A DNA stretch of 64,000 nt from the NCBI GenBank assembly GCA_973895155.1, contig OZ316891.1, positions 11,285,875 to 11,349,874 on the forward strand, read 5' to 3'. Made by a program: the position numbers and the translations under genes. Position 1 is the first letter of the stretch. Every line of letters starts with the position of its first letter. The notes under the pieces were generated by a model that made no database searches, was not told the origin of the DNA, and saw only the letters and a list, made by a program, of their open reading frames with translations. The DNA comes from Marsupella aquatica. Lineage: Eukaryota; Plantae; Marchantiophyta. This document shows, one piece after another, positions 1 to 64,000 of the stretch.

Positions 1-1399
1 TCTGCTACTTGCCAAGTCTATTTCGACTTCTCTCTTGCAAGGATTCAAAGGAGTGTTCGACCAAGTTTGAGGGTGTGTCATCAGGTTCAATAACTTTAGT
101 GTGTGACAAATGTTGGCCGCTGATTTTGTTGGCAGCTCATCTCCCTCCTCAGGTTGGGTTGAAATGAATTGCACTCCTGATACGTACGCTTGAAAGCCCT
201 AGAAATAAAAACACATATAAGAAATCTCAATGGGTATGGCTACCTTGTTTGGGAGCCTACTGAAGTTACTTAATTTGTCCTATTGAGATTTTGTGTTTGT
301 GTTTTTGTTTTGAATTATTTTGTAAGATAACCATAAGGAACATAACCATGAAAGGCTTAGTTTACAAGGTTCCTTAGTTTTGGTTACCTTATGTTAATTA
401 AAGAACATCACCATCAAACCCAAACCCAACCACCCGACATTAGTGGATATCAATGTCATAAACCCGGAGGACGTTGCAAGAATTTTGTTAGTTAATTAAG
501 TTCATATGAAACCAAATTAAACTGTTCCTGAAGACCTGGACCCACGTATTGGTTATTGGTGAGAGTAAGGACTACCAGAATATATTTTATATAGAAAGCA
601 GGTGCAACTTTGATTTAATTTTATTTAATAATGAGAGTGGTTATGCTTTTGTTTGATTACACTTTTCTTCTATGTGAAAGTGATGTGTCCTTTGTGACTG
701 GCCCTTAGAGGAAAAGTAACTGGGAAGTCCAATATGGAAGTAAGAACCCAGTATGTTCTTGGTGGATGATCAACAATCCTGGGTCACGTCAATCCTATGG
801 TGGAAGAGGTCCAAATTCCATTCACCAATGATGACTACAATAATTTCCCACCGGGATAGAAATTTCCACTTGTACCCAATCTTTATCCTCTGGTTTTAAT
901 TGAGTTGTAGGGTGAGTAGGGAACTAAAGATGCATATGGTTGGCACAATATGCTTGCAGTGTTATTTTCAGATTAGAAAGGGAACAAATATAATTGACTT
1001 GTTGAGGAAGCACGGGTGGGCAAAGTTTTTATCAAATTTAAGTTTTTGAAAGTATTTAACTAACATTGGGGCACATTTGATTGATTATATTCTGAACTTT
1101 CTTGATATCTCAAGGAAATCATTTTTAGATCATAATTTAATATCTAGAATCAAATCTGAATAAAATAGTTTAACTACTTTAATGAAAAGGTTCAATCACA
1201 TAAAAAAAAGTTCTCGTCCTTCTGAAAATTTTCCAGGGAACCAAAAGAAACTTGTCGCTACTAGGGAAATAGTTTAGGGTTAGCCAAATTTTTTGCTTAG
1301 CGCGCCCTAACCTATTAGCCTTCAATCAATAAATAAAGTGGGTTTATTTATTTGTGGTGTTTGTTGGATTGTTCAGATGACAAGTATAACCACCTTATT

Positions 1400-4300
1400 C
1401 ACTACAACACTACCTACACCTTTTGCGAACTTGAAAGCATCGCAAACAACAAAGGAAATCAAAAAACAAAACTTGCCTTTGCGAAGTATTGCGCATCGCA
1501 ATAGAATCGCAAACTGCGAAGCCCAAAGGTTCGCATCCGGTCTTTCGCAAGACCTTCGCAACGCCTTCGCAACTTGCGACACTAATAGAATCACAAAGGA
1601 CTCACATTTAAGCGACTCCGTGGGTGTCGCGAGAGGCTTGCGATAATAATCAAGCAGTTCAATATTTGCAATCCCAGGAGTTTGGTAATATGTTTGCGAT
1701 ATTAAGTGAATGGTAGTTATGCCATGAAGATCGCTTCGCATTTTTGTGAACTTATGTGGTTTGCATAATGTTTGCGATACCTTCAGTATGGTAAATATGC
1801 GATTTGGGTTGTTCGCATAGGTTTCACAAGATGTCTTGAGGCTAGGGTTTAGATTTAGAGTTTTGAATTATGGTTGGGGTCTTGTTGTCCAACACGGAGA
1901 ATGAGGTCTGAATCAAAATTGCTTTATAGAAAATTGATAGGTACACAAAAATTAGGGTTTCCTAAACCCTAAACCCTAGATGGGTGTCATATGACAAGCT
2001 AGGTCCCTATAAGACTACCCATATCAAAACTATATACTACGCTAAGTAAATGGGCATCCCATAGGCACTACACCACCAAGCTCTAGAATGGGGTCCTCCT
2101 ACTCCTTGTCGTCGGCCTCTTCCCCTTGTCCCTCTTGCGACGATCCGGACGTGGCACAGGAGGTGGTGCTGGCTGCTCCTCCACATCTGGTTCCTCCTCG
2201 TCCTCGTTCTCATCCTCTTCCTCCCCCTCCTGCTGGGAAACTCCTCCTACTGGTCCAGATCCACTACTCTCTCCTACCTTGGGCCCCTTTGTCGTGGTCC
2301 CCTCATTGTTCTCATCGGTGCTGCTGGTATCACTGGCATCCTCATCATCCTGTTTGCACAGCACAACACCAAATTGGTTTAGGTTTACAGAATGAAAAGA
2401 TAAGTGGATTGGGTGGGAAAAACTGAAGGGGATACATGCACTTACAGTCGCCAACTCTGTGTCAACCAAGTCAAAGAGATGTTTGGCTCCATGCGCAGCT
2501 CCTATCTCCATCTCTTTTGCTGTTATCTTCCTGCGGTACCTCTTATACTACCACAACCAAACATTGCAAAACCAAAATCGATCGAGGTTAGTATGCTATA
2601 AACCCAAGAAAAATGCATGGAGGTGCTAATAGGGTGCCCCCTAACACAAAATTGGGCTCAATAACCCTTAGCGGTATTTTTTAAACATAATACACACTTG
2701 CGAAACTCCCCACTTCGCAAATTCAAATAAATTGGCTGCTTGCGAAGTAGTTTGTGAAGCGGGTTAGTTCGCAATAGCTTCGCATCTACAACTTTAAAAA
2801 ATGCCATGATAGACTTTGCGAAACATTTGCGAAGCAACCCGCATCGCAAAAGCTTCGCAAACTCTGTTTTTAAAAAATTCCAAGAAATCTCTAAGGCACG
2901 CAATGTGTCAGGGTGACCTAAAGTACAAGGCAGGCCGTAAGAAAGAAACAAGAGGTATGCAGGGGGGCATTGCAGGTTTGGATAGCAATTGAAAGCAAAG
3001 AAACAGAAGCAGGGGAGGAGAGGGCCCACTCACAAAGTGTGCTTTGAGGCCGGGAAGTCCACCTTGGCCCATCTTGTGCGTGGTCTTGGGCCGTTTGCTG
3101 ACTCGCTCAGCTGCAAGGATGAATTTTTGGGGTGGTGCCCCCACTTCATCCACAATGTGCTGCATGTGAGACACCTTCTCAGCCATTGCCTTGAGGTCTC
3201 GGTCGGACTTCTCGGCCTGCTGTGCCTTGGCTTCCATCTCCTTCCAAAAGAGAAGGTTCCTGGCAGCTCTCATCTGCACCTCCACTTTGTAAAAGGCATT
3301 CCACACGTCCTCAGTGAATTGCAGTGGCCTCCTCACGTTTCTGTACTCCTCCGAGTTTGCCAGGTAGGCCCTTACCTTCTTCCTATCATGGTACCGTGCT
3401 TGAGACATTGAATTGGAAATTCTATCTGCAAGCCACTGTTCATCAATCTCTGCTCCATTTCGAAATGAATCTTTGATTTGACTCATTACTTTCTTCTGGT
3501 CTGCCTTGCTGAGTTTCCCCCACTCAACTCCTCGTGCAAAATTGGAGCGCACCATAAGCCTGATAGTGCTCTTTGCCCCGGTGTAGGCCAGTTCAGTAGG
3601 AATGCCTTCGATCAAGGCAATCATAGGCAGCTTCTTCCTCTCTTCCTCCTTCTTTCGCTGCTCCTCCCGCTGTGCTCTTATCTCATCTCGTTCCTCTCTC
3701 CTCCTCTTCTTTTCTAGGGTAGCAGGTGAGACTACTCCTGCCTTGGCCCTCTCCTCCTTCTTACGCTTCTTCTCTCTTGCCTTCTGTTGAGCTGCACTCC
3801 TTTGCTCCTCCTCCCTTGCAATGTTCCCTGCATCTACTCTCGTTTGCAAGGCTTGCCCTAGGATTGCACTCAAAGAAGCAATCCCTGCTGGTGTAGTCAA
3901 ATCTAAGTGGCTCAACTATGCTGCATTGAGGTGCTCAGCCATCAAATCGGTCCATCGATTCCTCTCCTGCTCCCCATTGCCTTCATTCCCATTGCCGCTG
4001 TCACTCACCCCTGCCCCATCACCTCCATTTGCTCCACTGGAATCCATAGCTAAGCCACCCCCCGAGCGCGCGCGAGCTCCCTTCTCCCTCCCTACGCTTG
4101 AAATTTTTCAAATGCCGCTGAGTACGCCACGGCCGAGTGCAAAAGTACAAGCGGGAAAGACTTGCGAAGCAACCCGTTTTGCAAGTTGCGATCCTTCTAG
4201 TTTCGCATGTAGTTTCTCAATTTTGCGAAACCATTGTGATGTGAAAGGCTTCACAACACCTTTGCTCTCTCGCAGAAATGCTCTCGGGCTCTGTTTTTCT

Positions 4301-4400
4301 GAAGGTCGTGCGAAAGCAGCAGCTTCGCAAAACTCAATTCTAATTTGTGATGGTATTTGCGAAGGAAGCGGCTTCGCAAGACATTGGCAACTCGTCCTGG
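1400..4400 (-). mobile_element. Truncated CACTA/En-Spm element (family with CACTACAACA terminus)
   Basis: Terminus CACTACAACA at 1400. Dense TTCGCA/TGCGAA subterminal motifs at 1420-1830, 2690-2870 and 4160-4380. Contains a TnpA-like gene. No matching right TIR found, so the right boundary is approximate. Confidence 0.75.
2083..4047 (-). pseudogene. CACTA TnpA-like (Ptta/En/Spm, Transposase_24-type) gene with premature stop
   Basis: ATG at 4047 (MDSSGANGGDG...) is in frame with ORF 2908..3915 across a single TAG at 3916-3918. Motifs RPLQFTEDVWNAF and THKMGQGG resemble TnpA-type proteins. GTGAGT donor near 3030. Acidic/basic last exon ends at 2083. Confidence 0.65.
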
Positions 4401-6465
4401 GGGGAATGTTGGTTTCATTTGAAAGGGTTTTTTTCAAAGGTGAAGTGGACCCCTCTATACTCATATTTGGAATGCTTTTTGGCCATGTTTTGGGTGTTAG
4501 ATAATAGTTGACGGAAAGTCCAGCTAAGGGCAGCCCTCAATTTGACAAAGGAAGCCCCTCTTTTGCAAAGTCTTCTCTTAATCTTCCCCACAAGCAATCA
4601 TGATAGCCCCCTTGTGCATAATGGGCACCCTAAATTTTGGCGAGGAAGCATGTCGTACACAAAGGTGCCGCTCGATTTGGTGTGGAAGTCCCTCCTTAAT
4701 TTGCAAAGTGTGGAGTTTGTGAAAGGATTCTTAGTGACCATTTTTGAGTCTCTAGTTTTGTGAGTGTCCATTCTTTAGACGTTAGGTAAACAATGTTTCT
4801 GCCCGGGCGATTTGGAAATTTGCTAAAAAATTCATGAATTATTATCTTTTTAGACTATGTGGCCATTACATTCAAGTACGTAACTATACAACCTTTTAAT
4901 GGTAAAAAAAGTATCCATTTTGAAATAATCTCATAATGTTCACTGTACAGCCGCCACCATAACAATTAATACATCTAAAGAGAAAGTTGGTTTTAATGAA
5001 TCTAGTTGTGATTTATAAAATGGAGTTATGTACATGGGCACGAGCGTGTAACTTGTACCTTGTTGTTGGTGCCACTGTCCATTGCTCACTTTGTGCGCCC
5101 CACTCTTGTCAATTATTTTATTCAGGGAGACAAGTCCCTGTTTTGTCATTAAATGCATCTTGGTTTTCCCCCACACCTCACTGGAAGACTCTCCTTGTTT
5201 TTGTGTCCCACTTTTTTCAGGCCAGCTTTTTTGGGTCCCCTGGCTGCCCCTGCCCATCCCATGCTTGGGCAGCCCTTAAAACCTCGCCCTTTTTGGTAAC
5301 CCCTTTATTTCTATTTTAAATAATAGGTTCTCTGGCCCGCTCTCTGGTCATTAGTCAGATTTTTCTGACTGTATTTTTTGAAAGTTTGAAACATGGAAAT
5401 AAAACCCAAGACCAAAGAGCCAAATAAGACGAGAGTAGTCACCAATTGCAAGAAGAACTAAACCCTCCCTACAATTTTTTTTTCAGGCAGGAATTCCTCT
5501 CAGCATTGAGTGTGGTTGCATTGAGGCCTCTTTTGTAGGAACAAAATTATCTCAGATTCCAGAAAAGAACTATCTGGTTGAAGGAGAATGTATATGTGAC
5601 ATTTCCAAAGAACAAAAAATGTCAAACCAGGAAACAGGATACCAAAGGCAAGTGACTCAATAATGGGGTGAAAACATTAGCCTAACCTCTGTAAGATTAA
5701 AGAGCCAAAATAAGCCTGAGTCCAAACAACTGCAAAAATGACTAAAATAACTACAACCCTACAGACAAAACTTTCTGGCATGAATCAAAGGATGTCAAAA
5801 AGTCTGGTTTGGTTGAGAAATGGAGTTGAGAAAAGACAAAGAAAGGAATTTCATGGCAGAAACTAAACGATCACAAAAAGTGCCAGCGCGCAAAATACTT
5901 GATGGGTCCCCTCTAGGTAAAGATAATCGTGACTAGCCCCTCACTTTTCAAATGTACTTAATGGGGCCCCTTGTCCCTGCAACCCTTTCTCATGACCTGT
6001 GTGAGTCTTTTCTGCATTTTTTAATTGTAACATAATCCTACAATTATCTACATCAGTCCACACTAGAAGAAAACAGGGCCCTTTATGACCAATCACCCAA
6101 TGACAGAGATGAATAAATGACCAAAAGTTTTAATGACACAAAAAGAATGACAGGGGAATGACTGTCCACAATGACCAATAGACTGAAATGACAAAATGTT
6201 AATTTTTTCGTCATTTTGTATAATGTCTATAATGACTGATGCGACCAAAATGACCCAATTTCCCTAAATGGTCAATTTAGACACATGTCTTAAATGACAC
6301 AATTAATAACAAAAATGATAAATCAGTGTTTAGCAACATTATAGTCACTCTTGACAATGACTAAAATGACTAAAAATCTATTTGGATCATTTTGGACAAC
6401 GATGATAAATGACAAAAAATGTATTATCGTCATTTTAACCAACGGTGTTAAATGACAAAATTTAG

Positions 6466-6880
6466 GGTCAATCTGAAAATGAGAATATATCAGTGTTTAC
6501 AACAACATATTGTCATTATGGACTTCTGCCATAAATGATTAACTCTAAGGTCAATCTTGAAATTAGGACATATCAGTGTTTACAAGAACATACCGTCATT
6601 ATGGACTTCTCTCATAAATGACTAACTCTAGGGTCAATCTTGAAATTAGGACATATCAGTGTTTACAAGAACATACCGTCATTATGGACTTCTCTCATAA
6701 ATGACTAACTCCACACTCAATTTTGAAATTAGGATATATTGGTGTTTTCAACAACATACTGTCATTATGGACTTGTCACATAAATGACTAAATATAGGGT
6801 CAATCTAAAAATCAGGATATATCAATGTTTACAATAACATACAACCATTATGGACTTATTGCATAAATGACTACTTATAG
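6466..6880. repeat. Subterminal tandem array, 5 x 83 bp
   Basis: Unit GGTCAATCTTGAAATTAGGACATATCAGTGTTTACAAGAACATACCGTCATTATGGACTT... starts at 6466, 6549, 6632, 6715 and 6798. Confidence 0.9.
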
Positions 6881-7154
6881 AGTCATTAAAGAACCCAAGA
6901 GATATGAAGATTAAAATACTCAATAGTCATTCCAGACACCTATCATAATTGTAGAGTCATACACCTTTGGAGTGATTTTCAAGAAGTGTCATCATATATA
7001 GATGCGCGCATACTATCGTATCCATGGGGCAAATGAAACCTTTTTGTCTCTCCAAGAAGTAGGGCAATACCAATGGAAGGTTGTAATCCTTTGTTGTAAT
7101 TGTGTCATGTTTGTGCCGGTGTTTGGACGGGGAATATTTTAATTTGCAAATAAA

Positions 7155-8480
7155 TGCATGCATACCATCACATCCAAAGGCAAATAAAAGTTTTTTTTGG
7201 TTCTCCAAGAGGTAGTGCTGCCCCAATGGAATGGGCAGGGGAGTCATGCTTCTCAGTATGGTGTGGGTGCAGGTTTAGGGAAGAGGAATATTCCAATCTT
7301 GCAAGGAATCTAGAGCTGGCTCTCTTTGGAGGTACTAGGGCCTTTATTGGGTCATATGTGAGCAATGGCCCGTCATAAATGCCAATGACTAAAAGTAGGG
7401 TCATTAAAATTGTCATATGGAGAGTCATATCAGTCTAATGACTGGATTTGTGGTCATTTGAGGGGTCCCTTATGTAGTCATTAAGGAAAAGCACAAATGA
7501 CCATTTTGGGGCTAGGGGCTTGAGGTGGGCCCTAGAGTGCCATGGGGCCCCACATAGAGGTGAGAACCCCTCCACTAGGTGCGGGACACTATACTCATCA
7601 TTGTCCAACCACTAGTTGCGACATAAACACTTTGGACACATGTTTTTGTGTTTACTCAAGGCATGATGCACCTTTGGGGAAATCACTCCCAAGTCGTACG
7701 ACTTTGGAGTGATTTGCCAAAAGTGTCACCATGGATGCATACCATCACATCCAAAGGCAAATAAAAGTTATTTTGTGGTTCTCCAAGAGGTGGTGCTGCA
7801 CGAATGGAATGGGCAGGGGAGTCGTGCTTCCCTGTATGGTGTGGGTGCGGGTTTAGGGAAGAGGAATATTCTAACCTTGCAAGGAATCTATTGGGGGCTC
7901 TCTTTGGAGGTACTAGGGCCTTCATTGGGTCATATGTGACCAACGGACCGTCATAAATGCCAGTGACTACAAGTAGGGTCATTACAACTGTCATATGGGC
8001 AGTCATATAAGTCTAATGACTACAGTTGTGGTCATTTGTGTGGTCCCTTGTGCAGTCATTAAACAAAAGCACAAATGACAGGTTTGGGGCTAGGGGCTGA
8101 ATGTAAGAATGAGTGCCACGCGGTCCCACATAGAGCTCACCACCGTTCCACGAGGTGGGGGATACAATACTTTCTATTCCACCACTAGTTGCAGCATAAT
8201 AAATGTTCAGACATGTTTTTGCGTTTAGGGAAGGCATTATGGAGCACTACAAGAGGAGCATAATTTCATTGGGTCATTTTGGATTAAGGGTATTCATTAA
8301 TGCCAATGACTGAAGTGAGGGTCATTGGCACCGTCATTTTGCATGTCATATAATTCAAATGTTGTGTCATAAAAACCAATTTTGACTACAAATAGTGTCA
8401 TTGAAATGGTCATATTAAGTGTCATATAAGACAAATTATTGGACATTTGGTCATTTAAGTGGTCCCTTGTGCAGTCATTG
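7155..8480. repeat. Tandem duplication of ~580 bp plus a partial third copy within the CACTA 5' region
   Basis: ATGCATACCATCACATCCAAAGGCAAATAAAAG... occurs at ~7158 and ~7735 and the copies continue colinearly. Partial copy at ~8290-8480. Confidence 0.85.
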
Positions 8481-9087
8481 GGGTTGTCATGAATTAAAAA
8501 ATGACATAGTATATCACATATTATCACATCTGAATGTGTAATTCCTTGGACCCAAATTTTTTGGGGCCCCATAAGTGCTAATCAAAATAGTACATATATG
8601 GTATACCATATCATTCAATACTATAATAAACTTCACTATTTTCCTTAAATAAGAGAGTTCACACAAATTATTAACACGTTTTAATCGATGTGTGATTATT
8701 GCCAGGCCGATTTTAGAGTAGGGGTAATAGTTGATCGTGACATGAACAAAATGGTGCGTCTTTGGCAATGACAAAAAATTGAGATCTAATGACTGCAACT
8801 AGTGGTTGTTTTAGACCGAAGTCATACCGAAGTAGGGGTTCTCTTTTTAATTATCAGGACCTTATATAATGTCATTGTGGTATGATATGGGAGGACTCCT
8901 ATAAGAAATCACCAGAAATGACCTTATTTGGCCCGGGGCTGCCTATGGGTGGGAGGTGGGCTTCCCTTGAGTTAAAGTTTAGATGGGGGTGTAGAGTCAT
9001 TTAGGGTTTAGGGTATTGTGGCCTTATGGGGGTCAGGACATTTTTAGGAGTTTTAGGGTAAGTGAATTACCCTATTGTGTGTGTCGT

Positions 9088-9933
9088 TTAAGCCCATCCA
9101 ACGGTAAACATGACCGGGTTTAGGGGGCGACATTGTTTCCAGCACAAGTGTTCACCATTCGCGCGAGGGCCCTTTTTCCCGAAAACCATCGATCTGCTAC
9201 GTTGAATGTCGTGGTTTCTTGGTGTGCACATATCAGTTTCCGAGCGGAGTGCTCTCACCTTTAGGGTTGCACAAAGTTTAAGTGCTCTTGGGACTTTATC
9301 ACTGCGCTGCGTAACGTCGGGCAAGCATTGGGCGAGGCATTGTTTGAGTGAAGCCTTGGACCTGGACCCTAAACTATTGACCATTTGCATGCTTTAGAGG
9401 AGGAGCTCCGACCCGAAGCCATTCAGGCTGCCATTGTTTTTGAGTGTGTTGCGCACATTCGGCAGAGCACCTCGGTAGGACTTGGGCGCTACATGTTTCC
9501 AGGAGCTTTGATTGATTGGCATTGCAATAGCTTCTTTACATTTCCTCCAAGTTGCGGGTGAGGAGCGGAGGACGTGCTGCAAGCGGAGGACGAGCGGAGA
9601 GCGGAGGACGAGCGGAGAGCGGAGGACGAGCTCGGGCTGCCAGCGGAGGACGAGCGGAGGGCTGAGCTGCGAGCAGAGGATGAGTTGCAAGCCGAGGACG
9701 AGCGGAGAGCGAAGGACGAGCTCGGGCTGCAAGCGGAGGACGAGCGGAGGCTGAGCTGCGAGCGGAGGACGAGCTCGGGCTGAGCTGCGAGCAGAGGATG
9801 AGCTGCGAGCGGAGGACGAGTTCCCCTCCATCTCCATTCGTAGAGTGAGCTTCTTGTCTTTTTGGGACTTTAATTGGGAGTCAAGCTTCTCATTTCCCAC
9901 GAAGAGATTTGTTCTACTGCATGCTAATGCCAC
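9088..9933 (-). pseudogene. Antisense cargo ORF of unknown function with low-complexity repeats
   Basis: ORFs 9394..9933 and 9088..9390 are in the same frame, separated by one stop. Contains the GAGCGGAGGAC minisatellite. No recognisable domain. Confidence 0.3.
9560..9820. repeat. GC-rich minisatellite (GAGCGGAGGACGAGC / GGGCTGC modules)
   Basis: About a dozen near-identical copies of (G/A)AGCGGAGGAC interleaved with GAGCTCGGGCTGC and GAGCTGC. Confidence 0.9.
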
Positions 9934-12176
9934 CGCGTTTCATTCTGTGACACTGAATTTTCTCTTCTAGAGCCTGTAGAGCGTCCACATCTAGAGACAG
10001 ATTTCTTCTGTTGAACACCAATAAAAATCCCGTTCCATTCTACTCACAATAATCTAGGGCTGTTGGGAGAAATGCAGAGTGAGTTCTATTGCTGATTTGT
10101 AGTCTATTTCTGGGCACTATGCTTGGTCTGTCAATTGCCAACTGTGCTTGTCTGTTATAGTTTGTGGAATTTGATTTGAATGGTGAAAAGCACACTCTCT
10201 GGATGAAAGTGCCGGCTAAGCGTAGACTGAGCGTTTCATATACGTTTGATTGATATTCCATTTTGATTGCACAATTCATTTGTTGCGGATCCCTACGAGT
10301 GCATTTTCTATTTGTTATTCTCTGCCCCTCAGCACCAAGATCGTTTCCTCAGATCTCAATTCAGCCGTTCGTTGGTGTGAAACATGACTACTGTTGCTCC
10401 TCTCGGTTTCATCCATGCCTGAACGTAGCAATCGGCAGCCATGAAGGTGGGGCCATCACCATTTTCACAATCCATCCAACTAGTAATGTTCGCTCAACGG
10501 CAACCTTAAGTTGTGGCAATTGTGGTACTGTGGACTTTACTGACAAACACATCGGAGAATTTTTGGACACCCTAAAGTGCACTTCCTCTTCTACTTAAAA
10601 ATTCAAGCCCTAAGATAATTTCCTTATCTTTGACAAAATAAGAATGGTGATATTGATGTGCGAGCGGAGTAACTATGTGCTCTGTTGTGGGGTAAGTTCA
10701 TTCATACCAAGGGGCCAGCTAGCGCACTGCCAACAGCATACAATCCATGCATGGGGAGTGCCAAGCCAATCTAGAGCATTAATTTGAGCATTGTTTTGCT
10801 CTGTATGAGCGACCAGGCCGTCTAGCAAGTACTTTGCTTCATAACAATTGTAAAAGATTCTCAACAGACATTGGCTCTATCCATGCATGAGGAAAAAGGC
10901 AATGTAGAGCATTAATTTGAGGATTTGTTTTCCTCTGAATGAGTGAGCTGCGATTGAACAATGTAAGTACTAGTAAGTACTAGACTACTTGCTAACCCTT
11001 GCTGGAAAATCTGCGTCAAACATCTGTTCCCACAATCCAAATCTGCGTATGTTGGATCTCTGTTGCGCTCTACTTTCTTTCACAGATTTTTTTGTCTCTT
11101 CCATTTCCTTTCTTGCATCTGAAGTCCGAGGACCATACTAGTTATCAATGTGCCAAAGACTTCTCATTTCTTCACTTTTCGTCTCCCTGCCGTTGGCACT
11201 TTCAGCAACTTTTTTTTTACTGAAGAGAAGTGCAGGCATGTATGGTGAATCCTCACTGGATTCCAGCAGTGACTCTGTAGAATTCTGTCGCCAAAAAGTT
11301 TCAGAGTTTCGTGTGTGGTTTGCCAACTGCTGTGCCACCTCAGAGAATTCCTCAGTGGCTTTTGTACAAGCCTTGCTCTTCAACTATGGTAATTTACAAC
11401 TAACTGTCTGACGTTCACACATGATTTCCTTTGGTCTGCAAACTGGACAAAACTAAACTAAAATCAGCTTGGTCAATTTTAAATTCTTCGTAAGGGTCTC
11501 TGACAGCAGCCCGGTAATGCCACGACTGCACGAAGATAGAGTACGGTGCAGCTTTTGAAAAAGTGGGTGGACCAGCAACTTGTTGAGAGTAAAGCAACTT
11601 ATGGTTCTCTAACAGATGTGTGCAGCAACTTAAGATGTAGAAGGCACGCAATAAAACTTGATTTTTACAGATTTAAAAAAGGGCAGGGTGATTGAGCACT
11701 GCATAATGAACTTACTGGTCCGAATCTTGATTTGATTTCACTGCTAAAATTTGTATCTCTTGCCTGAGTCCCAGTTCGCTGGAGTTTTGTTGCTCTCTGT
11801 GCTTTGTTGTGCACATTGTTGTGTTTGCTCTGTCCATTTTAAAACTTGAGAGCCAAATGAATGCTTTGCTGAAACTCAATTGCTATTTGTTCTGTGTTGC
11901 CCTTATAGATTTTAAAAAGGCAGGGTGAGTGAGCACTGCTGTACAGGAAGCGAAGGCATACAGGTTGCAATATTTGTGATTGCTTCCAATCATAGGCCAA
12001 GGTTATTTGCACTGCTCAGTCCTAAATGCTTTGCCATCCATAAAGCATTGGTTTGTGCTGCACCCTTGTGGTTACATGTCATATTTTATGCTGCACCCTC
12101 ATTCTTGTGTGTCATGCTGCACTCTATTATTCCTTCTTGTTTCACAATCTGATGTAGGGTCTGAGTGTGCAGGACC

Positions 12177-12836
12177 ATGGCTCGCAATAAGCAGAAGGCC
12201 ATGAATCGTTGCAGAGGTGAATCCTCTCAAGCACCTCAATTGTCCTTATACTCAGACATTGAGATTAACCAGAATAGTCCACATGTATGTGCGATTTGTG
12301 ATGAGGGAGGGGATCTCATTGTTTGTGATGGGCCTTGCCACCGACATTTCCATAAGAATGTTTCCTGTCCTTTGGGTCAGCAATGGCTATGTCCAACTAT
12401 ATCCCTGGCTGATGGCCATGTTGGAGAATGGCTTTGTGTTGATTGCAAGAATGAGGAACATTCTTGCTTTAAGTGCCATGTGTCTGGAAAAATGGGTGAA
12501 GAGGTAAGAAAATGTCCAGACCCTCTCTGTGCCCGGTTTTACTGTCAGCAGTGTTTGGTTCCTGGCACAGCATCATGTGGACTCCATATTTGTCTTACTT
12601 GTGGACAGGGGCCCAATGATGGGGCTAATAGCTTTTTGGTTCAGTGCATGAGGTGTCCTAAGGCATGGCACAAGGACTGCCTGCTATTTATCCAGCAGAG
12701 GGGATTTGCCCATGATCGGACAATTTGGGATCACTCAGCGCATGGGCAGCCCAAGAAGGGGATGTTTTACTGTCCTGACCATGACATTGACCCTACACTA
12801 GGCACTCCTGCTAGGAGTCACATATCTTGGATTTGA
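12177..12836 (+). CDS. Stand-alone EDM2-like multi-PHD zinc-finger protein (219 aa) carried by the CACTA
   Basis: VCAICDEGGDLIVCDGPCHRHFH...WLCVDC..HSCFKC...CPDPLCARFY...CGLHICLTC...VQCMRCPKAWHKDCL...RTIWD...FYCPDHDIDPTLGTPARSHISW follows the Cys/His spacing and C-terminal YC..H.ID..L.TP.R.H motif of the EDM2/NSD-type PHD cassette. ORF is uninterrupted, with ATG in ACCATGG context downstream of polypyrimidine/AG acceptors. Confidence 0.85.
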   Translation: MARNKQKAMNRCRGESSQAPQLSLYSDIEINQNSPHVCAICDEGGDLIVCDGPCHRHFHKNVSCPLGQQWLCPTISLADGHVGEWLCVDCKNEEHSCFKCHVSGKMGEEVRKCPDPLCARFYCQQCLVPGTASCGLHICLTCGQGPNDGANSFLVQCMRCPKAWHKDCLLFIQQRGFAHDRTIWDHSAHGQPKKGMFYCPDHDIDPTLGTPARSHISWI

Positions 12837-13436
12837 TTGAGGCTGGATGGAACACAAACTTGAGATAGAGTTTTTTGATGGTTTCACGTGGACTTCAACA
12901 ATTTTCAGAGTGCTAAAACATGTGGACTATTTATATGCAGTTTGATGAACTCCTCATGTATACACACTCTACGACAGTGCATTGCGGATTGAGGCAATCA
13001 ATTTTGAGAAATCAACTTTACTATCTTTTCCAGGGTAGGATTCCGATTTTCATGCATGTGCTTTGAGTGTGACTCGGGTCATTGTTGATGTCTAAACTTC
13101 ACTTGTAAATTTGTCACTGGTGTCACAAACATTACTTATTCCAGACCTGTCTGCTCACATTCCTAATAGGCAAACAAATACTGGAAATGATGAAGGCATA
13201 GAGATTTACGTTCATAGTATCATTCTGATGACACTGTATGTGATGCTCTATTTGTATGCAAGAAGGAGAAGGTGCCCCACTACAATGGATTTGAGAAACT
13301 GGGCTCTGTGGGTTTGAGCAATTGGACTGTGGTTGGCATCGGTTGTACAACTGTGACGGTAGGCCCAATTTTGTATGCATGTCACACCGATTCAGTTTGA
13401 AAATCATAGTTTGAATACAATTTCAATCAAGCTAGC

Positions 13437-16400
13437 ATGGCACAATTGCCACAGAATACGTTAGGTGTGGGTAGAACTCCAAAGTTGCCGCTCTTCCATC
13501 CAGCTAGAGTACAACATCGTGATGATGCTTTGTGGGTTCGAGAACAGAAGCCTGCCACAAGAGTGGGGACCATAAGATGTACTGCCCTTGTGTGAACTGC
13601 AAAGGGAATTATAGGACTAATCGGAATACTGCTAGACTACACCTTATTTAACATGGTCGGTACCCTGCATGTCGAGTGTGGGTGGGAGAGGGACAGGACT
13701 CTTCTGATGAAGAGTGGGGTGCTGACTACATGTCACAACATGGCCCTGAGGCATTGAGGGTAGCAAACCTTCAGCAGGCATCCTGTGCACAACAGCCAAC
13801 TGTAGATGTTGAAGAACATTTATTTGTAGATGTTCCAGAGTATCCAACTGTGGATGTTCAAGAACATCCTACTATAGATGTCGAAGAACATATCAGGGCT
13901 CTACTAGAAGAAACGTTGCTGAGAACCAATGAAGAATCCCCTGAGCATGAACTAGATGATCAGGACCGTTTTGACTTGGATTTTATACTTGGGGATGATG
14001 AGAGTGAAGGAGGTGCCCATCCTGTAAACCCCCTTGAAACCTCTGAAACTCCTATGGAGACTGATCCTGCACAGTTATCTTTAGATGCAGCAATGCAACC
14101 TTTGTTCCCAGGCAGCAAAATAGATGTTGTGTCATTCATGTTGCTTCTGCTGAACATCTGTCATGGCCATGGATTCTCAAACAAAGGAGTGAATGCATTG
14201 TTGTCTTTGATGGGGGAGCATGGTATGCCTGCAGAGCATAATCTGCCCAAGAACTTATATGCTGCAAAGCAGCTATTGAGAAAGCTTGGCTTGGATTATG
14301 AGAGAATCCCTGTCTGTGAGAAAGGTTGCATGCTCTTTAGGGGTGAGAATGCCAAGTTAGAAAACTGTTCAGTGTGTCAGCAGCCCAAGATGAAGAGAGT
14401 GGGGAATTCATTACAGGCAAGGAAGGTGGTGCGGTATTTCCCTATAATTCCCAGGTTGAAGAGATTGTATGCCACTGCTGGTACATCTAAACTCATGACT
14501 TGGCATCATGAGAATAGAAGCACAGACAACATGGTTCGGCACGCAGCAGATTCAAAGGCTTGGAAGCATGTGGATACAAATATTGATCGGAAATTTGCAG
14601 CTGAACCAAGGAATGTGCGATTTGGGTTGGCACTTGATGGGGTGAATCCCTTTGGGAATAATTCCACAGCTTGGTCTACCTGGCCAATACTGTTGTTGAA
14701 TTACAATTTACCTCCTTGGCTTACCACCAAGAAGTTCTTTGTCATGCTAGCTATGCTGATTCCAGGACCTGATTCAGTAACAGAGGAACAACTGGACATA
14801 ATATTGGGCCCATTCTATGAGGAGCTGGAGCTGTTGTGGAAGAAAGGAGTGCCCTGCTTTGACAAATTGCCACGCCCAGGATTGTCTCAACACTTCAACC
14901 TTAGGGCTGTGCTATTGTGGACAATCAATGATTACCCTGCATATGGTTTAATATCTGGACAACAACACTCTGGATACAAAGGATGTGTCATCTGTGGGCC
15001 AGAATGTGTGGCACGTGGTTCTAAGCACTTGCAGAAATTAGAGTACAGTGGCCACCGTCGATGGTTAGCAGCAAGGCATCTTTTTCGTAGACCAGACGGT
15101 GCACAATACTTTGATGGTGCAATTGAGAGTCGACCTACACCGTGTAGAATATTTGAAGAAGGGAGGAACCAAGGTTGAGGATGAGAAATGCCCCATAAAG
15201 GTGCATGGAGTGAAGAGGGCTACTGGTCTGTACAAGTTACCCTATTGGAATGTAAGACTCCATACTACTACAATGAATTTCTGCAATCTCTTCATATGAC
15301 TTTGAAATATATTCTCTTCATATACTTCTTGTACCCCAGATTTTGTAATTGTTGTATTCAATGCAGTAATTTCTGAATTGTGTCCACTGCACAAACTACT
15401 GCCCAGTGATGCCAAAAGTTGTATTCAATGCCCTAATTTCTGAATTGTGTGTCCACTGCAGAAACTACTCATTAACCATTGTCTAGATCCCATGCACTGT
15501 GAGAAGAATCTTGCACACAACATTGTGCACACTATCATTGGGACCAAGGACACTCCTTCTGTGAGAGAAGACATGAAGCTCTTACAGGTGCGCCAACACC
15601 TATGGCTTGTACCCAATCCAGCTCCCAAGCGTAAGGATGACAAATTGTTGATGCCCCCAGCCCCATATTGCCTGAGCAAGAAGGAAAGAACAAGGTTCTT
15701 GGAGGTTTTATTGACCTTGAAAGGGCCCACTGGTTTTTCAAGTTCTTTGGCAAAGTGTGTTACAAAATCCAAGAAACTCTCTGGGTTGAAATCACATGAT
15801 TTCCACCAACTCATGCAACAGATTCTCCCTCTGGCAACAATGGGATTACTTGATGAAGGGGTTCGCTTGGCCATAGCTGGGGTGAGCAATATCTATCGCC
15901 AGATCTGTACGAAGGTGTGGGACCCTTCAATGTATGAGAATTTGATGATGGATGTTGCATTCACTCTCTGCATTTTGGAAATCCATTTTCCACCAAGCTT
16001 CTTTGATGTCATGACCCATTTAATGATTCACCTAGTGGAGGAATTAGACTTGTGTGGCCCAGTTACAGGCAGATGGATGTACCCAATAGAGAGGAACCTG
16101 AAGGTATTGAAGGGTTATGTACGAAACAAGGCACGTCCAGAAGCTTCTATGGCTGAAGGCTATGTATTAGATGAGTCTTTGGGATTCCTTTCTGAATACA
16201 TGATTGATGCAAAGGGAGAGGGAAAACAAACCTGGGAGTTGGAGGAGGATGCTGGCGTTGCAGGCATTGTTTTGGAAGGGGCTGCAAAGGCGATAACTTT
16301 GGATTGGTCTGAAATGATGGCCATGCATCATTATATATTGGAGAATGAAGAGACAGTGGCTCCATGGTACAGGTACATAAACCCTAAATTATGTTGCCCC

Positions 16401-17329
16401 ATTGTGTTTGTATATTCATGGTGGATCATGCACTAATGTCTTCAGTGTTGTTGTTGCCATGCAGGATATATGATGCTACCAATGAGACTGTTACCAAACG
16501 AAGAGTGGATTTCCGGAAGGAATGGATGAGGAAGCCTGCCAATCGAAGAAAACCAGTGGAATTTCCCGCTGATTGCCAAGAATTGTCACCTTTTAGGGAA
16601 TGGTTTCAAACATTAGTCAATACCCATAATTTTGAAAAAGAGTCTGAGCGGTCATTACTATCTGCATACTCCACACCACCTAGTTTGAAGGCACGACTGT
16701 ATAGGGCATGCAGAGCCTATGGGCACCATTGGAGGACTATTCCATCCTTGGGGTGTTTGAGTGATTGTGATTCTGGTGCTTTCAGCACTTTTGATTCTGG
16801 GATGGCTTCTACATTCACTGAGAAGCGAGTGGACAGGTCTGGTGCAACCATAGAAGAATCTGTACAGTATGTAGGGGCCTTGACAGATATCTTAGTACTG
16901 AATTACGGCAGCTTGAGGAAAGAGGTGATTCTTTTCAAAGGGAAATGGGCAGATCCATCATGGACTCCTAAATCCTCTGCCAGTATGAGGTATTCCGAGT
17001 CTGGTCTTTGGCAGGTGAATTTCCATAGAGAACTGGGTGTGTCCAAGAAAATGGATTACGTTTTCCCAAAGCAAGTGGAGCAGGTTTTCTTCCACCCCAA
17101 TGAGAAGGGGATAGCATGGAGAACAATCCTCCACAAAGAATCCAGGTCCACAAGGGTGTTAGGTGATTACACAGACGTTGATTTCCATGCTACAATGGAA
17201 AACAATGCCAAATTACACATCGAATTGGCTAAGGCCTGTAGGTCCAAAGAAAATCCAGGACCAAGTACTGGTCCCAAACGAGGCAGAGATGTAGAGGGAT
17301 CTGCAAGAAAGGGCAGGCCTAAGCAGTGA
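13437..17329 (+). pseudogene. TnpD: CACTA transposase TnpD (Transposase_21 + DUF4218 + DUF4216), disabled
   Basis: N-terminal MYCPCVNC zinc motif (~13577), LALDGVNPF, NYNLPPW, WTINDYPA, LDPMHCEKN, GLKSHDFH, FPPSFFDVMTHL, RWMYPIER, FPKQVEQVFF. Introns 15252-15461 and 16373-16464. Lesions: frameshift ~13550, TAA at 13649-13651, frameshift ~15145. Confidence 0.93.
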
Positions 17330-17427
17330 ATAGGTTTTAGCTAGGTGTGTGAAGTCCATAGATGGACTACATGTATGGACTATTTATGAAATCAGACTAA
17401 TGGTTTACCCATTTGTGCAGTTGGTGA

Positions 17428-20400
17428 ATGCAGCCTGTGAAAGGAAGATTGCAAGGGTTGTCACATTCTGTGAATCCTTATGAGGAGGCCCGAAATCGGA
17501 ACATAGAGCATAATGTCAGAATTATGCGTGATCTAGGACTGGGGCCAGACTGCAAGCTGATGTGTGTGTTGATACGTCTATTGCAAATTTGATTCAGTAG
17601 ATGGAGTTGTCAGGTTCATGTTCTGTTTTCATATTCCAGATTGGTCTCATACTAGTATGGATCCTGTACATAAGTACTAGTGTTACAGTGTTGTAGATTC
17701 ATTTTGCATGTATGTTTGATCTGCATTGGTGTATGTTGATGATTGCTTTGTTCCTTAGAGGCCCAACCACACATGTACAACGAGAGAGAGGAAAGCCTGC
17801 TTTGGTGAAAGGTACTTCAACTAAAACATTGCCAAAGAGGAGGAGCTCTAGACTATCAGAAGTTACCAAGGTGAACATGGCAGAGTTTGGTGATGATGGA
17901 TATGGTTCTCCTTCTGAGTATGACACTGAGGATTCTGACATTGGAGGGTCAGAACCAGAGAGTGCACAACAGGTAATGCTTGAACTTCATCATCCTAATA
18001 GGAAGGGATCCTTGTCCCTTTTTCAAATTATATGTTGATATGCTTACGTTGTCCATGATGTAGGTACAGAAACAAAATCGTGGTCCTAAGAAGACTGGGC
18101 CTGGTGGAGGTGGGCTAGTGAGATGTTGGAAAGACCCAGACACTGGACTCTTATATGAAAGTGAGTGGATTGTACTGTTCTACTTTTCAGGTGTGTTTGG
18201 AAGTTGATATTCTACTTGGAAATGAAATTAATTGAAGTGCTTTGGTGTTGTGTGTTTGTTTAGTGGTTCCATCAGCATCTGAAGGCAGATCAGGTCAATC
18301 TGATGTACTACATTCCAGAGGATCTTCAGGTAATACACAATCTGCTCGTCATGCATATGCAAGTACATTTGCTCAACTTTTCAATCATGTACATATTTTT
18401 TGATTGAATGCATGTGTGTGCATTGCAAGAGGGGCCTCTGAGATGCGCAGGGAACGAAGGCATGCTAAGAAGCAGTTTGATAATACTGCCAAACAACGAA
18501 GGGATTGCGGAGAGGTGCCCAAACACATTAAAGTGAGTATTGTACTTGTTTTGAATGTAGATTTAGACAAATCTGATCCTCTCTGTTGTTGTGTGTATAA
18601 AACCTGGACTCTACATAAATTCCAGAGTTATGATCTGACATTGTCTGTGAAATGCAGATTTATGACAATGATATTGATGATTCTGATGGCAACAAACAAT
18701 ACTGGCTGGAGGAACTTCGTGGCAACGTACTCAGAGTCTTTGATGTATCAAAGCCAAAATGGACTGATCATCCACAAGTTCATACAACCACAGTGTGGAA
18801 TAACATGGCAGCTGAGTGGGAGTATGTAGGTGGGGAATTTATTAACACCAAATTCCAGAGTCATTGTCGTGGCATATTGAAGAGAGAGCGCCATAAAATG
18901 CATGTTTATTGGAAGAAAGTTTGCAATGAGGATCCAACCAAACCTGGGCCATCTGGTGTTGATCCAAAGAAATGGGCAGCTTTGGTATCTCATTTTACCA
19001 GTCCAGCATTGATATCTTTGAGTAAACAGATGACTGATAAAAGAGCACGAGTGCAAGATACCTCTCACTTTGGAAGGGGAGGGCATGCTGCAGCAGCAAA
19101 GAGAATGGTAAATTGTCTATCATTTTCACTATCAATTCTGTCTTGTTTGTGAATCTTGATGAAAACAAACTCTGTGATTTCTCATTCATTGTGTGTTTGA
19201 ACAGAAGCAGAAGAGAGGATCAAGCCCAGGTATATCTGACCTGAAAGAAAACCATGGTAGTCAGGGTTCATTGCCAAAGGTGACAATGAGCCCATCATTG
19301 GCAAGTGCAGAAGGTCAGACTGGTAGTTTTGTGGGAGCAAAGGTGAGCCCATCATTGGCAAGTGGGGAGGGTAAAAGTGCTAGCTTACTGGGGCAAGGAA
19401 ACAGACATGGATCAGCTGTGAGTATTATCATACCAATTTGATTTGTACATCATTCTCCATTTGACAGAGCTAGTGTTGTGTCGTTTGTAAGTTTGACAGT
19501 GAGACTGTTGTGTTGGTTTGTGGTTCATTTACAGACCCCACATTCAAAAGAAGAGATCACTGCCATTGGGGCTGTGAAATTGGATGTCGCTGAGTTGAAA
19601 GGCACTGTGAGGGAGTTGACAAACATGATGACTACGTGGATGGCACATCACCCCAGTAATGCACAAGTTCCAACAGTTGTGCCTAGTCACAGTAAGTTGA
19701 CTACAACTACCAAACAAGGTAGTAGAAAGCGATCTCTTACTTTTTCAGGCGATAATGAAGGTAAAATTCTCTATCATGTATACACTGTCCATTCAATGTA
19801 ATTATTGTGATGTGTATATGTCATTGCATGTTTATAATGTTCTTGCATGTTTTTAGTGTGATTATATGTTGCTGGTGTATACATGTTTGTTTATGCATTT
19901 CTTTTGTGTGTGTTTTATGACAGCATCTTTAGGGGAGCCTCCTGTGTTGCAGGGAAGACCAACTGACATAGCTAACAGTACTCTAAAGCAAACTGAATTG
20001 GAAGTGAACCTTTTGCCATCTAAGTTGCCCAAAGAAGCCATTTCAGATGCCTTTCAGTTGCCAGAGGATAAGTCGACTCAGTTGACACCAGATGTAACCC
20101 CAGAATCATCTGAGTTGCCAAAAGAAACTCCCATTCCAAGTGAACAGGATGACACTCCATCAACTAGAAAGGGAAAGAAGAAAAGGAAGAAAGGATCCTC
20201 AGCAAATGCATCACCTGCACAGAAGAAACCAATGCAGTCTCCTAACCCCGTTGCAAAGGTAAATGTGTGTTTGATTTGAGTGTTCTTCTATCTTTCAATT
20301 TCTGTTTATTGCATTTTTAACAAAATGTGTTGTTCACAGTTTGCAAGAGGAGATTTGGTGAAGATGAAGAGCGTTGTGGACAATTCCATGATAGTGGCAG

Positions 20401-20600
20401 AAGGTGAGGTGACAGGGCTGCCAGGAGAAGATAAGTTTCATTGTGCAGATTTTGAAAGCCCTTTCTTGCGAGTGCGTGTGATTGAAGTGTTTGTAGATGT
20501 GGCATTGCCATTTGCCAATTCAGGGGAGAACCAGTCTAAATTATCTGATGTGAAAGGGATGAATGCCCTATGGAACGCTAGATTGCTTAAGAAGCAATAG
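17428..20600 (+). CDS. TnpA: CACTA TnpA-like multi-exon gene (Transposase_24 core, C-terminal Tnp1/En/Spm-like domain)
   Basis: Exon ~18658-19107 has GVDPKKWAALVSHFTS...SKQMTDKRARVQDTSHFGRGG. Last exon ~20341-20600 has IVAEGEV...FH...RVRVIEVFVDVALPF...LSDVKGMNALW. Many GT-AG introns. First exon MQPVK...YEEARNRNIEHNVRIMRDLGL. Exon structure only partly resolved and intactness not verified. Confidence 0.75.
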
Positions 20601-23030
20601 AAATAGCACTCTATCAAGATACAATAGACATGATAGAATGACAACTCTGTTTTTCTATAAACATGCAGAGTGATTGGTATGTCAGGTTGTAACAATTGAC
20701 AATCTAATATTATTGATGTCAATGTAATTTTGTTTCATAAATTTGCATTGAGTTCAATATTTACCGTGAGACTTATGAAGGTATCTTGTATGAATATCAA
20801 TTGGATTTGTGATATATATCGAATGTTTCTTTAAGTTTTCATTCAGCAAATCTATTGAATGGCTTTGTAATGTATGATTTTTGATTGACATCAAGTTTTA
20901 TCTATCATGATCACTTAAATTTGAATTTCTCCAAATCATTGAATACTTCGTCTGAATGACTGGCTTGAATGACTAAATGACTGGCTAGAATGATTGATGT
21001 AATGGTCATTATTCACAACTATCTTTGTGACCAATATGACTCAACTCTGGTCATTAAAGACATAGACTAAATGATTCAAAGAATGACATATACAATGACC
21101 TTTCTCATGGTCATTATAAACAAGTCCACTATGACTCACTTTATGTCATTCAAGACATGTCATTAATGACTAATGTGTATCTTTACGTGTCTTCTCCCAA
21201 TTGAACCACGTGTCTCAATATGACTTGTTTATATTGTAGTCATTTTGGACACATCCAAAATGACCCAAATATATTGCCAAATGGTGAATCCTCTTTGAAC
21301 CACGTGTCACTATTTGATTTGTTATATAATGTACGTCATTTTGGACAAGTCCAAAATGACCAATGTTATTTGTTTTTTATTGCCACGTGTTGTTGTGTGA
21401 TTGGGTACGGGGACCATCGACGGTCAACGGCAATTGACCGTCGATGGTGATTTGTGTCGTCATTTTGGACCGTTCAACATTTATGACCATATCAAAAAAA
21501 CGGTCATTTAGGATAGTATGAAATGACCACATGTTTTTAGCGTCATTTGTCCAAAAGGACCATGACCAAAATGTCCGTTGTGACGCGTCTGGAAAGACGA
21601 GAACAATTGCGTCATTGTTTTGTTAAAAAGACCTGATTAATAGTCATTGTTTCGGTCATAAAATACATTGTTTTCTACTAGTGCCACCAAATGTACTCTC
21701 TAGAAGCAATTTTAAGTGTACACTTGCTTAAAATAAATAGATAACATATGTACAAAGTATTTAGCCCTTGTCACTACCATATTCATTTTTTTCATGTTTT
21801 GAAATACTTGTGCAAGGTAAGTACTACTTTAAGGTACCTAATATGTACTCTCTTTAGTTATTCCATCTCAAAGTTTTTGGCAGTACTCACACCTGAAAGT
21901 ATTTCTCCAAAGCATAGTCTTACCTGAACTTTAGTAAGGCGAGTCAATGGTTTTGGGTACTATTTTTAAAAATTTGTTTTCTGCAAATAAATCACGTGTG
22001 ATTTAAACAATTCTTTGATGCTATTTTGCCAAAAAAAAGGAGTCCAACGTTAGTATTTCCTAAACACACCAAGTTCTTTTTGTGAAAGTTTCTTTTGTGT
22101 CACTTTGAGTAAACATAGAGACGTGAATTGTGATATGATTTTGATAGCTAATTTTGTGGTTGTTTCACCAACATTGAGCTCAAATTCTAGGGTCATATAA
22201 CTGCTTTTACATTTGTTACTATGTGCATCCTAATGCTCATTTTTATGAATTCAATTGATGCCTTGTGAATTCAATTAGTGCATTGTGTACTAAGCTAAAC
22301 AATAAAAATTACCATTTAAGTAACATTGTGTAAATTGCCTGAAATGCTCTAGCTAGGTGCTCACATCTGAAAAAAACTTTCACAAAAATAACACCAACGA
22401 AATGCTCAAGTCTAACATGAATATTTCCACAAAGGTTTTTTGGAAAAATAGCATCAACGAATTGTTTAAGGGCCACTTGATTTAACTGCAAAAAACAAAT
22501 TTTAATAAATAGCACCCAAATAGCACCGGCGAGGCACCCGGATTTCACCCAAACCATTGGTTCACCTTACTAAAGTTCACGTCAAACTATTCTTTGGAGA
22601 AATTGGGGAAAGACATAGAAAGGGGATAAGAGAAAGAGTAGATGCTTGCCATAAACACTCCTTGGTGTCATGGCAACTTTGTTCACCACCCCTACTCAAC
22701 AAACAGTCAGCAGCAGGAAGGGTGGGGAGTTAAGGGCTGCCCAGGCACGGGATGGGCAGGGGCAGTGAGGGAACCCAAAAAGGTTGCCCTGAAACTGACT
22801 TGTGACACAAAAATGAGGAGAGTCTTCAGGTGGGGTGTTGGGCAGGAAGGGTGTGATTTTAAGGGCTGCCCAGGCATGGGATGGGCCGGGGCAATGAGGG
22901 AACCCAAAAAGGCTGGCCTGAAACTGAATTGTGACACAAAAATGAGGAGGGTCTTCTGGTGGGGTGTGGGGGAGAACCGAGGTGCATTTAATGACAAAAC
23001 AGGGACTAGTTTCCGTGAATATTATTTTCA

Positions 23031-25214
23031 AGTTAGGGAGATGCATCCCTGTTTTGTTATTAAATGCACCTCGGTTACCCCCCACACCCCACCGGAAGCT
23101 TCTCTTCATTTCTGTGTCACACTTCAGTTTCAGACCAGCCTTTTGGGGCCCCTCCTTGCCCCTGCCCATCCCATGTCTGGGCAGCCCTTAAAGCCCCATG
23201 CTTTTGGTAGCCCCTTTATTTCTAGTTTTTTTTAATGGGTTCTCTGGCCTGCTCTCTGGTAGTTTGTCAGATTTCCTATGTATTTTGAAAGTTTGAAACA
23301 TGGGAATAAAACCCAAGACCAAAGAGCCAAATAAGGCAAAGTAGCCACCAATGGCAAGAGGAACTAAAACCCGCTCATCCAAAACATACATTTCAGGCAG
23401 GACTTCAAGGATGCCAAAAGAGTCTGGTTGCATTGAGGTCTCTTTTGTGGGTTGCAATAAACTAAAATTGTCTCAGATTTCAACCCAGAAAAGAATTATC
23501 TGGTTGAAAGAGAATGTAAATGTCACATTTCCAAAGAATAAAAAATGTCAAACCAGCAAACAGGATACCAAAGGCAAGAGACTCAATAAAGGGGTGAAAC
23601 ATTAGCCTAACCTCTGCAAGATGAAAGAGCCAAAATAAGCCTGAGTCCAAAAACACTGCAAAAATGACTAAAATAACTACAGATCCTACAGACAAAAATT
23701 TCTGGCATCAAAGGATGTCAAAAAAGCCTGGTTTGGTTGAGAAATGGAGTTGGGAAAAGACAAAAAAGTAATTTCACGGCAGAAACTAAAGGATCACAAA
23801 AAGCGCCTTGTTGCAAAAAAAATTGGGGAAAGAAATAGAAAGGGGATAAGGGAAAGAGGAAACGATCGCATTGAGTAGAAAATAGATGCTTGCATGAACA
23901 CTCCTTGGCGTGATTGGAGGCAAGTAGTTCACCACCTCTACTCAACAAAAAGTCAGCAGCATGACAGCAAAATACTTGATGGCCCAGATATTCCCCATGA
24001 GCCCCTCACTTTTCAAATATACTTAATGGGGCCCCTTGTCCCGGCAACCCTTTCTCAAGACCTGTGTCATTATTTTTTCCATTTTTTTATTATAACATAA
24101 CCATACAGTTATCTACTTCAGTCGACCAGATGGACTGTCTAGAAGCAATTTTCAGTGTACTTGAAAATAAATATGTAAAGTATGTGCTAAGTATTTAGCC
24201 TTGTCACTCTCATATTCATTTTTTTCATGTTTTGAAATACTTATGCAAGGGAAGTAGTACTTAAGTTAAGTAATGTTTACTCTCTTTAGTTGTTCCCTCT
24301 CAATATTTTGGAATTACTCATACCTGAAAGTATTTCTCCAAAGCATAGTCTTACCTGAAGTTTCATAAGAAGGACCAATGGTTTTGGGTGCTATCCAGGT
24401 GGTGTTTTTTAAAAGTTGTTTTCTTTCAAATAAATCACGCATTACTTAAAGAATTCTTTGATACTATTTGCCAATTTTCTTTTCGGAAATATTCATGTTA
24501 GACGTGAGCATTTCCTAGCTTGGTGTTATTTTAGCAATCAAAATCATATCTCAATTCACCTCTCTACGTTTACTCAAAGGGACACTAAAAAAATTCACTT
24601 TGCGTATCACGTCCTGTGACCACTAGTCCAATCTGTAAAAACTATGAAGACATTGACAAGTTCAGCATGCAGCTTCACTCCCAAATCCTGCCTATTTGCA
24701 TTGGCTTATGCAAAACCATCAGAGTCAACCAAGACTCTAGTCTACAGGGTACTATCAAAGAGACACAGTCATACCCTCATACCTGGAGAACATGAACAAT
24801 AATGTATATGGTTCGAGTGACAAGGGCTAAATAATTCATACATACTTTATAAGAGGATATATTTATTTTCAAACAAGAGTAGTTTACATTGAAATTGCTT
24901 CTACACACTACATCGTTATGTAACAATTAGAAAATGGAAAAAATAATGACACAGGTCCTGAGAAATGGAAAGTAAAAAGTTAGGGGCTCGTCAAGAATAT
25001 GTTTATCTAGAGGGCCCCATCAAGTGTTTTGCTGGCAACAGGGAGGGCGGGTTTAAGGGCTGCCCAGACATGGGATGGGGAGGGGCAAGGAGGGGACCCA
25101 AAAAGGCTGGCCTGAAAATGAAGTGTGACACAAAAATGAAGAGAAACTTCCCGTGGGGTGTGGAGGATAACCGACGTGCATTTAATGACAAAACAGGGAT
25201 GCATCTCCCTGAAT
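23031..25214. mobile_element. Non-autonomous long-TIR DNA element, copy B (~2.2 kb, uninterrupted)
   Basis: Left AGGGAGATGCATCCCTGTTTTGTTATTAAATGCA (23035) is inverted to right TGCATTTAATGACAAAACAGGGATGCATCTCCCTGAAT (ends 25214). Internal sequence is homologous to 5120-6060 plus 21684-22150. No TSD seen. Confidence 0.8.
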
Positions 25215-28200
25215 CTAAATAGCAGCAACTTAACGACAACTTTGAGTGGGGTGTGTGTAAAAATGGTTTGAACTCCATCTGGCAGGATCTGAGCCATGGA
25301 TGATGCCACAACTGGAGGCTGAATTCCAAGTGACTGAGGTGTTGTGTACTAGATGTTCTGGCCGCCTATTAATGCACATTATTTGTCATTAATTTGCCGG
25401 TTTCTTCATGCACATTATCCGTGGCAATACCTATAGTAGTATGGTTGAAAGAATTTGAGGAATCTTGTGGAACTGCACAATTAAATTTGGTGTCAGCATA
25501 GTACTTGACGATATGATTATGTGATACTTTTACCCTAGAGTATTATAGATTGAATGAAAAATGAATGAATTGTATAGCAAAGGAAAAACGCCACTCTATG
25601 CTCAAGAATTTTTTAGATTTAATGCCTCCCAGCCTATTTTTAATAACTGCAATGAAAACTTAGTTACACAATAAATGTAAATAAATATTTTTTGATAATT
25701 AAAAATTAAGGATAAAATTAAATTAACAATTTGATGCCTTGTAAATTTATGATATATCATAGGATGATATAACAAGGCTTGCTTAGACCAAAATTAATCT
25801 GTTGTTGAAAAATTGTAAGTTTCTGAAAATGCCAATTGATAGAATGTAAATACTTAGAACCCATTGGGATCGAGACAAAAAAAGGGGCTATTAATGGCCA
25901 GCCTCTTTCATATGCAATGTGCGATTCAAAATTAACACTAACACAAAAAAAATTGCAAAGGAGTCTTGCATGCTTCTGACATCCTTAGAGGCCTAGGGTT
26001 GTCATTTGGCCTATAGAGAGCTAAGAGACATGCCTCTACACTCCTCATTTCATACAACATATTAATGCATAATTTATGCTAAAGGTTTGAACTAAAGTGT
26101 GAAGTGTCTTAGATCTACTGACAACAAGAGTTCCAAAATAGGCCTAAATATTGACCCCAATTTCCAAAGTTTTCCTTCATCTATGACTAGCTCAAGTCAG
26201 AGTTATCTTTTCCTTTTGTTCAGTTAATTTCTTGGTCTTTCAACAAGGTTACACATGATATATGGATGCAACATATTCCAATTCACTAATTCACTACTTC
26301 TCATCTTCCCGGGCCGTCTACCTAAAGCCAACCAGGAGATGTCTTGAAACACACCTCAATGGCCTATATGTTGCAAAATTAAAGTACTTAGTCCATGTGT
26401 GTGCTACCTTGGTATTTATTGTTATTATATGTTATCAAAAATAAATATCAACAAATATGTGCTAAAACTTGGTGGTCATTCCCGTGGAAGAAGAAAGTAT
26501 GATGAAATTAATGGTTTAACAAGTTTTGAGTGGCTTAAAGATGGAACTCACATCTATAAATAAAATCAGCAATCAACAAGCCATGCAGCATGTTCCATGG
26601 AAAAAATATGACTCTCAAAGTCCATCTAGCAAGTTGCCATCAATTCCAGTAACACTAAGAAGGGTGATAAGCAATTGCTGATCTTTTTTGGCCATGGGAC
26701 ATTAACAGTCCACACAACTTAAAGAACTTTTCTAATCCCTAGCTCTTGAGGTTGTCTGCCCACAAATAGTGCCTCCTTGCCTAGTTAGCTTACAATAGTG
26801 CTTATAGATTGCAATTTCCAGCCATGCACTCTTTAGTTGCTGAAAATAGGGATTGAGAGTCAAATGAAAATAATACAGTCATGTGGATGTGTGTTTAATG
26901 TGATGCCATGACCTCTACCTTCATGTTGCCAATGAAGACCTCTCAAATGAATTAGAGAGGCCCTTAATTTGCCACATCTTGTAAGACCTATAGCAAAATG
27001 AAACAAAATTGCCACAACATGATAAGGGTCAAAGTGGAAGCTCAACCTTGCTATAGTGCTTCATGTCTACTGATGAAGGATGATACATGCAGGTAACTAC
27101 ATTTTCTTAGTTTAGGTGTGCAGTTTTTTCCTAAACTGCTAGCAACAAGTTTCTTTTGGTTCCCTGGAAACTTTCCAGAAGGACAAGAACTTTCCCCCCC
27201 CCCCCCCTCTTAATATTTTCATTAACTTTTCAAGAACCCCCTTCAAATCATTTATTTTTCAATCTTGCCGCTCATTTGTTAGTATGTGTTGATTTATCCT
27301 TATATTCAAGTTATACTAAATTGATTATCATGCATTATACATACCCTATGCTGTATATTCTCAAGAGACCCATTTGTGGCAAAGAGGACCAGTTTTGTAA
27401 ACTTACAATTGACTGTTGAGTGCTTGAAGATCAGTAGTCACTCGTAGCTAAACTTCATCTCATATATTTGGGTTAGTCCAATCCATTTCCATTTATCTAC
27501 ATGCTACATTTTCAAATTGAAATGGGACTACCACCGAGCCATCATGTGCAAATACATTAGTTATTATTGAAGGTTTGGGCCAGGCTACTAAATAAAATAT
27601 TTTGGAGTTAAGGTAAAACCAGTGGAAGCCTGGATAGAGCTTAAGAACCTTGGGTCTCTAATGGATGAAGCTCTGCTGACACTAACGAGATTCAACAGAA
27701 ATACGCAAGGAACTACAGAATGGGTCTATGGATGACATAAAGAGATGCAGAAAGTTTACTTGGGATGAATTTGATGGAGCTTTACATGATCGAGTATGAG
27801 GCAAAAGCAGGCTGGAGGTTTAAGAGGCTACAAAGGCATTATTTTGATATAGATGGTTCTATGGGTATTCCTAAAGGTCTTCTAATGTAATGTGTCCAGG
27901 TCATGTTCGTGTAATTGGAACCTGTTGGACAAGAATTCTTAAAAACATTGAACCCAGTTGGAGTGGTGGTGGGGAAGACTATTCTTGCATTCATTGCATA
28001 GGATACCCTCCATTGCAAAAAAATACATCCAACATCCAACTTACAAAATGTGCAAAATATTCATATACCAAACTCAACATATGTGTAAGTAACAGTGCGG
28101 AAGTTCTCCACATACTCAACGCATAGTCTGACAAACCATTCCAACAACCCATAGCAAGTATTTATTGAGGGCAAAACTCAGTAGTTTCTCATGACATGAG

Positions 28201-28425
28201 AACACAAATGTAAAGTAAGATGTTTTTTGTCCAAAATTAAACCCTAATCCTCCATACCCCGTCCATTGAGATCACCAACACTCAGCAAAATCATATATAT
28301 AGATCATCTACATCATAAAGAAGTAAAAGTCAGATGGATGGTGTATATAGTGTCTTATCCATGCAATGCCAAATGTTATTACTCATGCCAGGAATGATGT
28401 AACCACCCAATGTAGAAACCAGAAT

Positions 28426-31400
28426 CACTACAACATATTTGACACTTTTGCGAAGGTATTTTTGTCGACGCTCTTGTATTTCCGATGGGCGGCGCTTTGC
28501 ATAATTTGCGAATCAACCCGCATCGCAATTTGCGATTCTATCCCTATCGCAAATATAATACTTGAAGCGCATTATATCGCTAATACGTTGCGAAGTAAGT
28601 GGTTTTGCAAGTTTTACCAAAATGCGCCGAATGGAAAGGCGCCTTCTGAAGACGGGAAAATCGCTCGCCGACTCCGAAACTAACTCATGTAAATGTTTGC
28701 GAAGAAGGTTGGATTGAAAATGTTTTGCGATAGTAGTTGTTTGACAAGTTTAAGAATGTCGGAGGATGGAAGATTTGCGAAACGGTGAGAATATGAAATT
28801 TGTGATTTATTTTGCATCACAAGTTTGCGAAGAGTATAGTATGGAAATATTGAGAAACGAGAAGCTTCATAGAAATTGCGAGTCCGGTGAGAGTTTGTGA
28901 GCTTCGCAAATTGTTCGTAAACTAAAAATTAAGATTATTGTGAGGTGAGACAATGAAGAGGGTGGATGGTCCAATATATGGATGGGGCAGGAGGGAAGAG
29001 GAAGGGAGGATGGAGGGAGGTACAATGAAGGATGGAAAAGGGAGGGAGTACAATGGAAGAGGAAGGAGGGAGGAGAAAGAGGAAGGGAGGAGGAGGGACA
29101 GACATACCACGGAGGAGGGAAACACGAGGGTGAGAATGAAAATTATGGAATAAGTAGGAAATAAAGTTATATTGAGCAACAGAGGTTAGATAGAAAGTTG
29201 CATGTAAAATTCACAAGTGATCACAATAAAAGAATACAATACATATGTCATGAGTATGACTCATTCAAAAGTGAATGGTAAATATAAATATAGACAATAC
29301 TTTTTTTTATATCACCAAACATGAACAAATCAAATATAACATGAACAAATGTCTAGGCTGGACCCAAGTGCATATAAATATGTCCCTCACACTTGGTCCT
29401 CATCGGCCTCAAGGTCATCTAGGTCTGATACAATAACATCTGGCTTCTCAGAAACAATGGAACGAGAACGTGGCACATAGGTGATGACAATTGACCACTC
29501 GGTGTCTAAGGGGTATGGAATGTAGAAACATTGCTCCAAGTGTGATGGGAAAGCAAATGGTTCTGACGTTTGCCAATGACATGCTTGAACACTAGTGGCA
29601 CTTGTCTTCAACCGTGTAAACCCACTCTCATCTTGAAGTACAGTGCAATTTTGACCAACAAGGTTCACTTTGAACCACTTGCACTTGAAGACATATTCCT
29701 AAAACTTTGAATGGTTGTCATATGATACCACCAAGATCTCCTCTATCTTCCCATAGTGTGGCACAACATCTCTAACAATGTTCCTGTCATGGCGGCTGCT
29801 TCTGGAGTCTTGAGAAAATTCCCCTTGAACTCCACAATCAAAAGTACGACCCCTCTTCTCATCAAGGGAAGAAACCCTGAAATTAACAAAACCCATAAAT
29901 TTTTATTACACAAAAGATACCATTAATGTAATAATCATCAAAATATGACACCCATCCTTAAATAGCCAAAACCCACATGGCCTATGGCATAAATATAGAA
30001 GCCAACATTACAGTTATGGATGTCATTAATGATAATAGAAAGTTTTTAAACAATAGAAATAACTAATCAAAATAAGGTCTACATGAATTAATAGAGGAAG
30101 AAAGGTTAGGTACTAGTGGACCTGAAGTGTCTCCCTTGTGTCCACATAGCTGTCTTGGATGTCACCACTCTCAAAGGGCCATGAACAATGGTCCGAATGT
30201 CATCTGTGATGGTAGGAAAGTGGGACACATCTCCTCCTTGTGTCACCATGTCATCCAACTCAAGCAACTTTTGCTTCATATACTCATGCATCTTTAGGAA
30301 AAATTCTTGCTCTTTGACTTGTTCTCTTGGCATTCTCATGAAACTCTCTCCATTTCTCCATGATATTACTATTACTCAACATAAATGTTATCAACTGTGA
30401 CCACTCTGTTGATGTCAATATGCGTGTTTTTGTGGCACCTGTTAAACGGTCCTCCTCCTCTTCTCTTTCCTCCATCCAAGTACGTGGACAAGTAGGATCA
30501 ATGGTGGCCAAGATGTTACTACAATAAAACATACTCTTTGCTACCAAGTATCTTGTAGCTATGCTTCCCTCCACCCATGCACGGTTACGTACATAAGCCT
30601 TCAACACCGCCATGTAACGCTCAAGCCAATACATCCATCTACAATGCACTGGATCTGCAATGGCAACCTCCCGCACAAGATGCACAAGTAAATGAACCTG
30701 ACAATCAAAGAAGGAAGGAGGAAGGGCTTTCTCCAACTTGCATACCACCTCAGCTGCCAATACCTCCATCCCAGGGATCTCTTCTATATATATATCTCCT
30801 TTGAGCATATCCATCTCAACAAACGACCCAATGACCAGATGGCATCTTGCACTTCTTCACTCCCTATACCTATAATTGCCACTGGCAATATATGTTGCAA
30901 TAGGCGATGATAGTCATGTGTCTTCAGATATCGTGGCCACTTGTGATTGTCCTCCATCCCAAAAGCTTTTCGAAGGTTGGCACCATAGCCTGTAAGAAAC
31001 CGCATCTCTCCTATACGGTTCCAAAATTCACGTCTTTGGCCAACACTCAACACCCAAGGAGTAGAAGGATGATTCTCCACACATGTGATAGGATCAGTTG
31101 TCACCCAAACATCTAGATGCATTTCCATCTCCTCGCATGCCTCCCTAAAATTAGTGTCCTTCTCCCCATAAAAATGCTTTATCAAAGCCTTCCCCACATT
31201 TCCCTCTATGTGCATGGGGTCTAAAAGATGGCGGATCTTCAACTCAGACCAATAGGGCAAAGTGGCTAGTATACTCCACCTGGTCAAACCTGTCCTATCA
31301 AAGGTGAAGGAATCATTTGAATCTGCCACCCTATCAGCTAGTGACTTCCAATGTGCAAAACTTGTTGCATCAGGAATTTCACACTCATCACCAAATGGCA

Positions 31401-31830
31401 TGTCAAAGGAGGAGAATAGAAGTGGGTCAAACCTCATCTCATGCCCCATGGGAAGAAACTTTGTATGCCCAATATAAACAATCTTTCTAATCCATGAACA
31501 ATATGTGGCCATGTCCTCTAAGCTTGGGCCACAAGTAGAGCAAGCTTTGTACCCCTGAGTTTGCAATCCAGAGACAAAACCAAACCCTGCTTACATAGAA
31601 GAAATCAAACCATGCAAACTTTATGTTAGGGTTGTCACATGAGAAACAACAATAGGAACTACACATTATTGAAGGGTTGCAAATGGCATGGAAGTCATCT
31701 TACCAGGATAGTCATGCATTGTCCAACAAATGATCCCTCTCAATTAAAAGACATGTGGAAAACCTCCTGTAATTTTCCTGCCATCATATGCCCACACTCC
31801 ATTCCATAATTTTTGAAGTTCTCCAACCTC
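28426..31830 (-). mobile_element. Truncated CACTA element (CACTACAACA terminus)
   Basis: CACTACAACA at 28426 followed by TTGCGAA/TTCGCAA subterminal motifs to ~28915, a purine-rich tract at 28950-29150, and a TnpD remnant. Confidence 0.85.
29387..31830 (-). pseudogene. TnpD: 5'-truncated, frameshifted CACTA TnpD transposase
   Basis: ELQKLWNGV...WTMHDYPG (~31830-31705), intron, then GYKACSTCG, LPYW..RHLLDPMHIEGN, LKTHDYH, LPPSFFDCQVHLLVHL, RWMYWLER, EPFAFPSHLEQCFY. Split over several frames with stops. Confidence 0.9.
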
Positions 31831-32742
31831 ATGAATAAGGGTCCATGACTGGGTCAATGACTCTCGAATAAACCCTATATATTGGCTGTTGGAAGGTGAT
31901 CGACAGAGTGATCGACAGACAGCTTCATATTTGCGTGATGAAATTGCATTTTGAGAAACTGTATTGAGAAGTCATTTTACATCTTCCATTGTGGATGGGG
32001 TCAAATCTTATCGAGGGAAATTTATGTATGCAAGTCTTTCGGTTCTCCTGTGAAAATCAGAATATGCCTGTGCAACCGTCATGTACTGACTGGATTAATA
32101 ATGTACAATTATACTCATTTGGGGATTGTGGATTCTTTCTTCAATACTTTTGGGCTCATGGCCGTTTCTTTTTGTCAAGACAGTTCACACATCACCGATC
32201 ACTCATCACAGGTTAATACCACACACGATTCAACTAGATAATGACAGCTTCTTGTCCCAATGTTTGATTAGTTTACTGAATGATTTCTGCCAACAAGTCC
32301 AGGGGCCTTCTTGGCAATTATCCATTGGAATTTTGGGTTTAAAAACAGGTGTAAGCTACAGGAATACTTTAACTAGAGGACATGGCCCTTGAGAGTCAAT
32401 CGCCTACTTAAACATTCCCAATAAAATAAAAACAAAAATCCCCCCCAGAACAAGCTGGGCAACACACGGAATCAGACAAGTGTTCAAAGCTTATTAGACC
32501 TATGGAGTCCTTGGATGCATTGCCTACACGCAACGATAGTTTTGAAGTTTTTTTATTAGACATGATCCCAAAACTTTTTGTTGATAACTACACAAAATAA
32601 TGTGAGACCAAATTCGCCTGGAAGCTCATGATGGCTTTGATTCATCACTTGAGACCGATCCAATGAGTAATCTGTGACATTGATCTGATCTTGTTCTTCC
32701 CCATGGATCACATTTTAGAATCACTAATCAATCGAAGTCAAT

Positions 32743-33029
32743 CTCGGGGGGTTGACTATCAAAAATCTTAGGAACCACGTGCGATCCAAAATAGGTATTT
32801 TTGATAGAAATTAACTAAATTTTTTAAAAGCGTAGGAGGCAAAAGAAGGTATTATAAACTCATGTTTATAGAATATTCTCTAATATATACTTTTTATAAA
32901 ATAAAATAGATTATTAATATTGAAAATGGAGAATATTCTTGGAATATTTTATTTATAAAATAGGTCTATTTATATTAGGCTAGGATCGCACGTGGTACCC
33001 CAAAATGTACACTTAGTTAACCCCCCGAG
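32743..33029. mobile_element. MITE, 287 bp, 8-bp TSD (hAT-like)
   Basis: TIR CTCGGGGGGTT / AACCCCCCGAG with internal inverted CCACGTGCGATCC / GGATCGCACGTGG. AT-rich core. TSD AAGTCAAT at 32735-32742 and 33030-33037. Confidence 0.9.
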
Positions 33030-33349
33030 AAGTCAATGGCGTAAGTGGATACTTCTATCAGATGAAAGGGAAGGCTTCTCGAATTTCTGGCCAACGCTTC
33101 GAATTGTTTCAGAGTTGAGAAACCCTTTTCCGCAAGTATTTTTTGTTTCTATATTTTGTTAGTCCTTTCCAAACAGTATCACTTTTGTGCATACTTTATC
33201 TTCTTTGCTTCTTTGCTTCTCTTGAACTACTTGCGGGCCCGCTTGCGGAACTACTTGTCGATCAAGTTTGTCAACATCTTTTGAGCAATCTTTGAATTCA
33301 CTCTGTCTATTGGATTTAGCAAGTGAACACAAGCTACAATTCTCTGCAA

Positions 33350-36200
33350 AATATGGATGAGCCCGCAGAGTCTAGCTATTTACAGCAAAGGAACCTCGTG
33401 CCAGGATATGGTAGAACTCTGAGGACCCCTGCATCTCAAGTATCGGGTGCAGAGCATTCTCATTTGCAAGCCAATGATTCGTTATCACCTCCAATCCTTC
33501 CATTTCCATTCTCATATCATTAGTCTGGATACCGGTTTGATGGAGAATCTAGAGGTGGGTTGAATTCACGAAGACGACCACCAATGGTTGCAAGACCTGC
33601 GCCAGTGATCAGGAATAGATCACGTTATGACAAAGAGGTGGAGCGTGCTATACATGTCCCTCTCTTGATCTATGAGGCAGAACAAGTTGACACTGGCCAT
33701 CAAAGTTGTTGCATGAAGAAAGTGGCAAAATTGAGGCCAGATCCAATTCGCATTCAACTACCTGGATCTACACCTTGGGGCGGGGCCTATGATGGACGTC
33801 CATTTCCAGAGGGATCAGCGCAATTACACATTGCAAAAGTGGTGGCATCCCAAGAATGGTCAGACAGATGTTTCGCAAATGTACCTGGTTGTTTTCTTAC
33901 AAAGACACATGCAGGGCAACACAAAGATACAATGGACACGCTTGGTTGTGCATCATTAGATCCATTTTTCCAATCTGCAACTACAGAATGGAGGGACTTC
34001 CCACGAAATGCACGAGTGGTCTACATCCAGGATCCTACTCACCAGATGACCCCACAACAAATTAGCCACTACCATGTGGAAGCAGCGGCTAATACATTGC
34101 AACTAAGATTGTGCCTTCAAAAGGAGGCCGCAGATCTACTCGATAAGCAAATGGGCAAACAAATCAACGTACTGTTGCAAAAGGTAAGAAAGTTGCAAAC
34201 CTCTCATGTATTGTTTGAGTACAGCCCAGTATATAGTAGACTGATTGAAATTTGACAATGTAAGGTGCATCTTGTCGTTCAGATGATGCTTTGGAAACAG
34301 AGCATGAGCCAATTCAACGTGAGTCAGAACCTCTGGAGAGTCCATCACAATCTTGGAACTCTGATACACGAGCAGAGAGCTCAAATTGCTGTATTTCAAC
34401 ATCTCAATTGGAAACGTTGGATGGCACCTCAAACTGGTTGGATGGGAGGTCCAACTTGGCAGACTCAATAGAATTACTAACAGGTATATTGCTCACTCTG
34501 TATCTAGTATACAATGTAACATACTCTATATATTATCATTTTGTCAAGCCCGGCCAAGAAGTCTCAAACTAAACAGTACTTACGCCATTGTTTGATCGAT
34601 CAATAGAGTGGCCTCACTCACCAAGAAGACGGTTGGATTCAACCTCACTACCAACAAATGTGGGAAACCGTTCCAATCGGGTTCTTCAACTCCAACACAC
34701 TTGCAACTTCTCGTCACCTTCCAGTATTTCAAGTGAGTTCTTAAGATGCCCAACACTTGTTAGTTGCCCTCACTGATAAATCACAGTTGATCTTGATTTG
34801 AGACTTCACAGAGAATACTATGAGGGCGGCCTTGTCTACTAGAAAGGGCCCATGTTGTAGACTGTAAGAGACTTTCTCCTTTTGTATTGTTTGAGCTAAG
34901 TTTTGGTGATCATGAGATCCATAGGTACACCATCGACTTTACCATTACAAATCCATTTACAACAACCACCACCAGTTGGCCGCGAGGTGGGGCAAGCTAG
35001 AAATGGACAACCTTTTCCGCTGGTCCAAGAATCTTCAAGGTGCCAAAATGAAGTGCGCGATGGTGACTCTGTACAACATCCCTTTGTATTGGAACCCGAC
35101 AATCTGAGTCCAAGGCCGGAGGCATCACACAGAGGTATTATTAATTAGCCTTGATCAATGAACGTGCCTAAATATGCGCCTATCGGGTTGTCTTGTATGT
35201 GCATCTTCCCTTTGTAATGCGGCCCTTCAGAATGTGAGACTTTTGCAAAGATTGAGATTTGCTATAACAACTCAATCGTACCCTCTAATATGTGTTGAAA
35301 GCACCAAGGAGCCCGTGTCCGTGCTCTATCGTTACCTGTTGTATAGTATACAAGGAATTATGTAGGGGATTGAGGCTGTGAGGAATTTACTCTTTGCAAA
35401 TTGGCAATGCGCAATCCTGTGACCCTGCAAAGTGCCGCTTGATACACTTAGCCAAATGTAAAGGACATTCATGGCTGCATGCCAAAACTAAGCTGCCTAG
35501 AGAGACTTCTGATTTTGGCAACCAACGTGTTTGGCCTTTCTCGTCAAACCTCCAAATTTGGTGGTACCCAAAAAATCTTTTGACAACTTGTTGCAATTCT
35601 TCATGGCAAAATGTCATCTAGGTCACCGCCTAATGTAAACATACTCACACTTGTATTTGGGGTATAACTTTGAACAGGTCCACGGTACACCCCGGGTGGG
35701 GGACCACAACATTTTGTCGTTGAACCAATTGCTGAATTGGAAGACAATGCCATAGATTGGGGGAATGAAACAACCGCCTTGTTGGAAGCTTATTGTACAG
35801 CAAGAGAACGACTCTCGGAATTTGATAGAGGCATAATTTTGACTGTGGATTTGTCAACGGATGAAGCTGCAGAGGAGATGTTTTGGCAAAGCTTTGATGC
35901 TGTCTTACAAGAGGAACACAGTAAAATAGGTGGGAATGCTGGCCACCACATTGAATTCCTCCAACATCAAAGAGATGCTAAACTTGGACTAACACAGGCA
36001 ATGCTTGAGGATGAAGTTGCACCTATGTTGGATATGTTAGAAAGCTTGAGTACATATACCAAGTTTGATTTTGAGAAGTATTTTGGTGGAGGAGCAATTC
36101 CAAGATGGCAAGCTTGGGAACAACTACAAAAACTCACAAACGAGCTTGATCCCGAATCTGTTCGGGTTAATTTGGAGACATCATTGCAGATTTTCAGGTA
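33350..36200 (+). pseudogene. Coding-like exons of unknown function, possibly the N-terminal part of the HECT gene
   Basis: ORFs 33560..34255 and 35737..36336 have protein-like composition and GT donors (~34183, ~36198), on the same strand as the downstream HECT exons. Confidence 0.4.
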
Positions 36201-37432
36201 CAAACTACCTTCTCTATTATTGATCTTCCAGATGTTCAATTGCTTTTATGTCCATACTTATGATCATTTGGCTGGCCTGTCTGATCTAGTACTTTTGTCT
36301 GTCTTCATCATCGATCATTGGGGTGTTGGTTCATGAACTTAATTTCAATTTCTATAATTAACTTTGATTTTCTTGCATTCATCATGTCTTAATTCTATCA
36401 ACTGTTAAATTTTCTTGGATCCTAAATTTATGATCATAAAAGTAGGTTTTCTGAAATTATGATTTTCTGGCATTAGTGGTGGATTTTTTGGCCTTTCTGT
36501 TTCCCTGCCTTCATCAGCTTATTCAAATGCTTCTTTGTCATTGGTTTTGCAAGCTTTTAAATATTTGTAATGAATTTTTGTGACCTTTTGGTTTCGATAT
36601 CAGCTTATTCAAATGTTTGCTTGCTATTGCTTTTGATATAAAGCTTAATTTCTGTAGTGTATTTTTGTGACCTTTTGGTTTCTGTCTATCCATCGACTTA
36701 TTCCCATGTTTGTTTGCTATTGCTTTTGAAAGTTTATTTTTGTGGTATGCATTTTTTTAAGTTGTTCACGGGGATTCTCTTTAATGTTGAACTTTTGATT
36801 TCCTCATCAACTTATTATATATGTAACTTGCTACTCATTCTGAATGCTTTTCCTCCTAAGTATAGTTTATTAATTATCAAAAGCTTCATCTCATCTCCAT
36901 TGGATTCTCTTGCTATCAATCAGGCTACCAATTTGAAAGTTTACTTCTGAAATGAAATCATTCAACTTAAGCAGGGTCCATTCAGGGATTTGTTGATATG
37001 TAAGGATTCAGAGTTGGATTGCTTATGACAGGGATTGCCCAAACTCATTTGCCAAGGGCAAGTTTTCAGAAGCCCAGATCATCTCACTCCGAGAAGAATA
37101 TATTGACTGGATTGGAAAATGCCCTTCATCACCACTGCAAATAAACCGTGATGATTTGTACATAAAGGCCAAAAAAGAGACAGAAATTACAAAGCACTTG
37201 TTGAGAGTCCATCAGATCTCTGACAATGGACTGTTCCAATTTCGACGATTCCAACGGCAAGTACCACATATTCAGATTCAGGTAAGTCACAGTTTAGATA
37301 CGTTTTCATATTATAAATGGATAGACCTATATAGATTTACTTTTGTTGGTTTTGTTGACAGTGATATGGTTTTCACAAAGTAATGATGGATTGAGGTAAA
37401 CTAATTGTACACTTTTGTCATGGTATGTGTAG

Positions 37433-39399
37433 TTCTGCGATGGAGATGAATTGTCTGCAATTCGAAAGATGTGTCAAAATGCCATGAAGAAACAACAAAT
37501 ATTTGCTGACTTCTCAGCAAAACTGACCTATGTGACGCATGACGGTGAAGCGATATTGGATGAATCTGACACTATGGATGCCGGTGGTGTTACAACTCGG
37601 TTTCTTACAGGGGCTTGGAAAACTTTATTCAATGGTTCTTCAGTAAGTTGTCTTAGTGCAAAATTTTGAAGTTCATTAGCTCAATGATGGATTTATGACA
37701 TTATTTTACTCAATGATTAAGTATGAAATTACATCTGTTCATGTCACATGCATCATGGCTCAATTGCAGGAGTTCCATGAGGTTTTTAAGCAGGGTTCTT
37801 CCGGACTTCATCACCTTACATCTAAAAGACAATTTACAGAGATATCCAAAAAAGATGTGAGACTCTAGCACCTATTTTTTTTATCGATTACAGGGCCCCT
37901 TCCATAATGATTCACAGCTCCTAGACCATGGGCCCTCACTCTGTGTAAAAGAAGTGGACCCCCCTGCGATCGGGCCCTTTTCCTGTTTACCCCTTGTTAT
38001 TTCCATTTTACTATTAAAAGTTCCCTTATTACCGATAATAATTATAATTATTAGTTCAAAATGAATAAAATTACCCTTCAAGCGTTCGCACGTCCTCCAC
38101 GTATTAGTTAAGACTGAGGGCCCAGGGCTCCCAGAATCACTTAATTACTATTACCAATTTGACGTATGAGACTAGAAATTTTTTAATAGATAAAGTGCAT
38201 TGTGCCGTCATGTTGAACAATATAAGTAACTTTTTCTGCGACTTGTTTTGTAGGTGCGTGTGGTTGGTCAACTCATGTTTCTTCTTGTTTTAAAGAAACA
38301 ACAAGTACATCGTCCAATGACAATGGCAACTATTGCTCATGCAATGGGCATTTGTCCGTCAAAGGATGAAATTCACATGCAAGTGTTGCAACAAAAGTCA
38401 TCAATATATACAGAGGATTTTCGAGGATTTTGACCTACGTGGTACATAACATTCCCAATTTTTGATTTTTAGTATGTGATTTTGCATATTCTCTACTAAC
38501 TTATTATTTTCTGTAGAACTCTAAACACTATTAATTTCTAAATATGCCATCTATGAAAGGAAATGAGTTCATTCATTGGCATGTTTGCAATCCGAGGAGA
38601 ACACACTTTAGGTGGGTTATATACCTTGTTGATTTAGGTTTCTTTTGAGAAGATGAGGATAAATTGGAATCATTTGGGTTCAGCAAGCCTATGTGACAGT
38701 AGACTGACACAACACATATTATTGCAGGTACAATTTAATGCAATCCCTTATTACTGGTCCTCAAGACTCAAGGAGGAGTCTAGTTGAGAGCATGGAGGAG
38801 ATAATGCCTGAGTATTATTGTAGGATTATAAGTCTGGACCCCAACATGTCAAATGAAGGATTTCAAATGGCAGTGACATCACTATATGCAGACATGGTGT
38901 ATGACACATTATTTGGGGCTTGTGCCATAGTTGGTGCATTACTTCAAGAGGGTTTTTATTCTTTGGTGAAAACTGTTCTACTTTTTCGCTCGATGAGTGA
39001 AATTGAAAAGAAGATTGTATTGGAAAGTACATTTAAAGACGTCACAGTGAAGGCAATGAGAGCATTTTTTACTGCGCAACAAGGAATTACAAGTGGAGAG
39101 TTCTTGGCAAGGGTTAGATATTCCAGAGATTTCCCAACTACATTGAAGACTTTCTTTGAAGAAGCCGTGGGTCAATTTTCTCTTGTTGAAACTTACAGAT
39201 ATACAGGTTTATCACTGATGAGAAGTACGTTGGCAGTACAGTATGTCATATTGAGTTTAGTGCGCAACGCTCTGCAGTCTCTCTGCCAATTGCATCTACT
39301 TGTTCCAAGCATCTGTACATTCCTCCATATCCTAATGCAGATGTCATGCACGCAAAGTTGGTACTTGCAAGTTTCAACACTGCATATGGCAAAGCATAG
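37433..39399 (+). pseudogene. Divergent HECT-domain E3 ubiquitin ligase (frameshifted)
   Basis: DAGGVTTRF at 37577 (HECT N-lobe DAGGVxREF motif); exon ~38254 with VVGQLMFLL; ORF 38738; after a frameshift at ~39190, LQIYRFIT...LPIASTCSKHLYIPPYPNADVMHAKL...YGKA* (catalytic Cys codon 39301, stop 39397-39399). Confidence 0.8.
37929..38124. mobile_element. Small MITE-like insertion in a HECT gene intron
   Basis: TGGGCCCTCACTCT ... AGACTGAGGGCCCA inverted ends match 13/14. No clear TSD. Confidence 0.55.
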
Positions 39400-40249
39400 G
39401 GACAATTAAACTTCTACAATATTCAAGGTTTGTTTTCTAATCCTAAAGTTTGAGTCATACAATCATGCACTTGATGATGAGTGCCTTGTCTTCTTGTACT
39501 CAAGATTCTCAACAAGTAAGTGGGCCTGTACATGCAACTTTATAATGACAATTTATTTTGCATAATTTGTTCTTGAACTGCAATTGTGGATGCAGGCAGA
39601 CTCCAAAGTGCTGGACATTGGGGAAGAAATGATGTACTGGTATAATTGCCTGAGAAAAGCGTTGCACATTTTGGTCTTTTGCCCTTGGGTGAGAGGATTA
39701 CGGTAGCTCGGCTAAGTTGATGACTTGTTGAATTTTGTGGAGCATTGGGCCATTAGGTGGACTGTGTGTTATGATAGCCTGTTGGCTTCTTGTTTTTGGG
39801 CATTGCACTGCTCGGTTGTTGCCTCATTCTGCCACAAAGACTTTCATATCAACAAAAAATCTTCATTACCTCATTTTGGATGAGGAACTAAGTGTCCTGA
39901 ATTTTGAAAAGCATATATACTTGCAGAAGCCGTCTGAATAAGTTGCCTATACCATTGCCAATGCAAGAACGGGCAATTCATATTGACCCTTGTTCTATGC
40001 CTCCCTATGAAGAGTGCAATTGTGCCCACTATATATGTGACCAAAAGAGAGTATTTAAGGTAGCCATTTTGCTACTATTCTCATTGCGATGGTGAGTTGC
40101 ACGCTCTCAACTTTTGTGTTAGACAAACGTTCTTAACTATAGTCTCATGATCACCACAATGAATACTAAAATTTGGTGATTATTCCTAAAGTGAGTTAAA
40201 GTATGAAATACTATAATTTAGAATTTAGAATTTATAAGGTCCTCTTAAG

Positions 40250-43200
40250 TGGTATCAAGCTATCCCCAAGATTGAATGGAGTTTCAAGGATGGCTTAGAA
40301 GAAAAAGGGGGCAAACAAGTGACGGCCTGGACGTCCTTTTGTGAGGGTCACGTCAATGGCGTCTCTTCCATGACAACCTTAGACATAAAGACGACAGTTA
40401 CAAGGTGGCCAACCCAAATACAAGTGACATCCCTTTTAACGACGTCCAGCCTTTGACCCTAAGACAACATCGCCCACGCTAGCTCCTATAGATCCCTCCT
40501 CCTCAGCAAATCCATCTATCCCTATTCTTGTCACCCCAGAACTGGATCTATCTGCCCCCACCCCCACCCATATAGAGGGAGACCCTTGCCCAAACCCTAG
40601 TAGGCATGACCCGGTGAACCCAAGAAACTTTGGTCCGGGGACATATTTGAATGGGTTGCTCGACAACTTCTCCGTGGAAGCCGGTCAAGATATGGGGGTG
40701 TTTATGGCCTGCAAGGTGGCTTACTTCTTCAACCAAGAATTGGTTGCAGCTAGTAAAGGCAGGGCATGCCCAGTCTAAAGCCGCAAGGAGGATAGAGCAG
40801 TATCAAGGCAACCCAATTGTTAAATGAAGCCTCAGCCCAAGAGGCCAAGCTGCAACTGCTATAGCCCTAACTTGCAACCGCCTTGGCCCAGATCACCAAA
40901 GCTAAAGCCAAGACAGCCCTAGCCACACAAGCTGGAGCTGGAAAGGATGCAAAGGTTGCGCGGCTACAGACACAAATTGATAGCTTGAAGGGACAAGCTA
41001 TCATCTGGAAGAAGGACGCGAAGAAAGTCGGCACTCCAGTCCAAAGAGATACATCAGAGGTTGACGTCCTGAAGGTGGAGGTGGCACAGCTTCTACAAGA
41101 AGCCACAAAACAAGACCAACTGGTGGTACAACTGACGAGCAACACCCAATAGTTGGAAGAGGCATGCCAGGATGCCGCGGAGGAGATGCCTGGGCATGAC
41201 AAAAAGAGAGAACAAGTCTATCTTAGATCAAGTCCAGCTACTCAAGCATGACGTAGATTGTTTGAGGAGACAGCGGGATGACCGTTCCAGGTCCAATAAG
41301 GTGGGTCTAGCAAGTGTGCAACACATTAGCAGCGGGGAAGGTTTAGAGTATAGACATGATTAGACAGAGAGGTCATCCGTTGAAGACAAACGCCAAATAT
41401 AGTTATCGGCATTGTCTTATCGGATCGACCCCACTTAGCGTATATAGAATCTTAGGATAGGACACGACATTTTGTGATCTGACAATTAGAGAAACCTAGG
41501 ATAGGTTAGACTTGGCGTCGTGACCGTTCATGGCCATAGCCCTTAGAAAATATTTAGTGCACCCCCTCGTAGAGGCAATGGGATTTTAGGTTTAGAATCG
41601 GGTATCCACAGAATGTGCGGGAGTCCCGGCCAGTCGCGAAACTCGACTACCTTAACACTTAGCTCCGGCGTCGCTAACTCCGACGCCGAGCTCCCTTATG
41701 GTCCAGGCCCAAATAGGCCATCCGGGGAGGACTTAGCATGGGGAGACTTGTGAGTGACGAGACGTGTCGCTAGCGAAGGCAAGGAGCCAAGCTGGTGACA
41801 CACACTAAGGACTTGGGCTAGCTGAGAGCTGGTCGGGTCAAGGGGATATGGGTCGGGCTCAAGGACGACCATCCGGACCTCTAGATGGACCTTGAGTTTT
41901 GAGGGCTTGAGGGTGAGCTCCTCTTGGGCCCAAGGCCCATGGAGTTGACACCATGGGCAACGGACGCTTGGGGCGCAAGTTACGGCCCGATCCGGGTTGG
42001 GCCGATCGGGGACCCCAAGCGGCGATGAGACCTGAGGGCCTAGGCATGAGCACTGGTTTGACCCAATCACAACGGGCTAAGGCACTCCGCTTGCGGATGC
42101 CTAACGAGAAAGTTATGGGCGTTGCTAGTTGGTGGCGCGCCCATTATGCGCGATACAATCCGGGTTGGGGGCCAAATGTTTAGGGACCAAAGCTGGTCCG
42201 GGGGTGGCAGGTCTCCAGAAGCATATATGAGGGGAGTGGTGTCTCCCTAGGGGCTACGGGCGAGCCAAAGTCGTGAGCCGCGACGGTTGCGACACTAAGG
42301 GAAACTGTCAAACGGAAATGACGATATCTTCCCAACGGGAAATCCGTTGGAGGACTTATTGGGTGCGTTAGAAAGCTCTTGAGAAGGGCTACGCCCTCTT
42401 GAGCTCAGATAGGTCTGGGGGCACCTTGGGTTCTTGGAGTTTGCGGGTGTTAACTCATCTGCTTGCCAAATCCTGCCGAACAGCAGCCAAGTCGCGTTCA
42501 GTCTCCCAAGGGAGCTTGCGTAGGGGAGGCAAGGCCAAGTAGGTATGGAGGTTGAGTTCCAAAAGTACTCGGTCCCTAGACCATCAGTGGGGCGAACCGA
42601 GAGTTGGTCGTTTGTGTCGGGACCATTCTGGTCCGGGCATGTTGGGACAAGCTTTAGGACAAGCTACGCTATTTGGGCCATGAGCATGTCGTGAGGTTAG
42701 GGCGGTCAGTTGGTGATGGATAGGTACGAGGGGGAACCCGGGCCACGCCCAAGGAAGGAGCTGTTCTAGACGGACAGTGGACGTGGGTTTTGGTTCCAGC
42801 TTATGGCATCGGGAGGATCTATCACTGACCTATTTACCAATGTCTATTGAGCTTGAGCTTGGATGCTAGACTTAGCGAGTTCTAGATCCCGAAGGGTTAC
42901 TTACCGAGGTGCTTGGTTGCTTGTGCAAACAGTGGAGGCCGTTGAGTAGCGGTCGTGTAGGTGAGCAAGTGCAGTTTCGTATGGGAGTGGCCGCTGGTGA
43001 TGCAAGGGGCACTAGGGGGCTTGCTCGAGGTATTCCATGGAGGCGTTTGGGCACCAGGGGCACTTAGGTGTGAGTGCTGGGATTGGTGAGGGCGTTGGGT
43101 GGCTAGGTCCACCACTCGGCCTTTGTGGATAAAGAGCACCAAGGGGTGAATGTACAACTAATCTTGTCCGGCGAGTGCGAAGCCGGGCTCCGTTGTAGTG

Positions 43201-43560
43201 TACAGCTTGCTGCCATTGGGCCTGCTAGTTTAGGAGAAGTTGAGTCAACCGTGTTCATGTGTATGACGGATTTTGAAGTAAAGTTTTTCCCCACCATTTC
43301 CTTTGTGTAAATTGGGATTGTATGTTGTGAAGTCAAGTGGCAGTTTTCAATCTCGTATACGGGTAGAAAATGCTTGGCTGAATCAATGCATTATGCAAGC
43401 TACGCATGGGAAGTCAATTTTGGATAGTGGTTCATTGCAAGCCCGGGTTGGACACTTGTATCATCGGATCCGGATCGGAGGCAGACAACACAAAGGCTTA
43501 GAAGTCCTTAAGCTGGGGTCGATCCAACTATCAACTTAAGATACATTTTGGCAGAAAAAC
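40250..43560 (+). mobile_element. Degenerate LTR-retrotransposon-like remnant
   Basis: PBS-like TGGTATCAAGC at 40250-40260 (resembles tRNA-Met PBS TGGTATCAGAGC), decayed coiled-coil ORF fragments at 40860-41360, and a GC-rich non-coding block. No RT or integrase motif and no paired LTRs seen. Confidence 0.4.
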
Positions 43561-44129
43561 ACAAAGTATACCTGTGGTAAGTGTGTATGTATAGTCAAGT
43601 GCTCTTAGCGCTAGTTTATGGGAATAAGTACAAATTGTGCATCCCTCCTTGCCTGAACCCTCAATACTAACGAAGCTTATGCCAACCTAAGCCAAAATCC
43701 TTGTAAGGATTGACCTTTTGGTGTGACGTATTGAATTAGAGAAGCTTTCTTTTTCCTGAAATTGGAGAAGCTACGGAAATCCCAGCTTTGCCTACTTAGT
43801 TAGTGTCGCTTCATTCAAGAAAGCAAGATTGAGGGGTACTAAATTCTCTCCTTTAATTTCTCCATTCCCAAGAATTGAGCCCCACTAAAAGACAAGAGGT
43901 CCAAAGTGTCACATAAAATATATGGATATGATATATTAATCTTGAGTTAATCACATAAGGGACGCCCCAATCATCTAGGAAGTGTGCACGCCATTCTTGG
44001 AAGTGTGTCCAACATTTTTGGAAGTGTATTCAACCAACTCTGAATGACATTTCTGAAAGATAGGGCCTCATCGTAAGGAGAGGAAATTTTGGGACCCTAC
44101 TGATCTTCTCCTTCAATCTCTCCCCTAGC

Positions 44130-45438
44130 TTGAAGGTTGTGTGTGCAGCTACCCTGAACTGTCTACTTAGGGGATGGGAGCTCTCCCATTGTCATCTCCA
44201 CTTTATCACAGCTGCTCGGAAAATTCCTTGTTCCCTCTCAATTGCACAATTTCTCCTCCTTATGGAGTAGCACCTAACTGTCACAGACACTGAGATGCGT
44301 GAAGGTATGAGTTTTCTTGCAACCAACAAGGTTTTCACTGTGGAAGATCTCTCCACACCTGGTCTTGGCTGGAAAACTCTAGAACAGGTCCAAGGTTTGC
44401 TACGATTGACCCGACATAGTGCTACCCGACTTCTTCCACAAATTCTTGGTCTTTTGAACTCCTCCAAGGGGTCAACAACGGGGAGACTCCTCACATCTGA
44501 GGGGTGGGTTTGGAAATGGCCCAATGGTGTGAAAAGAGGATGGCACCTTCCTACCAAGACGTGGGCAGCAATGGTGCAACCCCAACTTACCCCACGGCCC
44601 AACTCAACCGTAGGTGGTTCTCTCTTGACACACAAGACCCGGGACAAGACCTCTGGAGGAGCGATGGACGCATCTATGGAAAGGTTGGACCTCAACTAGT
44701 GTTAAACTTGTCTTTTGGAAGGTGCTTCATCAGGGTTCTAATTTGCATGCTTTGAAATGGAAAGTTAGTGATGGCCATTGCACCGCCTGCCAAGGACACA
44801 TGGAGACCCCATTGAGCACATGTTCTATGACTGTCCTAGGCTGCGGTCCCAGTGGACCCATCTTTAAATCATTGCTATTGCCACCAGTCTGAACAAGGCT
44901 GTTGGATGCTCCTTGTTTGGCAAGATTGACACTGCTATTAGGTCCCATCCAAAAGCGCAACCCTGGCTTCCTTCTCCTCATCCATGAGATGCTACCTCTA
45001 CCAGGTTTCCATTGCACATCATCCTCAAAGATGTTGCTGTTCAAGTTCATGCTAGCCTTCAGCGGACTCACAGTGTGTAGAAGGCCAGACGGCTACATCA
45101 AACCATTCTTGAACTCATTGAACTGACTGCTAGGACTTCTACTGGCACTAGTCCCGCATAGCTGAGGTCTTTGCTGTTGGAACCCTGCTCATTCTAGTGT
45201 GGAGGCCCCCCTTTGCCTGCGGGTGGTGCGTTGTTTGTCTGTTGTTAGTGTAACTTAGTTTTTTTGCTTTCTCCCCCCTTAGCGCTTCTTTAGGAGGTGA
45301 CCTTGTGTTCTGTTGGGGTGGTTTTTGGCATTTAGTGGTCGTTTGGGGTGTGTGTGGCCCTTTGTGTGGTTTGTCGTCTCCCTTGCTGGTTTTCGTCACG
45401 GTGGCTTCTCTAATAAACACGTGTTTTCTATAAAAAAA
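44130..45438 (+). mobile_element. 5'-truncated L1-type LINE (3' end with zf-RVT remnant)
   Basis: Frameshifted RLWKGW...VKLVFWKVLHQG...HCTACQGHMET..H (~44670-44830) matches the zf-RVT pattern. T-rich 3' UTR, AATAAA at 45412 and A7 tail at 45432-45438. 5' boundary approximate. Confidence 0.75.
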
Positions 45439-45974
45439 GTAACTAGAAATTATTTAAACAATAAAAATTATCAATGGGTCCTTTCGAGAATTACCCAAAA
45501 TGTTTGGGTTCACTTTTGAGAAAGATGCATGATATATTGAGCAACTGAGAATAGACTAAGTTTATACTGTCTAGGAAAAAGAAAGTATATTGCAAACATT
45601 AGCACATACACCATTGCGGCCTTATTAGTTCTGCTGATGCTTCATAAGCCTGTATTTCAATTTTGCAAGCCACAGAATGGTCATCATTGTAGTAAAGACT
45701 TTACAAAGCCATAACAAAGCACATAAATCATACCACCTTTTACTGGATTCCATGCAAATAGCTAGGTATCATCATTTTGGACATAATAGCAACACTAATG
45801 CTGTGCTGGTTCATTTTGAGTGGTGAATCCTCAAAAGCCCAAGTGGGCAAGTTGCGCCTTCTCTTCTGGTTAGGACAGATCCAATTCTCAGTTTGTTTCA
45901 TCCAATTGAGGCATGATCTTAACTGTGTGAGTACAATACTCAGCAATTAAAAACAGAGCTCTTTGCATATCATC

Positions 45975-46465
45975 CAGTACCCCATAGTTCCCCAAATATT
46001 ATAGAGTATACAAGACTAATTCTGTAGATTATCAAATTGTACCCAAAATGCCCCATAGCACAGTCTTAGAGTACTCCAAAGTACTATAGATTATGAAAGG
46101 GTAGCCAAAATGTCTCTGAATATCTAGAGGATGAATCTTTGAGTACCCCATATGTCATAAAATGACCCACATTCCTCTGCTTTACCAAAGGGTAGCCAAA
46201 TTGTCTCTGAATATTTAGAGTGTCTTAGAGTACCCCAAATATCATAAAATACCCCATAGTCCTTTACATTACCAAAGGGCACTCAAAATGTCCCTTATAT
46301 AATATATTGAGTGACCCATAGCACCCTACATATCATAGAGGGCTTCGTAGTACCCAGGAGTACTCCAAATATCATAGAGTACCTAAGAGTACTCTAGATT
46401 ATTTACCAAAGGGTACCCAAAATGTCACCAAAAATCATAGAGTACCCTATTACCCAAATACCCAG
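45975..46465. repeat. Degenerate short-period tandem repeat (AGAGTACCCC/AAATATCATA modules)
   Basis: Recurrent GAGTACCC, CCAAAGGGTA and AAATATCATAGAG motifs. Confidence 0.65.
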
Positions 46466-47598
46466 GGTAAGTCTGCAAACTGTCCATAAGCAAATGCTAT
46501 CCAAAAATGTTTTTGGCATCTGGAATGAAGACTCATTGGTTAAGGAAAGAAAAAACCCACCAAGAATTACAAAACATCACAAAACTTGATGTGTTATACC
46601 AAGAGTTAACCTTTGTTGATAGATTACCCTATTACTTATTATTTAAGATTATACATATATATTTCTTTAATGTTGTACTTACATATGTATCATTCATAAT
46701 TAAGTTCACTTCTAACCACGGTAAGTTGACAAAAATTCAGGAACTCTCATTGGCTCCATGTTTGCACGGGTGTTTATATTTTTTCCATCTTGGTTAAACC
46801 GTACCTCCAATAAAATTTGCACATCATGCATGTCAATCAAGCGTGTGTAAAAAACTTACGCACACATCTCAAGTGTGTGTAAAAAATTACACACGTGTGT
46901 AAAAAATTACACATCTCAATCATTTGCGCCTCATTTAAAAATTTGCACCTCATTCCAAATATTTGCACATATTTGAAGTGCTTGAGAAAACTTTGCGTCT
47001 ACCTCTTAAACTTGGCCGTTCAAAAACTTTGTAACTTAGAAAGAAAATAAAAGCACACTCACATCCATTGTTGAGGCTTTTTATTTCCCATTCCTCTTCT
47101 ACATTTTTGAGGTAAGCTTTTTTTCCTACAATATTAGGCGTAATTTTTGTCATCTCCTCGGTAATGTGAGAAATATAAATCTAGAAAAGTCCACAAAAAA
47201 TTGTTTTGTTGTATGACAATTTTTTATTTAAGTCTTGAATAATAAGATTTATTCAAAAATGAACTAATGATATAAAATTTATTTAACTCATAAATGAGGA
47301 AAATTAATATTTTAATCAGTCAAATCTGTTCAGATGTTATTTAAGAAATTTTGAAAAAATTAATTATGAACTATAAAAATATTGGTCACCCCTTCTTCAT
47401 TGACCAATATGTTTCTTCTTTTTAACAATATATTTTTGTTTTTGAAGGAAAAACACTCTGCAACATTTGGTATTCCGTAGTTGTGGCGTTCAAAAATTAA
47501 TGGAAATTTGTGTTCCCATGACAAATGAAATTATAGACAATTGAACTTAACGTCCATTTAACACATCGCTCTGGTGGTATAGTGTTTGAATTGGAAGA

Positions 47599-47717
47599 TG
47601 TGTTCGAGTTTTTAAACCTTTACACGAAAGGTACAAAATTCATGAAACATATACAAAGCTGTGTTCGAGTTTCTAAACTTTTACACTAACGGTACAAAAT
47701 TCATGAAACATATACAA
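47599..47717. repeat. Tandem duplication of ~61 bp
   Basis: TGTGTTCGAGTTT...GGTACAAAATTCATGAAACATATACAA occurs twice. Confidence 0.85.
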
Positions 47718-48403
47718 CTATAATATTCCAACACAAAGCCAATATTTGATCACAAGGCCCATTTTCAAACACAAAACCAAGTACCTACCTAAAGTGAGTC
47801 AAAACTTGCCTTAAACCCAGGCACATTATTCAAATTAAAAGACCCCCACATGGCCCACTATTGGAACACAGTTACATGGCTTTGTGTTTGGGAAGACTCT
47901 AGTTTGAGAGGCTTGAGATTCCTACTGGAGATGCAACCCGCTTTATGCTTGATCCTGCCGAAGAAAGGCAAGTGACTAAAGGGAAATCGACTCCATATTC
48001 CGCCCATATGCCGGTGTTGAGTAGATGATGTGCTGCTTTGTTAAGTTGCATGCTCGACATAAGTTGGTCCAGTCGACAGCAGATGCATCCTGAGGTAGAG
48101 TGCGGCATTCCAATAGCCAGTCCTCTGGAAGTGCCACAATGTTTTCGTTGTCAAGCTTTTCATCGATTTTATAAATTCTTAAAACGCATTTGGTCGAAAT
48201 GGCATCTTCGGATTCGCAAGCTTTGGAGCGCCCTTCGACAATAACGTTGTTTCACTTTCCGTTAATCCGTTAAGTGTCTGACCAATTAAGTTCTCAAAGC
48301 CCTGCGGATAAATTGTGTAGGATCATGTTGTGTACGACCAAACGCAGTTCACGGAAGGTACTGTACTTTTGGGCGCTTGAGCAATTTTAATCTTCAATCA
48401 TCA

Positions 48404-51334
48404 TCACACGACGGCAACAGGCTCAATCAACTTGATACCCCAGGGTATTTCCTCACAACTTTGAACATAAGGCAGTAGTTTTGCTGGATCCCTAGGCACA
48501 CCAGTTCTCTTGCAATCCATTAGCGGGGGTGTATGGAAGCACGGCTCCAAAGATCTGGCATATGTGCAAGATGGGTTCGGAACAGTGTAGTTGAAAGACC
48601 TGAACAGAATCCAAGGTTTTACGCCTGCTAGTCCCTGAGCAGAGTAGCCAAAAGTAGACCAGCCACTAGTAATCAACGCATCACTGAAGGAAAGCAGATA
48701 GATGTCAGCCCACGCCCTCAGATCATGCCCAAATGTGCCTGTCTTTTGCCAGCGTTCATGACTGGGTTGATGCACCGCCACGGATCGGCCATCCTCAGTT
48801 GGAGCAGACATGTAGAAGTCTCTTATTCGCTCATAGTACTCAGGTTGAAGGGAAGTCACCAAGATTGAAGTCACCTTGTCCGATCCTTGCTCGGCCGAAC
48901 CCTTGCTATTAATGTCCTCAAAATCCATGGTTGTTAAGTTGGGTAAGACCTTGTTCTCCAAAGCGCACCTCGTCAGCTGCTGTTGGAAATACGCCTGATG
49001 AGTATCATTGAATGTTCGGATCTGTATTCCCACCTGTTTACCATTGTTTGCAAGGTACCCTTTTCGGAACCGATTGATCCAACCCCAAGCGATATTAGAA
49101 GGATGGAAGAGGTACCTGCCCAGGATATGGAATATAGCTTCCTTGTCAGAGAAGAGGCCATCGAGCTGAGGTCGGAATGAAGAGAGAAAATACAGTCCAG
49201 GAACTATATAGTTGTTGGCCCTCATGAATAACCAAGGGATTGGGAGCAGGTAATCCTGCGCCTGATCACAAAAGAACATCCGATCATGGAGGTTGTATGT
49301 GTGGGTCAGATGAACATAACTATACGCTGGAGAAGGGGCACTCGTATTGAACTGCTTTCCGAATCTGTGCTCTGATTTCTCATTCAAACTTGCCAACCAA
49401 GTGTGCGGAAATGCTGGCGGAACGAGCCATGACGTCCCTGGAAAAGGCTCACAGAAGAGCTCGCTCATGTCTGTGCTCCTGTCTACTAGTAAAATTCGGT
49501 TCGTCAGGAGGGCGTACAAGAAAGCAGAGACCAGCGATAGCAGCCTATTCCCCAAGCCACTGTACGCAATCCAAACGACAAATCGACAGTCTCCACTGTC
49601 TGCGGCAGAGCTTTCCTTTTGCAGGATATCATTCTTGAAATAATCTGCCAAGCTAGCGCATTTCCTGTGACGAGCCTCGTACTCTCGCAGCCGTTGTATT
49701 AGATGTGGCGTTGGTGTATGCTTCGTAGATCGATGACCTCGGCTGGCGCACTTGTCTTGTGGCTCAAACCTGCTGAAGTCTTCCAGAAGTCCTTCCATAG
49801 ACCTTTCCGCGTAAGTGCTCTTCGTCCCTGCCAATTCAACACACAGAATCGACGTAAGACGTCGACAATGAAGGCAAATTAGGATGTCCACACAATCTCG
49901 ACGAGCTCTACGGTATCATACATGAAATAGGGAGTTTATTACAACATGGAATTAAAACTTGGAGATATTATATTTCAGTGTGCAGATCGACGCCAAGCCA
50001 ATTGATTTGGAGTTACAAATGTCGTAGATGAAGCAAGCTGGTTCAACATTGTCAATGTTATTGTAATAATTTACTGTAATCCTGGGCTACTGAGATGATG
50101 ACATGGAGAATTATGTCTATCACGTTCAGATTATTTCAAATATGAGGAAAAAATTTGGAAACCTGCAAGCCACTAGCTAGACTCCGCCTGAAATAAAAAC
50201 TGGTAATTCTTGAATGGGTACCATAACAACTATTTTCGAACGTACCGCTAGCCCCGAAGGCCGGCATTTCATATATTTGAGAAATTAACTGAAGGAACGA
50301 GCTTGTAATAATTCGGAGGCTAGGACCCAACAATCCAGGTAGGCCCTCTGAAGCTGTACCAGAAGAGGAGGCTGACCGTTTCTACGTGACAAAACCATTG
50401 ATCAGTACCGAAAGTAGACAAATGGACGTATTGTGGTTAAACGGAAGCAGACATTGATCGGCTGACGTACTAGCTCGCAGAAAGATGTGGTGAGGCTTGG
50501 ATTTTGCATGTGTCAGAAGTGTAGACTTCACTCACCATATACACGTACGACACGCAGAATTTGCATCGACAAAACTGTTATCAAGCTAGAGGAGAATAGA
50601 CCATGGCAGCTAATAACCAGCACTACTGATTTCTCGGGAATCATGAAGCTAGGTCATGTTCTAACATTAAATTGCAGTATCTACGGCTAGCTTCCATATC
50701 TATGCTAGAGCTGGGCTGTGCTTTTGTATCCAAACGTGGCTTAGCTAATCCACCAACACTTGAAATTAACTTCGAGTTCTTAAAATGGGACTAGCGTAAG
50801 AAAGATCAAAGCTCGCCAGTCGTAGATGCAGATATGGGACGCATCTGAGACTCAAGACTGTATGTGGAATGAATGCAAGAGATACTAGATCCAAAACATA
50901 AACGTACCTCCTACGGTGATAGTATTTTGATCTTTTGGTCCGAAACCTGTGTTGGACAATTCTTGGAGAATGAGTTGTTGCTGGAGTCGATCCAAGGTTT
51001 GATTCTTCTTCGAGGGGGTAATGATCTCGGAGTTGGACTGGGCCAAGACGACAGATTGGTTCAAGTGGGCTTCGATGGTGAGAATGATCGTGAAGAGAAG
51101 CGTTCCAGCGATTGCTATCAACAAAATCCGCGTCACCTGCAGTATTGGCCCGCCAGTTTTCTTGTCGACACTGGTGCTGGTGTCCAAGCCCATCGTCTCG
51201 TTGTGTTTGTCAAAGAAGGTTTGTGGAAGGAGTGAAGTCTTCGTAGGACTAGGCCGGCGGGGGCAGGTGCCTCCAGGTTCTCCTCCTCCTAGCATCTGTG
51301 ATGACGGCCTCCTTGACCTTGGCGCGTCCGCCAT
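48404..51334 (-). CDS. GT37 galactoside 2-alpha-L-fucosyltransferase (xyloglucan FUT1/MUR2 family), 616 aa, two exons
   Basis: Exon 1 51334-50908 has an N-terminal TM anchor (ILLIAIAGTLLFTIIL). Intron 50907-49828 is GT..AG with consistent phase. Exon 2 49827-48404 has SGLGNRLLSLVSAFLYALLT, LFCEPFPGTSW, GIQIR, HQPSHE, LITSGWSTFGYSAQGLAG, SLEPCFH. Confidence 0.93.
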
Positions 51335-53014
51335 ACCATCCTCAGCTCAGCAACTTGTGTTTGATTTTGAGGTTGGTTGAAGTTGTGAACCAGTGAACTG
51401 TATTTAGACGAATGTCTCGATGAGCAACCTGCTGTCACAATCTAGCTACTAGTACGTTCACTCGCTTCTTGCTCAGCTTTGTAGTCGGATTGATGAATCG
51501 GTGGAGAAGCAGCTCGGCTATGCAGACACGCAGCCAGATCAACGGAACGTAAGGCCTTCTTACGAACCCGAAGTTTTGAGGAGCTGTGATTCCTTTCTCG
51601 GAGAAAGTTGTAGTACGTTCCCATGGAAGCATTTCTGCGTAGCTTTGAGTTCAAGCTAACATGGAGCTCAAGCTTACACAAGCATTTTAGCACGCTCTAT
51701 TTAGCACAACGAGAGGAAACAAGACCAACAGGGCACTTGAGCTAGGTCTCTATGTTGATAACAATTATAGCTAGAAAAGATCCAAGAATACAGCATCTTG
51801 GTTAGGACCACATGCCATGGTATTAGCAGGCCGATGCAAAGATTGTTTTGTGTAAAGACTGACTGAGCGATTGAGAACTTAAAGAAGATTCATGAATTGA
51901 AAGCTGCTCCTATGGAAATCATCATGCACAGTGTTTCTGCCAACGAACTTACATTGAGCTCTTGAGATCGAAACTCACACTTGCCGATGAAACAGTGCAA
52001 CACACATAGCAGAAATGCTTGAAATACTTCTGGTACTTCCGCACGACACACCAACTCCACCATCAGACCGCGGTAAGTTGTTTCAAGCTTCCAGTCAAAT
52101 CTCCGTTCACAAAATCTTCAGAGTGATCATTATCAAAATCCGAGCAACTTACTGCATAGTTTATCGTGAAACTTCGTCTCAACTCCGCGAATTATTGGAT
52201 CCCTAGCTCTAAGAGAAGACTAGAGTTGTCCGTTAGACACTGGCGAAGACTGAACAATGCGCATCGATTGATATCGTATATTGCACATCATCTCTTCACG
52301 TACATTGGTAAGTGCGTTGGTCAAGATCGACCAAAGGATGAATGCGTACAGGAACGTACGTCGTGAAACACATGAGTGAACGGAACACATCTCTCCAAGC
52401 TATCTTTCATGATTGCACCGGAATTTTCCGCCCGCGCGTTATGAGCTCCCTTCCTCGAAGTGTAAACGAAGCATAATGCCGCGACTCGGAGTTCAATGTG
52501 GGTTGGTTCGCTTCACATGACCATTTCTCCCTCCCAAGATTCTCAAGAAGTGCGTCACCACCATGCCTAACGTAGCTGCTTGGCTCGATCCAAGATGATG
52601 CTCGTGACTGTAGAAGTCCGTTATGATCGGCTCTGTTGGTGCAGCAAACTTCGTGGCTCCTCGGTCAATACTGCAAAAGCCCCCCACGCCATTCTCCTTA
52701 TTTTTAGGTCTTCCAATGTTATGTTCGCTATCTACAGTAGCTCAATTTGCCACCAATAACTTTCATCATCTTACTAATAAAGCTACTGTACGTCTAGAGT
52801 GAAACTCTCAATGGGAAAAAAATGAAGGTGGACCAGAAAAAAAGGGAATGGGAGCAAAGGTTAACAGAAGTGACATTAACTCTAGTATATTATGACAAAA
52901 CGTACTAAGAGTGACTCTCAATAGAGGCAAAATAGAAGTGAGGGTGAAAAAAACGACTGGATGGAGGCAAAGGTGAAAAGAGCTTCTATTTTTGTGGTAT
53001 TCAACTCTATTTAG

Positions 53015-53385
53015 GTTCAAAGAATGGGTAATTAATTAGGCAGGTTCAAAGAATGGGTAATTAGGCAGGTTCAAAGAATGGGTAATCAGGCTAGTAGGAA
53101 GGATATTCAGGCTAATGGGAGGGAACTGGTAATAAGGCAAAAACAGACTGGATGGAGGCAAAGGTGAACAAGAGCGTCTTTCTTTTACAAGATTTTTTTG
53201 TATTCACTCATCTCTATTTACTTTTTACTTTCAAAGAATGGGTAATCAGGTTAGCAGGAATGGATAATCAGGCTAGTAGAAAGGATATTCAGGCTAGTAG
53301 GAGGGAACGGGTAATAAGGCTAGTAGGAAGGAACGGGTTCAGGCTAGTAGGAGGGGATGGGGTAACAAGGCTAGTAGGAAGGAAA
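53015..53385. repeat. Short tandem repeats (CAGGTTCAAAGAATGGGTAAT; CAGGCTAGTAGGAAGG)
   Basis: Directly visible units of about 21-27 bp upstream of the fucosyltransferase gene. Confidence 0.85.
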
Positions 53386-53694
53386 TAGCAATTAATGCAA
53401 ACCCAACCAACTACAAAGTTATGGTCATACTTGTAATTCTCCAAGTTTTATGATAGTACTGTAATTATATATAAGAGAGTTTGTATTATGGAATAACATC
53501 TTGATGGAAATTATAACTACCACTCTGTATGGGCCTGGCATATTTTTCTGGGAACAGAATATGCCTCACTGATGGCAGCATACTTCTATCCCTGTCTAGC
53601 CCCATACAATCAGGTTTTGGCATGCCCAGTGCGAAACCCTTAATATTTTTACCAAAACATTAGAGTACCAACATACACAACAATGTGTTAGCTA

Positions 53695-55010
53695 CACTCT
53701 TTACAGTATTTAGTCTCACACACTCTAATTAGTGTGAGGTTATATTTGAGGTAAGTGACTGTAATTAGGGTGTGTGACACTAATATGGTATGACACTAAT
53801 TTTGGTCACAAGTCAAATAGTATCACACACACCTAAGTTAAAAAAGTAGAATGGATAATAGTCAAAATTTGCTTATAAAAAATGAAAAAATATGCACAAT
53901 ATTTGATTACAGTTTACAAAATTTATTACTCAAACATTGAGAAAACTTCAGAAATTTATAACTCCATCCATGTACTACTCAAACATTGACCAAACTTCAG
54001 AATTTATAACTCCTTCTCACATAGCACAAAATTGCAGTTTGGGGTACTCAACCACATTGAGCAAACAAGATTTGTTTAATTGATTCACTTCTATCAACTA
54101 TGAATAATACATGCTATCTCACATAAGCCACAAACTAACATCCTTTTCACTCTCTTACAACCTGTCCCTTGTGGCTCATCCTTGCAAGACGGCGTATAAC
54201 CCCAAGAGAAGTGGGTTGAGTTGGCTCTTCACCTGCTTAACCAACATCAGGAGCCACTTCAACATCAATGTCAAGGCCAACTCGACTCCTTCAAAATTCA
54301 CTCGATACTTCGCTATGATATTCTGAAGCTCAGGTGTAAGTTGATTTGGGACTATACACCATTGACATTTAGAGACAAACTGGTGTTTATATTTGAATTT
54401 TGTGCATAAGACATGCCATGTCTGTCAACATAATTGTTCACCTCAGCTATAGAGTCCCTTGCCAATGTCAAAAACCAATGTTGGCCTGGATTTATCAATT
54501 TCCCAGATCATGTGCCTTGTGTCCCAGTCCCCACATTTTTTGGGTCTTCATTTATCATTTTTTGAAGTGCAACAAGGATCGGATAAGCCAAAGGAGACGC
54601 AGATTAATTCCAATGACATTTTCACATACTTAGTCTTGGGCATAGCCTTGATTCTCTTTCCCTTGCTCTAGAAAATCCAGCTATGATGACCAATCCATTC
54701 CCTCCATGTTATCAATCTGTCAACCTCTTTTCACAAAGATTGACAAGCTAAAACACAAAGAACCTTTCTAAGAAATACACACAATTAAAGAGATGTCATT
54801 GGTAGTCTGGATAAATTTGGAGTGGGTCCACTTTAGGGTTACCACCAATAACATTGTCACCTTTAGTTATCAATATTTTTCAATATGTTAATTTATTTTT
54901 CAAAATTAGGGGTGGCGGTAAATAGTGTCACTTGGCTGAAAATCAAGGACTACCCCCAATTAGTGTGTGTGACACTAATTGTTTCGTGACACTAAATACT
55001 GTAAAGAGTG
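53695..55010 (-). mobile_element. Non-autonomous Tc1/mariner (pogo-like) element
   Basis: TIR CACTCTTTACAGTATTTAGT / ACTAAATACTGTAAAGAGTG flanked by TA at 53693-53694 and 55011-55012. Minus-strand remnant EVNNYVDRHGMSYAQ...QLTPELQNIIAKYRVNFEG (~54470-54285) resembles a pogo-like transposase C-terminus. Confidence 0.85.
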
Positions 55011-55144
55011 TAGTTGAAAAACTGTCTCCAACAGCATATTTTAGTGACTTTGGTCATGCCTAGATGGAGAAGAGTTTATATTATTTTGATGTGATTGGGT
55101 TTCATTGCTCAAACTATAGTATATGCTACTCTGTTAAGTGGATT

Positions 55145-55283
55145 TGGAGGATTGGGGTTTAAGGGATCTCGTCGCGCAACCAATTATGCTGCTCAAGCAA
55201 CCGCAGAAAATGCCACGCGAGCTGCCATTCAACTTGGATTTAAGTTTGTTGAAGTGAGAATCAAAGGATTGGGTTATGGAAAG
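55145..55283 (+). pseudogene. rps11: Mitochondrial-type ribosomal protein S11 fragment (probable NUMT)
   Basis: [44 protein letters not shown] is the S11 core. Lacks both termini. Confidence 0.8.
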
Positions 55284-58200
55284 GTAGATTTCAGAACTGG
55301 TGATACATTACTATTTTGTTTTCATTTGTGATTAATTCATGCACCTGGGCATTTTGGACTATCATTTCAAGTTTAAATCGCCACTGTCCATGACAAAACC
55401 TGGATCCACCAGGTTTTACCATTTTTAGCACCTTTTTTTTTAAGTAGTGGAGCAAAATCTCACCCTAGAGGAGAAAATGTGAAAAAGTGAGAAAGTCTTG
55501 GGCACTTCTCGTTTTATATGGACAGTGGTAGTTCAATATATTGTGATTGGATTTTAATCACTTCTTAGTCAACCGTTAGGGAGAAATGAGGGTGGCACTG
55601 CTTCCCCAGCCCAAATTTAGGATCTCATTTCTATATCGAGTTTAGGGTTGGCTTTTTTCAAGACACCACTTAGTATAAATTGCTCTGGCTATTTCAATCT
55701 CCATTGGTTTACAATCTACCAAACTTGTAATACATGTCATATGGAGAGTTTAGTCTTAGATCTAGCAGGAATTTTTAGGCAATGGCATGAGTTGTTAGGG
55801 TTTTAACCACGACCAATTTCACTTGAGCTGTTGATGTCAATGATCAGGTTTTGATTATGTATCAAAGTTGCTCTGCAAGCACTATTTGAATCTAATGTAC
55901 TCTGGTAACATCTTGTTTTTGACAAATAACCCCCAAAATAACCTAGCTCTCACATTCTTGAAACATGTCAATAATAATACACATAGTGTTGTATTGGGCT
56001 GAATGAACATAATACTTGTGTTGGGGTAACATCACCCCAGACATCACTTGAAAATGTTGAGGGTAAAACAAAGCATCCATATTAAAATTTCACTAGACTT
56101 ATAATGAGATGATGTCAGCATTTGTGATTTGAAGTTTTAAAAGTTTCTCACATCACGAAACCTGATTTTGTAACTTTCTTTGAAAACTTGCATATGAATT
56201 TGGTGCTACTTATGAGGGTTGGCTCAACAATTTCATGTTATGGAGGGTATCATAAAACTCAAGGGTTTCGCCTCAATCCATAGAAATGTCAGATCACATG
56301 CAACGAAATATATGGTCATTTTATTGGTTCAAAGGGAAGACTTAAGAATTTTCTCAAAAAAACAATAGGATTTTTAAATCCAATTTTGAGACTTATAAGA
56401 ACATTAGGGTCCTTCTAATCAAAATTTTGAAATATTCCAATAATATTTCAATTGCATAGGGATTGAAAATAATAAATTTTTTCTTACATTTTATGGGGTC
56501 TGAGGCCTAAAAACATCGTAGGTGATGGGGAGGCCTTCATATAGTGAGACCCCTGAGTCATAATTAAAATCATGGTAAAATTCAAGCAGGATCCCAATAG
56601 CATAAGGAAAAGTTGGAAAATTCTGATATATTAAAGAGATGAAAACATGGGTTGCAAGGTAATGTATTCCCCATTTGTGTGATAGTAGTCTAGTAGCAAA
56701 GAAAACTATTCTCTACTCTTCATGACCAGCAATTGATATCTTGACCCTATGTAGTCTAGCTAGCATGGAAGAAAAGCTACTATGTCTAAACTCTACCTGT
56801 CTTAATCATAGTCTTTTTTTGATATTGGGTGTCTATTGCTTTGTAAAGGGCACAGGCATTTGTTAGATATTGCTCTAGTCTTGTGACTCATGAGCTAACC
56901 ACAGTTAGTCTAACTCGGGTTAGAACTTAGCTAATGTTAGCGGTAATGTTGTTGTGCATATAGTCAGGGCTGATGCCAGACCCTGGGTGGAACTTAGGCT
57001 CGTTGTTACGGAACTAGTTGAGAGAGGGAGAGCTTGTGCTGTGGATGCTTGGTATGGTCGGTCGGCCTAGAGTGGAGTAAAGCTCTTGTGTGTTCCCGTG
57101 GATGTAGCCTCATGTGGAGGTGAACCACGTATCTCTCTGTGTCGACTATTGTGCGTTGGATGGTTCATGGGCTTGTTATTACGAATGTCATCTATGCTCA
57201 ATAGCATTCACTATTCTTTAGAGGAGAGGCTGTTTGTTTCTAGGCCTCTAGTAGGATTCCCTTGCTTGACCCTCCAATGCAGTTTACACACTCATGAGGT
57301 ATACTAGGTAGGGTGTAGGAGTATTTTAGTTTTTTGGTTCCTTAGCTTTTCTTGCCTTGGGCTTTTGCCATGGTACTTTTGGCTTTTTATTCCTCTGCTT
57401 TTTCTCCCTTGATTGGGTTTCTTGCCTGAGGGATTTTGTATCCAGGTTGGGCGCTCTATATTTTTTGGGGAGTTTGAAAGTTTGAAATATATCTTTTTGA
57501 TGGGGAAACTCTTGCGTGTCGAAGTTTTGTATATCATATCAGTTGGGTATACTGAGGGTCATGAAATAATCAACAGAGCGATCGAATAATTGACTGAGCA
57601 TAATTGTAGTAGTTCGTCGTGCAGCTTGCGTATATGCAGACCAGACAGGCAACCATTGATGCTCACACCACAGCTAGATTATTTGCGATCTACAAGGACT
57701 ATCAATATGACATGTCTGAGGGGACAGGACGCTGTGATCGAGACTTCACACAAGCATTCGCGCGACGAGAGTGTCCAGCTGGTTTGTTCTTATGTACTTA
57801 GTTATTGTGAACTACAGTACAACGAAGTTGGGGCAAATTCACAGCCAGATTTTTTCGTACCTCTATTTACGCTTTTGCAACTGAATTGTACTTCCTACGT
57901 ATTTGCTATATACTTCTCTAACAGCCTACTAGAATCTGGTGCGAGCCTGGAAGAGTGCGGAGCTTGCATTTGCCCACATTTCGAGGTGCTGTAAACTCAG
58001 TCTTGGCTCTTGCTCCCTCGCGGAGTATATTAAACAGAACCTCGAGTGATTATGATTCCACGGATGTACGCTGAAGATGATGAGGATATGGCTTGCAGAT
58101 CGACTAATATCTACTGTGTTTATGGGAGTCGAGAAAATCGAGGTCTATTCCTGAAAGCCGAAAGCTCACAGATCATACTCTATACTAGAGCCAAACTCTT

Positions 58201-58799
58201 GACGATGATTGGTGACCAATCGCTCAGAAGAAGAAAATTCAGATTTAATAGAGAAGATTGACACCGAACAGCAAATAAGAAGAACAGCAAGAAACACAAC
58301 AATTAAGACTGAGAGTTGTCTGCAGGATGCTTAAAATTGTTCAATTCTCAGAGCTGGCACCTGAAGGTTAGCGCATAAATTAAGGACGAAGATGGACTCT
58401 GGGAGAATTAGAAGCAAGTAATTACTATCTCTCTGAAACATACTTACATAAATGTCTAAGAGACAGTAACAGTCACAAAGTATTCTGGCGTTGATCAATC
58501 GACCAGCCTTTAGCTCCAAACGGACCAAGAATCTAGTTCTTCCGAATGAGGAAATTAAGGCTGCATTTTGTTACTGCGTAATTTATCTCCAGCTCAGATC
58601 GTACTTGAACTCCCTTCGGCTATTTCCTACCTAAAGAAGAAGCTGGCACACTCAGTTATTAGTCACTTGCAAGACCTTGGTTTCCGCGTAATTGGTCTCT
58701 TGCATTCCTGCATTGTTGCAACACCTCTGGCAACTGGGAGTTTAGGTGGACTGAGAGCACCCCTGTTCTTGACATTCAAGCAGTGATGCATGTGGAAGA

Positions 58800-59948
58800 G
58801 GAAATCATGAACACAGCAAGACCGATTGGACGTTCGACTAGCACAGAAACAACGAAGTGGGATGAGACTGCAAGTCTTCTTCCTCCTAAGTTAAGGGGGA
58901 GGACATGTATTGGACTGCCGGGTTAGAAAGCACGTAGGCTACAAATGCAGGAATTTGTTTCTCAAGACTGTTGAACGTTCAAAAATGTTCAAACGAAATC
59001 AAACGGGCTCCTCACGACTACACCAATTCTTCAACTCTTGAAGAAACGTGAAGAAGGTTTGAATCATGGTCGGATTTTCAATTCCGCTTGAACACAGTTC
59101 CAAATCAGAAGCTGTAAACACTAATGACCCCAAGCTATTGACAGCCACCAGTGAGCAACTCAGGAGGCCAATTCAGCTCAGACAATGCGAACGACTCGGA
59201 CAGTATGAAAAAGCTCCACACTGTGACAGTACCTCTGGGACAGTATGAAGAGCTCTCCTATCTGGTCTGGATCCAGGTATTGGCCTGATCTCAAAAATGG
59301 TGATGATATATATGGCCGACCTAGCTTTCGGCTCGCTGTGGAGTTGAAACTCGAGGTCAGACACGAAATCATCGAGGGGACTAGTTCATACACAAAGCTA
59401 CTGTCTGTCCTAAAGAATTCTGTGGTAGAAAACACTGCTTTGATGACACAAACAACGGCCGGTGATTACCTGCATGATGTTTGGATCGGCTACGAAGGAG
59501 ACTACACCTAGAGTCATATTTCTGGCATGGGTGCAGAATCAAATGACTCCTGTTTTGAGAAACGCCGTCTTTGACATAAATACCTTAGCAATTCGGTCCA
59601 CAGAGGTTCGGTCCGGCAAGAGGTACCTGCCAGATGCTGGCACACCATGCAATGAAGCCCCTTGAGGACCTGATTCGTGAGCGTCTGAGTAGAAGTATGG
59701 ATCTCCAGATCCGGGCTTCCTTTGAAAAGCTAAGAGCTCGATTTGCTGAGAGATTTCAGAAGGCACTTGTGGAAGTTAATCAACTCGTCAAGAAAGATAT
59801 CCAATTGTTAGGGGTATATGAAGGGCTGACGATTAGCTGTGATGTTGGAAAGTACTTGCAGTGCAATAATCTTCTTGAACGAGGTAAACGTTTCTGGACG
59901 AAGATGCTGCCATTCTTAGACATTGCATTTCCAGACTGGTATACATAG
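58800..59948 (+). pseudogene. Decayed coding region of unknown function
   Basis: Overlapping protein-like ORF pieces (59066, 59245, 59462, 59634) broken by stops and frameshifts. No family recognised. Confidence 0.4.
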
Positions 59949-61379
59949 AAGTTAATCCATTTCGACGTGCGTCATCAAATTCAACGCACACCTTGATATT
60001 CTAATTAATAGATGCATGCGAAAGTCAATTATGTAATAAACTAAGCCCAATAATTTTTTCCGAAATGTCGAAAGCTATCTGGGATTGATGGGCATTATTT
60101 ACACGAAAGGAACTTTACTAGTACATTGATTTTGTACTAGTGAGTACTCAGATCTAGACTGAACTAAGGAAGATCTTGTTGTGGGCGGTCGACTTCTAAA
60201 TTTTCAGCTGGTGTCTGTACGTTGAATAGAAGTGGGGCTCTGTATTTGTATCCGTTGTTTGTAGATTGAGCTCCAAATATCCATCGATCCGTTTTTAGAT
60301 ATCAAGCACAACATGTCGAGCTCTGGAAGCTAGACTCTGTACTCTTGCCTGACCTGCCTGAGTACATGATATTTAGGACTGTTAATCGATCCACTGACCA
60401 TGATCATCCATAAGCATCGGCAATATATTGATCAATGTATGAATTCGATATATTTGAAGCTATGAAAACTCAATACGTCGGTGGCAGCAGGGAAATTCTC
60501 TGTGCTCTCGCTGGAACTTGGTATTCGGGTCGATCACACAAAGTGGCTTGGTAATTTTGATTGGGTTATTTGGGGGTATTTGCAGCTAACACGTCGAGAC
60601 ATGCATTCTCCCAATTTGCGGTAATTAATTTATATGAATTTATGTCCTAACTGGTCTAGACAGTACAAACTTCGGTACCTCTGGGTAGAAAAGTATATGT
60701 GGTGTCACGAGATTGAAATGACTCCGCGTGAGGTGCATGTGTAAGGACTACCCGTATACAGTAATGCGTCTCAAGGTACAGGACGGTGTAATCGAGAATT
60801 TCGAACCATAGCGAAAGCCTAAAAAGGCTGCATACCCGATCAAAACCGGACAGGCCTGCACCATTTCTTTCGACATCTCAAGATTGTATATGTAAATTGT
60901 CATTCAAGTTAGTTCGTCCTAATTTTTCCATCGGCACCAGTTATGGAGCTATGATATGGATTGGAAAAGCCGAGGTGTAGCTAACTGCTTGCGATGTAGC
61001 TAGGATGTGTATTTGTTAGATATTTCACGCGGCTCAATCAAAATTCTTTCTGCAGGTTTTGAACAGGCCTCGGACCGAGCTGTTGATCATTCTGATACGT
61101 CTGTAATTAATCCAGGTGTCCTGATCAGTATACAGTGTCCTGGTCATCGTCCCACACAGATTGAGGTCGCTAAATTAGACATATTATCTCGAGGTGGACT
61201 CAACGTATATGGCAATGGACCTTACATGCATCTGGTTGCTAAGTCTTATCCGAGGTGATTGAAGGTTCAAAGAGTTGAACCATAGTCGTGACATCTAGTT
61301 CATGCAACAAGAATTTGGAGCCTGGTTGAGTGACTAGCTTCAAGCCATCGATCTAAGTTCATCGATCTTGAGATTCACA

Positions 61380-64000
61380 ATGAAAGGTCGCTCCGGTGGA
61401 TCCAAACATTTCAGATGGGGTCTAGAGACCAGACTCTTGCTCGTAGAAATTTTGACGATGGTGGACAAAGATCAAGCGGCCAAACGCTGGACCCGGCGCT
61501 TGATTAATGCAACTCCTGCAGCTGAACTTTCAGTTGCACAAACAGGAAAGTGGGAGGAAGTGGCATCCAGGCTACCACCAGTCTTCAACGCTATCGATCC
61601 CTCACGGCGCGGTACAACTTGCTACTCCCAATACAATCAGCTCCGCCAAAGATTTAAGTTCATGAGGCTTGACCATCGTAGCCGCTACAGGAGAGCTAGT
61701 ACTGGGAAGCGAGATCCTATCATGACCACTGAACTATGCTGGAAGATAGCAGAATATCTGGATAGTCGTCGTCCTCGCAGACGCCCTGGACATCAAGTTG
61801 CTATGAGCATTCTTGACAATGAGCTCTGCACAGCCTCAAACCAAGTAGTAGCCTCACTCGACGATGGGCTTCCTCTCCTTGAGCAGAGCCACGGAAAACA
61901 CCTTCCAGCAAGCAATGACAAGCAGCTGATCTACAGTACAGTTCATTCTAAGCTGGACCATGAAAGTCAAGCAGTAGCACTCAAGCGTGGGGACCATCTG
62001 CAGTATCGACACGGCCAGGCCAAGTTTATCAGGAAAAACGATGTTCCAGAGATGAGGCTGAACAAGGTCCCAAGAAGCGGTACATACAGGTGGAGCGAGG
62101 ATGCTCGCTTGCAGGTAATAGAGGCTGTGAAGACGATGGAGGACAAGCTGAGCCAAGATGGGCTAATCAAGAACTGGAGAGAGATAGCGGCAAATCTGCC
62201 AAAGCATTTGTTCTGGGACATTGATTTGGACCGGTTGGCCAGCATTGCGAAGAAACAGTTTGCTGAACTGAGGAGGAGATATCGAATCATAATGTCCGAC
62301 GGCCACGACACATCAGGCACTGCGCTACCAGTCAAATTTAAGACCTTGACAAAGAAAGTGATTCAAGCGCTGGCAGCGTATGAAGAAGGTTGCCTTCAGC
62401 GCACTCCATCACGAGCTCCTCTACGAACCGTTCGTAAGCTCTGCAACAGAAAGGAGAACGCTCTCTGGGTCACAGTTACACCGTCAGACGCTCTGAATGC
62501 AGAATATCTGGGAGCGGACTTGGGAGCAAATGGACCTGTTCGAGTGGAAACTTTATCTAGATCAGGACTGGGCATTGATCATGAGAATGATTCGTTCGGA
62601 GGGGCCTTCGTAGAATATGATCCAGTTTGTGATGACTATGGTCGCGACGAGGAGCACAGCATCGTCCCCAACGATTGTAGCTGGTCTTCGGGTTATGACG
62701 AGAGAAAAAGTGCTGACAGGCAAACTTCTCCACGGGAATGCAAGAATAGCGAGAGTAGCTATTCCAAACTCCTTGAGAGTGAAGATCATGCTTATGCTGA
62801 TGCGTGGGAAGCCGAAGAAGTCACCAACAGGGAGCGGAATGAAGGCCACTTTTGGTTCGACAATCGGCAGTCCGAGTACCTAGACCTTCAAAGTAGACAG
62901 ACAGTGTCATCACATGCTTATTCAATTCAACCACATCACACTACAGATCATAGCGAGCGACGAATGTTAGAGAAGTGTCTCCACAGACAGAGTGGCTGCT
63001 CATCAGCTATTTCTATCAGCTCAAGCGACAGTGATCCAGAATCTGACTGCCACGAGGACGGCGCTCATCTGAGAAATCAAGACGGCCGCAGTGAGAAAGG
63101 TCGACACAGCCAATCATCGGCTAACAGCGATTCGGAAGAGAGCTTGAAGCAGGGCCGGCATCCCAATTCGGACGGGAATAAGAAGGGTGGCTTGCGGCAG
63201 CGACAGACTCATTGGCAGAGAGGGAGACCATCAGCTGTTGATGAAAGAGATTCACACTCTGGAAAAGATAAGAACCCTGAGAATGGCTCCGAGAGCAGTG
63301 GGTACCAGTCCGAAAGCGATCACAGTCCAAACAGTGATCAAGAAGAGTATGATTCTGTATCTGAAAGTGATAATGAATCAATGAGCCACGGTGATGCACA
63401 CTCTCCATCGCATTCTTGGTTAAGGCTCAATAATAACTCTGAGAGTGGAAACTTTGAGCAAAGTGAGCCCACAGAGTTTCTGAACATTGGCGAAAGGCCG
63501 GAAATCTTAAGCTCGAAGACTAGGTGTGCTAATAGTCAGTGGGGTGAGACTGCTCGACGGGGCCACGGGACTTCTCGAAGTAGTCATCCTCAGCCGAGGG
63601 GCCCACTGATTAATGAGCCAGCAAAAATGAAAGGAGAATTCAAGCATGGCGAGGCAATTCCCTCCGGCACCGTGGAGAAGATGACGGGTAGTACTTCAGG
63701 GCCAGAGCATGATCAGACACTTGAAGGAACTCCAGTGGTGGCGAAAATGCTGAGGGGGGTGGATCTGGAATTCTCCAAATTGAACTGGTGGGTTCAGCAT
63801 CAGCTTCCCCTGGAGAGAGAGAAGATCAAAGATGTCATAAGGTCAGTAAGCATCCCAAATTCTCCGAACAAAGCGGTGGGATCAGAAGGAATATGTGCTG
63901 GGGCCGTCAAGGTTTCTAGGCTGCAGCATCAAATCAGATGGGTCCTCAAGGCCGAGCTACAGCGAGTCCGCCTAAAGGTTTTTGAGGAGGTGGATAAGAG
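61380..64000 (+). CDS. Double trihelix (Myb/SANT-like) DNA-binding protein, >=873 aa, runs off the window end
   Basis: Manual translation from ATG 61380 has no stop to 64000. Repeat 1: FRWGLETRLLLVEIL...KWEEVASRL...TCYSQYNQLRQRFK. Repeat 2: YRWSEDARLQVIEAV...NWREIAANL...AKKQFAELRRRYR. Followed by a long S/D/E-rich region. Confidence 0.8.
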   Translation, partial: MKGRSGGSKHFRWGLETRLLLVEILTMVDKDQAAKRWTRRLINATPAAELSVAQTGKWEEVASRLPPVFNAIDPSRRGTTCYSQYNQLRQRFKFMRLDHRSRYRRASTGKRDPIMTTELCWKIAEYLDSRRPRRRPGHQVAMSILDNELCTASNQVVASLDDGLPLLEQSHGKHLPASNDKQLIYSTVHSKLDHESQAVALKRGDHLQYRHGQAKFIRKNDVPEMRLNKVPRSGTYRWSEDARLQVIEAVKTMEDKLSQDGLIKNWREIAANLPKHLFWDIDLDRLASIAKKQFAELRRRYRIIMSDGHDTSGTALPVKFKTLTKKVIQALAAYEEGCLQRTPSRAPLRTVRKLCNRKENALWVTVTPSDALNAEYLGADLGANGPVRVETLSRSGLGIDHENDSFGGAFVEYDPVCDDYGRDEEHSIVPNDCSWSSGYDERKSADRQTSPRECKNSESSYSKLLESEDHAYADAWEAEEVTNRERNEGHFWFDNRQSEYLDLQSRQTVSSHAYSIQPHHTTDHSERRMLEKCLHRQSGCSSAISISSSDSDPESDCHEDGAHLRNQDGRSEKGRHSQSSANSDSEESLKQGRHPNSDGNKKGGLRQRQTHWQRGRPSAVDERDSHSGKDKNPENGSESSGYQSESDHSPNSDQEEYDSVSESDNESMSHGDAHSPSHSWLRLNNNSESGNFEQSEPTEFLNIGERPEILSSKTRCANSQWGETARRGHGTSRSSHPQPRGPLINEPAKMKGEFKHGEAIPSGTVEKMTGSTSGPEHDQTLEGTPVVAKMLRGVDLEFSKLNWWVQHQLPLEREKIKDVIRSVSIPNSPNKAVGSEGICAGAVKVSRLQHQIRWVLKAELQRVRLKVFEEVDK

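Follow-up and report, generated by a model that had tools for sequence, protein, structure and literature searches.

A stand-alone EDM2-derived PHD gene with a candidate histone H3-like tail in a CACTA transposon of Marsupella aquatica

Histone mimicry is known from viruses and host proteins, and the known plant transposon counter-silencers, VANC and TnpA, recognise DNA sequence. Several described systems resemble the locus analysed here, a 64,000-nt stretch of Marsupella aquatica DNA (the window) in which a 15.6-kb CACTA element (6061-21683) carries a stand-alone PHD gene. EDM2 and EDM2-like proteins (XP_002976689.2; Calypogeia CAM6087769.1) share with the encoded protein a three-finger cassette and a YC..H.I....L.TP.R.H extension. 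Unlike EDM2, the window protein consists of the cassette only, bears an H3-like tail with Lys4 and is encoded inside a transposon. VANC of VANDAL (MuDR) elements is also a plant DNA-transposon accessory gene that probably stems from a host chromatin regulator (PMC13547354), and the accessory gene on the window element likewise descends from a host chromatin factor. VANC is sequence-specific and MAIN-related, however, whereas the CACTA-borne PHD cassette of the window shows no indication of DNA specificity. In RAGL transposons, RAG2L is a separate PHD gene beside a CACTA/Transib-group transposase, as here (PMC10629977, PMC12730594). Yet most of RAG2L is a kelch propeller that binds RAG1L, its gene is convergently oriented, and the origin of its PHD is unrelated to the window cassette, which fills the window protein in place of a kelch-propeller-PHD arrangement; the passages on RAG2L in PMC10629977 also report no H3-like tail, unlike that of the window protein. 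H3TMs such as VRK1 and BCL11B (PMC8166343) are chromatin-type proteins with an iM-Z-R-X-K start, and BAZ2B (PMC5663869) has a mimic on the same chain as its PHD; the window protein resembles both. H3TMs are known from human host proteins, whereas the candidate mimic of the window belongs to a plant transposon gene and shows extra likeness at H3 positions 7-9. Epigenetic accessory genes on CACTA-type elements also include the TET/JBP dioxygenases found in fungal EnSpm and further DNA transposons (PMC12730594); these, however, are enzymes acting on DNA while the window protein has no catalytic domain. A full-text literature search, conducted mostly at the level of titles and abstract starts and with Repbase and most subscription papers outside its range, returned no CACTA-borne PHD or EDM2 gene, and the main text of a structural survey of 962 Spm proteins, supplements aside, does not contain the term PHD (10.64898/2026.08.24.746577). 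The window gene would be a variant of the chromatin accessory genes that transposons carry, with a predicted function.

The features of the element are collected in Table 1. Its junctions read CCA/CACTAGAAGAAAAC at 6061 and TTTTCTACTAGTG/CCA at 21683. The flanking repeat has an uninterrupted paralog at ~24110-24130 that represents the empty site, and the 3-bp CCA duplication is therefore real. CACTA...TAGTG terminal inverted repeats, the 3-bp duplication, subterminal repeats and TnpD domains, the latter in a gene that is broken in this copy, identify a CACTA element. Both ends are dense in the AATGAC/GTCATT motif, which reaches ~9.5 and 7 per kb in the 5' subterminal region compared with 0.4 and 0.2 downstream of the element; an 83-bp tandem array at 6449-6873 lies within the same region. 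The CpG-rich stretch farther in may represent a promoter and first non-coding exon, and its role is presumably similar to that of the Spm downstream control region. TnpD shares its strand with the PHD ORF and begins 600 bp downstream of the PHD stop codon; it matches Transposase_21 and DUF4218, and weakly Transpos_assoc and DUF4216. Its three lesions comprise two changes of frame, near 13570 and 15150, and a stop codon near 13649. The original prediction had placed the PHD ORF inside an element bounded by target-site duplications, co-oriented with and upstream of a TnpD with three lesions, all of which was borne out. Its further suggestion of selection, drawn from the contrast between the intact ORF and a TnpD with lesions, carries no weight, since the chance of zero lesions in 660 nt at the TnpD lesion rate is 0.58.

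Table 1. Features of the CACTA element and its PHD gene (window positions)
Feature	Position	Strand	Basis
Left target-site duplication, CCA	6058..6060		Empty-site paralog
5' terminal inverted repeat, CACTA end	6061..6074	+	Terminal sequence comparison
5' subterminal repeats	6075..9000		AATGAC/GTCATT density
CpG-rich region with 18-bp repeats (9563-9820)	9261..10060	+	CpG o/e 0.87-0.89
Two similar 16-17-nt stretches, AG/GT-flanked; candidate 5'-UTR mini-exons	11671..11924	+	Inferred
Stand-alone EDM2-type PHD gene, 219 aa, intron-free	12177..12836	+	ORF, Pfam, tree
Candidate H3-like N-terminal tail, residues 2-10; iM-A-R-x-K, Ala at 7	12180..12206	+	Pattern count, PMC8166343 definition
PHD1-PHD2-PHD3(variant) zinc-finger cassette and EDM2-type C-terminal extension	12288..12833	+	Pfam, alignment
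TnpD transposase gene, three lesions, two inferred introns	13436..17329	+	Pfam
Spliced second gene in TnpA position, multi-exon (inferred), no Pfam match	17760..20600	+	Open frames
3' subterminal repeats	20600..21669		Motif density
3' terminal inverted repeat, TAGTG end	21670..21683	+	Terminal sequence comparison
Right target-site duplication, CCA	21684..21686		Empty-site paralog

The gene downstream of TnpD is a putative TnpA by its position. TnpA-like proteins are apparently restricted to flowering plants according to a 2026 preprint (10.64898/2026.08.24.746577), and this gene may be an exception if the host is a non-seed plant. The element sits in another repeat family (5100-6060 and 21684-25220), which has direct and inverted copies nearby that are 80-89% identical. 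CpG is strongly depleted in the coding body of the element (o/e ~0.2) and CHG is not (~1.1), while the subterminal regions are CHG-depleted (0.55-0.62). A second TnpD relic at 29390-31821 on the minus strand, with Transposase_21, DUF4218 and DUF4216, is 28-36% identical to the first, and no PHD remnant was found near it in the window. The remaining part of the window contains an intron-free xyloglucan fucosyltransferase gene of 464 aa (48404-49798, minus strand), which marks the DNA as that of a land plant, and an 887-codon open frame that runs to the window end (61338-63998, plus strand) and has no Pfam or PDB match.

The PHD ORF is open over all 219 codons with neither an intron nor an internal stop, in line with the uninterrupted reading frame and the C-terminal end described at the outset. 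Its start lies in a GACC-ATG-G context just past a candidate 3' splice site. Of the Pfam models, two scored above the cut-off, PHD_NSD (E 1.9e-8) and PHDvar_NSD (E 1.6e-7), and PHD and PHD-1st_NSD below it. Structure comparison with Foldseek gave only a weak match to the JADE1 PZP module (E 7.9e-4, TM 0.19), while VIA-align aligned the NSD2 PHDvC5HCH tandem (Z 5.4, rmsd 2.5, 75 aligned residues) and the Ehd3 tandem PHD (Z 3.6). The cassette fills the protein; the rest of EDM2, and any catalytic domain, are absent. Without an enzyme domain, the protein would be limited to the role of a reader, a decoy or an adaptor that bridges other factors. A spliced fusion of PHD and TnpD was considered and rejected: splicing from the strong donor (12503) into an acceptor at 13034 would run into a stop after 10 codons, and none of 35 longer matches is a transposase-fused relative, which is weak evidence in the same direction.

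Homology and tree analyses placed the cassette with EDM2, in accordance with the EDM2-type assignment of the original prediction. All 35 longer relatives are EDM2 or unnamed EDM2-like plant proteins (26-34% identity), and the C-terminal extension is common to EDM2 and the window protein. The best long relatives, in a comparison that did not include the host's own EDM2, are 31-42% identical (top local matches 42%). The best long matches are liverwort proteins, Selaginella EDM2 (XP_002976689.2) is 32% identical and the first match in the ESM Atlas is a streptophyte PHD_NSD cluster (0.91). An NSD/ASHR3 origin was rejected, as NSD2/3 align to residues 27-167 only and have no C-terminal extension. 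Besides the window protein we found 25 clusters of short relatives. Full-length members of this set are 33-84% identical to the window protein, measure ~205-245 aa and end 4-12 residues past the last conserved His. They form a clade that makes up one side of a branch in a tree of 149 rows (23 rows, support 1.0; 26 partial proteins dropped) and again in a tree of 56 rows (16 rows, support 100). In a mixture-model tree of 35 rows, rooted on four divergent PHD proteins without the C-terminal extension, the clade (10 rows, support 100/100) is nested among the plant EDM2-like proteins (group support 86/96), with a stem length of 1.76 changes per column. Nine clusters are in no tree (P0020, P0022, P0052, P0053, P0075, P0091, P0107, P0126 and P0132) and were assigned to the clade via profile score and signature residues. 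Relatives were also sought in viral and prokaryotic genome contigs, with none among 23 and 13 candidates, respectively. A metagenome scan gave two matches among 41 candidates, a true clade member (L001) and a distant non-member (L002). The L001 locus comprises 1495 bp, 75 bp of it downstream of the gene, with no transposase within that span, which is too short to show one.

A further feature of the clade, which the original prediction had not mentioned, is a conserved N-terminal tail of the form [AST]-R-x-K-x-x-[AS]-[RK]-[RK], in register with histone H3. H3 itself has A-R-T-K at positions 1-4 and A-R-K-S at 7-10 (PMC8166343). Of 26 clade N-termini, 16 contain the core pattern [AST]-R-x-K-x-x-[AS] (shuffle mean 0.26), which is absent near the start of all 172 other proteins. 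In a non-redundant set it is present in 16/24, where 0.28 would be expected after shuffling 12 local residues (maximum 3 in 5000 shuffles), and a 9-position score is passed by 19/24 (shuffle mean 1.1, maximum 5 in 2000 shuffles). These counts are to be read with the pattern having been defined post hoc from the same sequences, whose members are homologous and not independent. Among the 19 high-scoring tails, K4 is found in 19, R2 in 18, A/S7 in 17, and R/K8 and R/K9 in 13 each, while position 3 is Pro in eight and Thr in three. The strict H3TM form iM-Z-R-X-K, reported for 48 of 20,996 human proteins (PMC8166343), is present in 7/24 members (8/24 counting internal Met). The window protein is one of them, and at its predicted start it conforms to the published H3TM N-terminal definition. 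Strict forms occur in both of the earliest clade branches of the best tree. Outside the clade the strict form is limited to 3/172 proteins (P0047, P0101 and P0112), short EDM2 derivatives of a seed-plant clade, possibly as a result of convergence. Protein starts in the clade are machine predictions; the motif lies 2-20 residues inside the predicted start in most members and is missing from 5/24. M-A-R starts, mostly followed by Thr or Val and with no Lys4, also occur in full-length EDM2-like proteins (P0011-P0015, P0030, P0035, P0062 and P0088) from liverworts, Selaginella and deeper branches, while seed-plant EDM2s in the sample have no such start; P0024 has an internal R-P-K-M-K-A stretch. 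Because of these M-A-R starts and the P0024 stretch, the likeness of the tail to H3 may be partly inherited, or the tail may be a nuclear-targeting signal. Basic protein ends often mediate nuclear import. AlphaFold models with and without Met1 left the tail disordered and undocked (pLDDT 35 and 28), and PDB searches gave no match at E<=10 to the N-terminal ends (23-24 residues) of the window protein and P0002, short queries with little power.

If the tail is an H3 surrogate, PHD1 would be its predicted partner within the protein. PHD1 retains a G-G-D-L-I-x-C-D strand and its nearest solved relatives include AIRE, CHD4, PHF21A, TRIM24 and ATRX (E 0.0014-0.36). In AIRE-type fingers an acid at position -2 serves for unmethylated K4. 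The window clade has His at this position (21/22 members), not an acid. D51, the Asp after the third Cys of PHD1, is at least 90% conserved and was aligned by motif to BAZ2B D1950, which binds H3 Arg2 and whose loss lowers H3 binding 100-fold (PMC5663869).

We favour the reading that the PHD gene is a counter-silencing reader or decoy of the CACTA element with its tail acting as a surrogate H3 end, to which we assign a probability of about 0.4. An EDM2-derived cassette would have been kept for a long time as a CACTA accessory gene, and the other clade members would be transposon-borne as well. The gene would be spliced onto the element leader and expressed, and the initiator Met would be removed from its product. 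The cassette would bind histone H3 tails, with PHD1 taking A-R-x-K ends because the Asp that binds H3 Arg2 in BAZ2B-type fingers is retained. The tail might then either fill the PHD1 groove until it is displaced by chromatin or act as a lure for the H3 writers and readers of the host. By offering a surrogate H3 end, the protein would blunt host silencing of the element. Counter-silencing is favoured because H3K9 methylation stays on active Spm, as TnpA-activated elements retain it in their body (10.64898/2026.08.24.746577), and because there is a precedent in VANC, whose probable origin is a captured host chromatin protein (PMC13547354). How a reader that lacks DNA specificity could act preferentially on its own element is not evident, unless such specificity comes from a partner, e.g. 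TnpA. In a more specific and rather doubtful version, the captured EDM2 reader has become a histone-mimic effector, in which the PHD cassette would dock on the heterochromatin of the element while a fake H3 tail with K4 and K9 contexts diverts H3 writers and readers.

The absence of DNA specificity would not matter if the protein were instead a chromatin-sensing transposase partner similar to RAG2/RAG2L, one that would attach to TnpD or TnpA and use an H3 mark to direct or permit insertion, with an autoinhibitory tail. RAGL transposons, whose transposase is of the same broad clade, carry a separate PHD gene next to it, with the RAG2 PHD setting chromatin binding and cleavage (PMC10629977), and EnSpm and Transib/RAG1 have motifs in common (PMC12730594). 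A histone-mimicking linker in BAZ2B damps its own PHD (PMC5663869), and the window copy is inserted in another repeat. This last point concerns a single insertion site, however, and the window protein lacks a kelch or any other transposase-binding domain. We consider such a partnership unlikely.

Does the gene belong to the transposon at all? The transposon setting is seen for the window copy alone, and accessory genes are able to switch transposon superfamilies (PMC12730594). The clade could be a host family of short, rapidly evolving EDM2 derivatives in which the window copy is cargo, constraint arises from a host function and the tail serves as an NLS. Deep divergence inside the clade suits such a family, as does the existence of other short EDM2 cassettes that stand alone; these belong to a seed-plant clade and comprise P0047, P0101 and P0112 and also P0147, P0114, P0098, P0122 and P0025. 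Constraint is evident in either case: 30 columns, mostly Cys/His zinc ligands, are invariant among 16 clade members, and a comparison of the window ORF with L001, the only other clade copy with DNA, gave pN 0.38 and a saturated pS of 0.82 over 213 codons, with 6/22 four-fold sites identical. Against a host family stands the CpG content, which is as depleted as that of the transposase genes. At codon junctions, the PHD ORF has 0 CpG compared with 11.2 expected and TnpD has 4 compared with 43 (3 vs 24.5 and 1 vs 18.5 in its two segments), whereas the fucosyltransferase gene and the 887-codon ORF outside the element have 17 vs 30.5 and 49 vs 65.2. This likeness to TnpD and difference from outside ORFs indicate that the PHD gene has likely been a long-term resident of the element. 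Many copies in the clade are broken, which also speaks against a host family. At least eight clusters are broken copies: out-of-profile tails of at least 8 residues follow the point where the cassette breaks off in 7 of 14 incomplete members tested, and the eighth, P0053, covers the first half of the L001 gene, which is frameshifted. One cluster mixes one broken and two intact near-copies. Further, the gene is intron-free in both copies with DNA, and no named gene from any named plant is among the 18 clusters (out of 25) whose source is known, the longest contig being 13.4 kb. Decay and source pattern are indirect indications that fit a repeat-masked transposon gene. A host family is consequently an improbable explanation, and a dedicated transposon gene, whatever its function, is the probable one.

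Another way in which the gene could serve the element is as an EDM2 substitute in RNA processing that reads H3K9me2, recruits AIPP1/ASI1 and keeps the leader-TnpD-TnpA transcript full length. This would suit the EDM2 ancestry of the cassette and the persistence of H3K9me on activated Spm (10.64898/2026.08.24.746577), and EDM2, recovered in a pull-down with H3K9me peptides (PMC6208443), suppresses proximal polyadenylation in H3K9me2-marked transposon sequence (PMC7529245; 10.1101/2022.09.21.507229). The clade has departed from EDM2 in the cassette itself, however. The 8 positions before PHD1 contain on average 0.0 acidic residues in 22 clade members compared with 2.8 in 117 long proteins, 90 of which have Asp at -3. 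The PHD2 His ligand, present in 123/134 long proteins, is Cys in 19/20 clade members, and the ~21-aa helical insert of EDM2 PHD2 is deleted. Since these residues and the insert were lost, neither H3K9me2 reading nor AIPP1/ASI1 recruitment can be assumed, and an RNA-processing role is quite unlikely. Also missing are the N-terminal RFD-like and C-terminal methyltransferase-like domains that belong to EDM2 (PMC7529245), while host-type EDM2 proteins carry a DNMT1-RFD. Judged by its sequence, the window cassette is EDM2-type and EDM2-derived, but it is not an EDM2 member. The original view that the reader module alone was captured holds insofar as the rest of EDM2 is absent, while the loss of the acidic residues, the PHD2 His and the insert shows that it was not simply excised.

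CACTA elements commonly capture genes (PMC13317346), but a recent neutral Pack-CACTA passenger from the host EDM2 is exceedingly improbable and largely refuted at the sequence level, as the ORF has relatives in 25 clusters and is neither near-identical to its best long relatives (31-42%, the host's own EDM2 not being among the compared sequences) nor unconstrained (pN far below the saturated pS), and shares clade-specific changes; the single-copy, near-identical, neutral case that had been named at the outset as refuting a role in the element was thus not encountered.

If the histone-mimic version of the counter-silencing reading is true, histone mimicry would be deployed by a plant transposon against silencing. 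A conserved gene that combines a reader with an H3 look-alike would represent a module for histone-level counter-defence or for insertion targeting. The window cassette would further provide a compact natural variant of the EDM2 cassette, the mark specificity of EDM2 being poorly resolved. As the 219-aa intron-free protein is easily expressed, peptide-binding and plant tests would be direct.
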